DNA from: Geosiphon pyriformis uo1 | Taxonomy: Eukaryota > Fungi > Glomeromycota | NCBI GenBank assembly: GCA_016748015.1 | Contig: JAAOMT010000222.1 | Span: 65,924-129,923 of the forward strand | Reading direction: 5' to 3' | Length of the DNA stretch: 64,000 bases | Shown: in pieces, positions 1 through 64,000 of the stretch | Layout of the letters: every line of letters starts with the position of its first letter | Position numbering within the stretch: position 1 is the stretch's first letter | Made by a program: the position numbers and the translations under genes | The notes under the pieces: generated by a model | The model's input: only the letters and a program-made list of their open reading frames with translations | Told to the model about the DNA's origin: nothing | Database searches by the model: none

Positions 1-620
1 TCATAAACCTCCTGGATCTGGAACAATTCCATGAACACTACCAAGAATTAGCACCCACAAGGGAAGAACAAGAACAATGGTTAGAGCAGTTGAACACTCA
101 ACTATGTCAACACTGCCTAATTCCCTGTGACTTCCAGTATTGTGATAAGTGTGACCTTATTTACAATCCACCACCATGCATGATCTATATGATCCCGGAA
201 GAGGAAGAACCAATTAGCAGCTGCACATCAGAATCAGAATTGCCAATCAATCGTGATTCAAACTCTGACAATGACAATGACAACAAATGGCAATGACAAT
301 GGCAATAATTCTAACTCAGAAACAAACTCCGATTTAAACTATGAACAATACATTGCACTACCAGATCTCTCCAAGGAACAAGAGTTGAAATGGTATAGTG
401 ACAATGAGGAAGGTATTATGCCAGAACGTGTGCATAATACTGATGCAGGGTTTGATCTGAGATATCCAGGAAAAAATGCCATCAAATTGGAACCACATTC
501 ATGCACCTGCATTGATCTGAAAATAGCACTAGAAATTCTGGCAACAACAATGGTTCAATTAGCATCTAGGAGTAGTTTAGCGAAAAGAGGGATTAATATA
601 AGAGGAGGAATAATTGACAC
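1..620 (+). pseudogene. Gypsy family A copy A1, 5' piece of pol: end of Cys-rich domain and N-half of dUTPase, interrupted by an LTR
   Basis: ORFs 90-296 (LCQHCLIPCDFQYCDKC) and 253-633 (DAGFDLRYP, ASRSSL, GGIID = dUTPase motifs 1-3). The frame runs into TGTTAC at 621. The continuation (DAGYVENII...) is on the minus strand from 27731. Confidence 0.85.
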
Positions 621-1600
621 TGTTACCAAATGAAATTAGAGATATTATTTAGCATGAAATTATCTTATAATTCTTATCATTAATTAGCATATATTATCAT
701 TTCAAATAATTACTTATTACATTAGCAAAAATGTCCGAAATTATCATTTAATTAATAACCCAAATTGTACACAACACAAATGTAACCTAATTGTGATGAT
801 TAATCATGCAATACCCCGAACTATGTAACATTCAAAAAGTTTGCCAAAATTTGTAGAAATTCACCGAAATAATTGATAGTTCACCAAAATATCTAATAGT
901 TCACTGAAATAACTTATAGTTTGCCAAAATGTATCTTTAGTTCAGCAAAATTTTAGAAAATAGCAAAGTTCAAGTTCATAAAATAGTGTTACAACAAGTT
1001 GTATAAAAGAAGAGCTTCTCTCTTCAAGAAAATGTATCTCACTTTAGATTTATCTCTTAAAACCGTTCCTATACACACAAAAAGAAATAAATATCAAATA
1101 ATTCAAAAAACCAAATTCTTTAATTATTGTACTTGGAAAATCCCCAAAACCCAACTAATATTTCGAAATTGATTAGCTACCAATTTCAGTAAACTGTTAG
1201 TGACTCCAGGCCTGGATAGAAAATGTTTCCTTTGATAAGATCCTATTTCTTTTACACTTCTTTTATTTTTCTTTCTTTTCTTATTACAATCATTAAGGTA
1301 GCCTACAGACGAGATTCCTGTAGAAGAGTTAACTTTCACAGCAAAGTAACTACACATTTTTAGTGAGCTTCCAGACGAGCAATTCCTGGGAAAGAGTTGA
1401 TGTTTACTACAATGTAACTACATAAAGCAACTGGCATGGAATTGGCCATTCCACTCATAAGTCCAGCAAGTTCAAATTATAGGAGATAATTTGAAGATAA
1501 ATTCAGTTACTGGAGGTTCAACCACATCTAGAAAACGTGAATTTACAGCAAATAAGTATCAACAACATTACAGAAAAGAGACCAAAAACCTCCAGTAACA
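621..1600 (+). repeat. Solo-type LTR of family B (980 bp)
   Basis: TGTTAC...GTAACA termini. Near-identical reverse complement of 27732-28711 and 36610-37272. TATA-like TGTATAAAAG near 1000 and short TTC(G/A)CC(G/A)AAAT repeats at ~840-950. Confidence 0.95.
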
Positions 1601-3918
1601 ACATGTATTAGTTATATAATAGAATGGAAATTGGTTGATAAATAGAGATAATTTCTCTCTTGTCAACAATTTTTTTTTTGCCATATTAACTGATATGTCT
1701 ATTCTACTCATTGATCCAAATTTCTGTATCCCTTTAGCTGTAATTCCTAATTCTTCTCTGTTTTTCACTGATACTAATTGAGCTATTTTAACCAAAGGCA
1801 GGAATATTGCCTGTGTTATCTTTTCATTTGGCTCTATGATATAGGCTTTTTCTGAGTTATTTTGTAGCATTACAATGATATTTTTTATATATTCTGCATC
1901 AATTATTCCTCCTTTGATGTTAATTCTCTTTTTTGCTAAACTACTTCTAAATGCTAATTAGACTATTGTTGTTGCTGAGATTTCCAATATTACTTTGAGA
2001 TCAATGCATGTGCATGAATATGGTTCCAATTTGATGACATTTTTTCCTGGATATCTTAGATTAAATCTGGCATTAGTATTATATGCACATTCTGGCATAA
2101 TACTTTTATTGTTGTTACTAAACCATCTGAATTCCTGCTCTTTGGAGAGATCAAGAAGCACTATGTATTGTTCAAAGTTTGAATCTGAGTTCGAATTGTT
2201 GGTATTGTTGTTGTCAATTTGCATAGAAGTGGAACTGTTGTTTTTGTTGTCATTGTTAGAGTTTGAATTGGAATTGAAAATTGATTTTGATTCTGATGTG
2301 CAGCTGCTAATTGGTTCATCTTTCTCTGAAATTGTGTAGATTATGTGTGATGGTGGATTGTAAATGAGATTATACTCATTACAATATTGAAAATTATATA
2401 AAATCAAATAATAGTTACATAGTTAGATGTTTATTTCTTCCAAATGCTGTTCCTGCTCTTTTTTTGTTGATGCCAAATTTTGATAGTGCTTATGAAACTC
2501 TTTTGGGCCTGTTTTTATGTCGAGAAAAACATCAAGGTTTAGAAAGAAGATAATATTAACTGGTTCTGAAGAATTATTTTTGATTTCCAATATTTTGTTG
2601 AGCATGACTTCTTTGACTTTGGCATTTACTATTTGCCAGATTTCATTCTCATCATGTGGGTAACTGTTCAAACAAGTTATTGTTCAATGCCAGACTGCAG
2701 TAATAGGAGTGCCATAACTGATTCAGTTACTTATGAGAATTGTGTATTGGCATGAAGCATCACATGTTTCTCCTTAACCAGAAATGTTGTTTCACATTTC
2801 TTTGTCAAGCAACTGTTCTTCACAAGTGAGACATAATTTGTTGTCCTACTTGTCTTATCATTTTGGATAGCCATACTATTTTCTGTGACATGGCTTGCAG
2901 TAATAATAGGTTTGCATTCAGTAATCTTCATCTGGCATGATCCAAGCTTCCATGGAAGACAATTTTTTCTTATAGTCTTTACACCTAAGTGGAATATGAG
3001 GTGGTTCTGGCCTAGTATCAGTGGAGTATAAAATTTTCCAATCACTAGTTTCTGTGTTGTCATTGGTCTCCTCCAGTATGTCTTTTTCCTTTTTTTTCTC
3101 TTTTTCTTTGTTTTTTTTTTCCCCAGTCTAGAATTGGTGGTAGTTTATTGTAGTTGTTATTGGCCCAAAAAACTTGATAGGCTTCCCAGATAGGTTTTCT
3201 TTCTTCTTTTTCTAATTCAATGAGTGGCTTGTTGTTGATCATGGTTTTGAAGTAACCACAAGTGGCTGGCACTCATGTGTGGTGGCTGTCTTGACTGAGC
3301 TGCAATTCTTGAGTGTTCCAGTCAAGTATGGCATTGGTTTTGAACAGCTAGTTGTTCCCAATAAGAGCTTAGTACTAAGTTGCTTCTATTACTAATATTT
3401 TGATTGGTATTATGATGCTGTTGACTTCAAATGGGAAGTTGTCTATTTCACCAATTGGAGTTTTGGTTACTCTATTAGTGATTATAATTCTAGTGCTGGC
3501 AGCATGATCAACTCAACAACTTAATTGGTCCATAAGTTGTTATGTGATAATGCTGCCTGCTAATCCACTGTTTAGAATCAGTTTAATGTGCTGCCCATTA
3601 ACTTTAGCATCAATATACATTGCAGTGATGAGTTTTGATTCTAGAACAGCTCTATTGAATAGTGGTATTTTAACTGGTTCTTTGAGTTCAAAAAAGAAGA
3701 TAATGATAAGTGATTCATTCTTAGTAATGATTGCTGGCAGTATATTGTTAGTAAGTGACTGCTTTTGCTTGGTTTCCAAGTGGTTGGATGTGGTGTTTTC
3801 TAAAGTTATCAAGAGACTTAAATAGTTCTGAGAATTCAGATTCTGAGTGTACCCAGTTTCTAAACTCTACTGTCATAATTCCGATAGTTGGTTGAAAAAA
3901 CTGGGGATTAGTTAATGG

Positions 3919-4298
3919 TGTTATGGTTTAAGAATTTAGCAAAAAGAATTATAAAAATAATACAAACTATTCAATCATAATATAGCACAGTAATAATCTT
4001 AGAAAGGTAATGATTAACATAGTAGCAACCACCATCTCGCGATAGTGGCAAGCACCAGTTCACAATAGCAGCCAACACCAACTGGTGATAGCAGCAAACA
4101 CCAGATTGAAATATCAAAAAAAAAAAAAAAGTATTACAATGTGTTTTCTCGTAGAACTACAAACATGTATATATACAGTAGTTTTAATATTGGGAAATAA
4201 TCAATCAAGTAATAAAAATCATAACTTATCAAGCAATAGATCCAATTTTATCCAACAAACTCCACTTTAAATCATACTTTCAAATTAAATATCCCAAA
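3919..4298 (+). repeat. 5' LTR of element C (cut short by an assembly gap)
   Basis: Matches 12529-12638 and 12884-12920. The 20-N gap at 4299-4318 hides the remainder and the PBS. Confidence 0.9.
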
Positions 4299-4382
4299 NN
4301 NNNNNNNNNNNNNNNNNNAAGAAAATCAAAAAAAGGAAATAATAATTAGCAATAATTCATTGCTAAAAAGGAAGAGACAAAA

Positions 4383-6050
4383 GTGGTGACAAAAACCCCT
4401 AATCTTACTGTTCTTGAATTCTGCCATGCTATTTACACACAAAATCAAAGTGATCTTGAATTACCAGAAGGGTGTTGTTCAGCAGAATCTGCCCTCACTT
4501 ATTATATCAATGCCAGAATAAATTATCATATAGGAAAGGAAGAAGAACCACACGACGCAAAACTTGGATTGTATAGAGAATTATCACAATACACTACAAA
4601 AGAAGTAGCAGTAATAGCCACAACTATTGTCAAAATCCATCGAGAAATTGAGCAATACGCCAACAAAAATTTTCCAATATCTACAGGAAACATTAGGGAA
4701 TGTGCCAACAAAACCAAAAAAAATTTAGAAACTAATCAGAAAAGTAACCAGCAAAAACTAGGAACACCAGCTCAAACACCAAAGAAAACTGTCACTCAAT
4801 CAATAAAGAAACAACGTATTTATTCACCAGAAGATAAATCATACCATTTTTCACCAGAAAATAAGATACAAATTCCATTAGGAGCTGCATCATCATCAAC
4901 ATCAACTCCACAAACACCAAGAACTCCTAGTTATACTGATAAATTTAAACAACGTAACTGGGGAGACATACCAATTACAGGAGGATATTCATCACTATTC
5001 CAAAACCCTCTTTTTCAGCCAAAATTTAGAACAGGGTTTGAAAACCGTGAAGAGGAGTCTGAATCGGAATCCGAAAAAGAAACCAGCGAAAAAACAATCA
5101 CAAGACCAGTCACTGGAACAAACAGCCAGTCCAGAAACCAAGAAACTCGTGATCAAGAGGAAAAACTGGATATAAGGGAAACCACCTTTAGGAACACTCA
5201 AGGAAATATCATCCCACCTCCTCTTAGACCAATAAACCCACCAGCAGAAAATGGCAATGAAATGACCACACCATACATTGCAAGACTAACAGATTTCTCA
5301 GGAGAGGAAAAAGAAACGGACGTGTACACATGGCTTAGAGAAGCACAAAAAGCCATCCAGGCAAATAACTGGAACGACCAAAGAGCAATTCAAACATTAC
5401 CTTTCTTCCTGAAAGGCACAGCTGACTTGTGGTATCAAAGCCTGGAAACAAAACCCACGAGCTTTGCCGAATTTAAAAATACACTCCTGGAGTATTTTAG
5501 CGACCCAAACACTGTAATCCAACTACAGAACGAATTCAATACTATCAAGCAAAATACTGGTGAAACTGTCACCCAATACCTTGCTCGATTCAATCGAATT
5601 TGCCATCAGATTGAAATGATTAAACAAGGATACTACACTGATTCTCAGGTTTTAAATCAGTTTATTAGAGGATTAAAAAGCAGCATTTTAGGAAAAGTAC
5701 ATCCTGCCCACCCTAATTCCTTACCAGAAGCCGTTACACTTACCAGAGCCCTTGAATCGGCTGAGAAAGAAGCTAACTATAGTCAAATGGTTAACATGGT
5801 AATGGAAGAAAATAAGACAGAAACATTAAAGAAAAGAGTAATGCGATTAGGAGAGGAACTCTCTAAGAAAATAGAAAGTTACCTCATCCCGGATCTGAGA
5901 AAAAATACATACCAACCACTCCAAAGATGCAGCCAGAAAGTCAGCAACAGTCGAAATAATCGCTCATCGTGCCAAGAATTCAGAACAGAAATACATGCCT
6001 GTCATTTTTGCAAACACGTAGGACATTTGATTAGTCAATGTCGAACGTGA
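4383..6050 (+). CDS. gag: Gag of element C (N-terminal extension, retrotransposon capsid, CCHC zinc knuckle)
   Basis: 555-aa ORF with WLREAQKAIQANNW, FLKGTADLWY, QFIRGL and CHFCKHVGHLISQC (CX2CX4HX4C). The terminal TGA is probably CGA>TGA because the same frame resumes at 6171. Confidence 0.9.
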   Translation: MVTKTPNLTVLEFCHAIYTQNQSDLELPEGCCSAESALTYYINARINYHIGKEEEPHDAKLGLYRELSQYTTKEVAVIATTIVKIHREIEQYANKNFPISTGNIRECANKTKKNLETNQKSNQQKLGTPAQTPKKTVTQSIKKQRIYSPEDKSYHFSPENKIQIPLGAASSSTSTPQTPRTPSYTDKFKQRNWGDIPITGGYSSLFQNPLFQPKFRTGFENREEESESESEKETSEKTITRPVTGTNSQSRNQETRDQEEKLDIRETTFRNTQGNIIPPPLRPINPPAENGNEMTTPYIARLTDFSGEEKETDVYTWLREAQKAIQANNWNDQRAIQTLPFFLKGTADLWYQSLETKPTSFAEFKNTLLEYFSDPNTVIQLQNEFNTIKQNTGETVTQYLARFNRICHQIEMIKQGYYTDSQVLNQFIRGLKSSILGKVHPAHPNSLPEAVTLTRALESAEKEANYSQMVNMVMEENKTETLKKRVMRLGEELSKKIESYLIPDLRKNTYQPLQRCSQKVSNSRNNRSSCQEFRTEIHACHFCKHVGHLISQCRT

Positions 6051-9000
6051 ATGATGTAGAAAGCATGCGAAAATAATTACTATGTGCCACCCCAAATGCC
6101 CAGAAACCAGTACATGCCAATACCACACCAATATCCCACCACGTATCATAATCATTACTAGCAACAGCCCATGATAGCCAACCCGAATTGGAGTCCCGAG
6201 GCCCAAAATCAGCCCATGTGGAACCAGAATGCGTTGGTCCAGAGGAATCCAAACCGCACTGGAACCAATCAGCAAACCAATCCAAACTACCAAAATTATC
6301 AACAAACTTACCTTAATATACCAGAAAACTTGATTATCAGAAACAATGACAGTAGAAACATAAACAGAACCAAGAATTCCTCCAAATTGAGCCAGACAAT
6401 ACCACCAGCAGTTGCCACCGAAGATAGCAGCCTCGCAGCTATTTTTCCTTTTGAATTAGAGGAAAACGAGGCTATGTTCAGTGGAGCAGCATTGGATGAA
6501 AANNNNNNNNNNNNNNNNNNNNGCGTTGGTCCAGAGGAATCCAAACCGCACTGGAACCAATCAGCAAACCAATCCAAACTACCAAAATTATCAACAAACT
6601 TACCTTAATATACCAGAAAACTTGATTATCAGAAACAATGACAGTAGAAACATAAACAGAACCAAGAATTCCTCCAAATTGAGCCAGACAATACCACCAG
6701 CAGTTGCCACCGAAGATAGCAGCCTCGCAGCTATTTTTCCTTTTGAATTAGAGGAAAACGAGGCTATGTTCAGTGGAGCAGCATTGGATGAAAAACGCCC
6801 AATCACTGCTATATATATGAAAGCCACTGTAAACAATACCCCAATCAAACTTATCTTAGACAGTGGATCCGCTGAAAGCATCATAATGCTTCAACTAGTA
6901 AACCAACTGGGTTTCAAAGTTGATCATGCCGCGACATCCCAAATCATAACAGCCAATGGAAGTACAAAGCTGCCTCATGGCGAAATCGACTTATTCCCTT
7001 TCAAAATTAACAGCATAGTAATACCTACAAAAGTATTAGTAATGGACGCTACATAATATCAAGTGTTAGTAGAGAATAACTGGCTAACAAAAGCCAATGC
7101 CACCCTAGACTGGACCACTCAAGAGCTTCTGATCAATTATAATGGCCACCAGGCCAAAATTCCAGCCACCTGTGGCCATTTCCAAAAACCCAGCGCCAAC
7201 CAAAGACCTATCTTTGAATTTGAGGAAAATTCAGCACTACCAGCCATCGAAACCTATTAGCTCTCTTGGGCTGATGACCAAAGAACAGGACTACCAGCCG
7301 TACCAATGTGGACCAGCAAAGAAAGATCCAAATAGAACCAGATAAGTTCATGAAGAAACCACCAGCGATGCAGACCAAAGCTAGAATGCTCAGTTTGCAA
7401 GAAGAAACTCTTGTCTATGACTGCATGCAGCGCACCAGATGAAGACCCAAGAAACCCCACCCACTACTATTGTAACCATTGTAACAAAGAAAAATACGGT
7501 TACCCAGAAAGACACGGAAAATGGGACGAGGAACTGTGCCTCACTTGTGGAGAACCATTACCAAGAAGATGCGACTAGAATGACATACCAGGCAGAGAAG
7601 GAACATGTGACGCAACTTGCCAATACACGATCCTCATCTGTAACTGGGTAAGAGAAGGAACGCCATTCGAAGCAGTGTTCAACAGAGCATTAAAAAGACT
7701 ACAGCACTACCCACACGACGAAGACAAGCTGTACAACACCGCACAAGCCAAAGTAAGAGGAGGAACCACTGAAGAAATACGATGTTGGAAAGAGTCAGCC
7801 GAAGTAGCCGACAAAGTCGCCAGCTACAATATGTTCGACCCAGTGGACGAATTCCAAGACTACTACCAACAACTATGCCCCACTCGACAAAAGCAAGAAC
7901 AATACCTTGCCCAAATCAACACTTACCTCTGCGAAAACTGTCTCATTCCATGCCAAAATCAGTGCTGTGAAGAGTGTCAAGACGAAAGAGACTTAGAAAG
8001 AAAAATGGAAATTGAGAATCAGCAATCTCAAAATCAATCAATAAATCAACAAGACTCATCTAACGGTCCCGAGTCAGAAAAATTTGTAGCCTATACTGAC
8101 CTAGAACAGGTAACCAACATCTGATACTTTGACAATGGGCACTTAGGAATAATACCCGAAAGAGCCCATTCAACCGACGCTGGATTTGATCTACGTTATC
8201 TGGAAGACCAATCCACAATGTTACCATCCAGGAGCATCACCAAAATCAACCTAAAAATAGTAGTTGAAATTCTGCCAGAAATAATGGTTCAAATGGCATC
8301 ACAATCAAGCCTCACGAAAAAAGGAATAAGCGTTCAAGGAGGAATAATTGACTCTGGATACACTGGAAATTTGATGGTTTTGCTACAGAACAATTCAGAA
8401 AAGCCTTATACCATTGAATCTAAAGAAAAAATTGCACAAGCAATTTTTCTACCATTGGTAAAAATTGGGAAATTCATGCCAGTGGAAAATCGTGAGGAAT
8501 TGTCACAAACAACGAGAGGAACTTTTGGTTTCGGATCGACAGGAAAAAGAATTGAAGCGAATTTCACTAAAACAATAGAGGAAAAAGGCAAAGTAATTAA
8601 AAATAAGCAGTCCATCACACTCCTACCATATGGAAAATCAGAAATAAGAATAAAAAGGACAATTAAAGAAAAAGACCTAATATTTGAGCCCTACCCAGAA
8701 ACTTGCCAACAGTTTCTTATAGGACTTACTAACCTTTTTATTCCAGCTGATAAAGCTCAATGGATAAAAATTTCTATCGCAAACACCACAGAAAACCCGT
8801 CTACATTCCGGAAGATACCATCATTGGATACCTTGGAATGGAGCTAGAAAACGCGTCAACATCACAAGAAATTCTAAATTTCTCAGAAATCGCCTTCTAC
8901 TGTGAACTCACTTCAATAAATTGGCAACAATCATTAGAATGCTATCAATTTATGCCAGAAGAATTGGCCAAATTAAACATTGGAACAATGGATCCTGACC

Positions 9001-10376
9001 AACAGCGACAATTAAAAGCATTAATTTTAAAATACTCTGATATATTTTCAAGAAATGGCGAATTTGGAAGAACCAACTTGGTTCAACACCAAATTCCCAC
9101 TAGAGACGCCAGACCTGAAAAACAACACACTTACCATGTTCCACTAATGGAGCATAATTTTATCAGAAAAGAAGTCCAAAGCATGTTGGAAAAAGGAATA
9201 ATACAACCATCAATGAGCCCATGGTTCTCACCAGTTGTTTTAGTAAGAAAAAAGAACGGAAAAATTAGATTTTGCATCAACTATCACAAACTAAACAGCA
9301 AAACAACCAAAGACTCATACCCAATATCATTAATTGACGAAATCTTTGACGTTTTTGGAGGAGCAAAATGGTTTTCTACACTGGACTTGACCAGTGGGTA
9401 TTGGCAAGTGGAAATGGACCCAAAAGACAGACATAAAACAGCATTCACAACACAAAATGGCAATTATGAGTTCAATGTAATGCCATTTGGATTAACAAAC
9501 GCTCCTGCAACATTCCAAAGACTAATGGACGTAATTTACTCTGGAATCCTGTGGCAATTCATTGTTGTCTACTTGGATGATACAAATGTTTTCTCGTCAA
9601 AATTCACGAATCATCTCCAATATTTACAACAAGTTTTTGAGAGATTGAGACACGCTGGACTTAAACTAAATCTAGAAAAATGTTTCTTTGGGAAAAATGA
9701 GCTAGCATTTTTAGGACACGTAGTTGGAAAAGATGGAATAAAACCAGATCCATCAAAAATAGACAAAGTGAAAAATTTTCCAGTACCTCGAAACGTTTCA
9801 GAAGTTAGAAGCTTTTTAAGACTCACATCTTACTACCGCTGCTTTGTAGAAAACTTTTCAAACATTGCCAAATCCTTTAATTACCTACTATCTAAAAATG
9901 TGAAGTTTGAATGGACTAAAGCACAACAAAAAGCTTTTGAGTACCTTAAACAAAAGCTCATTGAATTACCAATAATGATCTATTCAAATTTCAACAAGAA
10001 ATTCATTTTGGCCACAGATGCCTCTGGAACTGGACTTGGAGCCATTCTGTCACAAAAAGATAATAATGGAAGAGAACGTGTAATCACTTATGCCAGCAGA
10101 AGTCTCAGTATGGCAGAACAAAACTACGCAGCACATGAACTTGAATGCTTAGCAGTAGTCTGGAGTTGTGTTCACTTTGACACATATTTACAGTACCAAC
10201 TCTTTGAGATTATGACAGATCATAGAGGTCTGGTCTGGTTAAATAACAAGAAAGTGCTAAAAGGAAAATACGCCAGATGGTCACAAATGTTAGCACCATA
10301 CAATTATATTATCAAATACAAAGAAGATACCAAAAATGCTAATGTCGACTGTTTGTCAAGAATGAGACACACATAA
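6051..10376 (+). pseudogene. pol: pol portion of ORF1 of element C: aspartic protease, Cys-rich domain, dUTPase, RT, RNase H
   Basis: LILDSGS at ~6850. CxxC cluster at 7380-7990. dUTPase motifs DAGFDL, GGIIDSGYTG, KIAQAIF and RGTFGFGSTG at 8150-8550. RT motifs LDLTSGYWQ, MPFGLTNAPATFQ and YLDD (9570). RNase H ATDASG...ELECLA...TDH...NANVDCLSR. A few nonsense codons and one frameshift near 8795. Confidence 0.92.
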
Positions 10377-10405
10377 AAATTACCAACCCATCTGCCACAA
10401 CAACA

Positions 10406-11079
10406 ATGAACAACCACCTTTACAAAAACCTCAGCCAATACTTGGAAACACTACAAATAGACAAAAAAATGCCAGTAAAAGAGCTAATTAAGCTCCAAAA
10501 ATTAGCAAAACACTATTTCATCCAAAATCACATATTTTATTACCGGAATCGACAAAATCCAGATAATCCATTAAGAGTTATAACCACGGATGAAAAAGAA
10601 ACTATCTTATTTAACATGCACTCAGATATTCATTCAGGCCACTTTGGAAAAACAGCAACCATCCAACGTGCAACTAGCCATTACTATTGGCCAAAAATGA
10701 GTTCAGACATAATCCAATACATAAGAAATTGTGACCCATGCCAATGAAGAGAAGGAGCAAAAACAACGGAATTATTAAGACCAATAAAAGTTGGACAGCC
10801 ATTTGACAGAATCGGAATTGATTTAGTTGAACCCTTACCAATAACAACAAGAAACAACCATTATATTGCAGTAGTCATGGACTATCTCACCAAATGGCCA
10901 GAAGCTAGAGCTATTAAAACAGCTGATGCTATTTCCATAGCTCAATTTGTACATGAAGACTTAATTTGCCGACATGGATGTCCACAAGAATTGCTATCAG
11001 ATCAAGGCACACACTTTGTAAACAGCACCTTAAAAGAACTTAGCCAAAAATTTGGAATCAAGCGACCACTGTCATCACC
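10406..11079 (+). pseudogene. Integrase of element C (separate ORF; 3' part lost in the gap)
   Basis: HHCC zinc finger (HSDIHSGH...CDPCQ) and rve core IGIDLV, MDYLTKWPEA, LLSDQG. Own ATG at 10406, after the RNase H stop at 10374-10376. Confidence 0.9.
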
Positions 11080-11847
11080 NNNNNNNNNNNNNNNNNNNNN
11101 NNNNNNNNNNNNNNNNNNNNNNNNNNNNNNNNNNNNNNNNNNNNNNNNNNNNNNNNNNNNNNNNNNNNNNNNNNNNNNNNNNNNNNNNNNNNNNNNNNNN
11201 NNNNNNNNNNNNNNNNNNNNNNNNNNNNNNNNNNNNNNNNNNNNNNNNNNNNNNNNNNNNNNNNNNNNNNNNNNNNNNNNNNNNNNNNNNNNNNNNNNNN
11301 NNNNNNNNNNNNNNNNNNNNNNNNNNNNNNNNNNNNNNNNNNNNNNNNNNNNNNNNNNNNNNNNNNNNNNNNNNNNNNNNNNNNNNNNNNNNNNNNNNNN
11401 NNNNNNNNNNNNNNNNNNNNNNNNNNNNNNNNNNNNNNNNNNNNNNNNNNNNNNNNNNNNNNNNNNNNNNNNNNNNNNNNNNNNNNNNNNNNNNNNNNNN
11501 NNNNNNNNNNNNNNNNNNNNNNNNNNNNNNNNNNNNNNNNNNNNNNNNNNNNNNNNNNNNNNNNNNNNNNNNNNNNNNNNNNNNNNNNNNNNNNNNNNNN
11601 NNNNNNNNNNNNNNNNNNNNNNNNNNNNNNNNNNNNNNNNNNNNNNNNNNNNNNNNNNNNNNNNNNNNNNNNNNNNNNNNNNNNNNNNNNNNNNNNNNNN
11701 NNNNNNNNNNNNNNNNNNNNNNNNNNNNNNNNNNNNNNNNNNNNNNNNNNNNNNNNNNNNNNNNNNNNNNNNNNNNNNNNNNNNNNNNNNNNNNNNNNNN
11801 NNNNNNNNNNNNNNNNNNNNNNNNNNNNNNNNNTCAAAATTAAAACA

Positions 11848-12450
11848 ATGATACTTATTCCAGAAAACATCAACAATATAACTCAACAATTAGTTGAAAG
11901 CTTACAACAATTAAAATCCGATCTAGAAATCACAGTTAATAGCTCCAAAATAACATACATAAAAAGAACAATAGAAAATCCAAAAACAAGAAAAGAACAT
12001 AATTTTGAACCATATAATATTGCCAAATATAACAACAAATTTATTAGCAAAGTTATTGAAAAATTAGAGATAGCATTGGGCAATACATTAATAATAGAAG
12101 AAATAGAAATAAGTGAATTAACACCAGACATATTTAGCAATTTGAAAACGAAATTTCCAATTAATTACTGTTATTATCAACTAGGAAAGCACTTGAACAT
12201 ACAAACATTATACTCAAAAGACTTAACTAGAGTGTTTGACAAAACAACTATCCAATTATTAGAATCTTTCATTGGAAAAACCAATACTACATTCCATTCA
12301 AAAACAGTTTACAGAATTTTCAAAGCATTTGAAAACTGTCACAAATTATTGTTGGACTCAATCATGAACATAATAACAACTAACAGTATTGGACGACTTA
12401 CCAACTCGCAATTTCAAGAATTACAACAACAAATTAATAACCAGTATTGA
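11848..12450 (+). CDS. ORF3 of element C: conserved accessory protein of unknown function (200 aa, intact)
   Basis: Open ATG-to-stop ORF between integrase and PPT. Aligns by eye with ORF3 of B (28680-29399) and A1 (23575-24204). Confidence 0.8.
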   Translation: MILIPENINNITQQLVESLQQLKSDLEITVNSSKITYIKRTIENPKTRKEHNFEPYNIAKYNNKFISKVIEKLEIALGNTLIIEEIEISELTPDIFSNLKTKFPINYCYYQLGKHLNIQTLYSKDLTRVFDKTTIQLLESFIGKTNTTFHSKTVYRIFKAFENCHKLLLDSIMNIITTNSIGRLTNSQFQELQQQINNQY

Positions 12451-12496
12451 ACCACTATAGTAACTTAGAATTTAATGAAGAAATTAACTTCGATTT

Positions 12497-12528
12497 CGAT
12501 GGAGCTCAATCTTGAAAGGAGGGGATAA
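12497..12528 (+). promoter_or_regulatory. Pre-PPT motif and polypurine tract of element C
   Basis: CGATGGAGCTCAAT followed by GAAAGGAGGGGATAA directly before the TG of the 3' LTR. Confidence 0.85.
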
Positions 12529-13423
12529 TGTTATGGTTTAAGAATTTAGCAAAAAGAATCATAAAAATAATACAAACTATTCAATCATAATATAGCACAG
12601 TAATAATCTTAGAAAGGTAATGATTAACATAGTAGCAANNNNNNNNNNNNNNNNNNNNNNNNNNNNNNNNNNNNNNNNNNNNNNNNNNNNNNNNNNNNNN
12701 NNNNNNNNNNNNNNNNNNNNNNNNNNNNNNNNNNNNNNNNNNNNNNNNNNNNNNNNNNNNNNNNNNNNNNNNNNNNNNNNNNNNNNNNNNNNNNNNNNNN
12801 NNNNNNNNNNNNNNNNNNNNNNNNNNNNNNNNNNNNNNNNNNNNNNNNNNNNNNNNNNNNNNNNNNNNNNNNNNNNNNNNNNNCTCCACTTTAAATCATA
12901 CTTTCAAATTAAATATCCCAAAAAACCTTTAAAATCAAAAAGAAATGAAAAAGAATATTTAAAACTGAACTATCACAACTCAAAGTATTAAGAAACTTAC
13001 TTGTATTATTTATTGAATGAAACTATCATTCATCAACTGAATCCCTTGGAAGAATAATCCTTGATCAAGATTATTCACATTGTTACTAATTGATAAAAGC
13101 TTTATTGTAAGAGTAGAAGAGTGCTAAAGACCATTAATATTCTGTGTTTCTAGATTAGAGAAACATATCAGGCAATTGCAAGGATAGCCTCAGAGAAGAC
13201 CCCAAACAGTGGGTAGATTTCAGTTCAGCCTCTGAAAAGGAGTACATAAATACACACAACAATCAAAAATTGAAGAATAATTTACATCACAACAGTAAAA
13301 AGAAAGCCTTCAGTGTAACAGTGACATTATCACACAAATAGAATTGAGGAACTCACGAAAGACTGATTGCAATTAAAATGGAATATCAGCAATTAAATAT
13401 AACAAGAAAACCATCCTGTAACA
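12529..13423 (+). repeat. 3' LTR of element C (internal N gap)
   Basis: TGTTAT...GTAACA, preceded by the PPT and followed by TSD ATGG. Confidence 0.92.
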
Positions 13424-15516
13424 ATGGACTACTATTGTCAATTTCTAGCTTTGTTGTGTTATTTTTGGTCTTTGGATTCCATTTTGAGGTAAGTTTTGTG
13501 GTAATATTTGAATTTTTTAAGACTAATATAGTACTTGGAACTGTGGTTAATAAATAGGTTATGGCTGTGGCTAATAAATTATGGGTGTTGTTGGTTGATA
13601 AATTGGAGCTTGATATATTGGTGGTTAATAAATTGGCTGTTGCATTATTTGGATGTAATGAGGTGAGTATTGATCTTGATTTGGGTATTGATTTAGAGTT
13701 TGAAACCAACAATTGGAATTTAGATATTGATTTCCCAATCATTAATTATTTATTCTTTTTCGACATTCAAACTGTAAATGTTTTTGTTTACCACAATAGT
13801 GGCAAACATGTGTTTCTGATGATTACTGTTGATTGATCAACAATGCTGAACATAGTTGATTTTGGACATAATTAGAGTTTTCTTGATTATTATGTCATTG
13901 AAGAGATTGATAAATTGTCTAATAGTTGTTAACTAAGTATTTTTCTAATTTCTAATTGATTGATTCACTAAATTGCTTCAATTTGGAATTCAAGTCAGAT
14001 AATCTGTTTATTACTAGATTTATGGCTTAAACATGGTTGGCTTTAAGTTCAGCTGCTTCAAAATCTCTGGTGTTTGTAACAGTGGTTTGAAAGTCTGCTG
14101 GATGCAATGAACATACACATTGGAGGATGCTATTGTGTAGGCCTCTAATAAATTGGTTTAGGATTTGTGATGCTGTGAAATAATCAGCCTGTATGACCTG
14201 AATTTGGTGCAGATTTCTGTAGAAGCATCCCAAGTAAGTGGTAACTGCTTTATTTTCTCTTTGTTTGATGGTGGTAAAAGTGTTGGTTAATCAGTTGATG
14301 CTATTATTATTGCTAAAATATTGCAGAAATGCAAGTTTGAATGCATTAAAATCTTAAAGTTTGTTAACCAAGCTTTAATACTACAAGTTAACAGTATTCT
14401 GAAAAAAGTATGGGATGGCTTGCATGGCTCTGGCGTTATTCTATTTGTTGGCTGTGATGGCTTTTTTAACATTGTTTAGCCACACTTGGACATTATTTTT
14501 TTCATCTGTGAACTTTTTAAGCTTGGCTATTGAACCATAAGTCATTAAATCCAAGTTTAGTTGTTGTTATTGTTGTGGTAATAATTGTTGTAGTATAGCA
14601 GCTAGTGGTGGATTGATAATGATTACTGGAAGTAAGTGTTGTTGATTATTAATATTGAAGTTGGGATTAGTCTGATTTTGTGAGGTTTGAAAATTTGAAG
14701 TTTCAATTTTTGGGTTTTCTGTAATTGAATTTTGGTAATTAAATTCTTGATTCTTTTCTTCTTCTTTTTCTTCTTCTTCTTCTTCTTTTTCTTTTTCTTC
14801 TTCTTTTTCTTCTTCTTCTGATGTCATTATCTTCTAGGGACTCATGTTTCTGAAATCTGGTTGAGGTGGCAGTAATTGAAATTTTGATAGCATTGAAGAT
14901 TGTGATTTAAATTTTTCAAAGTAATTACCATAGGTTCTTAATAATTTTGCTTTCTTTTGTTTACTTTGAAATAGTAGTCATCCAAATGTTAATGTCACAT
15001 TTGATGTGGATGTGTCTGCTAATGTGATATTAATGGTACTTCTAATTGTATGATGATATAATAGATATAGTAAAGATTTAATTCTTTGCTTTTTTCACAT
15101 TGGTAATTGTATTTCTTTTGGAGTTGCTGTTGGTGTTTGTAATTTTTTTTTACTCTTATTTGCATAGGTAATAGGGAATTGTTGTTGAGTATATCTTTCA
15201 ATTTTTTGATTAATTTCCCTGATAATTGGTGCAAAACTATAATTTTGTGGTAAGCTAGTATGTTGGATTAATTCTGTATAGAAATTTTCTCTTGCTAATT
15301 CAATGTCAAGTGGTCTTCTTAAAAAATCTGTGATTTTTTTGTTAATGTAAAAATTGAAAACTGATTCTGCTGAATAATAGTTGTTGGTTAAGCCCAATTG
15401 TTGGCTGTACTGTTAAAATAAGGATTTAGCAAATCCTAAATGATTTGTTCCTATTATTTTTGATTCTACCACTTTTGAATGATTGTTGTTGATGCTGGTT
15501 TTCTGTAGGATTATAT

Positions 15517-15533
15517 CTCACAGAAAGCACAAA
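15517..15533 (-). promoter_or_regulatory. Primer-binding site of A2
   Basis: Minus strand reads T(T/G)GTGCTTTCTGTGAG just inside the LTR end. The A3 copy reads TGGTGCTTTCTGT (complement of a tRNA ...GCACCA 3' end). Confidence 0.75.
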
Positions 15534-15534
15534 A

Positions 15535-16359
15535 TGTTACAAATAATTATTTGGGGTCTCAAAGCAAATAACAAACCCGTAATTTAATGTTCAATTGATT
15601 TAATGATGTTGATTTTTGAAGGTGTTATGGATCTGAAGATTTTGGTTGAATTCTTTGTATAATAGACAGAGATTTACTATGGTTGATTCTGATTGATTTT
15701 TTAAGTTGTTTTCCCAATTTCTGTTTTCAGCATAGTGGTTGGTTTAATCTGATAGTTGTGCCCTTTTGGTAAGCTATCTATTAATATATATATAATTCTA
15801 CCCTTATTTCTGGGTCTTTTACCAGGCTATCTGTAATGTCAATAACTTAGTGCTTTAATCTTTTTAATCAATTAGTACACAATAACAAAATAAAATAAAA
15901 TAAAAAAAATAAAAAAAAGATAAAAAAAAATAAGCCAAGATGATTACAAGTTAATATCCTGTCAATAGTCATAATTAAGAGCTATTGGTTTAGTATGATT
16001 AAGTATCAATTATTATCAACATAAAGTATTGATAGTGGAAAATAGATTAAGATAGTAAATAATTATTTATTAATATTTGTAAATAGAAAGATTGCTTAGA
16101 TCAAATCTAAATTAAGAAGTCTGTTTTTTTCTACTTCTAATACTACCACTATATATACATAATTGAAATTTCTCAATTCCTTAATTATTCACACCAGAAA
16201 TCCTGGAATTCTTGGAATTCTGCAATTCCTTTGAAAAAAATCCTGGAATTCTGAAATCTTGTAATTTTTTATATGAGAATCCTAGAATTCCACATCTACT
16301 ATGGCTACTTTTGATTGGCTAATTTATGCTAATATACTTTCTATATTCTATAAATAACA
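15535..16359 (-). repeat. 5' LTR of A2 (alpha type, GGAATTC/GGAATCC U3 repeats)
   Basis: TGTTAC at 15535 and ...TAACA at 16359. Homologous to 22688-23561, 42257-43105 and 58495-59282. Confidence 0.85.
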
Positions 16360-16502
16360 ATATATATTTTGTAAAACTAATCAAAGTTTGTGGTTTTTTT
16401 TTAAAGTATCTTCTATTACTAAACTAATTATAAAAATGAAAAATTGTGTTATTGTATCTTTTAAAATTAAAAAATTATTACCATGAAAAATATTATACTT
16501 GC

Positions 16503-17479
16503 TGTTATTATCAATAGAATTTTAGCCAATATTTAGCATAAAATTACCTTTATAATTTCTATTATTAATTAGTATATATTATTATTATTCAAATTATTAT
16601 TTATTATTTAATCAAATTATCAAATATTATTATTTAATTAATAATCTAATTTGTACAATAAAAATGAGAATAATTAGATTATACAATACCTCAAACTATA
16701 TAACATTTAAAAATTTGCTGAAATTTGTAAAAATAATAAATAGTTTACTAAAATAGTTAATAATTTGTTGAAATAATTTGTAGTTTATCAAAATATATTT
16801 TTAGTTCATCAAAATTATAGCAAAAAGAAAAATTCAAGTATATAAAGTAGTACTATAACAAATTGTATAAAAAAAGAGCTTTTTTTTTGAAAAAATATAT
16901 CTTATCATAAATATTTTATTTTAAAATCATTTTTTCTGAAAACAAATTTTTTAATACAAATTAAATAAAAAAACTTAAACATTCAAAACACAAATCTATT
17001 AATTAAAATTGCATTTAAAATTTTCTAAATCCCAATTAATGTTTTTGAAATTAATTAACTATTAATTCAGTAATCATTTAATAATTCCAGGCTTAAACAG
17101 AAAGCAATTTTCTTAACAAAATTTTATTTCTTTTATATTTCTTTTATTTTTTTTATTTTGCTTATTATAATTATTAGAATAGTCTATAGATAAAATTTCT
17201 AAAAAAAAGTTGACTTTTACAGCAAAGTAACTACATATTTTAATGAGCTTTCAGATGAGCAATTTTTAAAAAAAAGTTGACTTTTATTACAAAATAATTA
17301 TACATAGTAATTAATACAAAATTGGTTATTTTACTTATAAGTTTAGCAGTTCAAATTATAGAAAATAATTTGAAGATAAATTCAGTTATCAGATATTTAT
17401 TAATTTTCAATAATTATAAATTAACAGCAAACTAACATTAACAACATTTAAGAAAAAATACCAAAAACTTCTAATAACA
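16503..17479 (+). repeat. Old decayed solo LTR related to family B, inserted in the LINE RT
   Basis: Colinear with 621-1600 (e.g. AGCAAAGTAACTACAT, GAAGATAAATTCAGTTA, CCAAAAACTTCTAATAACA). The LINE reading frame resumes on both sides. Confidence 0.8.
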
Positions 17480-18025
17480 CTATATATTAAGAAAATTCTA
17501 TCAAAAAAAATCTTGAAAAAAATTTTCTAAACAGTTTTAATCAAAGCAATAAGTCAAATATTTATCAAAATACTCTTCTATTTATATGATTTAGGAATCA
17601 TTGAAACTTATATCTCTTTTTAAGATTAAAAAACAGATTTATACACTAAATAAAAGTTCAAAAAATCCAAAAATATATTTAATATCACTTTATTATAATG
17701 TTTTTATAATTTATTTAAGATATCAGAAAAACCAATTGCTTTTTTATTAAGCAAATTTGTTATAATATCTAATAATTTATTTAAATCAAGAAAATATATA
17801 ACTTCAGAAAAAATATTCTTAGCAACATAATCTAATAAAAAATATTGATAACACTATATTTTGGACATTTTTTTCAATATATTATATTTTCTTGTTTACT
17901 CTTTTATAATAATAATTACTTAAAATTTAACTAATTCAGACTTTAATATTAGTTTTTTTTCAATTATTAAATAATTCAATATTATCTTACAAAAAAAATA
18001 TTTTAGAATACTTTAAATTATATGG

Positions 18026-18977
18026 TGCTATAAATGATTATTTAGAGTATTGGTACAAATAACAAATCTGTAACTTGGTATTTAATAACTTGTATAGTTG
18101 GTAATATCTAAAAATTTTGGTGATTTAAAGGTTTTGGTTGAGTTTTTTGTATAATAAACAGAAATTTAATGATTGTTTTAGTAGTCTTTTAGAATAGTTA
18201 TTCCATCAAATTTCTTTTTTCAACATAGTGATTGGTTTATTCTGACAGTTATGCTCTTTTAATAAACTATTCTTAAATTTCTACTCTTATTTCTGGGTTT
18301 TTTATTAGGCTATCTTTAATGTTAATAACTTTGTACATTAATCTTTTAATCAATTCCTAAACACAAACAAAAGAAAATAAAAATAAAGAAAATAAAAAGA
18401 AAATAAGAAATTAATATCCCATTAATAGTCATGATTAAGAGCTATTGTTCTAGTGTGGTCAAATATTAGATTCTATTAACATAAAGTGTTAATAGAATGG
18501 AAGTAATTAATATTTTTTTAATTAATAACAATAATATGAATTCAGATAATAATAAATATTTTATTAATATGTAATTAGATTCTACTTTAAGTTGTAAAAA
18601 ACTACCTTTTGAAGGAAGAAGTAAAAGATAATTAATTTATTGCAAGGATTAATTCTAAAATAGATTCTGTTTTTTTTATTTTTAATACTCTTACTATATA
18701 TACATATTTTTTGTTCTATGAGATTTTATATTTTCTTGAACAATGTGCCCTAATTTACTAATATTGCTCACATTGTTAAACAGTGTGTCCTAATTTACTG
18801 ACATTGTTCACATTGCTGAGCAGTGTGTCTTAATTTGCTAGTACTATGTACATTGTTAAGCAAGATGTTATAATTTTTTTTTGATATTATATTCATATAT
18901 TAAGTACTATTTTCTTATTAATCTATTTTTCTATCTGTTTTTTTAGCTTTTTTTCTTTGTATTTTTTATGGATAACA
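18026..18977 (-). repeat. Solo LTR of family A (beta type), TSD ATGG
   Basis: Homologous to 51350-52139. CACATTGCTGAGCA repeats at 18740-18860. ATGG at 18022-18025 and 18978-18981. Confidence 0.85.
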
Positions 18978-21900
18978 ATGGTTTTTGTTTAACTTAAAAC
19001 TTGTCTATTTTTTTGTTACCTATAGTTTTAATACAACCTTTTTTAATATGCCAAAATTTTGCTATTTTAGAAACATAATATAATTTTTTAGCTCTTAATA
19101 AAACAAACTAAACAACATTAAAATAGACACCTAAATTAATAAAAATTTTTATATTAAAGATATTGTTAATATTAAGAGAAACTCAAGACTTTAAAATAAA
19201 TCAAATATATTACTTAAAACCAAGTAAGATGTTTTAATTAGTTTAAAAACCAAGACTTCTAATTTGTGAAAATAAAAACTTTGTGAAAACATTATTATAA
19301 TTTTTAAATTAGAACTTAAAAAAAATTTGATTTTTTAAAAAATAAATCATTTTATAGATAACATTCTATATTCTGTTTATATTTAAGAAATTTTTTGTAA
19401 TAACAAAATTATTAATAAATATAGCAGAAATATTAAACATTAAAATTCTAAACAATTTTATTTTGTATTATTAACATATTTTAAATTGAATTTTTATCTA
19501 TTCTTATTGGTTTGTATATAAAAAGTTCTTAAAACTAGGCCCAAAAGACTATTAAGACCAACAATAATATAAACAATATTGTAATTAGTATTAAAAAATT
19601 TACCTATACATGTAATCTTTTTGTTAATTAATATATTTACCAAGTTAAATAAACCAAAAATAAAATTAATAGTTTTTTTAATGTTTCTAAAATTCTTTTA
19701 AGTAAAAACTTTACAAATACACTACCAACTAATGAATTAACTAAACTTAAATCTACACATTTTTTAAAACTGGTATTATGTTTAATATTATTCTTATTAA
19801 AATTGTCTTTTAAAATAATAAAAGTATTCTTATTGTACACATGAGGTATAAAAAAATTAACAATAGCCACTTGGTCCAATATTATTCTAAAAATATATCT
19901 GTATATAACTCTAGTACAAAAATGAGTTATTTTTTTTTAAATAATAAATGAATTATTAAAATTTTTTCAAAAATCTCTAAAACTTTTAAACCATATTTGG
20001 CTAAATATTTATTTATAATTAAAGCAATATTAGCATTAAATACCTAAAATTCAGACCAAAAATAAAAATTTTTACATTTAAAAACTTATTTATAATTCAT
20101 AATTTAACATTAAAATAAAGCTTAATTTTAATAATAATTAAAATATCATTTTTTAATTTATTATATTATCTAATAATATTATCTTGTTTAGTAAAAACAT
20201 TTATTTTTTTAATATTATATATAGCTATTTTCTAAGTTAAATTACTCATTGGAAATAAAAAAAATATTATACTACTATCTAAATTAAAAAATTCTAGCTT
20301 ATTTATAATAAATTTAATTAAATTTTTTAAAACCATTATATTAGTCTTCAGATCACCAATTTTGACAGTTAAAACTTTAGATCTACTAAAAAACATGTTT
20401 TTAAAAACACCAAAATTAATATAAAAAACCAGAAAAATAGACAATAATTTATTAATAATTATATTCAACACTAAAACAGCATTAAAAACAAGTATTTCTA
20501 CAATATAATTCAAAAATAACTAAAAAAAAATATATTTAATTTGTAAAAAATATTAATAATATAATTAGACAAAAACTCTAAAAAGTTCTCAAAAATATTC
20601 AGTTTAAAAGCCAAAATTAAAACAACAAAAACTTTTTTAAAACTACTAACTAATATATCTATTAAAAAAACATTAACAAATAACTTAAAAAAAAATGTTT
20701 TAAATCACTACTTATTATAAAAGCTTATATTATACCACTAAAAAAATTAAACAGAACATTAAAATTTGTTTCTTAACATATATTAAAATAAAATATTTCT
20801 TATCAAAATTAGCAAGTTTTTTTTTAAGCTTTAATTAAAAAATTTTAAACTTGGTTTACAAATATTAAAAACATAACCAGTTTTTTATATTTAGCACAAA
20901 TAGGATTAGAAACTTAGTTTAAGCCAGACCAACACTTTTAAAGATTAGAGTCAAGAAAATAATAATATTTTTAGTCATAATAAAATCAAAATACATAATA
21001 ATACAACATGTTTATATGTATAAGATTAAGTTATAAACAATAATACATGTTTTTTTATAATAAAATAAACTAAATTAGAAATATCATAAACAGCTATATA
21101 TATTGACAATATATATAAAAGAGTATAATAGTAGTTTTTATTGTCTTACAACTGTTTGTTAATATTAGTTTTTGCTATGTATATTAAGTTTTTGTTTAAA
21201 AAAATTAACTATTTAAAAAATATTAAATTAGTAGCTTTAAATCTTTCAAACTTAATAAGCATTTTTTGTTAAAGACCAATTAACTATATTTTAATAAAAT
21301 AAATTTTGCCAAATTTAAATAGTATTGCTTTAAGCACTAATTTAAAAAAATTTATTAGAATCTTTTTAACAATAATTTTTTAATTTAATTTAATATTAAT
21401 TTTTTTCAAATTAGCATTGACAAAAATTTTTTTATTTATAATTAGTTACTTAGCAGCTTTTAAATTAATTTTGAATGTAAAAAATGTTTTAATAATATTT
21501 TAAAATTTTAAAAAAATCATTACTTTCTTAAAACTATAATTTGATAAAAAAGTTTTTTAAGAAATCTTATTTTATTATTTAAAAACTTGTTAGAAACTGC
21601 AGTAAAACCAACATTTAATGTAAAAAACTTAATTAGTATAAAACTTCTGTTTTTTTTGGTGTTCATAATTATATATATACTGGTATTAATAAGTATAAGT
21701 AGTAATAAGTTAAAAAATTTATTGTTATTTATTTTACTAAACAATATTTTCTTAAAAAGTACAACTAAATTATAAGTTTTCGTATAAGTTTTTTTAGACA
21801 TAATCTTATTTATAAGTTTGTTATTACTGTTTAAGCTATTTAAAATTAATATAGTTTGTTTTTTCTATTATTATGTTTTTTAAATTCTTTAAATTCAATA

Positions 21901-22687
21901 TTTTATTAAAACTCTCTTTTTTACTTTCAACTTTACTGTTTCAAAAATATTTTTTAATTATGTTATTATCTTTTAATATGTTTATTGCCAAAGACTTAAT
22001 TAAGAAATTTATAATACTAAACTTAACAACAAGTCTTTTGAAATATTTAACAAAGTTTTTTAAATCATAAACATAAGTATTATGGTTTTTTTTAATCAAA
22101 ACAGGTTTTCATACCACTTTTTTTAATATTTACAATATTAACTAAACTGTTAGTTAATTTTATAATTATAAATAGATTTATGTTGAAAAAAATAATTTAG
22201 AAAAAGAAACAAAGAAAAAAAATAGATAAAAATAGTTTTATTTTTTTTAAATTTTAATGTTTTTGTTATAAGCAAAAAATTAATAAGAAAAAAAGTTTTT
22301 TTATATAATTTTTATTATTAATTTTTTTATAAGTATTTATTTATTTAATAATAATATTTTTGATTAATTTAATAATATTTAAAAGTATTGAAATTATATA
22401 AAAGTTTTGACAAATAAATTAGAATTAATAATTTGTTAATTATATAAAATTATGTTAATATAATTTTTTTTTATTAAAGTTTTACAAATACAGCCCAACC
22501 ACTATTTAAATATATAAAATTAAACAAGATTCCAAATTAAATATGGCTCATGTTTTTTCTATATGTAACTGGTTACTTGGATCAGTTAAGACAGCACTAC
22601 ATACTTAAAAAATCTGTTAAAAGAATACAACTCAAGAAACCAAAGTTCAAATTAAGTAGATGAAAACACAAACCAAAGCACACATAA

Positions 22688-23561
22688 TATTACAGATGAT
22701 TATTTCTATTGTTGAATTGAATAACAAACCCGTAACTTGGTGCTCAATTGATATAATGTGGTTGGTAATATCTGAAGGTATTGGTTGATCTGAAGGTTTT
22801 GTTGTGGAGTTTTTTGTATAATGGACAGAGATTCAGTAGTGATGGTAGTAGTTTTTCCTGGAGTCGCAATTATGCCCAATTTCTTTCTTAGCTTGGCGGC
22901 CAGATTTATTCTGGCAGTTGTGCTCTTCTGGTAAGCTATCTGATAATATATAAAATCCTACTCTTATTTCTGGGTCTTTTACTAGGCTATCCTTGACGTC
23001 AATAACTTAGTGCTTAATCTTTAATTAATTAGTATACAATAACAAATCAAAATAAAATAAAGAAAGAAAAATAAAAGAAAATAAAGAAAGAAAAAAAATA
23101 AGCCAAGGTGATTTGTAGATTAGTATCCCGTCAATAGCCATGATCAAGAGCTATTGTTCCAGCATGGTCAAGTATCAATTACTATCAACATGAAGGGTTG
23201 ATAGTGGGGAAGTGGATGGAGATATAAAATAATTATTTATTTGATGATTGCGTTTCTAGACTAAGGATTCTGTGGTATCGATTCTGTCTTTTCTGTTTCT
23301 AATACTACTGCTATATATACATAATTGAGATTTCTCAATTTCTTGATTTTTCACAACAGGAATCCTGGAATTCTTGGAATCCTGCAATTTCTTTGAGAGG
23401 AATCCTGGAATTCTGGAATCCTGCAATTCCTTATTGAGAATCTTGAAATTTCTGGAATCCTGCAATTCCTGAGAGAAATCCTGGAATTCCATATTTACTA
23501 TGCTTACTTCTGATTGGCTAATAATTATGCTAATATATTTCTTATATTTCTATGAGTAACA
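22688..23561 (-). repeat. 3' LTR of A1 (alpha type)
   Basis: Follows the PPT. Minus strand starts TGTTACTCATAG. GGAATCCTG tandem repeats at 23360-23490. Confidence 0.88.
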
Positions 23562-23574
23562 TTATTCCCTCCTT

Positions 23575-24204
23575 TTAATATTGAGCTCCGTCAAAATCTA
23601 ACTCATGTAATTCTCCTTCTTGAAGTATTTTCTGGATTTTGTTTTCGAGAATTACTTGTGTTATTTGGGTCTGTAATTCTTCAAATTGAGCATTGGTGAT
23701 TTTTCCCAATTGATTACTAGTAACCAGATCCATTGCTCTGTTGAGCAATATTTCTGGTTTATTTTGAAATGCTGTGTGTATTCAGTATATGGCTTGGGCT
23801 TGTGTGGATAAGTTGTTCTTTCTCACAAAATATTCTAATTGTTGTAGTACTCCTTGGTCAAATAATTACTTTGTTTTATCCGTATATAGATTCTGGATAT
23901 TTACGTGTTGTCCCAAGTAAAAATAACAATAGTTTCGTGGAAATTGTTGTATCCATCAATTCCAAGTTTCTTTAGTCAACTCTTGATATAGTGACTCTTT
24001 TGTTGATTCTTTTATTACTAATTTTACTTTTGCCATGATTTTGTCCACAGTATTTTCAGTTTTCTTCTGTGTTCTGAGTTGAAATATCTTTCTAGTATCT
24101 TAATATTGAATGGTTTGTTGATTGATTGTAATCTCCATTTCCTGGTGTTGGATTAATTGAAAGAGTTGTTGTGCTAGTGAGTGAATGTTGTCTGTAATTT
24201 CCAT
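23575..24204 (-). pseudogene. ORF3 of A1 (nonsense mutations)
   Basis: Manual translation MEITDNIHSLAQQLFQLIQ...FPRNYCYFYLGQHVNIQNLY...QLGKITNAQFEELQTQI matches ORF3 of C (FPINYCYYQLGKHLNIQTLY...IGRLTNSQFQELQQQI). Confidence 0.8.
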
Positions 24205-27200
24205 TTTTTTGATATTTCCTGTTGCGTCTATCATGTTTTTATATATTCTTTTGATGGATCAATTTAACGTGTTGTTGTCGATAATAATGATTGGTTCCCG
24301 ATCTCGTGGAATTTCATCTGGTTGGACTAGTATTCTCTGTACTCCTAATTGTGGAATATTACTGGTAGATGGTAATGTAATGTTGTGATATGGTTTCAGT
24401 CAATCTCCATGTACTGCTTTGGTTAAAATTTTGTTATTCAATCTTAATTTGTAAGCTCCATTTCCTAGACTTTCTTCTATGTGAAATGGTTCATTCCATT
24501 TGGGGTCAAATTTTCCACTCCATTGTTTTTCTGCTTTGGTACAATGTAGTAATACTTTGTCTCTGATCTTGAATTCAACTGGTTTGTCTGGTAGTTGACT
24601 ATTGTGTCTTCCTTTCTGTGTTTCTTGTGATTTTTGGATATTATCAGCTGCTCTTCTTTGTTTGTTTTCCAATGTTTCCATTAAGTCATATGTTCTTCTC
24701 AGCAATGTTTCTTGAAAATTTTCCTCTGTTATTGGTTCAGCTGGATATGTATTAATTTCTCTCTCTACTGGTAACATTGCTATTCTCCCATATACTAATT
24801 CAAATGGTGTTGCTTGTGTAGTATCTTGTTTCATTGTCCAATAAGCAAATAGTACTAATGGTATAAACAAATCCTAATTGTTCTGGTTTTCTTGGCTGAG
24901 CTTGGCTATTGTTTTATACAATGTTCTGTTGAATCTTTCTACTAATCCGTTGGTTTGTGGATGGTATGGTGATAATAATAGTCTCTTGATTCCGAATCTT
25001 TGGCTCAATTCTGTTAATGTTCTGTTCACAAAATAAGTTCCTTGGTTTGATAATAATTCTTCTGGACATCCATGTCGACAAATCAAATCCTGATAAACAA
25101 ATTCGGCCACGGATTCTGCATCCACTTTTTGAATTGCTTTTGCCTCTGGCCATTTAGTGAAATAGTCCATAGCTATTGCTATGTATCTGTTTCCTCTGCT
25201 GGTGATTGTTAATGGTCTGACTAAATCAATTCCCATACAGTCAAATGGTTGTCCCACTTTGATTGGTCTTAATGGTTCACTGGATCTTGTTCCTCCTCTT
25301 TGCTGACAAGCATCACAATTTTGAACATATTAAATAATGTCTGGGTACATTGATGGCCAATAGTATCTTTTTTTAGTTCTTTCCATTGTTGCTTCTTTGT
25401 GAAAATGTTCTGCTGTTGGATTTGAGTGCATGTTGAATAATATTGTCTTTTTTTCTGGCTCCGTAATTACTCTGGTTGGTTGATTTGGATCTCTTCTATT
25501 TTTCTGATAAAGTATATTTTAGTGGGTGATAAAATATTTTGATTGTTGTTTGATACTCCTTCGTTCTGTATGAGATAAATTCTCCTTGAACTGTTGAGTA
25601 TTTAGATAATATTGCAATTGTTGATATTTTTGTATGTTCATCTTTTGTTGTATTTTTCCATTGGTATTGTTCTGGTTTTATTATATTTTTGGGTTGAAAT
25701 GTTTTTAGATTTGTCTTATTCATGATAAACCATCAGCATTTCCATTGTTTTTTCCCTTTTTGTAATGTATAGTATAATTGTATGATATGAGTGCCATTTT
25801 CCATTTTAACTGTCTTCCATCTCCAAATTCTTGTTTTTGGAGTGATGTTAATCTCTTGTGATCTGTGTATACTTCAAACTTCTGGCTCAAGTATTCTTTC
25901 CATTTCATGATAGCCCAGTATATTGCTAAGTGTTCTTGTTTTGGTGTTCTATAGTTCTTTTCAGCTGGCGTTAAACCTCTGCTGGCATATACTACTGGAT
26001 GTTCTCTGCCATCCGGTCCTCTCTGAGATAATACTGCTCCCAATGCTTGGCCAAATGCATCGGTGGTGATGATGAATGGTTTGCTGTAATCTGAATAGAT
26101 CAGTACTGGAGCTTAGATAAGCTTTTTCCTCAGAATATCAAAAGCTTCTTGTTGACTTTTTGTTCATTCATATTTCGAATTTTTGTTTTGCAGTTGATTG
26201 AGTGGCTGCGCTATCTTGGAAAAGTTCTTGATAAAATGATAATAGTAGCTGGCAAATCCCAAGAATGATTTCAGTTCTGTTATATTGGTCAGCACTGGAA
26301 AGTTCTTTACTATTTCTATTTTCTCTGGATCTGTTTTAATGCCATCTTTGCTGACTATGTGTCCCAAGAATTTGAGTTCCGTCTTGCCAAAGAAGCATTT
26401 TGTTGTATTCAACTTCAGTCCTGCTCTTCTCAGTCTTTCGAACACTTGTTGAAGATAATAAAGATGATCATCAAACGTCTTTGAGAATACATTGGTGTCG
26501 TCCAAGTATACAACTACTGATTTTCACAATAAGCCAGTATAAACGATTTCCATTAGCTGTTGGAAAGTTGCTGGGGCATTGGTTAAGCCAAATGGCATCA
26601 CTTCAAATTCAAAATTTTCTTCTCTAGTAGTAAATGCCATCTTTTCTTTGTCAGCTGAATTCATGGCTACTTGCTAGTAACTACTGTCCAAATCTAATGT
26701 GGAGAACCATTTGTTCCCACCGAAAGCATCAAATAATTCCTGTATTTGTGGAGTTAGATAACTGTCTCCATGAGTTATACCATTGAGTTTCCTGTAGTCT
26801 ACACAAAACCAGATTTTTCCATTTTTCTTATGAACAAGTACCACTGGTGACAATCATGGGCTCATTAATGGTTGAATTAGCTCGTTGTCAAGCATTCTGT
26901 TTATCTCTTGATGAATAATCTCATGGCTGGCTGGCAGCACTCTGTATGCTCTTTGTTTGATTGGCATTGCATCTCCAGTCTTGATCTGATGTTGGATGAT
27001 GTCAGTTTGGCCAAACTCATTTTTACTGGCAAAGATGTTGTTGAAATTGTTGAGTAACATCTTGAGCTGTATACATTGGAATGGATCTAAGTTTCCTATG
27101 TTCATTTGTTCCAATTGTTCTGGTTGGAGCAAATAACATTCGTCTCATCCATAGATTGTCTGTGATGTGATGTCAACATATCCACAAAGTTGTGGAAAGT

Positions 27201-27731
27201 CTGGAATGGAGTTTGGTGGTTGGTTTTCTATTTCTGTGATTAGATATCTGATGGTGGTTCCTTCTGGTATGTTGATGATATTACCAGTGTTGTTGTAGAT
27301 GGGAATTTTTATGTTGCTATAGCTTTTGGCTAATATGTGGAGATTAATCAACCCAATCTCTCCTGATTCACAAAGGGTTGCTTCTGCTTCAAAAATCTGT
27401 TCTTGCTCCTTTTTTTTCTTTTCTATTGCTAACATGTACTGGCTGTATGGTGGAATGGAAATAGCTTGACCAGTTGAGATAATTTCTCCTTGGCCAACAA
27501 TTTCTTCCTCTGCCATGTTAACTGGTACATCTATTCTACCTGTGGATCCGAATCCCTGTATTTCTCTTGCCATGATTTCTAATTCCTCCCTCTTTCCCAC
27601 TGATACTAACTGAGCTATTCTAACCAGAGGCAGGAATATTGCCTGTGCTATCTTTTCATTGGGCTCTATTACATAGGCCTTTTCTGAGTCATTTTGTAGC
27701 ATAGTGATGATATTTTCTACATATCCCGCAT

Positions 27732-28711
27732 TGTTACTGGAGGTTTTTGGTCTCTTTTCTGTAATGTTGTTGATACTTATTTGCTGTGAATTCACGTTTT
27801 CTGGATGTGGTTGAACCTCCAGTAACTGAATTTATCTTCAAATTATCTCCTATAATTTGAACTTGCTGGGCTTATGAGTAAAATGGCCAATTCCATGCCA
27901 GTTGCTTTATGTAGTTACGTTGTAGTAAACATTAACTCTTTTCCAGGAATTGCTTGTCTGGAAGCTCACTAAAAATGTGTAGTTACTTTGCTGTGAAAGT
28001 CAACTCTTCTACAGGAATCTCGTCTGTAGGCTACCCTAATGATTGTAATAAGAAAAAAAAGAAAAATAAAAGAAGTGTAAAAGAAATAGGATCTTATCAA
28101 GGAAAACATTTTCTATCCAGGCCTGGAGTCACTAACAGTTTACTGAAATTGGTAGCTAATCAATTTCGAAATGTTAGTTGGGTTTTGGGGATTTTCCAAG
28201 TACAATAATTAAAGAATTTGGTTTTTTGAATTATTTGATATTTATTTCTTTTTGTGTGTATAGGAACGGTTTTAAGAGATAAATCTAAAGTGAGATACAT
28301 TTTCTTGAAGAGAGAAGCTCTTCTTTTATACAACTTGTTGTAACACTATTCTATGAACTTGAACTTTGCTATTTTCTAAAATTTTGCTGAACTAAAGATA
28401 CATTTTGGCAAACTATAAGTTATTTCGGTGAACTATTAGATATTTCGGTGAACTATCAATTATTTTGGCAAATTTCTACAAATTTTGGCAAACTTTTTGA
28501 ATGTTACATAGTTCGGGGTATTGCATGATTAATTATTGCAATTAGGTTACATTTGTGTTGTGTAAAATTTGGGTTATTAATTAAATGATAATTTCGGACA
28601 TTTTTGCTAATGTAATAAGTGATCATTTGAAATGATAATATATGCTAATTAATAATAGGAATTATAAGATAATTTCATGCTAAATAATATCTCTAATTTC
28701 GTCTGGTAACA
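27732..28711 (-). repeat. 3' LTR of element B
   Basis: Reverse complement of 621-1600, TG...CA termini, adjacent PPT. Confidence 0.95.
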
Positions 28712-29399
28712 TAACCTTCTCCTCAAGACTGAGCTCCGTCGAAGTCCAAATACTGTCTGTTATTTCCAGATAATAATCCAAAATTATTGAAGAAATTTGG
28801 TTTGAAAATTGTTGAAATTTCAGTTCTGTGAGCTTTCCAATGTATTGAATCTTCAAAGGTTGAAAAATTGGGTTTTGTAGTACGTTTTTACAGGTGTGGA
28901 ATAGGTCATAAAGTTTAAGAGCGGCTCTAAGCCTGTAGTGACTGTTTGTTAATTCAGCTGTTGTCTTGAATTCGTTGTGAAGTTGTTTTTGAATAGCTTC
29001 TTTTGTGAGGTTTGCTGTTGTAAGTTCCAGTTTCCATTTGTAGAGTGTTTTTCCAATGTGAAAATATCTATAAATTGGAGGATATTCAGTGTTTTCCTCA
29101 TTGAGACACAGTTGAAGTTTTTGTTGAATTGTAGCATTTGGTGGAATACTAATCGGAGTGAGCATTAGGTTTTCTCTTAAAGCAAGCTTTAAAAGTTCTG
29201 GGAGGTGAATTCCAGTATAATTTCTTGTATTCTTTTTATATGGGTGATATTTTCATGAATTTGGGGCTAAATTTGTAACTACTTCTGTTTGGGTATAATT
29301 AATGTGGTTTCCAGTAACAGTAATAGATAATTCAGATATTGTTTTTAAAGCTAACATTAGTTTTTGGGATAATTGTTGAATGTTTTGAGGAATAGTCAT
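28680..29399 (-). pseudogene. ORF3 of element B (239 codons, one internal TGA)
   Basis: ATG at 29399 (MTIPQNIQQLSQKLMLALKTISELSITVTGNHINY) is in frame with ORF 28680-29165. Homologous to ORF3 of C. Confidence 0.8.
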
Positions 29400-29516
29400 T
29401 ATAAGCAATTGAAAAAAAATAAAAATTATTTTTGGTGTATGGGTTTTTATGTTATTTTTGTTTTTGTTTTTGTGAGATTGTTTCTAAAATATAAGAGAAT
29501 GACTAGTAAAATTAAA

Positions 29517-30902
29517 TTAAGTGTTCAGGTTGAAAGGTTGTTCAATGACAACTATTGGTTTTAAGTTTCGGGGAATATCTTCGGAACTGACCAAAGGAGA
29601 ATGTGTACCAATTTGTGAAATTAATGGTTCAGGATTGTTTCTGGAATGATAGTGTTTCAAACGATCTTCATGTGCAACTTTTGCTAGGATTTTGTCATTA
29701 AGTCTTAGCTTGTATGATCCATTGCCTAGGACTTCATGGATAAAAAATGGTTTATCCCATTTATTTTCAAATTTTTCATTCCATTGTTTTTCAGCTTTAG
29801 TTCTGTGTAAGAGAACTTTGTTTCCAATTTTGAATTTATTAGTGACTGAAGGCAATTTGTCATCATGCCGTTCCTTTTGTTGAGCTTGGGAGTGTTCAAT
29901 ATGGATGGCTGTTATTCGTCGTTTTCCTTCCAATGTACTAAGCAGAGTGTAGGCTCTTTGCTGAAGCGTTTCTTGGAAATTGTTTTCATCGATCAGTTAT
30001 GCTGGGTATGTTTCCACTGTGAAACTAATTGGTAACATTGCCGTCCTTCCATAAGTTAAATCAAATGGTGTGTGTTTCATGATATTTTGTTTTAATGTCC
30101 TATATGCTAGTAACACTAATGGAATAAAGAGATCCCATTCTTGCTCAAAATCGGTTGAGACTTTGGCTAATGACTCACACAATGTTCTGTTAAAATGTTC
30201 TACAAGTCTGTTTGTTTGTGGATGGTAGGGCAAAGACAGAGGTCTTTTGACATTGAATTGTTCACAAATTTTTTGTATCAGGTTGTTTACAAAGTGTGTT
30301 CTCTGATCGGATAAAAGTTTAATTGGACATCCATGTCTACAAATGATGTCTTCGTAGATAAAATTTGCTACTGATTTTGCATCTGCTCGTTGAATGGCTC
30401 TGGCTTCAGGCTATTTAGTAAGATAGTCTACAGCTACTGCAATATAACGGTTTCCTTGAGTGGTGATAGATAGTGGTCCGACTAAATCGATACCAACTCT
30501 GTCAAAAGGCTGTCCAACTTTGATTGGATTTAAAGATTCTGTAGGGCGAGTTCCTCCTCTTCTTTGACAACTATCACAAGATTCGACATATTCGTGAATG
30601 TCTTTTCTCATTTGAGGCCAAAAGTAGTATTCTAGTGTTCTTTGGGTGGTGCTATCTTTTCCGAAGTGTGCTGATGAAGGATCCGAATGCATGTTGTATA
30701 AAATGGTCTCTTTTTTCTGTTCTTGTATTAATCTGAGTGGTTTGGTTGGGTTTTTGAAATTTCGATGATAGATAATGTTGTTGTGTAGAAAATATTGTTT
30801 GGCTTGTTGTTGTAACCAATGTTTTTCGTCTGGGGACCAATCTGTTGGGATTGTTAATGTTTCCAAATATTGTTTGAAATTGTTGTAGTTTTCGGGGTTT
30901 AT
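29517..30902 (-). pseudogene. Integrase of element B
   Basis: HSDPSSAH...CDSCQ, VGIDLVGP, VDYLTK, YHPQTNRLVEHFN, KWDKPFFI (GPY/F-like). No chromodomain recognised. Confidence 0.9.
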
Positions 30903-30950
30903 TGTTTGTTGTTTTGATGCTGTTAATTCAATTGGGTATTGGTTTTGTTT

Positions 30951-33900
30951 CTAATCTTGCCTCATCCTTGAGAGACAATCAACGTTGGTGTGGAGTTTTC
31001 CTAGTTTGTGGTGTATGATGTATTGGTAATTAGCTAAAAATCCTGTACATCAGGTTTGTTTTGCATTCAGCTGGGTGTTTTTGTTTTGAAGCCATTTAAG
31101 TCCAATATTATCAGTGATAATATTGAATTCTTTGGGTCTGAGGTAAAGGTTGAAGTGATATAGGGCCCAGATTACTGCTGTGGTTTCTAATTCTGTTGCG
31201 GGGTAGTTCTTTTTGGCTGGCTTTAATGTTCTACTAGCATAAGCAATTACTTGCTCATTTCCATTGTCATCTAACTGTGATAGAATGGCACCAAAGGCAG
31301 TATAAGAAGCGTCAGTTGCTAACCAGAATCGGTTGCTGAAGTCTGGGTAGGCAAGGATTGGGGCTGTTGTGAGTTTTTCTTTAAGTATTTCGAAGGCATT
31401 TTGGTGTTCTTTTGTTCATTTGTATTCGACATTTTTTGTAGTGAGCTGGTTGAGGGGTTTTGCAATTTCTGAGAATCTTTTGATGAATTTTCGGTAATAA
31501 GATGCTAATCCAATAAATCCTCTTAATTCTGTGGTATTTTGTGGAGTCTTGAAGTTTTTGACAGTATTGATTTTTCTGGGGTCTGGTTTAATTCCATCTT
31601 TGCTAACAATGTGACCAAGAAAAGCTAAACTTGTTTTTCCAAAGTAGCATTTTTTAATGTTCAGTTTCAATCCTGCTTTCCGTAATTATTGAAAAACTTC
31701 TCGCAGGTGAATTAAATGTAGCTCGAAAGACGGTGAATAAACATCAGTGTCATCAAGATAAACTACTACTGATTTCCAAAGGAGGCTTTTGTAAACAACA
31801 TCCATGAGTCTTTAGAATATTGCTGGTGCATTGCATAATCTGAAAGGCATTACATTGAACTCGTAATTTCCTCCTTGAGTGGTGAATGCTGTTTTGGGGC
31901 AGTCTTTGGGATCCATAGCAACTTGCCAGTATTCACTCTCTAAATCTAATGTTGAAAAGTATTTGGACTTTCCAAGAGCATCCAACATGTTATCAATTCG
32001 GGAAAGAGGGTAGGCATCCCCAATGGTGACACTGTTGAGTTGTTGGTAATCAACACAAAATCGTATCTTTCCATTTTTCTTTTTAACTAGAACCACAGGT
32101 GAGGTCCATGGGCTCATTGATGGTTGAATAAGCCCATTGTTAAGCATCCATTGTACTTCTTTTCAGATAAATTGGTGACTTTCTGGAGCAACTCGGTAGG
32201 CTTGTTGTTGCCTGAGTTTGGCATCTCCTGTATAGATTTGGTATTGAACCAAATTAGTTCTTCCTAAGTCATTGTTGTTTTCGGCGAAGATATCAGCAAA
32301 TTCTGCAATTAGTTCTTTGAGCTGGATTTGTTGTTGTAGTTCAAGTTGTCCCATGTTGATTCAAGATAGTTTTTCCATAACAACATGGTAGTTTTCAGAG
32401 CTAGAGTTTGGGTTGATTTTTGGTAGTGAATGTCCAATAATTTCAGGAAAATTGGGAACTGTTTGGGGTAATTCTTGTTGAAATATTTTACTGTGAATAA
32501 CTCCAATTTCTAAATTATTTAATAAAATTATGGGGTAATTATTGGGGTTGTAAAAAGTAACTCGGATTTTCTTTGTTCCTTCTGGAATATAAATGTTTGG
32601 GATCAAAATATTATGTTCCAAGCAGACTTGTTCATTGGACTCAAAAATTTGTTGTGTGGTTGTTGGCTTTGTGCAAGTGTAAATTTCTGGATGTTCTCCA
32701 AAGGGTAAGATAGTAATTGGTTGTGAAAGTCTGAGAATCTGGTGGGATTCGTTCTGTGTGTTAAGAGCTATATTAACTGGAACTGTGAATTGTCCAGTTG
32801 AACCAAAACCTTGGGTTCCTCTATTGCTTTTTCCTAATTGTTCTCTTTGATTGACTAGTTGCAAACCCAAAATGTTGATTAAGGGTAGGTAAATAGCTTG
32901 GGCAATTTTTTCAGCATGTTCGATCTTGAATAGTTTGTCAGTCTCATTTTGAAGCATCACTGTTATGTCTCCAGTATATCCAGCATCAATTATTCCTCCT
33001 CTAACATTGATTCCTTTGCTTGCCAGAGAGGACCGAAAGGCGATTTAAACCATTGCTCTTGGTGGGATTTCGAATGCAATTTTGAGGTTGATTTTTGTGA
33101 GAGATTTGGGTTTGAGAACAAGAGTATCTTTGCCTGGATATCTTAGGTCATATCCAACATCAATTTCGTGTGCTTTTTCAGGTTTTATTCCTTGTCCGTT
33201 GTTGTTGAAGTATTTAAGTTGTAAAGCAGACTGATTTTCGATAAGGTAGATGGGTGTTGTTTCAATTTCTTCCGTTTCTTCAGGTTCTCCAAATTCAATT
33301 TCATTCTCATCATTTTCGCTGAACAAGGGGATACTAAGAGCATAGCATTTGGGACACCATTGTTCATTGCAAGGCATAATGCATTCTTCACATAGCCTAA
33401 TGTTCATTTGCTCTAATTGTTGAATTTGAGCTTCTTGGGTTGGGTAGGTGTGACTTGTAATTTGGTGATAGACTTCTACTTCATCTTCGTAATCGAATCC
33501 AGCTAATTCTATAGTGTATTCAATGTATTCTGCTTCCTTCATTTGACAAACATCTTCTTTGGTAGCTCCATTAATTAATGCCATTGCTAAGTCGAAAATC
33601 ATCTCGGCATCATGAGGGTAGTAATAAAGTTTGTTGAAAGCACTGTTGTATGCTGCATTAAAGGGTGTTCCTCTTTTTACTTTTTTTGAAATTGATAAGG
33701 CATATTGGCAGGTCTGATCACAGACGTCTCCTCTCATTGCTACATCAATCCAATTGCATTCTTCTGGTAGCATATCTCCACAAGTCAAACAAGCAGTGTT
33801 GTCCCATTTTCCGCTCCTTTTTATTAGGTGGCTCCATCACTCTCTGTGACAGGCCTTGCAATAATAACAAGTATAATTCTCATATTCTTTTTCAGGTAAA

Positions 33901-36572
33901 ATGCAGGCTCCCATTGACGATAGTTTTTTGTGGCAGTCCTTACATTTAAGGGGAATATAGGGGCATTGTTTTCTTGGTTCGGGTTTGGAGTAAGGTATAT
34001 TCCATCCAGAGGTTTCGGGTTTAGTGTGTATGGTAAAATGTTCTTGTTCTGTTTCATTGGCCCAGTTGGACGTTGATCCAAGAGCCATGAATGTTTCGAT
34101 TATTGGTTTTTCTTCTTCTGGTTCAAATTCAAAAGCTGGGGCTTTTTTAGAGCATTTGTTGAATGTACCACAAATTGCAGGTACTCGGGTGTGTTGTCCT
34201 TGGTAGGAGATTGTTAACTCTTGTGTTTCCCAATTCAGATTAGCATTGGCTTTTTGAAGCCAATCATTTCCGACGAAAACTTGGTACTGGGGTGCGTCCA
34301 TTACAAGAACTTTGACTGAAATGGTGATTCCATCAAGAGTGAATGGAAAATTGTTAATTTCTTCTACTGGTGTCTTTTTCATGTCATCGGCAGTGATGAT
34401 TACTGTTTGAGCTGGTCAGTCGACATTTCTTTTCAACTGTTGCATTAACTGGTAGGTAATAATGCTTCTGGCGGATCCACTGTCTAGGATTAAGTGAATT
34501 GGCTTTCTTTCTACTTCAGCTTCTGTGTACATTGCAGTGATGGCTTTTTGCTCATTAGCTGCTGCATTGCTAAGCAAGAATGGTGATTCATTTGCTTCAA
34601 ATTCAAAAGGAAAGATATCAGAGAGATTGGCGTTTTCAGCAATTCGGGCTGGTAGAATAGTGGTGTGGTTATGAGAAGAGTTTCGTTGTTGTTGTGCTGC
34701 AGCTCTACCTTCCGAGGGTGCAGTATGGTGAAAATCCTGTTCTTCCAGCATTGTTAAATAACTGGGTTGAGTGTAGTAATGGTTGGATCTTGGTTGAATG
34801 GTATTTCGGGAGACCAATTGGTTGTTCGAACTGATTCTACTGTTGTTTACTTGGTATCAATTTTGTGGTGTGAATTGATTTTGTGTAATCAGTCTTTGAG
34901 CAGGTACTTGATAATGTTGTGTGGGTGGTTGTTGGTATTGCTGTTGGATTGGTTGTAGGGCGGGCTGATAATAGTTATTTTGGTACTGGGATCTTGGTGG
35001 ATAATAAGCTGGTGGTAATGGTTGATAATAAGATTGCTGTGATGAAGAGTAACGTTGATTACCCCTGTTTTGTTGGTCTCGCTGTAGCTTTCTGCAATCT
35101 CTTTTCCAGTGGCCAGAGGTTCTACAGTAATGGCAATTCTGGGGCTGGTTATTTGAAAGTGGTGCAAAGTTATTTTGATTTTGTCTTTGGGGTGGTTGAT
35201 ATCTTTGGGGTTGTTGTTGTTGTTGGTTGGTAAAATAGTTTTCGACCTTCTTTGTGAGTTGGTCAATTTTTTCCTCAGCTGCTGAGCTGGTTTCTTCAAT
35301 TGCCAAATTTACAAGTTTTGTACAATTGGCTTCTTCTATGGCCATTTTGTATCTTTTTGCATGCTGTATTGCAGAGTTTAAATCTTCTGGCACATGTGGG
35401 CGAACCTTTTTAATTAGTTTATTTTTTAGACCAGCAATAAATTGATCCAAGATTTGAGCATCAGAATAATAATCATTTGTCTCGAGTTGGCGAATCCATC
35501 TGAGAAGTTTGTTGAATTTCCCAATATAAGTCATAATGGATTCGGAGGGTTCTTGTTTGATATTTCGAAAATGATTGCGAAGAGTAATAGAGGTATTATT
35601 GTCAGTGAACTGTTCAAGGAAGGCTGCTTTGAAAGCATTCCAATCATTGAATGGGGCGGCAAGGTTTTCAAACCATTCTTCTGCTGTTCCTTTGAGAAAG
35701 TAGGGAATTGTTCTTAACATTCTGACAGCGTTCCATCTATTTGCATCTCCAGCTTTAGTAACTTGATCGAGCCATTCTTGGAGACTGGTCTCAATATCTT
35801 CTCCATTGAATTCAGGGATTTTTGCGATGTATGTTGTCATTTCATTTTCTTCGTTTTCACTGTCTATTGATTCTTCTTCGGTTATTTCAGAGTTGTTTTC
35901 TTTGTTTGCTGGTGTCTCAAAGTGTTCACTTTGATTTTCAGCTAGAAAATCAAGGAGATTGGAACTAGTTTGAAGGGGTTTTTGTTGTCTGGTAGGACTT
36001 CTGAGTGATGTAAAATCTTCTGGTCTTGCAAATCAATTCAAGGGTGAATTAGGTGTTTGTGCTTGTGCAAGTAAGGCTGGAAAAGGTGTGATAGTAAGTG
36101 GAAGTTTTGAACTGGTTTCTTGTTCAGGTGTTTGTAAATGTTTAGCAGTTGTTTTCAGTAGTGTTGGAGTATTTGGGATGGTTCTTGAATATTGCTTTAA
36201 TTTGTTTTTGCCTTTGTTGCTTGTTTCTGTTTCCGATTCAAAATCAATAGTGTATTGAGACTGCACTGAATATGTTTCTTTACAGTATTTGATAATGTTA
36301 TAATTAAGTTCATGAAAGTAAGTGGCAAGTGTTTCACTATTAAGGTCTTCAGTTCCCAACTGTGAATAGTGTGCTAAATTATTGTAAAGGTTGCTTTTAA
36401 CTTCTGAGATATTGTAATTTCCAAAAAGATAATTGTTGATGCGGTTTTCAATATATTGGTATACTGATTTCTTGACAACTTCAATTCCATCTGGAATGTT
36501 GAATCTTTGCTTGCAGTGGGTGTAAATTGATTGGTAATACTCTAGAGTTGTTGCGTCTGGTGTGGTCGCCAC
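30951..36572 (-). pseudogene. gag-pol: ORF1 of element B: extension, Gag (CCHC), protease, Cys-rich domain, dUTPase, RT, RNase H
   Basis: CHYCRTSGHWKRDC, LILDSGS, CKDC/CKAC/CLTC/CEEC, VGYDLRYP..GGIIDAGYTG..KIAQAIY..RGTQGFGSTG, LDLESEYWQ, YLDD, ATDAS, NVDCLSRMRQD*. Confidence 0.92.
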
Positions 36573-36609
36573 TTTGAATTTGTTTTTGCNNNNNNNNNNN
36601 NNNNNNNNN

Positions 36610-37272
36610 AAAGAAAAAAAAGAAAAATAAAAGAAGTGTAAAAGAAATAGGATCTTATCAAGGAAAACATTTTCTATCCAGGCCTGGAGTCACTAACAGT
36701 TTACTGAAATTGGTAGCTAATCAATTTCGAAATGTTAGTTGGGTTTTGGGGATTTTCCAAGTACAATAATTAAAGAATTTGGTTTTTTGAATTATTTGAT
36801 ATTTATTTCTTTTTGTGTGTATAGGAACGGTTTTAAGAGATAAATCTAAAGTGAGATACATTTTCTTGAAGAGAGAAGCTCTTCTTTTATACAACTTGTC
36901 ATAACACTATTCTATGAACTTGAACTTTGCTATTTTCTAAAATTTCGTTGAACTAAAGATACATTTTGGCAAACTATAAGTTATTTCGGCGAACTATTAG
37001 ATATTTCAGTGAACTATCAATTATTTCGGCGAATTTCTACAAATTTCGGCAAACTTTTTGAATGTTACATAGTTCAGGGTATTGCATGATTGATCATCAC
37101 AATTAAGTTACATTTGTGTTGTGTACAATTTGGGTTATTAATTAAATGATAATTTCAGACATTTTTGCTAATGTAATAAGTGATCATTTGAAATGATAAT
37201 ATATGCTAATTAATAATAGGAATTATAAGATAATTTCATGCTAAATAATATCTCTAATTTCGTCTGGTAACA
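36610..37272 (-). repeat. 5' LTR of element B (U5 end and PBS lost in the gap)
   Basis: Near-identical to 28050-28711. Ends GGTAACA at 37272. Confidence 0.92.
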
Positions 37273-40200
37273 ATGTTAACTATAGAAAGGAAAGTAAAAA
37301 ATCAGGTTCAGATTTTCAAGGCCAAAGCAACATTTTGTAAATCAGAAAAAATTGGATTAGTCAATCTACATATACCAGCCAAGAATTATAGTCACATCAA
37401 AATTTCTATTTACAACAACACAAAAAACATTATTAAGATACTAAAAGGAACCACTATTGGATACTTAACTCCAGAAATTGAAAACCAACTGCCAAACACC
37501 ATTCCAGATTTTCTACAACTGTGCGAATACATAGACATTACATTACAAACAATATATAGATGAGAAGAATGTTATCTGCTCCAATTAAAACAATTAGAAC
37601 ATATAAACATGGGAAATCTAAACCCACTACAACATATACAACTCAAGATGTTACTTAACAACTTTAATGACATTTTTGCCAGCAAAAACAAATTTGGCAG
37701 AACTGACATCATTCAACATCAGATAAAAACTAGAGATGCAATGCCAATTAAGCAAAGAGCATACAAAGTACCACCAATCAGTCATGAGATCATTCATCAA
37801 GAAATCAATCAGATGCTTGACAATAGGCTAATTCAGTCATCAATGAGTTTATGGTTATTATCAGTAGTACTAATTCATAAGAAAAATAGAAAAATCTGTT
37901 TTTGTGTGAATTACTGGAAACTAAATGGAGTAACAAAAGGAAATAACTATCCAACTTCAAAGATTTAAGAACTTTTTAATACTTTTGGAGAAAAAAAATG
38001 GTTTTCAACTTTAGACTTAGACAGCAATTACTGGCAAGTAGCCATGAAACCAAAAGACAAGAAGAAAACAGCTTTACAACTTGAGAAAGAAATTTTGAAT
38101 TTGAAGTAATGCTATTTGGCTTGATAAATACTCCAGCCACATTTCAATAGCTCATGGAAATTGTTTATATAGAACTGTTATGGAAATCAGTAGTCATATA
38201 TTTAGACAACACTAATATGTTCTTAAAAACATTTAATGATCATCTGTATTATCTCCAACAAGTATTTGAAAGACTCAGATAAGCAGGATTGAAAGTAAAT
38301 GCTGATAAATGTTTCTTTAGAAAAACAGAGTTAAAATTCTTGGGACATGTTGTAAGCTAAAATGGAATCAAAACAGATCCAGACAAGATCGAGATTGTTA
38401 AGAACTTTCCAGTACCAAATAATCTCACAGGATTAAGAGCATTCTTGGGATTTGCTAGATACTACCACCACTTTATTAAAGACTTTTCCAAAATAGTCCA
38501 ACCACTACACCAACTTCAAACAAAGAACACCAAATATAAATGGACAGAAACTCAACAAGAAGCTTTTGATACATTAAAAAGAAAACTTATTCAAGCTCTG
38601 GTACTAATCTATCCAAATCATAACAAGCCATTTATAATCACAACTGATGTATCTGGTCAAGCATTGAAAGCAGTATTATCTCAGAAAAGACCAGATAAAT
38701 GAGAACATCCAGTAGCTTACACCAGTAGAAGCTTAAGTTCAACTAAAAAGAACTATGGAATTCTAGCATTAGAACACTTAGCTATCTATTGGGCTGTTAC
38801 TAAATGGAAAAAATACTTGAGTTAAAAGTTTAATGTGTATACTGATTACAAAAAATTGACTTTAATTCAGAAGCAAAAATTTGGAGACAATTGCCATGTC
38901 AGATAGAAAATAGAACTTTCACCATTTAATTATACAGTATATTACAAAAAAAAAAAAAAATGGAAATGCTGACAGCTTGTTATGAATAAGACAAATCTAA
39001 AAACATTTCAACCCAAAAATATAATAAAAGATGAATATACAAAAATATTAACAACTCTAACATTATATAAATATCCAATTGTTCAAGAAAAAATTATCTC
39101 AAAAAAAATAAAACAACATAAAACAACAATTAAAATATTTTATCAATCATCAAAAAATACTTTATCAGAAAAACAAAAGAAATCCAGATCAACCAACCAG
39201 AATAGTTATGGAACCAGAGAAAAAGACAATATTATTCAACATACACTCAGATCTAACAGCAGAATATTTCCACAAAGAAGCAATCATAGTAAGAATCAGA
39301 AAAAGATACTATTGGCCATTAATGTATCCAGATATCATTCAATATGTTTAAAATTGTGATGCTTGTTAGAGAAAAGGAGAAACAAAACCCAATAAACTGT
39401 TAAAACTAATCAAAGTAGGACAACCATTTGATTGCATTGAAATTGACTTAGTTGGACTATTAACAATAACCAGCAGAGGCAACAGATATATTGCAGTAGT
39501 TATGGATTATCTTATTAAATGGCCAGAAGCAAAAGCCATTCAAAAAGCAGATGCAGAATTTATTGCCAAATTTGTTCATCAAGATTTGATCTGTCAACAC
39601 AGATGTCTAAAAGAATTATTATTAGATCAAAGAACTTACTTTGTAAACAAAACATTGGCAGAATTAAGTCAAAGATTTGGAATAAAAAGACCATTATTAT
39701 TATTATACCATCTACAAACAAATGAGTTAGTTAAAAAATTCAACAAAACATTGTGTAAAACAATAGCCAAGATTAATCAAAAAAACCAGGACAAATAGAA
39801 TTTGTTCATATTATCAGTATTATTTGCTTACTAAACAATGAAACAAAACACTACACAAGCAACACTATTTGAATTAATATATAGTAGAGCAGCAACATTA
39901 TCAGTTGAGATAAAAGTCAAAACATATCCAACAAAACCAATAACAGAAAAAAATTTTCAAAAAATATTGCTGAGAAGAACATATGACTTAATGGAGACAC
40001 TGGAAAACAAATGGTGAAAAGCAGCTGATAATATCCAAAAGTCACAAAAGAAACAAAAAAAAAGACATGATAATCAACTACTAGATAAACCAGTTAAATT
40101 TAGGATTAGAGACAAAGTACTTTTATATTGTATCAAAGTAAAAAAACAATGAAGTAGAAAATTTGACTCCAAATGGGATGGACCATTTCACATAGAAAAA

Positions 40201-41936
40201 ATTCTAAGAAATAGAGCTTATAAATTGAAATAGAACAACCAAATCTTAGCCAAAGCAGCACATAGTGATTGACTGAAACCATATTACTATATAGTATTAC
40301 AATCTACCAGTAATATTCCACAATTAGAAGTACAGAGAATATTAGTCCAACCAGATAAGATTCTACAAGATCTGGAACCAATCATAAATATTGAACCAAA
40401 CACATCAAATTGAACAACCAAAAGAGTATATAAAGACACAGTATACATGACAAAAGCAACAAAAAAAAATGAAAATACCAGATCATATTCACACTTTAGC
40501 TCAACAATTATTTTAGGCTTTAAGTCAACAACAAGTAAACATAGAAATTATCATTAACAACCAAATAATCTGTTATCAAAACACTAAACAAAAAAGAAAA
40601 AATACACTATACCAGCAACCACAAAAACAATCAATAAACTGGTCAGATAAAATAGTAGAGAAAGTAAAAAACACTTTTGGAAAGATAACTATTATGGTTC
40701 CAACAGAAAAACTGGCAAAAAAAAAATTGAAACCAATGAATAGACCAACTTCCAATGCCATATTGCTACTATTAATTGGAACAAAAAATAGATATTTAGA
40801 AGTTATATCTTGATAAATCCAAAAAAATCTTTAATTAAGAGATAGTCCAAAACATTGAAGACATTATTGAAAAGAAAACAAACTTGACACTACACATTAG
40901 GACCATTTATCGATTACACACTATATTTCAAAACTATTCAGAAGTATTGTTACACTCAGACATGGAAACAATAACCATCAACCAATGAGGAAGAATGAAC
41001 AACTCACAAATTGAAGAAATAAAAAATAGGGTGGAACAAACAATACTTGAAAAAAAAGTACTCGATATAATTCAAAATAAGAATTTTGATAGAACTTAAT
41101 ATTAAAAAGAAGAAATAATATTACTCATAAAAAAAAAACAGATATAGAAAATAGTAAACCAATAGGAGAGTAGTAGTTAGCATATAAGCACATTGCTTAG
41201 CAATATGAAGCAATATTAGAAAATTAAGACACATTGTTCAGCAATATAAGCATTGCTCAAGAAATCATAGCACATCACTCAGAAATGTGAGCGATCTTAT
41301 AGAACATCAATTATGTATATATAGCAGTAGCATTAGAAAAAAAAAAGACAGACCTTTCAGTTTAGATTTAATCTAAGCAGCTTTTTACATCTCAAATACC
41401 AATAAATAACTATTCCATATCTCAAATTCACTCTTTACTATCAATACTTTATGTTAATAGTAATTGATACTTAACCACACTAGAACAATAGTTTTTGATC
41501 ACAGCTATTGACAGAATACTAACATTTATTGTCTTGGCTTATTTCTTTTATTTTTCTTTTGTTATTTTCATTTGTTGTACTAATTAATTAAAAAAAAAAG
41601 TGCTGAATTATTGATGTCAAGAATAGCCTGATAAAAGACTTCAAAAGAAGGATATATATTGGGAATTTAAAAATAGCTTATTGGAAAGACATCTCTACCA
41701 GATTACTGGCCACCACACTGAGAAAAAAATTCGATGGAATTGCAATTCTGGGAGGCTATTGGGAAGACAAATATTGAATTTCTGTCCATTATATAAAAAA
41801 CTCAACAACACAACTTTCAAACTATCAAAATCTTCAGATCACCCAAACTTTCAGAAATCAATACCATTATATTGATTAAAGCACCAAGTTATGGGTTTAT
41901 TATTTGATTTAAGATCTCAAATAATCACCTGTAATA
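37273..41936 (+). mobile_element. Gypsy A2, 3' half: RT, RNase H, integrase, ORF3, 3' LTR (decayed)
   Basis: Starts MLTIERK, the direct continuation of the minus-strand sequence ending at 1601. RT/RNase H/integrase fragments at 37609-39798. ORF3 relic ~40469-41105. LTR 41119-41936. Confidence 0.85.
41119..41936 (+). repeat. Family A LTR, beta type
   Basis: Follows a decayed PPT, has CACATTG..AGCAAT repeats, and is a close reverse-complement match to 51350-52139. Confidence 0.85.
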
Positions 41937-42256
41937 GCATCACTAATCTTATTCTCTTTACTTCAAGTATTGAATACTTTAATTGCCACCAGTTCAAATC
42001 TAGGCTCAGATATGGTTGTAGATTGTTCTGTATTATTGTCTTTATTTTTTTTTCTGTTTTTTCTAATGTTTTAATATTGGGTTCAAATAGCTCAAAGGTT
42101 CTGACTACTAAGATGGACTGTCTGGAATTTAAATTGGTGGCCTTTGAGGCCTCTATTGGTTCAGTTTTGGTGAAGTTAAATCTGTTGTGTGCTAACTCAG
42201 GTTTTTTGGTTTCTTTTTTATCTCAATGAGTGATTTGGTTTGGAAAATAGCTATGT
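41937..42256 (+). mobile_element. LINE fragment (ORF1 end and ORF2 start)
   Basis: SSKVLTTKMDCLEFKLVAFEASIGSVLVKL then MSDLVWKIAM, homologous to the ORF1/ORF2 junction at 20230-20390. Confidence 0.65.
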
Positions 42257-45200
42257 TGTTACAGGTAATTATTTGGGGTTTCAAAGCAAATAACAAACCC
42301 ATAATGTGGTGCTCAATAGCTTGAAATAATTGGTGATATCTGAAGATTGTTTGTATTTGAGGGTTTTGGTGGAGTTCTTTGTATAATGAACAGAGATTCA
42401 ATAGTGTTTCAGTAGTCTCCCAAAATCACAATTCTGTTAAATTTCTTTTTCAGCATGGTGGTCAGTAATCTGGCAAAGATGTTCTTCTGGTAAACTATCT
42501 TTAAATTTTCAATTCTATATCCTTCTTTTAGGGTCTTTTATCAGACTATTCTTGATGTCAATAATTCAGTACTTAATTCTTAATCAATTAGTAAACACAA
42601 AAATAAAAATAAAAAAAATAAAATAAAAAAAATAAAAAAAAGATAAAAAAAATAAGCCAAGGTGATTGCAAGTTAGTATTTCATTAATAGCCATGATCAA
42701 GAGCTATTGTTTTAATGTAGTTAAATATCAATTACTATCAACATGAAGTATTGATAGTAGAAAATAGATTAAGATAGTGAATAATTATTTATTGATATTT
42801 GTAAATGGAAAGGTTCCTTAGATTAAATCTAAATTAAAAAGTCTGTCTTTTTTACTTCTAATGCTACTATTATATATACATAATTGAGATTTCTTAATTC
42901 CTTAATTTTTTACACCAGGAATTCTACAATTTCTTTGAGAGAAATTCTGGAATTCTGGAATTCTGCAATTCCTTATATAAGAATTCTGAAATTTCTGAAA
43001 TCCTGCAATTCCTCTGAGAGGAATCCTGAAATTCTACATTTACTACATCTACTTCTGATTGGCTAATTTATATGCTAATATACTTCCTATATTCCATGAG
43101 TAATATTATTTTTTTCTTTTAATATTGAGCTTTGTCAAGATCTCCTAATTCTCCTAATTCTTTATCTTTAAGTATTTCTTGAACTTTTTTTTTAACAATT
43201 ACTTGTGTTATTTTGTTTTATAATTCTTTGAATTAGGCATTGGTTATTTTTCCCATTTGGTTAATAATAATAGAGTTTATTACTGGATTGAGTAAGATTT
43301 TTGGTTAGTCTTGAAATCCAATTTGTAATCAATAGATAACTCGTGCTTGTGTGGTTAAATTGTTCTTTCTTACAAATTGTTTAAGTTGTTGTAATATCTT
43401 TAAATTGAATAATCACTTTGTCTTATTTGTATATAAGTTTTGGATATTTAGATGTTGTCCCAAGTAAAAATAATAAAAATTTCTTAGAAATTGTTGTATC
43501 CATTACTTCCAAGTTTTTTTAGTCACTTCTTGGTATGGAGTGATACTTGTTGGTTTTTCTATTGCCAATTTTACTTTTAGAATTATTTTGTCAACAGTGC
43601 TTTCTGGTTTCTTTTGTACTTTGTATTAGCATATTTTTCTGGTATCTCAATATAAAATGATTTGTTGGTTAATAGTAATTTCCATATTTTGTTGTTGAAT
43701 TAGTTGAAAAAATTATTGTGTTAATGTATATATGTTGTTAATAATTTCTATTTTTTTTATTGTCTTTGTCATGTATACTATGTTTTTATATACTCTTTTG
43801 GTTGTTCAATTTGATATGTTTGGTTCAATAATTATAATTGGTTTCAGATTTCGTGAAATCTCATCTGATTGGACTAATATTTTTTGTACTCTCAGTTATG
43901 AAATATTACTGATGAATGCTGATACTATATTGCAATATAGTTTCAGTTAATTTCTATGTGCTGTTTTGATTAAGATTTTGTTGTTCAACCTTAATTTATA
44001 AGCTCTATTTCTTCTATGTAAAATGGTCTGTCCTATTTGGGATCAAATTTTCTACTTTATTGTTTTTCCACTTTGGTACAATGTAAAAGTACTTTGTCTC
44101 CAATTTTGAATTCAACTGGTTTATCTAGTAGTTGGTTATTGTGTCTTTTTTTTTGTTTTTTTTGTGACTTTTGGATATTATCAGCTGCTTTTTATCATTT
44201 GTTTTCTAGTGTTTCCATTAAGTCATATGTTTTTTTCAACAATATTCTTTGAAAATTCTCTTCTGTTATTGATTTTGTTAAATATGTTTTGACTTTTATC
44301 TCAATTGGTAATGTTGCTGTTCTACTATATACTAATTTAAATAATATTATTTGTGTAGTATCTTGCTTTATTGTCTTATAAACAAATAATACTGATGGTA
44401 TAAACAAATCTCGTTTGTTCTGGTTTTCTTGACTGATTTTGACAATTGCTTTACATAGTGTTCTGTTGAATCTTTCAATTAACCCATTTGTTTGTGGATG
44501 GTATGATAATAATAATGGTTTTTTTATTCTAAATCTTTAATTCTGTTAATGTTCTATTCACAAAGTGAATTTCTTAATTTGATAGTAGTTTTTTTGGACA
44601 TCTATATTAACAGATTAAATCTTGATGAACAAATTCAGCAACAAATTCTGCATCTGCTTTTTAAATGGTTTTTGCTTTTGGCTATTTGGTAAGATAGTCT
44701 ATGACTACTGCAATATATCTATTGTTTCTGCTGGTTATGGTTAATAATCCAACTAAAACAATTCCAATGTGATCAAATGGTTGTTCTACTTTGATTGGTC
44801 TTAATGGTTCACTGGGTCTTGTTTCTTCTCTTTTCTGACAAGCATTACAATTTTGAACATATTGAATGATGTTTGAATACATTGATGGCTGATAGTATTT
44901 TTTTCTGGTTCTTTCCATGGTTGTTTTTTTGTGAAAATGTTCTGCTGTTGGATCTGAGTACATGTTGAACAATATTGTCTCTTTCTCTGGTTCCATAATT
45001 ACTCTGGTTGGTTGATCTGAATTTCTTTTGTTCTTCTGGTAAAATATATTTTAATAGTTAATAAAATATTTTGATTGTTGTTTTATGTTGTTTTGTTTCT
45101 TTTAAGATAATTTTTCTTTGAACAATTGGGTATTTATATAATGTTGGAGTCGTTGATATTTTTGTATATTTATCTTTTGTTATATTTTTGGGTTAAAATG

Positions 45201-48200
45201 TTTTTAAATTTGTTTCATTCATAACAATCTGTCAGTATTTCCGTTTTCTTTTTCTTTTTTATAATGTACTGTATAATTAAATGGTAAAAGTTCTATTTTC
45301 TATCTGGCATGGCAATTATTTTCAAATTCTTGCTTCTGAATTGAAGTCAATCATTTATGATTAGTGTATACATCAAATTTTTGACTCAAGTATTTTTTTT
45401 ATTTGATAACAGTCCAATAGATAGCTAAGTGTTTTAATGCTGGAGTTCTATAGTTCTTTTTAGTTAGATTTAAGCTTCTATTGGCATAAGCTACTGGATG
45501 TTCTTGTCCATCTGGTTTTTTCTGAGATAATATTGCTCTTAATGCTTAACCATATGCATTAGTTGTAATTATAAATGGTTTGCTATAATCTGAATAAATC
45601 AGTACTAGAGCTTAAATAAGCTTTCTTCTTAATGTATCAAAAGCTTCTTGCTGAGTTTTTGTCTATTTATATTTAGTGTTCTTTGTTTGGAGTTGGTGTA
45701 ATAGTTGAGCTATTTTGGAAAAATCTTTGATAAAATGGCAGTAGTATCTAGCAAATCTCAAGAATGCTCTTAATTCTGTGAGATTATTTAATACTGAAAA
45801 GTTCTTGACAATTTCAATCTTGTCTGAATCTGTTTTAATTCTATCTTTGTTTACACAACATGTCCCAAAAATTTTAGCTCTGTTTTGCCAAAGAAATATT
45901 TGTTGGCATTTAATTTCAATCCTGCTTATTTGAGTCTTTCAAATACTTGTTGAAGATAATACAGATGATTATTAAATGTTTTTGAGAACACATTGATATT
46001 ATCTAAATATATGACTACTGATTTCCATAGTAGTTCAGTATAGACAATTTCCATAAACTGTTGGAATGTGGCTGGAACATTTATCAAGCCAAATAGCATA
46101 ACCTCAAATTTGAAATTCTCTTTTCATGTTGTAAAAGCTGTTTTCTTTTTATTTTCTGGTTTTATGGCTACTTGTCAGTAACTACTGTCTAAGTCTAAAG
46201 TCAAAAACCATTTTTTTTCTCCAAAAGCATTGAACAGCTTTTGAATCTTTGGCATTAAGTAGCTATTACTTTTTGTTACTCTATTCAGTTTCCGGTAATT
46301 CATACAAAAGCAGATTTTTCCATTTTTCTTATAGATTAGTACCACTGGTAATGACCATAGACTCATTGATAACTGAATTAGTCTATTGTCAAGCATCCAA
46401 TTGATTTTTAATAAATAATCTCATGGCTGGCTAGTAATACTCTGTATGTTTTTTGTTTAATTGGCATTACATTTCCAATTTTTATCTGATACTAGATTAT
46501 GTTGGTTCTGCCAAATTTGTTTTTGCTGACAAAGATGTTATTAAAGTTGTTAGGTAACATCTTGAGTTGTATACATTGTAGTGGGTCTAAATTTTCCAAG
46601 TTTATCTGTTCTAATTGTTCTGATTAGAGCAGATAGCATTCTTCTCATCCATATATTGTTTGAGATGTGATGTCTACATATTCACACAGTTGTGGAAAGT
46701 CTGGAATAATGTTTGGCAGTTGGTCTTTAATTTTGGTGGTTAAGTATCCAATAGTGGTTTTTTTTGGTATTTTGATGATGTTTTCTATGTTGTTGTAAAT
46801 GGAAATTTTGATGTGACTGTGGTTCTTGGCTGGTATGTATAGATTGACTAATCCAATTTCTTTTGATTCATAAAATGTTGCTTCAGCCTTAAAAATCTGA
46901 ACCTAATTCTTTACTTTCCTTTCTATAGTTAACATGTATCAGTCATATGATAGAATAGAAATTGGTTGACGAATAGAGATAATTTCTCCTTTGTCAACAA
47001 TTTTTTCTTCTGCCATATTAATTGGTATGTCTATTCTACCCATTGATCTAAATCACTGTATTTTTCTAGCTGTGATCTCTAATTTTTTCCTGTTTTCTAC
47101 TGATACTAATTGAGCTATTTTAACCAGAAACAGGAATATTGTTTGTGCTATCTTTTCATTTGGCTCTATGATGTAGGCTTTTTCTGAGTCATTTTGTAGT
47201 ATTGCAATGATATTTCTTACATATCTTGCATTAATTATTCCTTCTCTGATGTTAATTCCCTTTTTTGTTAAACTACTCCTAGATGCTAATTAAACCATTG
47301 TTGTTGCTGGGATCTCTAATGCTATTTTAAGATCAATGCAGGTGCACAAATATAGTTCCAATTTGATGGCATCTTGTTCTGGATATCTTAAATCAAATCC
47401 TGTATTGGTATCATGCACTTGTTTTGGCATAATGTTTTCATTGTTATTACTGAACTATTTGAGTTCTTGTTTTTTGAAAAAATTAGAAAGGACAATATAT
47501 TGTTCAGGATTTGAATCAAAGTTTAAATTATTGTTATTTTTGTTGTTATATGGAGTGGAACTAGAACTATTGTTCTTATCATTATCATTGTCAAAGTTTG
47601 AATTGGGATTGAAAGTTGATTCCAATTCTAATGTGTAGCTGTTAATTGGTTTTTCTTTCTCTGTGATTGTGTAGATTATACATAATAGTAGATTGTAAAT
47701 GAGGTCATACTTATTACAGTATTAAAAGTCACATAAGATTAGATAGTATTAACACAGTCAAGTGTTCAGTTGTTTTAAGCATTGCTCTTGCTCTTTTTTT
47801 GTGGATACTAATTTTTGGTAGTGTTTGTAAAATTGTTCTGAATCCAGGAGATTTATAACTGGTTTTGGGTTTCAGTCAAGTTTTATGAGTTCTAAAGAGT
47901 TATTTTTTATTATTCTGATTTCCTCTGGTGACATGTCTTTGATTTTGGCAAGTGTTATTTGCCATATTTTGTTATCATTGTGTAGACAACCATTCAGACA
48001 TTTTACTGCTCTTTTCCAAGCAGCTTCTATTGGTGTCTCTTTTCTAACCCAGTCACTTATTAGAATTATGTATTAACATAATTTATTACATGTTCCTCTT
48101 TATTCAAAAATGTTATTCCATATTCTTTTATCTAGAAGCGTTTCTTTACAAGTGAGACAAGATTTGTTGTCCTATTTTTCTTGTCTCTTTGGTTTTTCAA

Positions 48201-51200
48201 AGCATTCTAGGACACATAAACAGCAGTAAAATTTTATTGCTGTGAAGTATTCCTCATCATTACTACAGCATACACCCATTAATAACAATTTCTTGCCACA
48301 ATCAACACATACTAGCTTGGGTCAATAGTAACTGGTTTGTGGTTGTGATATTAAATATGAAATATATATAGAGTTGGAGTCTTGTGTATTTTTGTTTTCC
48401 CTTTTTTTTCTTTTTCTCTTCTCTTTCCAGGTCCAAGTTGTTGGTAACTCACTTTTATTGTTATTAGTCTACCATAATTGATCAGTGTTTCAAGTAGGTT
48501 CTTCTCTTCTCTTTTTCTTTCCTTAGTCATCCCATAATAATACTAGTGGCAGTTTATTGTGATTATTATTGGCCCAGGAAACTTGATAAGCTTTTCAAAT
48601 GGATTTAATTTCTTTTTTTTCTAACTCGATCAGTGGTTGCATGGTTGTTGATTTAAAGTGGTCACAAGAAGCTGGTACTCTCATATATTGGCCATTCTGA
48701 CTTAACTGAAGTTCTTGGGTGGTCCAATTAAGTACCATATTGGTTTTGGACAGCCAGTCATTATTAATGAATGCTTGGTATTGAGTGGTTTTTATGACTA
48801 GTACTTTGATTAGTGCAATAATACTATTGACTTTGATGAGAAAGTCATCAATTTTGCCAATTGGAGTTTTTGTCACTCCATCAGCTGTGATGATTCATGT
48901 GCTGGTAGCTCAATCAACTCAGCAACTTAATTGGTTCATGAATTATCATGTGATAATGCTGTCTGCTAACCTGCTATCTAATATAAGTTTGATGGAATAA
49001 CCATCAACTTTAGCATCAGTGTACATAGCAGTGATTGGTTTTTCTTCAAATATGACTCTACTAAACAATGGCATGAATAATGGTTCCTTGAGTTTGAATG
49101 GAAAAATTGCTGCTAGTAATTTGTCATTGATGATAGTAGCTGAAAATATGTTGTTGGTAAATAGTTGTTTTTGGTTGGATTCTGTGTTGTTAAATGAGGT
49201 GTCTTCTGGAGTTATCAGGAGACTTAAATAGTTCTGAGAACTCAGGTTCTGAGTGCACCCAGTTTCTGAACTCTACTGTCATGATTTCAATAGTTGGTTG
49301 GAAGAACTGGAGATCAGTTAATGGACTACTATTGCTGATCTCTAGCTTTATTGTGTTATTTTTGGCCTTTAGATTCCATTTTGAAGTAAGTTTTATAATG
49401 GTGTTTGAATTTGTTGAAACTGATATATTATTTGTGGCTGCAATTAATATATTACAAGTGCTGTAGTGTGATATACTGGTGATTGATATATTGGTTGCTA
49501 TGTTACTGGTAAGTAATTCTGATAATATGGTTTTGGATTGAGTTGATATTTCAGAATTGAAAACCGGTAATTGGGGTTTCAATATTAATTTCCCAATCAT
49601 TGATCACTTATTCTTTTGTGACATTTAAACTGTAAATGTCCTTGTTTATCACAATAGTGGCAAACATGCATTTTTAGTTGCCACTGTTGATTGGTTAACA
49701 ATACTGGATGTGATTGATTTTGAAAATGATTGGAGTTTCTTTGATTGTTGCATTGTTGGGGAAGTTGATAAATTGCCTAATGATTATTAGCTAAGTATCT
49801 CTCTAATTTCTAATTTATTGATTTACTGAATTGCTTCAATTTGAAATCCAAGTCAGATAATCTATTCATTACTAGATTTATGGCTTGAGCATGGTTGGCT
49901 TCTAATTTAGCAGCTTTAAAATTTCTGACATAGGTGACTGCAGTTTAAAGATCTGCTAAATGTAATGGACATATGCATTGAAGGATACTATTGTGCAGGC
50001 CTCTGATAAATTGATTTAAGATTTGTGGTGCTGTGAAATAATCAGCTTGAATTGTCTGAATTTGGTGCAGATTCTTATAGAAGCATTCTAAGTAGGTAGT
50101 GACTGCTTCATTTTTTCTTTGTTTAATGGTAGTAAAGGTATTTGTTAGACAATTAATACTATTATTATTGCTGAAATATTGTAGGAATACAAGCTTGAAT
50201 ACATTAAAGTCCTAAGGTTTGTTGGCTAAGCTTTGATACCAAGAGTCGGTGGTATCCTAAAGAAAGTATGAGATGGCTTGTATGGCTTTAGCATTATTCT
50301 ATTCATTGGCTGTGATGGTTTTTTTAACATTGTTTAGCTATACTTGAGCATTGTCTTCTTTACTCATGAACTTTTTGAGCTTGGCTATTGGAGCATAGGC
50401 TATTAAATTCAAGTTTGGTTGTTGTTGTTGTTGTGGTGGTAATTGTTATAGTGTGGCAGCTGGTAGTAAATTGATAATGATTACTGAAGATAAGTATTGT
50501 TGATTATTAATATTGGGGTTGGGATCAGTTTGATTTTGTGGGATTTGAAAATGTGGAGTTTCAATTTTTGGGTTTTTTATAATTGAATTTTGGTAATTAA
50601 ATTCTTGATTTTCTTCTTCTTCTTCTTCTTCTTTTGATGTCATTATCTTCTAGGAACTCATGTTTCTGAAATCTGGTTGAGGTGGCAGTGATTAAAATTT
50701 TGATAGCATTGGAGATTGCGATTTAAATTCTTCAAAGTAATTGCCATAGGTTCTTAATAATTCTGCTTTTTTTTGTTTATTTGAAATAGTAGTCATTCAA
50801 ATGTTGATGTTACATTTGATGTGGATGTGTCTGCTAATGTAATATTGATGGTACTTCCAGTTGTATGATGATATAATAGATATAGTGGAGATTTAATTCT
50901 TTGCTTCTTCCATATTAGTAATTGTATTCTTTTTGAAGTTATTGCTGGTGTTTGTAGCTTTTTTTTACCCTTATCTGTATAAGTAATAGGAAATTGTTGT
51001 TGAGTGTATCTTTCAATTTCTTGATTAATTTTTCTAATAATTGGTGCAAAACTGTAATTTCATGGTAAGCTGGTATATTGAATTAATTCTGTATAGAAAT
51101 TTTTTCTTGTTGATTTAATGTCAACTGGTCTTCCTAGAAAATCTGTAATTCTTTTATTGATGTAAAAATTGAAGGCTGATTCTGCTGGATAATGGTTGTT

Positions 51201-52139
51201 GGTTAACCTCAGTTGTTGACTGTACTGTTAAAATAAGAATTTAGCAAATCCTAAATGGTTTGTTCCTATTATTTCTGATTCTGCCACTTTTGGATAATTG
51301 TTGTTAGTGCTGGTTTTCTGTAGAATTATATTTTACAGAAAGCACCAAATGTTACAGATAATTATTTGGGGTTTTAAATTAAATAACAAACTCATAACTT
51401 GGTGCTTTAATCAATATAATGGTGTTGGTTTCTGAAGATTTGGGTAATCTGAAGGTTTTGGGTTGTCTAAAGATTTTGGTGTTAAATTCTTTGTATAATG
51501 GACAGAAATTTAATGCTTGTCTTCTCAGTAGCTTTCTGGAATTGCAATTTCATCAAATTTTTTTCTCAGCATGATGGCCAGTAATCTGGCAGAGATGCTC
51601 TTTTGGTAAGCTATTCTTAAATTCTCAATATATACTTTTTCTTTGGGGTCTTTTATCAGGCTATCCTTGTGGTCAATAATTCAGTGCTTTTTCTCTTTAA
51701 TTAATTAGCACAACAAAAGAAAATAACAAAAATAAAATAAAAGAAAATAAAAGAAATTAAGCCAAGGTGATAAATGTTAGTATTCTGTCAATAGCTGTGA
51801 TTAAGAGTTATTGTTCTAGTGTAGTTAAGTATCAATTACTATCAACATGAAGTGTTGATAGTGAAGAGTAAATTTGAAATATAGAATAGTTATTTATTGG
51901 TATTTAAGATGTGGAAGGCTGCTTAGATTAAATCTAAACTGAGAAGTTTGTTTTTTCTTCTTTTAATTTTACTACTATATATACATAATTAATGTTCTAC
52001 AAGATTGCTCACATTTCTGAGCAATGTGTTATGATTTTTTAAGTAATGCTTACATTGTTGAGCAATGTATTCACATGCTAATTACTACTCTTCTATTGGT
52101 CTCCTATTTTTTATATCTGTTTTTTTTTTATGAGTAATA
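42257..52139 (-). mobile_element. Full-length decayed Gypsy copy A3 with non-matching LTRs (3' alpha 42257-43105, 5' beta 51350-52139)
   Basis: PBS TGGTGCTTTCTGT at 51333-51347, gag 49600-51287, protease ~48970, dUTPase 47030-47430, RT 45800-46500, integrase 43810-45172, ORF3 relic 43120-43750. Confidence 0.88.
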
Positions 52140-55100
52140 GTGATTAACAACTAGGTCAATAATCAGATTAATAATTAGATTAATGATCAAATTATTAATT
52201 AGGTTAATAATTACTATCTAAAATAAAGTGGCTAAATATATAATATCAATAACTAATACATGTGATAACTAATAAAAACTATGGTTTTCAACTGTAATAT
52301 TATCCTTTTCAAAGAGATTAAACTTTGGCAAAATCAAGCTATTTATAGAATAATCTAATTGAAAGGTTTTATCTAATTCAAAACTAACTAGTTTATTAAA
52401 ATCTTTTATAAATAAGATATATAACACCTAAAATAAAATAAGCTTTGTATTCAAGAGACTAAATTTTTGTATAAAAGTTTTGGCTTTTCTAATAATAGTT
52501 AAAACTTTTAGAATATCTAACTGTATAATATCCAAAATTTTCACTTGTATTTCTGAAATTGTTTTTTTCATAAGCTTTATGTCTTTTATAATTTTTCTAA
52601 GTCAACTATTGAACTTTAATTGTCTTCTATATAACAGGTTTTTGTCTATAAACAAGATTTCTTTAATTATTTTTCTAAAAATATTAAAAGATAATAGTAT
52701 GCTTACTGTTATGCTTTTAAACATATATTTATCTATTTTGCTACTAATTTTTTCTCTTCTGGTAGTGGTTTTTTTTGGTTTAATAACAGTATGTGTTCTA
52801 TTGTTATTAGTTATGATTATCTGTTTTCCAATAGTCAAAGTAGTATTTGGATAATTTTTGATTTAATACTTATCAAGAGTATAGAAAACATTTTAAATAT
52901 TTTGATTTAAAAAATAATTGTTTATATCAATTAAAGATATCTCTGTTTTGGAAATAATATATTAATTTATATCTGATTTTTGCTAATTATTTGGGTTAGT
53001 ATTACCACAACAAATAACTAATCAGATTGTTTGTAATATTTTTTAAGTTATATATTATAAACAGGATAATTATTAAAAATTATTTTATATTAATCTTGTA
53101 AAATATAAAAACTATTATTCAAAACTTTGTTAATTAAAAAGAGTTTTTTCCACTAATTAGAGAATTTATTACTATAAACATTATTTTTGTCTTAGCAGTA
53201 TTCTAAAACTAAGTTATTAATACTTAAGAAAAATAGTTTATAAGTTTTTTTTTGTAAGCTTCTCTTAAAACTGTTTTATCTTTTCAAAGATAATTATTTA
53301 TATCTCTATTAAAAAATTAAGAATAGTATTAAGTTTTTTTTGCAAAAAAAATATTGTTTTAATATTAGTTTTTATTGATAATATTGCTATTTATTTATAG
53401 AGCAGATAAAAAAATTCAAAATTTGTTATGTTATAGTTTATAGTTCTATAAGCAAACAAAGCTAAAGACAGTAATTTGTCTTATAAATTTGTTTCTTTAC
53501 TGGTTTTGCCTAAATTTTACATAATGTTCTATTAAATATTTTACTAGACTATTTATTTAAAGATAATAAAAGAAAGAAAGTTTATAATATATTCTTATTT
53601 TTTTATAAAATTCTTTAATTAATATACTGAGAAAAGCTCTTTTTTTGTTAGATAAAAATTTTTTGAAGTAGTTATAATGACAAATAATATCTTCATAAAT
53701 AAAGTTAGTAATAAAAACTGCTATTTAATCTAAGATAATTCTTGCTTTTACCCACTTTGTAAAATAGTCAATAGCTGTAATAATATATCTATTGTCATTA
53801 GAAGTTATGATTAAAAGTCTAATAATATTTATATTAATTCTGTTAAATAGTTAATCAACAGAGATTAAATGAATGTTTTCTTTGTAATTGGATTTTTTTT
53901 TTGGCAAATATTACAGATTTTAATGTATTTAGCAATATTTTTTCCTAAGATAAATTAATAATAATAAGTTAGAGTTTTCTAAATTGTTTTTGTTTTTTTA
54001 AAGTGTCTAGCTAATAGATTAGTGTATATGTTATAGATCACAATTTTTCTTTCTTTAAATCTAATGATTTTCTGAAAACAGTCAGAATTTTTTTTATTTT
54101 TTTTGTAAAGTTGGTTTTGATAAATTAAATAGAAATTTAATTATTTGTGCAAATGTTTTTTTTGCTGTCAAGTGTAGTTTAATAAGTATTATTCTTTACT
54201 TAAAAATTTTATTAGTGCAAAATAGTTATTCAAGTTTATTATTGTGTTTGATTAAGAAAAATTACTAATATTAAGTTAATTTGTTTTTATAAAGGTTGTA
54301 TTATTACTTGGTAATAAGTTTGAAAAAAGTGTTAGCATTTTAATAATTAGCTCTTTTGTAATATTATATATTATAATCAAATTCATCCAAATAAAGTATT
54401 CAAGCAAATTATTTATTTGTGTTCTAAATTTTTTTTATTGTACAGCCAAACCAAAGCTTGGTAATCTGTTACTATTAAAAACTTTACACCAAGAAAATAC
54501 TTGTTTCAATAACTAATAGACTAAACTATTATTAAACATTTTTGGTTAGTAATTAAATAGTTCTGTTCTATTGGTAAAAAGATTTTATTGACATATGCTA
54601 TAATATGTTTTTTTTTATCTTTATCTTTTTGTAAAAGAACAGTACCAAGTTTATAGCCAGATATATTAATGTAAAAGATAAAAGATTAATTTAGATCAGG
54701 TTGTTTGAGAATAAAATCTGTAACCAATTTTTCTTTTAGAGTTTCAAATGTTTTTTATTAATATATACTTCAGTAATAATTGATATTTTTCTTAAGTAAC
54801 TAATTGAAAAAAAAACAATTTTGAAGAAATTTTTAACAAATTTGTAATAATAAGATGTCAAATCAAGAATAAAACATAGTTTATATACATTCATTAATTG
54901 TTTAATATTCTGGGCTTTTTTAATCTTGGCTAGATTAAAAAAAATTCTATTTTTTGTAATAAAATGACCAAAGAACTGAGTAAATTAACATTTAAGAAAA
55001 GATTTGATTAGATTACTTTTGAGACCAGCATTTCTAAAAAAATCAAAAACTTTTTGCAAATGTTTAAGATATTTATTTCAGGTTTTTTTTACTAATTTAA

Positions 55101-56740
55101 ATATTTTGTTTATTAACCATTAAAAAATGAAAAAAGCATTAATAAGACCAAACAGCATAACTGTGAATTTGTAAATGCTATATTTGATAATAAAAACAGT
55201 CTTTTTTTTGCTTTTTGAATTCATTTCTACTTGCCAAAATCCAATAGTTAAATTAATAATTAAGAAAAAAACAGCACTATTAAATTGGTCTAGTATTGCA
55301 TTAATCTTGAAAAATGAATACATATTTTTTTTAGTAATGATATTTAATTGGCAATAATCAATACAAAAGCATAAAATTCTACTTTTTTTGAATATTACTA
55401 CAACTAAAAATGTTTATTTACTCTTGGTTTCTTGTATAAATCCAAAATTTTTCATCTGGTTTATTTTTTTCTTGATGAATTTATTATTATAATAATTGAA
55501 TTAATAAAGTTTTAAATAGATAAAATAAGTTTTTTTAGTGGTAATAATATGTTGTATTATATAAGTATGTTTAGGAGTATTATTTTTTTTTGAGATAACT
55601 GGGTTGTTTCTAGTTAACAGATTTTTAATGTCTATTTTTCTTTCTTTTAAAAAAGATTTTTTTTGTTTTACAGTTAGTAATTAGATTTCAGATAGTTTAT
55701 TTTCAAAGAACTTTTGCATTTCTTTTATTTTTTTTGATATTAAGCTAATAAATTCCCAATTTTTGTAATAAATTAAGCAGAATTTATATTTATTAATAGA
55801 AGAATACAATAGTTTATTATATTAGTATTGAGTACAAAAACTATGTTACCAATAACTGTATTTGGTTTTTTTGCTAGGTTTTTGGTTAAAAGTTTTTCTG
55901 AGTATGTTGTAATAAGACCAGCAAATCATTTTATCATTTACAATAATTTTTTTTTTGTCTGCTTTAATATTATTTAGTAATTCATTATTGCTGATAAAAA
56001 TAGTGTAAACTAGTTTAGCAGTTTTTTTTTATTCTTTTTTATTACTTTTTTTATCATCTGATTTATCTAATTGTTTTTCTTCTGGGCTTTGTTTGAATAC
56101 TAAAAAAGTTGTCTAATAACAGTATTTAATTATAATAGGCTTTTTATTATATCTGATAATTAATTTATATAGCTTATAATTAAGTAAAGCTTTGGCTTTC
56201 TTAAGCCATTTATTGTTAACAATAATAGTGTATTCTTTAGTTTTAGAAACTTTTATGTTAGTTTTAATGCTAATGTTATTAATATAAACAAAAACAGCTT
56301 TGGCTATGCTCAAATTTTTTTTCTTATTATTATGTATATTGGTTATTGGTTAAGTAAAAGATTCATCAATTTTTTTGCCAATTGCTTCAAAAAAGTATTT
56401 GACAATAATACTAACAAATAATTCACTGTTTAAAATCAAGTCAATGAAATAACCAGCTACTTGGGCTTTGCAAATTAGAGAAATAATATTATTATTGTTA
56501 ATAAATTTAGCTTAATAAGAGCATTTGTTAGTTTTTGGTATTTTTTTTTTGGAATTAATAATTTACAAAGATTTTTTCTGAATTTTGAATGGGTTATTAA
56601 CTGGCCAAAAATAATGTAAATTGAAGTTTCTATAAGATTTTTAATAACAGAATAAAGTTCAGATTTTTGTATAATTTTTAAGAATTTTAACTTTGGAAAA
56701 TTCTTAAAGATTTTAGCCTTTAGTTATTTATTGTTATTAG
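52140..56740 (-). mobile_element. Strongly decayed Gypsy element D (different lineage, no recognisable dUTPase)
   Basis: Protease ICKAQVAGYFIDLILNS at ~56440, RT GFWQVEM...MLFGLINA at 55120-55323, RNase H ~54310-54690, integrase ~53000-54240, PPT ~52300-52315, partial 3' LTR 52140-52299. Confidence 0.7.
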
Positions 56741-56744
56741 CAGT

Positions 56745-56950
56745 TAGGGTTTTGATGTTCAGTTTGATTTGGTTTAAGTTTAATTAAACCACTGAACCAA
56801 ATCAAACTTAAACAGAAAATTTGGCAAAATTTCAAACTCAAACTTAAACCAAACTTAAAATTACTGAACTTAAATTAAACCTAAACATATATAACAAATT
56901 TGGTTTAAGTTTGGTTTAAAATTCATGAACATATTTAAGTTTAACTATTA
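56745..56950. repeat. Cluster of AAAC(T/C)(T/C)AAAC / GTTT(A/G)(A/G)GTTT short direct and inverted repeats, probable decayed DNA-transposon end
   Basis: Begins TAGGG, with repeated GGTTTAAGTTT and AAACTTAAACC units. Confidence 0.4.
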
Positions 56951-57045
56951 AAAACATTATATTATAATATATTATTATTTAATTTTTTTAATAGTTTCTG
57001 CATTTATAATTAAAAACATTATACTGCTCTTATAGTTTTAGATAT

Positions 57046-57907
57046 TATTATGGAAGTGTTTTCTTGGTATATTTTAATTGTTGATATCTTATTTTAATTG
57101 CAATCAGTTTCTTATAAGTTCCTTAATTGTATGTGTTAAATATTAATGATAATGTACTGAAGGTTTTCTCTTAATATTGTAATGTAAATCTTCTCTTTAA
57201 TTTTAGTTGTCTTTGTATGTTATGTACTCTTTTTCAGAAGCTAATCTGAAATTTACCTGCTGTCTGAAGTTTTTTCTGAGGCTATTTTTGCAATTGTCTA
57301 ATGTGTTTCTTTAATTTAGAAACACAGAATATTAATGGCCTTTTCATGATTTTTCTAAGTATATAATAAAGCTTTTTCAATTTAATTAGTAACCACGTGA
57401 ATAATCTTGATTAGCAATTATTCTTTCAAAGGATTCAAAGATGAAATGATAGTTTTATTTACTAGAGAGAGTATGTAAATTCTATTGTTAATCTCGTAAT
57501 TGTGATATTTATTCAATTTATTATTTTTATTAATTTTTTTTGAATAAAATTTTATTTAGATATTTGTTGCTTCGAGTTGAAGCTGTTTTATTCTTCATTA
57601 TTAAAAACTATTGTATATATATATAATTATTGTTTTATAAAATAATGTTTTGTAATACTCTATTTCTATTATTTCTAAATAGTACTTGCTGCTATTGTAA
57701 AATAATGCTTGTTGCTTTTGCATAATAGTGTTTGCTACTATTGTAAAATAGTGCTTGCTGCTATTGCATGATAGTGCTTGCTGCTATTGTAAAATAGTGC
57801 TTGCTGTTATTTGTAAATCATTTTTTTTTATAAATTGTTGTTGTGTTATTTTATGATTGGCTAATTTATATTATTTATAATTCTTATTAAATTCTTAAAC
57901 TATAATA
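57046..57907 (-). repeat. Decayed solo LTR related to family C
   Basis: Reverse-complement similarity to 12529-13423 (ATTTTAATTGCAATCAGT, AGAAACACAGAATATTAATGG, AAATTCTTAAAC). Flanks ATAT/ACAC are compatible with a decayed TSD. ~23-bp tandem repeats at 57680-57810. Confidence 0.75.
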
Positions 57908-58149
57908 ACACTAAGCAAGATCTCATATCTGTAATCATATTTTTATCTGTAGAAAAGACATGTTTAAAAACAACAGATAATTTTTGAATTGCCAAATAAT
58001 TACAAGCCATATATGCAAAATAAAAAAATTGTGTTTGATATATCTAAATATTGAATTATTAATAAAATATTAATTTAGATAAATATTTTTTGTAATATAC
58101 TTTCTATCATATTATTATATTTATTTTTCTATTAGTTATTTTTTTAGAA

Positions 58150-59282
58150 ATATAATAATCAATTTTGTATACCAACAAACAAAATGACTATTTAACACAA
58201 CAATACTACAACAAATCAAACAAATTATAGAAAAAAATAATCTGTCCACATAGACACAAGTCATATATTAGCTATACACAAAATTTCAAGATTAATTAGC
58301 AATATTACTTAACTCTGTAATAGATATTATTACTGTTAACCAATTGGAAAAAATGACCAATGCCTAATTTAAGGAATTACAGATCAAAATAACCCAAAAA
58401 ATTTTCAAAAAAGAAGTTCAAGAATTAATCAAAGAGAGAGAGTTAGAAGATATAGGAAATTTTGATAGAGCTCAATATTAAAAAAAAGAGATAATATTAC
58501 TCATAGAATATAGGAATTATATATTAGTATACAAATTAACCAATTAGAATAAAATACAATAAAAGTGGAATTTCAAGATTTCTTTTAGAGAAATCACAGA
58601 ATTCCAGAATTACAGGATTTTAATAAGAGAAATTACAGGATTCTAGACTAAAAAATTGAAAAATTCAAAGAATCTCATATAATAAAATTTATGTATATAT
58701 AGCAATAGTGTTAAAAGCAGAAAAGACAGAATCTCTAGTTAGAGAATTCTTCAGCTAGAATCTTTAGTTTACAACCACCAAGTTTCAACATCTTATATTA
58801 ATAAAAATACTTATTTTAATCATAATTTATTGTTTACTATTAACACTTCATGTTGATAATAATTGATACTTAACTACACTAAACCAATAGCTGATTATAG
58901 CTATTAATAAAATACTAACTCTTTCTTGTCTTGACTTATTTCTTTATTTTTTTTCTTTTGTTTTGTTATTATTTACTAATTGATTAAAAATAAAATATAT
59001 GGAGCTATCAATATTAAAGTAATTGGTAAAAAACTCAGGAATAAGGGTAAAACACTCAAGAATTAAGGATAGTTTACCAGAAAGATTACTGGTTATTACA
59101 CTAAAAAAAAATTCAATAGAATTGTGATTCCAGAAAACAATAGATAAAACAACACTTAAATCTCTATCTATTATATAAAAAACTCAACCAAAACCTTTAG
59201 ATAATACCAATCTTATCAGTTATTAAGCACCAAATTATGAGTTTGTTATTTAATTTGAAATTCTAAATAATCATCTGTAACA
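58150..59282 (+). mobile_element. 3' remnant of a family A element: ORF3 end, PPT, alpha-type LTR 58495-59282
   Basis: IGKMTNA*FKELQIKITQ...NFDRAQY*, then TATTACTCATAG...CTGTAACA. Confidence 0.8.
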
Positions 59283-59699
59283 ATGTTGGTTTAAAGTTTT
59301 GCTGAGAGTTACAGATTCATTATATAGTTGCCAACTGTCAAGTTAAGGTTACATTACAAAAGACATGATCTTTTGCTATATAATAGATTCGAAATACTAT
59401 CTGTATCTAAGTTAGTTTCCATCTGGTCTTATGGTGTAATTTTAATTTTGGTATCAGATTGAGTATTTATGTTTATTTCAGTTTGTATTTTTGTTTATCT
59501 AATACTAGTTTTGGTTTTTTGTAAAACATTTCTGTTGTTGATAGTTTTAGTGCTTAGTATTGTCTTAATTGATCTAAGTGATTAGTTACATATAAAGAAT
59601 ACATAAGTTATGTTTAATATAAAAATATTTATGTTCTATAGTTTTAGATAGTGGTTGGACCTCATTTATTAATCCTGTAATAATAATAATAAAATATTT

Positions 59700-61440
59700 A
59701 ATTTTAAATAATTAATTATTAATTTGTTTTTAAAATAAATTATTTAATATTTTAAGTATAATAAACTTATTAAAATTAAAAAACATTATTTTTAATTGTT
59801 TTATTTTTTGTCTAATTAAGTCAAAATTTTTTTGATAAATTAAAAATTTGTATAATTATTTTAAATTGAATTAAATATCTAAATTTATATATAATTTGCA
59901 CTAATTTTGCATTGTTATATTATAAAATAGTTAATATTTTACAATAAAAATACAATATTTCTGTAATTATTATTAAATTTATTCAAAATATATCTAAATT
60001 AATAATTTTAAAAATTTTATAATAAATTTTTAAATTTTTTCTAATTTATTATTAACTTTGAATATATAATAATTAAAAATTAATTATCAAAATTTAAAAA
60101 TAAAATTAATTAAGATTTAAATTTATAAGTAATATAAAATATTAAATATATATATTTGCAATACTTATTAAATTTGTAATAGAATTATTATTATTATATA
60201 GTAATTATTTTATCAAGTTTTTGTTAAAATTGCTATTCTATAATATTTATTATACATTATTTTTTATTAATTTTATAGTTTTGTAATAAAGTATTTATTA
60301 TTTATATTTTTAAAATAAAAAACTAACCAAATTGTTTAATCTATTTTAATTTTAAATTTGTTAAATATTTTTTTAATACATAAATTAAATTAGTAAATTA
60401 AACATAATAAAAATATGATATTTTTGTGAATTAATCTTAATTTTGTTTAAATAAATAAATTAATATTAATAAAAAATAAATTATAATAAATAAAAAATTA
60501 AATAAAAATATCTAAATACTATATATAGACCAATATTATTTATTACAATTATAAAAATTGTATATTTATATTTTTTAGTTTATTAATTATAGCTTTTGAT
60601 TTTTTTTACTTTTATATAAAATTTTTTTTTCATATTAATATCTATTGTTTTTTATATATATAAATTTTTTTTTGAAATAATAATAATAATTTTTAATAAT
60701 TGTTTATTTTTCATATTTGTTTATTTATTAAACATTAGAATTATACTTATTAAAATTTCACAAAGTGTTTTTTGTATTGGTTTATCTTTTTAAAAATGGC
60801 TGCTTTCAAAATTTGTTTACAAAAAGCTTAATAATTTAAAAGTTTAACATAAAGATTCAAAAATTTAAACAGTTTTTTTGTCTTAGACATATTAATCTAA
60901 TATAAAACCTATATACAGAATACTGTTAATTTTAGTAAAAAAACTTTAAATTTTTTTTTGTTATAATATAATAAAGACTTAACAATATAATTATTAAGTT
61001 CATAAGAAGATTATATAATAACTTGGTGGATTAAAGAATTTAAGAATGTGAATACAGTATTATATAACGAATTTGATGAAACTAATAATAAAAAACTAGA
61101 TATAATTTTATGAAATTTTTTTTTAAATTTGTTTAAAAAGCATTAGAGTTCTTAAATAGAATGAAAATTTTCTTCTTTTGTTTTGGTGTTGTTTTTTTAG
61201 CAAAATGTACACATCTTTTTAGATGTTGAATTATCCAGTCTGTTTTGTTAAGAAAAAATTTTTTTTAATACATGCTTTGCAATAGACTTTAAGATTACTC
61301 TGATTGAATATTTTTTTTAAAAAAGATATATGGATATGAAATTCTATTGGTTGGGACATCACGGATACGGACATTGGACAATGTCCCAATATGTCCGCGT
61401 CCACTATATATAGCCCGGACATCGAAAATGTACAACACTG
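59700..61440 (-). mobile_element. Decayed hAT-like DNA transposon (BED-finger transposase relic), one terminus at 61440
   Basis: Minus strand starts CAGTGTTGTAC, with subterminal GGACAT/ATGTCC repeats at 61350-61425. Translation gives YCKAC...NKTDWIIQHLKRCVHF (BED-like) and KFKVFLLKLTVFC...KLFKFLNLYVKL at ~60830-60950. The left limit is approximate. Confidence 0.55.
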
Positions 61441-61953
61441 CCTTCTATGACATAATTTTTCCCGACATTTCTTGTTAAATCATAATCATGTTATGTTGGT
61501 GATGATTAAATCTTGAACCCTGAAATTATTGGTAATACAAAATGTTCACTTTGTCTGTTTTTGTTGCAACATGCCCCATATGAAAGTAAATCAAAAAGAT
61601 AATGATATTCATCACACATGAAACGGAGTGAAAATTTATTGTATGCATGTGAAACTCTTGCAATATAATAAGGGACTTTAGGTTCTTGGTATTCTGGATG
61701 TTCAGATATTCCGTTACTGCAAAATCATACCGAGTTTATTTTTAGTACTAAATTTTTTAACCCAAAAAAGTATACCTTTTACATTTTGAAATTGTCGAAC
61801 TTCTTAAAAGTCAATCTCTCCTGACCAAAAAACAAATATCAGTCAACTGAAATCAAATACCTTCAATAATATACACAAACTACTTGCTTCACTCCAATTA
61901 TATAAGCCTTAAAAAAAAAGCATATTTTTTACCTTATATCCGTGTTCTCAAAA

Positions 61954-63249
61954 ATGACTGGGATCAGCAAACCCGACGAACGTTATCGAATGGTGGATGA
62001 GATATGTGCTGAGACAAACCTATATCTTATTCTTGGAGTTCAGAGGACCGTGGGTCCTGAGGCCCTTCGTAGAGGGTACATTGATGTAGGTCTTACTTAA
62101 CATGAGAGATTTTTCGCTGTTAGAGGCGGTAAAGTTAAAGTTTACCCCTTGAGACTAGGAAAAATATTTGCAAATTAATTTTCATCCGTTTCAGTTTTTC
62201 TCACGTCACTTCGTTTTTTATTGCCATAGAGATCACGTATCTGCCATCCAGACAAGTTTCAAGAGTACCCAAAAGCTACAGAAGCTTTTCAAAGTATGTA
62301 TTTTATTATTTTGATAAATTATTTGTATATCAAGTTAGGAAATATATACAAATTGTAATACTCCATCAAATTCACACTGATTCCGGGATATTTTCATAGA
62401 GTTGGCTTGTGCTTACGAGACTTTAAGTAAACCATCGAGTCGTCGTGCCTATGATCTTACTGGGAAAAGCAATTTGAGTGGCAGTGGTGTAGGATCCGGG
62501 GAGGAGACATTACATGGTGCCCTATACCAAGTAAGAATTTTTCTTTTACATCAAATGTTTTTTTATCCTAGGCTTGAATTGAACTAATCTTCTTTGAAAA
62601 ATCTTTTTTATCAAGTTATTCTTGGAATTTCTGGATGGGGATTTCGAGACCATTCGCTCCTTACTAAGTAAAAAATCAAGTTTTTATTCCTTTTGATTAT
62701 GAGATACCTTATTATCTTCATTTCAATGAACTTAAATTTTACTCTATATACAGTTACCCTTAGCGAAAACAATCAAGGCTTTAATATTGCTGAAGATTCA
62801 ATTGAGAATCTCCACAAGGTTTTTCTTCAGATAAGGGATCTTTTCCTTGGTAGGGAAATTACTTTATATTAAAATCACGCAAGTTCGAAAATTTTTCGCA
62901 AGTCATTACTCATTGTTTTCAATCACTTGCGGCAATTCTACCATTAATTAAAGCCTGTCAGAAGTATTTGAACCTTGTACAATTCGAATTGATTCGACTC
63001 TACGAGATTCAAAACCAAATCCGATCATTATCTTACTTTGATATCTTTGGTCGACTTCGTCTAACGATGGAAATGGCACGTCTGGCTTTGACCATACCAC
63101 TTCGAATCGATACTGTAATGAAGAATGAGGCAAAAGTTAAGATGCTCACGAAATCTACTAAACAATCTAAAGGTTTATTAGGGGACGGGATATCATCATT
63201 GATATCGGGATTAGTAGATGTACTGGAATCAGTAGAGAAGTATCTTTAA
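61954..63249 (+). CDS. DnaJ/Hsp40 J-domain protein, 256 aa. Exons: 61954-62085, 62230-62293, 62400-62530, 62616-62667, 62754-62849, 62954-63249
   Basis: Spliced translation MTGISKPDERY...NLYLILGV...ALRRGYID/RSRICHPDKF...ATEAFQ/KLACAYETLSKPSSRRAYD (J-domain with HPD). Five GT-AG introns keep the frame (771 nt total). CpG is retained. Confidence 0.92.
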
Positions 63250-64000
63250 CTTCATTATAGGTTTTTTGATTAGTCTAAGATCTGAAAACCTTGATTGTCC
63301 CCGTTTGCAACCCATTAATACTACAATCACCCCTCAATGACAATTCTTGAAATCTTTTGTTATAATTGATCCTTTTCTGGGCTTCTTCGTAATAGAATAA
63401 TGCTTGCCCTTGTAAAAATACAACCAACCCCTATCACACATATATAGAAAATTAAATGATACTATTATATTTTTCTAGATTATATAATTTTGCGGGAACT
63501 TTAAATATTCATTGCATTACTAGTAAATAGTATAGTTTACACTATATACTCTTTCTTCGATTTGGAAAATCATCCCTTCAACTTCAATAACAAACATTTA
63601 TTATCTGATCTAAACCCTACTTCAAAACAATCCTCATTCTATTCATTCATTTTAATCTAAAATTTATACATTCTCTCCTTACTTTGGTGACTAGCCACTA
63701 GTTTTCACATTTGGGAATCGATAGATTTTGGATGACCCTACTGACCTATAGTAAAAGATAGATTACAAGTCATCATAATCTGTTTATTTATTTCAAACAT
63801 GTTTAATTCATATCTAATATGTTTACTCTGCCTCGCTATGTTTTGAATTTCTTATATTATAATACTATCTCGTGCCACTTAAAAGTTAGCATGATAATTT
63901 TGTAAATATTATTCCTTTAATTGTTTACTAGTGGATCAAAACTATCTAAATTATTATATATTGCGTTTCTTTTAAACATGATTAGACAATTAAATCAATT

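Follow-up and report, generated by a model that had tools for sequence, protein, structure and literature searches.

Decayed Ty3/Gypsy retrotransposons of Geosiphon pyriformis with a separate integrase gene, possibly translated by termination-reinitiation, and a conserved third ORF

In LTR retroelements, integrase is normally carried into the particle as a fusion to Pol. The foamy viruses depart from the common scheme in another way, since their enzyme gene is made apart from Gag and packaged through RNA; in them the whole of Pol is a separate product, from which integrase is cut. In the Ty3/Gypsy elements (Metaviridae, with yeast Ty3 as an example) the canonical pol is one polyprotein (PMC3248453; this and all papers below are cited from excerpts of their text). 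Some Ty3/Gypsy elements carry a dUTPase between protease and RT, namely PosPlaTy3-5 of Postia, Tuber Tmt1, rotifer Juno, Vesta and TelKA, and planarian Burro (PMC2864245, PMC6431247, PMC5408684).

The window analysed here, 64 kb of the Geosiphon pyriformis contig JAAOMT010000222.1, is a nest of LTR elements, and LTR elements are reported to make up about 41% of the genome (PMC11952901). The elements fall into three families, A, B and C, whose LTRs did not match one another by blastn. Element C lies exactly at 3919-13423, with LTRs that start TGTTATG at 3919 and 12529 and a 3' LTR that ends in GTAACA at 13423, and it is flanked by a 4-bp target duplication, ATGG. It is nested in a family A copy: 3096-3918 and 13423-16164 align to contiguous parts of another copy, A3. 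The Pfam order in C is Gag, protease, dUTPase, RT, RNase H and then integrase, and its features are as follows.

3915-3918, + strand: 5' target duplication ATGG
3919..4298, + strand: family C 5' LTR, truncated by an N gap (4299-4318); the primer-binding site falls in this gap too
4356..6502, + strand: Gag, with an N-terminal extension of ~300 aa and 3 in-frame stops
about 5277-5771, + strand: Gag capsid domain
near 6000-6045, + strand: CCHC-like knuckle of Gag, which also holds a Q/N-rich linker
6231..6794, + strand: 272-nt exact duplication (6231-6502 = 6523-6794) around a 20-N gap (6503-6522)
6802..7131, + strand: aspartic protease (PF13650, E 1.7e-8)
7375..7995, + strand: Cys-rich domain, conserved across the three families, unmatched in Pfam
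8149..8544, + strand: dUTPase domain (PF00692, E 1.4e-22)
8790..8830, + strand: frameshift near 8797 at the border of the post-dUTPase domain and RT, specific to this copy (A1 and B are in frame there)
8826..10376, + strand: RT and RNase H, terminal TAA at 10374-10376
10377..10405, + strand: spacer between RNase H and integrase, 29 nt, A/C-rich, with neither ATG nor AG
10406..11079, + strand: integrase ORF with its own ATG, H2C2 and core, in a frame different from that of RT-RNase H
11080-11833: N gap covering the latter half of integrase and its junction with ORF3
11848..12450, + strand: ORF3, about 200 aa, soluble, predicted helical
12515..12528, + strand: polypurine tract
12529..13423, + strand: family C 3' LTR with 245 N inside, followed by the ATGG duplication at 13424-13427

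Copy C is decayed and gapped, with 9 stops in 1899 pol-frame codons. Its apparent frame changes are due to the 272-nt duplication at the N gap, likely an assembly artefact that mimics a frameshift, and to the one frameshift near 8797. The layout is best seen in family B, in which Gag to RNase H is a single 1877-codon frame interrupted by 11 scattered stops. The features of families B and A are these.

27732..37272, - strand: family B element
36584-30954, - strand: B frame from Gag through protease, Cys-rich domain, dUTPase and RT to RNase H, stop TAG at 30953-30951
30902-29517, - strand: B integrase, in frame behind the stop after a 48-nt spacer, start codon ATA in the window copy
29399-28680, - strand: B ORF3
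28711-27732, - strand: B 3' LTR
22690..27731, - strand: family A copy A1 (3' part), with RT-RNase H and a stop (TAA) at 25707-25705
25641, - strand: ATG of the A1 integrase, in frame after a 63-nt spacer
24204-23575, - strand: A1 ORF3; the LTR is also present
37273..41940, + strand: family A copy A2 (3' part), same stop (TAA), in-frame ATG after a shorter spacer
42253..52139, - strand: family A copy A3, near full length and heavily decayed, stop TAA, putative primer-binding site after the 5' LTR

The first-pass annotation had described three families with dissimilar LTRs and one layout, Gag-protease-Cys-dUTPase-RT-RNase H, then integrase, then ORF3, and this description holds for A, B and C, down to the stop codon after RNase H and a homologous ORF3. 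In most respects these are Ty3/Gypsy elements, with TG...CA LTRs, a target duplication, a polypurine tract, a Gag capsid and the order protease-RT-RNase H-integrase. The A copies have a putative tRNA-type primer site; a TGGTGCTTTCTG-like sequence stands directly behind the LTR in two of them, and N gaps cover that place in B and C. The best solved relative of the RT-RNase H is Ty3 itself (4ol8, 7q5b; E about 1e-94), and the window RT groups among Gypsy-type RTs. Unlike the canonical elements, however, these have integrase as a separate, ATG-led gene, followed by an ORF3 of no known family. The integrases of B and A1 end in an SH3-like domain and gave no chromodomain match, which sets them apart from the chromoviruses; the end of the C integrase lies in the N gap.

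Two further observations concern the nest. A solo family B LTR at 621-1600 (+) faces the B 3' LTR at 28711-27732 (-), and the 4-bp target duplications of these two LTRs are swapped (ACAT/ACAT and ACAC/ATGC), so that 1601-27731 looks inverted, by LTR-LTR recombination or by an assembly misjoin. A 23-nt tandem repeat array at 57663-57846 adjoins a degraded family C LTR-like stretch (57058-57914).

The window copies are rich in stops of the C-to-T type, and copy C is gapped and frameshifted, as would be expected if the stop after RNase H were decay or assembly noise in ordinary elements with a fused protease-RT-RNase H-integrase. This reading is very unlikely. Five copies from three families (C, B and three of A) have the stop at one and the same codon, within the motif D-x-LSRMR-x-x-stop, which is partly decayed in A; with stops hitting 4-9% of Q/R/W-type codons in the window copies, the chance of such decay at one site in three families is about 1.6e-4. 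Moreover, intact relatives terminate at the same place, and other copies list no reversion. These other copies are contigs of the DNA run X1, compared to B; the run may be the window's own sample, and its contigs are thus taken as other copies and not as independent support. They gave 361 differences at a level of at least 40%, and among the 40 shown three undo in-frame stops of B (29999, 31814, 33047) at 96-99.9% of depth. Over B 30880-31060, 376 records held 14 differences at a level of at least 4%; none at that level was listed at the RNase H stop (30951-30953), a missing row not being proof of identity. Loose ends of X1 begin at 30948-30949, directly behind this stop.

Relatives outside the window bear on the same point. 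Among the best 120 long relatives of the C RT-RNase H, 17 end within 5 residues of RNase H; these integrase-less proteins include the 10 best single-alignment scores and one Rhizophagus clarus protein, and R. irregularis proteins fall in the clusters of two RT relatives that lack integrase (P0295, P0306). From public collections, 159 loci were taken (1 viral, 80 metagenome, 78 from prokaryote-genome collections, the last probably eukaryotic contigs in bins). Of these, 98 loci had both an RNase H end and an integrase, of which 69 had the two fused or integrase upstream and 23 a separate, ATG-led integrase, six being dropped (L136, a broken fused copy, and L024, L120, L131, L138 and L152, which had no Met near the profile start). 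The first integrase Met falls in a single alignment column in 12 of the 12 loci aligned, plus A1. Because integrase has an ATG of its own in 23 public loci, which between them use all three frames, and because the 17 relatives end at RNase H, the separate integrase is, on the evidence of sequence, a real layout and not the product of decay. None of the loci checked placed a split element in a viral contig. We also observed Gypsy RT contigs within prokaryote genome records (L119, L148 and others; two come from a Gigaspora endosymbiont), which are probably host contamination.

How would such an integrase be made? Integrase lies in frames 0, +1 and +2 relative to RNase H in 4, 8 and 11 of the 23 split loci, and all three stop codons are seen. 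Stop and start overlap in eight loci (exactly ATGA or TAATG in four) and lie within 20 nt of each other in 10; 11 have gaps of 30-163 nt and two have gaps above 500 nt, with a maximum of 727 nt. An A stands at -3 of the integrase ATG in 17 of the 23, and ATGs occur in the spacer of 5 of the 15 non-overlapping loci, as does an out-of-frame ATG in that of A1. No Rfam family matched at the spacers. A spacer motif had 26 matches in viral contigs, by estimate about chance level.

The frame running from Gag through protease, dUTPase and RT to RNase H ends at its conserved stop, and we propose that ribosomes which terminate there on the full-length RNA would reinitiate at the integrase's own start codon. 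This would yield little integrase relative to Gag-Pol, and the integrase would presumably reach the particle in trans, bound to the RNA or to the polyprotein. Reinitiation is favoured because overlaps of the UAAUG and AUGA type are its known sign in viruses and in SART1 (PMC10275272); in a fungal hypovirus its efficiency is 2.5-4.4% (PMC2699510). The overlaps in 8 of the 23 relatives resemble those of the hypovirus CHV1 (UAAUG), the caliciviruses and the non-LTR element SART1, although in those systems the downstream gene is the replicase, the capsid or ORF2. The likeness has further limits: the TURBS word TGGGA stands upstream of the stop in only one of the 23 loci, and many members are gapped, among them those of the window, whose junctions have no overlap (29, 48 and 63 nt). 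The ATGs within spacers, that of A1 included, also speak against reinitiation.

These gaps, and the longer ones among the relatives, fit a separate transcript equally well, and the main rival is that subgenomic RNAs, either spliced or internally started, are the messages for integrase and ORF3. It accommodates gaps of up to 727 nt and the good start context; in L002 and L069 the integrase ATG, and in B ORF3, is preceded by a T-rich spacer ending in AG, and extra ORFs of LTR elements usually come from spliced messages (PMC5408684). On the other hand, it leaves the stop/start overlaps purposeless except for compaction, and the C spacer has no AG. We regard it as a serious contender that falls some way short of even chances. 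Joining of integrase to RNase H by stop readthrough or by a programmed frameshift is improbable. Integrase does lie in frame behind the stop in B, A and four of the 23 loci, but with the observed distribution over the three frames no single readthrough or frameshift event explains the junctions; all three stop codons are used, some spacers (in the A copies) hold further in-frame stops, and the integrase starts at a conserved Met in good context. As read from sequence, then, the window elements are decayed Ty3/Gypsy LTR retrotransposons with a split integrase and ORF3, and we lean, by a narrow preference, towards their integrase being made by termination-reinitiation.

Three observations were made at or near these junctions. 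In one subgroup, a hairpin motif with two compensatory pairs lies directly before the integrase ATG (L002:4464-4500, L003:2238-2275 and L069:5193-5230, three sequences only; no Rfam match). Some relatives carry C-terminal tails of 165-584 aa between RNase H and the stop (L002:3497-4438, L003, L032:4951-6702, L069:4348-5163, P0308, P0313, P0314 and P0323), some of them Cys/His-rich and, where scanned, with no Pfam family at cut-off. In L015 an ORF at 1590-2075 lies between RNase H and integrase, and its stop abuts the integrase ATG.

The split elements also tend to group by descent. The trees were quick trees with FastTree bootstraps, built with no named reference clades, without loci whose RT match was short and without the majority of the Cordylochernes rows. 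In the RT-RNase H tree of 88 rows, a group of 44 (SH-aLRT 96) holds all 21 split rows, 17 integrase-less rows, five unknown and one fused (P0335); it was recovered in 14 of 40 bootstraps. In the tree of RT plus integrase, a group of 19 rows (SH-aLRT 99) joins the 17 split rows with P0335 and L076. All 17 split rows, with at most these two added, came together in 36 of 41 bootstraps, and with or without P0335 alone in 22 of 32; A, B and C were together in 40 of 40. In both the RT and the RT-plus-integrase phylogenies the split elements fall together, with moderate support. P0335 is a fused RNase H-integrase protein in or beside the split group, and L076 is fused too; P0335 is possibly a reversal or an early branch.

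The remaining features of the Geosiphon layout have a narrower distribution. A dUTPase was found in two of the 159 outside loci, L014 (51% to B) and L068 (36%), in each case with the domain lying between protease and RT. By column counts, each of its five motifs is the majority state among Geosiphon gene models, and the best 120 of 404 matches to the Cys-dUTPase region are all Geosiphon pyriformis gene models. The Cys-rich domain is alignable across A, B and C, and its profile gave no match among 4748 locus ORFs and 187 other proteins. Gag and Pol share a single frame in L002, L068, L069 and many proteins, whereas in L008, L014 and L016 the gag and pol frames overlap at slippery sites, TTTAAAC or TTTAAAA. 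The claim that Gag to RNase H is one reading frame is accordingly right for B, and for A3 up to the start of RT, and does not extend to the clade, and the full combination of features, offered by the first-pass annotation as the mark of a clade, is not supported as such. To judge from these comparisons, it is split integrase and ORF3 that mark the group, dUTPase and the Cys-rich domain being branch-level extras: the dUTPase probably serves to exclude uracil from cDNA, its gain or loss probably being confined to some branches, and in the Geosiphon-type branch the Cys-rich domain was probably added as a zinc-binding module. The position of the dUTPase in A, B and C is that of the described dUTPase-bearing Gypsy elements, compared here by description only, for which, however, the excerpts mention no separate integrase.

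In the foamy viruses all of Pol is separate, whereas in the present elements integrase alone is made apart and RT remains joined to Gag or protease. Split integrase in Ty3/Gypsy goes unmentioned in the excerpts of PMC11952901, PMC13465315, PMC3248453, 10.1101/2021.03.30.436303 and 10.64898/2026.05.21.726589, and a literature search, with Repbase, GyDB and supplements outside its scope, returned from such partial texts no description of it and nothing on Geosiphon together with dUTPase. The claim of a distinct, as yet undescribed Ty3/Gypsy group that has its integrase as a separate ORF and conserves ORF3 therefore stands within the reach of that search; the group is likely a real, undescribed variant of Ty3/Gypsy organisation, wider than A, B and C. 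A lineage with no link between Pol and integrase must time, dose and package integrase otherwise, which makes rules of particle assembly testable, and R. irregularis, for which RNA data exist, has relatives in which this can be tested directly. Annotation tools that require a fused pol would miss or mislabel such elements.

The second mark of the group is ORF3. Homology links the ORF3s of C, A and B, at 34, 26 and 21% identity (E 4e-36 to 6e-6); in family B, the gene models seen most often give ORF3 a length of 239 aa. The best 120 of 335 ORF3 matches are all Geosiphon pyriformis gene models; among these gene models, Cys-dUTPase and ORF3 matches reach identities of up to 92-93%. Outside Geosiphon, ORF3 follows integrase in eight of the nine loci that are long enough (leave-one-out E 0.0036 to 2.5e-18, against 0.09 for the best non-related ORF); in L068 the ORF3 profile did not detect the downstream ORF. 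The Geosiphon-side profile alone reached the other ORF3s with a best E of 0.033. A Geosiphon-only profile gave 115 matches and matched no locus ORF; its outside reach was three distant proteins (26-32% identity), which bridge the Geosiphon and the other ORF3s. HHalign of the Geosiphon profile versus the other ORF3 profiles gave a probability of 82 and E 1.1e-5. Sequence comparison thus provides a moderate link between the two sets.

A model built from Geosiphon sequences alone had a pLDDT of 51, and fold searches with it found no match. The joint alignment gave a model of eight helices with a pLDDT of 93.7, which matched nothing in BFVD, the PDB or a wide fold search (best Z 5.1), a result that is not proof of a new fold; as modelled, ORF3 would be a confidently predicted domain with no known relative. 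No Pfam family reached cut-off. No membrane segment was found over 22 sequences (highest 19-residue hydropathy 1.43); with this and the all-helical model, an identity with Env was rejected, the description of the elements as 'retrovirus-like' is not supported, and ORF3 differs from the products of Errantivirus and other env-bearing elements. It is also unlike the rotifer ORF3s, given in the excerpts as Env, GDSL, DEDDy or membrane proteins. The core is positively charged in 20 of the 22 sequences, and from this mostly basic helical core ORF3 is likely a nucleic-acid-binding accessory factor, as far as a model can indicate. Of the Atlas leads, DUF1016_N (0.85) and RegA (0.92) were not confirmed; closterovirus coat protein had a feature score of 0.94 with 150 shared features, and fold searches gave no match.

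A broader reading, which we hold only tentatively and consider rather doubtful, would make these elements an undescribed tricistronic Ty3/Gypsy lineage, widespread among soil eukaryotes and the arbuscular-mycorrhizal ones in particular, whose integrase would be made by termination-reinitiation and packaged in trans and whose ORF3, of a new helical family, would serve as packaging adaptor or reinitiation factor. Additional coding sequence was seen in two relatives: L008 has a probable coiled-coil ORF (7458-8255) between integrase and ORF3, and P0343 has a NUDIX-family match (PF00293) before the protease.

Follow-up and report, generated by a model that had tools for sequence, protein, structure and literature searches.

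A conserved GUG codon as the putative start of an extended Gag in Ty3/gypsy elements of Geosiphon pyriformis

The gag genes of Ty3/gypsy retrotransposons in Geosiphon pyriformis carry a conserved GUG codon that would start an N-terminally extended Gag. Comparison among copies strongly supports this feature as real and lineage-wide, and it would be a known translation strategy in a variant form, attached to an unclassified Gag domain. Ribosomes would start the long Gag at the GUG, just 3′ of the primer-binding site (PBS), and those scanning past it would start a capsid-first short Gag at an AUG 730–930 bases further on. A weak start at the GUG would keep the ratio of long to short Gag low, and the extra domain could be a minor particle component or an accessory factor. 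We regard a GUG start, by whatever route, as quite probable, and we lean towards leaky scanning as the way in which the GUG and the capsid AUG would provide the two forms. The initial annotation had already proposed two Gags by leaky scanning. Several hundred further copies now lend this idea strong comparative backing, while it is still a deduction from sequence.

The elements and their GTG codon

The window, which is the whole stretch of 64 kb that was analysed, is AT-rich and consists of nested Ty3/gypsy LTR elements with five assembly gaps. Element C (3919–13423, + strand) comprises an LTR, gag, PR, dUTPase, RT-RH, IN, an extra ORF and a second LTR, and is bordered by a 4-bp target duplication. 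Its LTRs, at 3919 and 12529–13423, are identical at 148 of 149 compared bases, and the element is thus young. Element B, on the − strand, has the same layout, and its LTRs show 97.4% identity across 662 nt. The gag copies A2 and A3 (family A) are older. Pfam matches in element C were PF19259, PF03732, PF13650, PF00078 and PF17917, and PF17921 was found downstream in B. The assignment to Ty3/gypsy is based on LTRs flanking gag-pol, the target-site duplication, a Ty3-type capsid and the PR-RT-RH-IN order.

Several other features of the window were recorded. Domains of dUTPase (PF00692) occur at 8125–8844 (+), 32364–33044 (−) and 27148–27831 (−), and lie between protease and RT in C and B. Several families have an extra ORF between integrase and the 3′ LTR, in the position of env (11836–12450, +), with related stretches at about 23700–24400 (−), 40400–41060 (+), 43200–43900 (−), 57800–58500 (+) and 28683–29252 (−). 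Most of these ORFs share a C-terminal motif, and the two that were tested had no Pfam match above threshold. An exact 272-bp duplication (6231–6502 and 6523–6794) on either side of a 20-N gap is most likely an assembly overlap. An Rfam scan returned one chance match and no ribozymes, and no tRNA genes were detected.

Within the window, tblastn found only four gag copies, those of C, B, A2 and A3. Three homology searches gave further relatives (71, at least 120 of 188, and 114 proteins), and all those listed were hypothetical proteins of G. pyriformis. When 1.84 billion proteins were searched with a profile, 216 matched, of which 150 were listed; the ten looked up among these, mostly divergent ones, all came from G. 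pyriformis. The one narrow pattern run against viral and metagenome contigs brought up no relatives. The other copies are gene models, predicted ab initio from decayed elements, together with short contigs, and not DNA loci, and the upstream parts of such models are often invented exons. In these models (P0002–P0417), hundreds of annotated hypothetical proteins are element fragments behind a first exon that is unrelated or comes from an LTR. The inconsistency of these first exons would likely be explained by a predictor forced to look for an AUG start that is not in use in the elements. Two proteins, P0140 and P0179, belong to a fourth gag family, more distant, whose N-terminal domain is related, the start being hidden in these models.

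The initial annotation placed the opening of gag at a GTG in strong context in all four copies, and direct reading of the positions agreed. The sequence AAA-GTG-G, with A at −3 and G at +4, was present with its GTG at 4383–4385 (+) in C, the proposed start of the long Gag, at 36570–36572 (−) in B, at 15470–15472 (−) in A2 and at 51285–51287 (−) in A3. GTG is a minority Val codon, with 7 of 56 in C and 3 of 38 in B. An in-frame stop had also been noted just 5′ of the GTG of C; it lies at 4353–4355 (+), nine codons upstream, and the ORF runs from 4356 to 6050. A2 has an in-frame TGA inside the PBS (15518–15520, −), 16 codons 5′ of its GTG, and neither A2 nor A3 contains an ATG from the PBS to the GTG, as had been claimed. 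In C, a gap of 20 N (4299–4318) hides about 500 nt of the 5′ LTR together with the PBS and, in B, another of 20 N (36590–36609) hides more than 300 nt of the 5′ LTR end together with the PBS, as judged from the 3′ LTRs. Since these gaps cover the leader ends of B and C, the window alone would allow an upstream start in these two elements.

Across the families, the codon is conserved as Val. Among 296 motif matches in 416 proteins, the residue at the site was Val in 263, Met in 22, Leu in 10 and Ile in 1, the motif allowing no residue but these four there and leaving proteins without it uncounted. Alignment-based counts agreed, with Val in 51 of 58 models of family C, 67 of 74 of family B and 84 of 102 of family A. 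The share of Met (7%) was within the rate of G>A change at non-CpG codons with G first (median 0.10). The variants are Met and not Ile, which indicates that the codon underlying Val is GTG. Several Met or Leu rows look like splice junctions made by the predictor, to judge from their unrelated upstream residues. In a subfamily with Asn before Val, where the G can sit in a CpG, Met was found in three of seven rows, and of three models that span the site in one divergent subfamily of A, two start with Met (P0395, P0370). In the family A contigs of run X1 (n = 2948), which may be the window's own sample, the GTG and its flanks (51278–51291) had no variants at or above 4%, against 34 variant rows elsewhere in the same 161 bases. 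Also, decay in these elements runs G>A and C>T, so that ATG>GTG would go against it, as had been argued. Together, the Val counts, the background-level share of Met and the invariant contigs indicate that GTG is ancestral and not a decayed ATG.

Families A, B and C share 19–30% identity over the first 130 residues, and the Val is aligned at position 1 in all of them. This points to one inherited feature and not to three independent ones, and the GTG of the three families is best read as a single inherited trait. The residue at −1 was Lys, Asn or Thr, whose codons all begin with A, in 106 of 107 Val rows of A, 59 of 59 of C and 92 of 97 of B; variation among these three leaves the A at −3 in place.

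The extension between the GTG and the capsid

The extension covers 293 codons in C (4383–5261, +), without Met or stop (0, 12 and 24 stops in the three frames), and 244 codons in B (35841–36572, −), without Met and with one TGA in this copy. The first in-frame Met, at 5262 in C and 35840 in B, is at the capsid start, exactly where the initial annotation had seen it. Over the extension, the other frames contain 8–25 stops, compared with a stop-free gag frame. The description of a Met-free extension held for C and B but not for A2, which has four in-frame Met. A3 has ATG at three of these four sites, but is frameshifted. In relatives, the Met columns of A2 are mostly Thr, or Val, Ser, Asn or Ala, which fits decay of ACG; the extension of B has no Met columns and that of C only Thr/Met columns of the ACG-decay type. 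Several full-length family A extensions (290–310 residues) are without Met. The first family-wide AUG follows 244–310 codons, and no family-wide Met occurs in frame between the GTG and the capsid start. The chance of zero Met in 847 codons was about 2e-5 at the capsid-region rate and 4e-3 at half that rate, the rate being estimated from Met columns and the families being not fully independent.

Out of frame, five ATGs were counted in C and three in B, the same numbers as in the initial annotation, which had attributed all of them to CpG decay. This is consistent with C, where all five are at decay sites (at least four with T>C variants among the 40 of 109 variant rows listed, and one with an Arg/His/Cys polymorphism). 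It did not extend fully to B, where the ATG at 36490 may be ancestral, the next codon showing background G>A only. A depletion of out-of-frame ATG was not observed: raw counts were not below the synonymous-codon expectation (5 against 5.4 in C, 3 against 2.9 in B), in a test run on decayed copies that was not significant. In B, such sites were kept more in the capsid region than in the extension, among the few examined (11 and 6).

The ATG at the capsid start is conserved too. It is located at 5262–5264 (+) in C, as the proposed start of the short Gag, with PF19259 and PF03732 after it (Met in 42 and Ile in 8 of 50 models), at 35838–35840 (−) in B (Met 45, Ile 4 of 49) and at 14543–14545 (−) in A2 (Met 47, Ile 11 of 58 family A models). 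The Ile is accounted for by a G>A change. In family A, this AUG is mostly preceded by a Pro codon, with C at −3, and has thus a weaker context.

A domain homologous in A, B and C was predicted at residues 10–100 or so (4410–4682, +, in C). AlphaFold2, run on a 12-sequence alignment, gave four helices at residues 10–96 with a pLDDT of about 90, in accordance with the initial annotation, which had expected the first 110 or so residues to be helical. The rest of the extension is a low-complexity linker rich in Ser, Thr, Pro, Gln and Glu, basic and then acidic. No signal or transmembrane segment was found in four extensions (maximum 19-residue Kyte-Doolittle value 0.50–0.95), and the N-X-S/T motifs, three per extension, are uninformative without a membrane anchor. 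Fold searches with the domain in PDB and BFVD yielded nothing at E ≤ 0.001, and no MA fold was among the fold matches listed. Comparison with VIA reached at best a Z of 7.2 (rmsd 3.9, 84 aligned), within the generic helical range. A sequence profile of the domain retrieved nothing below E 0.04 in PDB and no usable match in the Atlas, and Pfam gave only a sub-threshold PAZ_2. The differences between A2 and A3 by codon position were dominated by decay.

Upstream sequence, leader and alternative readings

Protein conservation begins abruptly at the Val. In family A (70 rows), column entropy was 1.2–2.0 bits at positions −6 to −2 and 0.6 at −1, and below 0.5 bits at 13 of the first 20 positions from the Val. 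A DNA motif upstream of the GTG occurs in three frames in A (77, 9 and 6 rows), so that the argument from frame shifts rests on 15 of 92 rows in this family, and in two frames in B (21 and 6). The predicted pairing of this motif with the PBS would account for its conservation without coding. Two other possibilities were discarded: that the conserved motif 5′ of the GTG of A is coding, as it is predicted to pair with the PBS and shifts frame, and that the stop in the PBS of A is a decayed CGA, as such a variant was absent at or above 4%. Contig variants indicate that this in-frame stop is conserved within the family A PBS.

The predicted hairpin of family A, formed by the PBS and the motif downstream of it, spans 51305–51348 (−) and includes the stop at 51333–51335; z was −1.7 and −2.1 for the folds of 146-nt regions. 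Its counterpart in A2 lies near 15490–15532 (−). Variants at 51340 (46%) and 51316 (47%) had similar shares and would be compensatory in the hairpin. Downstream of the GTG, no stimulatory hairpin at about 14 nt was found in C (z +1.3) or B (z +0.8), and the folds of A2 and A3 were weak, all in decayed copies.

In each of the three families a TATA-like box, presumably functional, precedes the LTR end by about 560–670 nt, and the likely leader takes up about 600 nt of LTR, which the initial annotation had not mentioned. In family A, a uORF of seven codons (51825–51848, −) has the sole leader ATG common to seven of seven LTRs, the remaining leader ATGs of these LTRs alternating with ACG or ACA. 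This pattern would suit scanning with leaky passage or reinitiation. A leader of such length, carrying one or more short uORFs in A, also weighs against the reading with a GUG start and leaky scanning. The LTRs of A, B and C also have in common a GG(A/G)TAGCCT motif (about 13181–13191, +; 51645–51670, −; 28020–28040, −). It is capable of forming a tetraloop hairpin and is a possible packaging or processing signal; the hairpin had no Rfam match. Finally, contigs of runs X2 and X3 over 4408–5287 revealed a high-depth derivative of family C which skips 4693–4844 and whose loose end ahead of 4408 carries sequence resembling an LTR end and a PBS. It appears to be without the GTG and to resemble a non-autonomous element.

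Four other readings have to be set against a long Gag from the GUG and a short Gag from the capsid AUG. The GUG could start the only Gag of the full-length RNA, the capsid Met being a residue for protease cleavage or for structure or the start on an internal transcript, similar to p22 of Ty1. Every fact that supports the GUG applies here, the truncated Gag of Ty1 is described as coming from internally initiated RNA (PMC5408680), and the capsid AUG of A has a weak context; nevertheless we find this unlikely, because 730–930 nt without a family-wide in-frame AUG would be left unexplained and because non-AUG starts, which need A or G at −3 and G at +4, are reported to leak nearly always (PMC3542737; for start rules, see also PMC5666671). 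A different reading seems improbable to us, namely that splicing over the PBS joins an AUG of the LTR leader to the extension, with the Val as an internal residue. The uORF ATG of family A, followed by GT and joined to a CAG acceptor 26–29 nt before the GTG, is its best candidate first exon and stands as the chief competitor of a GUG start; in a variant, a junction A|TG would be made at AAAG|TG. This ATG is conserved in all seven LTRs, 77 of 92 A rows share one frame with the acceptor, gene predictors use such acceptors, and the gaps hide the leader ends of B and C. Yet 15 of 92 A rows and the 21:6 split in B break the single frame, the residues from acceptor to Val are poorly conserved, and the homologous LTR motif of C has no ATG in both copies read. 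Moreover, no AG precedes the TG in the N|V and T|V subfamilies, the predicted first exons are mutually inconsistent, and a fixed GTG with A at −3 would be unexplained.

The extension might also be translated from another nearby near-cognate codon or by internal entry, with the GTG as a conserved Val codon. The leader is indeed long and structured at the PBS, and A has in-frame ATA and ATC codons from the stop to the GTG. Since some subfamilies have these codons in another frame and no further codon is common to A, B and C, we consider such a route very unlikely. It is hardly credible that the GTG arose by decay of an ATG in dead copies, or that the extension is untranslated. The copies are decayed and two models of one divergent subfamily begin with Met, but the direction of decay and the dominance of Val in three families speak against it, as do the stop-free frame, the fold predicted with high pLDDT and the youth of C; the family A contig variants and the Val motif matches largely refute it. 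Initiation at the GUG, with leaky scanning to the capsid AUG, is thus the reading that we retain.

If this is true, a single codon would set the ratio of two Gags in elements of a genome for which 41.2% LTR sequence has been reported and LTR expansion described (PMC11952901), a paper in whose main text the word "gag" is absent, and an unclassified Gag domain would be exposed. In a broader reading, which we hold to be about evenly balanced, the GUG would be obligatory and lineage-wide, kept down to about 25% protein identity, and would ration a domain-bearing long Gag against a capsid-only Gag. With the dUTPase and the third ORF, it would form a retrovirus-like accessory layer independent of glyco-Gag, and the extra domain, as part of the same reading, would be a lineage-specific helical domain in matrix position.

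Comparison with known systems

Non-AUG extended Gag has been documented in gammaretroviruses (PMC3042739) and in the domesticated PEG10 (PMC2800197). No prior report in a mobile fungal LTR retrotransposon was found in titles and the beginnings of abstracts, in a search that covered little of the subscription literature. The glyco-Gag of MLV (gPr80gag) likewise uses a non-AUG start, upstream and in frame, to make a Gag lengthened at its N-terminus from the same unspliced RNA (PMC3042739, PMC3542737), and the elements described here also have an in-frame upstream non-AUG codon in strong context, putatively used as a start. The analogy with glyco-Gag, drawn in the initial annotation, applies to the translation logic only. 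Glyco-Gag starts at CUG, adds 88 residues with a signal peptide, and is ER-targeted and glycosylated (PMC3042739), whereas here the codon is GUG, the extension of 244–310 residues is about three times longer and without a signal, transmembrane or other hydrophobic segment, and the short form would begin at the capsid. Because the extension has no membrane anchor, the product would not be a glyco-Gag.

PEG10 also has two starts, an upstream CUG and a downstream AUG, both reported as experimentally shown (PMC2800197). It is a domesticated mammalian host gene with a 34-residue extension, in contrast to the mobile fungal elements studied here and their predicted folded domain. With Ty3/gypsy elements (Metaviridae), the present elements share LTRs, a PBS, a Ty3-type capsid, a zinc knuckle and the PR-RT-RH-IN order; they differ by the 5′ end of the gag ORF, which is without AUG, by the unclassified N-terminal domain, by the dUTPase and by the extra ORF after integrase. 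Ty1 belongs to Ty1/copia. It too makes a long and a short Gag, p22, from one gene, but p22 is described as arising from an internally initiated transcript (PMC5408680) and uses AUG codons. Leaky-scanned extended isoforms are also described for the C′ protein of human parainfluenza virus 1, from GUG, and for the coat protein of furoviruses, from CUG (PMC3542737). These are RNA viruses whose proteins are unrelated to Gag, and the resemblance to the elements of G. pyriformis is in the extended isoform that leaky scanning would produce.

Follow-up and report, generated by a model that had tools for sequence, protein, structure and literature searches.

Third ORFs in LTR Retrotransposons

Extra open reading frames (ORFs) of unknown function that do not encode an envelope protein are a described class among LTR retrotransposons, according to the accounts given in PMC7264820, PMC5408684 and PMC2864245. 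The ORF described here (ORF3) belongs to this class. As outlined in a review of plant elements (PMC7264820), aORF-3S and env-like ORFs lie downstream of pol and before the 3′ LTR in sense orientation, most copies of a family retain them and their function is unproven, all of which resembles ORF3. However, ORF3 comes from a fungal host and lacks a transmembrane segment, which that review gives as a mark of some env-like ORFs, and Pfam returned no match of ORF3 to any plant env-like family. The bdelloid elements Juno, Vesta and TelKA, as described in PMC5408684, share with the present elements the layout gag-PR-dUTPase-RT-RH-IN-ORF3, and their ORF3s are likewise family-specific, missing from some branches and, for some of them, 210–230 aa long. 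In contrast, the bdelloid products reported there are Env, transmembrane, GDSL or DEDDy proteins, whereas the Geosiphon ORF3 presents no membrane or catalytic signature. Among fungal Gypsy elements, a dUTPase between protease and reverse transcriptase (PosPlaTy3-5) and an "add. ORF of unknown function" are on record (PMC2864245); the elements studied here differ from those described there in lacking a chromodomain, a distinction that is drawn from the published descriptions.

Two other systems provide functional models. CERV of the C. elegans element Cer1 is described in PMC10309623 as an element-encoded, trans-acting nuclear protein for RNA export, and VANC of Arabidopsis VANDAL/MuDR is presented in PMC13547354 as an anti-silencing factor, although it belongs to DNA transposons. 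We found no sequence or fold link between ORF3 and either protein. Our literature search, which covered work other than the Geosiphon genome paper, returned no description of this ORF3. By the sequence tests that we ran, ORF3 falls outside the characterized types of plant, bdelloid and fungal ORF3s and appears to constitute a new protein family within the known class of extra ORFs of LTR retrotransposons.

An Additional ORF in a Ty3/gypsy Element of Geosiphon pyriformis

The window, i.e., the whole stretch of 64,000 nucleotides that we analyzed, is made up of nested and decayed LTR retrotransposons. Element C (positions 3919–13423, plus strand) is a Ty3/gypsy (Metaviridae) LTR retrotransposon that presents all the hallmarks of this group: the genes are ordered gag, protease, dUTPase, RT-RNase H and integrase, and the element possesses a polypurine tract (PPT), TG...CA LTRs and a 4-bp target site duplication (ATGG). 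Its 5′ LTR is visible at 3919–4298, directly downstream of ATGG, with the remainder in an N gap (4299–4318). The 3′ LTR (12529–13423; TG...CA; 895 bp as assembled, including an N gap at 12639–12883) is followed by ATGG, and the two LTRs differ at a single position over their first 110 bp. Between them, all on the plus strand, we identified the gag capsid region (5262–6050; Pfam Retrotrans_gag, E = 1e-14; Ty3_capsid, E = 1e-12), the dUTPase, located between protease and RT (8218–8847; Pfam dUTPase, E = 6e-18), the RT-RNase H (8760–10376; RVT_1, E = 6e-35; RT_RNaseH, E = 2e-36), the integrase (10406–11833; Integrase_H2C2, E = 1e-18) and the PPT (12515–12525). The C-terminal half of the integrase and its stop codon are masked by an N gap of 754 bases (11080–11833). 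Element C is itself nested within a minus-strand gypsy copy, between the gag (14545–13760) and the protease (3630–3388) of the latter. The pol frame of C also contains a Cys-rich insert with several CxxC pairs between protease and dUTPase (7380–8000), and a 272-bp exact duplication flanking a 20-N gap (6231–6794) has the look of an assembly artefact.

The ORF3 of element C (11848–12450, plus strand; 200 aa) was considered intact in the original prediction. This proved wrong: a one-base frameshift near 12441 ends the ORF prematurely and removes about 23 residues that are present in other copies. The remainder of the C-family ORF3 is found in a shifted frame at 12444–12515 (plus strand; 23 codons and a stop), where it matches the tail of the database protein P0024 and ends at the PPT. 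Other copies possess an extra base behind 12441, which represents one third of the depth in run X1 and all of the depth in X2 and X3 (the contigs come from three runs, representing two samples at most; X1 is possibly the window's own source). Moreover, the database copies P0024 and P0145 continue through "INNTVLNHY" beyond the frameshift point. Together, these observations indicate that the C copy is truncated and that the ORF3 of this family is about 223 aa long and ends at the PPT. Comparison of element C with the X2 contig over 12017–12638 revealed 13 differences, of which 12 are T-for-C on the plus strand and one is A-for-G. Such a burst of C-to-T changes on one strand, found in mixed contexts, is what a processive deaminase or a RIP-like pass would leave. 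Changes of the C-to-T type are also seen in a second copy, A1, where they affect both strands.

Homologous Copies of ORF3 in the Window

A homologous sense ORF of 200–240 codons had been predicted in element C, in two further elements (A1 and B) and in three relics (r40, r43 and r58), and the homology was confirmed by tblastn and Smith-Waterman alignments. Using the ORF3 of C as a query against the window, tblastn recovered A1 (24198–23662; 33% identity; E = 2e-32), r43 (43751–43209; 31%; E = 1e-21), r40 (40475–41033, in two frames; E = 6e-20), B (29402–28788; 25%; E = 6e-14) and r58 (58188–58400; 31%; E = 2e-9), and the next match after these five homologs had an E value of 0.049. The three main ORF3s aligned significantly, with z scores of 44.7 (C-A1), 18.7 (C-B) and 11.5 (A1-B), and none of 500 shuffles scored as high; the weakest of the 15 pairs was B-r58 (z = 3.3; 4 of 500 shuffles as high). 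The four shared motif blocks noted earlier are present in the ORF3 alignment.

All six copies in the window are broken. The ORF3 of A1 (23575–24204, minus strand; 209 codons) contains four internal stops and is in the integrase frame, following the integrase stop (24261–24259) after a spacer of 54 nt. The ORF3 of B (28680–29399, minus strand; 239 codons) has a stop at codon 49 (29255–29253) and is separated from the integrase stop by an AT-rich spacer of 116 nt; it overlaps the PPT (28724–28715) and reaches 32 nt into the LTR, which starts at 28711. The relics are decayed ORF3s of the A type: r40 (40469–41105, plus strand) is frameshifted and r43 (43119–43751, minus strand) has nine stops, both being located downstream of an integrase, and r58 (58113–58481, plus strand) is the 3′ half of an ORF3. 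No pol was found upstream of r58, and at least six tandem repeats of 23 bp are located immediately upstream of this truncated copy (57663–57846). The window contains one more distant, heavily decayed gypsy copy (52300–55755, minus strand), whose RT is 31–37% identical and which has space for a short ORF before its PPT; searching this copy with the ORF3 profile detected no ORF3.

Distribution of ORF3

The proteins closest to the ORF3 of C in the databases are Geosiphon pyriformis gene models (95% identical). A profile search matched 247 proteins among 4382 candidates. The 120 matches listed all come from Geosiphon and mostly belong to two B subfamilies (239 and 235 aa) that are about 65% identical, and every named homolog among them is a gene model of G. 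pyriformis. Full proteins of 239 aa are represented by 23 database copies, and one gene model holds a further lineage, D. Homology of ORF3 therefore spans five Geosiphon-type lineages (C, A, D, B1 and B2). The ORF3 of C found no match in the metagenomes searched with it, tblastn of phages and searches of prokaryote genomes returned no ORF3 match, and viral contigs yielded no match for ORF3 or for the integrase. The family may also resemble a large family of hypothetical proteins of arbuscular-mycorrhizal fungi.

We then scanned metagenomes with the integrase C-terminus, which yielded five loci (L001–L005) from 595 pattern matches, with 28 of 64 parts covered. Two of these loci, L002 and L003, form one family in which the integrase stop is followed by an intact ORF of 229–234 aa; as in B, this ORF extends over the PPT and into the LTR. 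Its motifs follow the same order as in Geosiphon, with a motif-level likeness that does not reach significance by itself (P = 0.03–0.05), and against the Geosiphon profiles 89–161 of 3000 shuffles scored as high (hhalign P = 0.10–0.25; pairwise z = 0.4–1.7). Based on position and motif order, the ORFs of L002 and L003 are likely homologous to the Geosiphon ORF3. In L002, a second gag-protease starts directly after ORF3 and one LTR (1599–5720), which would fit either two elements placed head to tail around a shared LTR or the junction of a circle. In L001 and L004, the integrase is directly followed by the PPT and there is no ORF3. An integrase tree of 10 rows grouped L001, L004 and L005 (97/100) apart from all ORF3-bearing rows; this tree contains one very long branch and has no firm root, and the 3′ end of L005 is uncovered. 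Because L001 and L004 do without ORF3, the gene is accessory, and these sequence comparisons indicate that it is an old but dispensable accessory gene of one clade of dUTPase-bearing Ty3/gypsy elements.

ORF3 Is Separate from the Integrase

ORF3 was originally placed between integrase and PPT. This position holds for A1, B, r40 and r43, i.e., the four copies with a visible junction, all of which have an integrase with its own stop before ORF3 (B overrunning the PPT); for C the junction falls within the N gap, and r58 has no integrase upstream. The integrases studied here carry their own SH3-type C-terminal domain (SH3_Tf2-1 at integrase residues 243–301) and end without a chromodomain, and Pfam returned no chromodomain or SH3 family match for ORF3. 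Since the integrase has both an SH3 domain and a stop of its own, ORF3 is a separate ORF and not a known integrase C-terminal domain, to which no confident profile match was obtained.

In these copies, decay frequently turns CGA and CAA codons into stops, and we therefore checked whether the integrase stop itself had arisen in this way. Variants at the A1 locus were drawn from 4916 contigs. Among the 40 variants listed of 85 (smallest listed share, 23%), none creates a sense codon at the first base of the A1 integrase stop (24261); the second base varies in 29%, with the stop preserved. For comparison, 93% of the depth has a C at the internal ORF3 stop of A1 (24102). The breaks in ORF3 are copy-specific C-to-T changes. 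Two in-frame stops separate the integrase and ORF3 readings in B, the spacer is 141 nt long in L002, and its length differs among copies of the A family (joints at 24207–24281). In the alignment, C, A1, B and r40 share the position of an ATG with A at −3. The domain is located at the N-terminus, or at most 13 residues from it, in 20 of 23 longer database proteins, and the other three have an internal ORF3 domain through gene-model joins; none of the 23 is an in-frame fusion of integrase and ORF3. ORF3 thus begins at an ATG of its own downstream of the integrase stop and is a separate ORF. It shares the frame of the integrase in A1, r43 and B, which would permit readthrough of the stop in the A family.

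Selection and Divergence

Protein-level conservation had been taken as a sign of a selected ORF, and the substitution patterns agree with this view. Using the NG86 method, we estimated dN/dS at 0.22 for A1-r43 (bootstrap 95% interval, 0.13–0.35). Two other A pairs gave 0.22 and 0.27. The between-family values, for which dS is saturated, were 0.25 for C-A1, 0.41 for C-B and 0.67 for A1-B (0.35–1.04). Five of the six pairs thus fall between 0.22 and 0.41, A1-B being the exception with an interval that reaches 1.04. We also counted transversions, which C-to-T decay does not create: their numbers by codon position were 16/10/25 in ORF3 relative to 6/6/6 in the adjacent LTR. Frame-breaking indels are almost absent between A1 and r43. 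C and B are 30% identical in ORF3, 38% in gag and 56% in RT, so that ORF3 diverges about as fast as gag and faster than RT. These results support purifying selection on ORF3 as a coding sequence, common to diverged families.

Predicted Fold and Conserved Residues

No 19-residue window above a Kyte-Doolittle value of 1.3 and no furin site (RX[KR]R) was found in the six window copies. Across 91 copies, the maximal 19-residue value ranged from 0.46 to 1.5, with none above 1.6, and the furin site was found in none. There was no confident match to env, and the claim that ORF3 is not an envelope protein therefore stands. We aligned six lineages (11 C, 3 A, 1 D, 88 B1, 50 B2 and 2 L rows) and observed that Y107, Y109, Y110, G113, K152 and R156 are conserved together with hydrophobic core residues. 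Apart from the basic residues K152 and R156, four apart on one predicted helix, no polar position is conserved across the six lineages, and neither an acid nor His or Cys is among the conserved residues. The pI of the core is 9.0–10.0 in the three lineages tested (C, B and L002). Conserved aromatic, glycine and basic positions without any conserved acid, His or Cys speak for a binding surface and weigh against an enzyme, and these residues would favor nucleic-acid binding over an enzyme or a movement protein. Enzymatic candidates (DEDDy and GDSL) were rejected, with no profile match and no conserved catalytic residues.

The AlphaFold2 model of B (45-row alignment) has a mean pLDDT of 74.8, rising to 81–94 over residues 81–210. 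It presents a helix (7–19), a hairpin (24–37) and a disordered stretch (39–64), followed by helices at 66–75, 91–99, 108–128, 133–148, 153–167, 171–175 and 184–189 and a long one at 192–229. The model of C is weaker (pLDDT 51.9) with the same order of elements. The predicted plan is therefore a helix and beta-hairpin (1–37), a loose linker (39–64), a compact helical domain (66–190) and a long C-terminal helix. No match to this model was found with Foldseek (best E = 0.14 in PDB and 0.041 in the viral set) or with VIA-align (best Z = 5.2, within its background), and this shows neither a new fold nor an absence of relatives. Sequence searches of PDB gave no match (best E = 0.56 in a separate search). 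The ESM Atlas had no usable match for the ORF3 of C, and its matches for the B core (0.91–0.94, with fewer than 170 shared features) were all to unnamed or unrelated clusters.

Some family searches returned candidates. The match to TTC3_9th (E = 7e-5) concerned one of 45 members, on a fragment with six X, and was taken as chance, like other scattered one-off Pfam matches. An unnamed phage family of PHROGs (phrog_23683) matched 26 of 45 members, only B-type rows (best E = 1.4e-4). In a scan of 24,736 Pfam families, DUF1016_N (PF17761), which we take to be a helix-turn-helix domain, matched four of 45 members (best E = 0.015), reaching 12.9 bits for P0048, under the Pfam gathering cut-off of 32.8. 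When we aligned the B profile to our own 8-sequence DUF1016_N alignment with hhalign, 63 columns aligned ungapped, including helices that read Y-(W/F)-x-I-G-(K/R) and N-L-x-x-(M/A)-x-x-(F/L)-Y, with another helix between them (P = 0.0025; probability 12%; above 60 of 60 column shuffles). The likeness is weaker for mixed profiles, is unsupported for L002/L003 (8 of 60 shuffles as good) and fails against E. coli YhcG alone. Among the structural matches listed by the fold searches, none was to a DUF1016_N fold. As described in PMC9881135, DUF1016 proteins comprise YhcG and relatives located beside restriction-modification loci; unlike them, ORF3 has no PD-(D/E)xK nuclease domain. Since DUF1016_N was chosen after scanning all Pfam, the resemblance falls under significance after multiple testing and provides only a weak lead.

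A Conserved DNA Element before the PPT

Just before the PPT of C, we identified the element GGAGCTCA (12501–12508, plus strand). It is conserved as DNA in C, A1 (23590 region), B (28735 region), L002 (1574–1581) and L003 and is decayed in r40, r43 and r58. Extended to GGAGCTCA(A/G)T, it precedes the PPT in all ORF3-bearing elements, where it is read in different frames, whereas the ORF3-less L001 and L004 present GGGACGTT at that place instead. The DFDGAQ-like ending of C and A is in another frame in B and L002, which indicates that this stretch is conserved as DNA and not as protein. GGAGCTCA(A/G)T is likely a cis element.

Possible Functions of ORF3

The explanation that we tentatively favor, with well under even confidence, is that ORF3 acts in trans as a DNA-binding regulator on the LTR of its own element, where it would promote transcription or resist silencing. 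ORF3 would be made from a subgenomic message, spliced or reinitiated, and its product would be soluble and nuclear. Binding in trans to DNA of the element, most likely to the LTR, would occur through the basic helical core, with contacts made by the helix that carries K152/R156 and by the Y107-Y109-Y110-G113 cluster, and bound ORF3 would keep the element transcribed against host silencing. By analogy, the accessory regulators VANC (PMC13547354) and CERV (PMC10309623), as presented in these reports, may serve as precedents of regulators encoded by transposable elements. An anti-silencing role of ORF3, if real, would contribute to an explanation of why LTR elements underwent a burst in this lineage of fungi. 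A more specific scenario, which we consider quite unlikely, is that a Glomeromycota-type gypsy clade captured a prokaryote-like, DUF1016_N-like helical DNA-binding domain that became a self-encoded transactivator or anti-silencing factor, similar to VANC or Tat, and helped fill about 40% of the Geosiphon genome.

The predicted basic helical domain would suit RNA or protein-protein binding equally well. The same basic-aromatic conservation and helical fold would fit an RNA-binding accessory protein that exports or protects genomic RNA, as Rev or CERV would, or that binds small or double-stranded RNA against RNAi; according to PMC10309623, CERV is such a factor and derives from a spliced LTR-retrotransposon message. 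The GGAGCTCA element, which all ORF3-bearing elements have at their 3′ end and which differs in the two ORF3-less ones, would be a candidate cis site, but it may merely serve PPT recognition in reverse transcription. With no Arg-rich motif and no known RNA-binding fold found, we regard this possibility as doubtful. Alternatively, ORF3 could be an integration-targeting module in the position of a chromodomain, either a low-level readthrough extension or a separate partner of the integrase, that tethers the intasome to chromatin or to other retroelements. Such a role, which we consider unlikely, would agree with the integrase frame shared by A1, r43 (one stop, 54-nt spacer) and B, with integrases devoid of a chromodomain and with the insertion of C inside another gypsy element. 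However, this nesting is expected because, as given in PMC11952901, LTR elements account for 41% of the genome of G. pyriformis. The two in-frame stops and AT-rich spacer of B, the longer spacer of L002 and the variable spacer of the A family also argue against targeting, as do the good-context ATG kept at an aligned place and the lack of fusions among the 23 longer matches.

The hyphae of the host are coenocytic, and ORF3 could also be a particle-associated or movement factor that carries virus-like particles between nuclei. The env position and the long C-terminal helix, possibly a coiled coil, would be compatible with this role, but no membrane anchor, motor-binding or capsid-like fold was found and a shared cytoplasm would presumably require no special entry protein, which makes it improbable. 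Finally, the position of ORF3 and the breaks in six of six window copies could suggest a remnant of an envelope or fusogen, or a decaying captured gene without function. This is largely refuted already by the 91 of 91 copies without signal, transmembrane or furin features, by the low dN/dS and near absence of frame-breaking indels between A1 and r43, and by the 23 full database copies and the copy-specific nature of the breaks; we consider it highly improbable. ORF3 lends itself to simple binding and trans-activation assays: the protein is small and soluble, one of its domains is predicted with confidence, it exists in five diverged variants, and natural sister elements lack it.

ORF3 in Annotated Gene Models

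ORF3 is carried by hundreds of LTR copies of G. pyriformis, which implies that many annotated "hypothetical proteins" are transposon ORF3s and not host genes. We counted at least 143 distinct protein clusters among those listed, nearly all of which are ORF3 or gene models joined to ORF3. In P0001 and its kin, a spliced 59-residue tail maps to the LTR (13160–13340), and this LTR exon, joined to a C-type ORF3 in many database models, is probably a product of gene prediction that inflates the host gene count.
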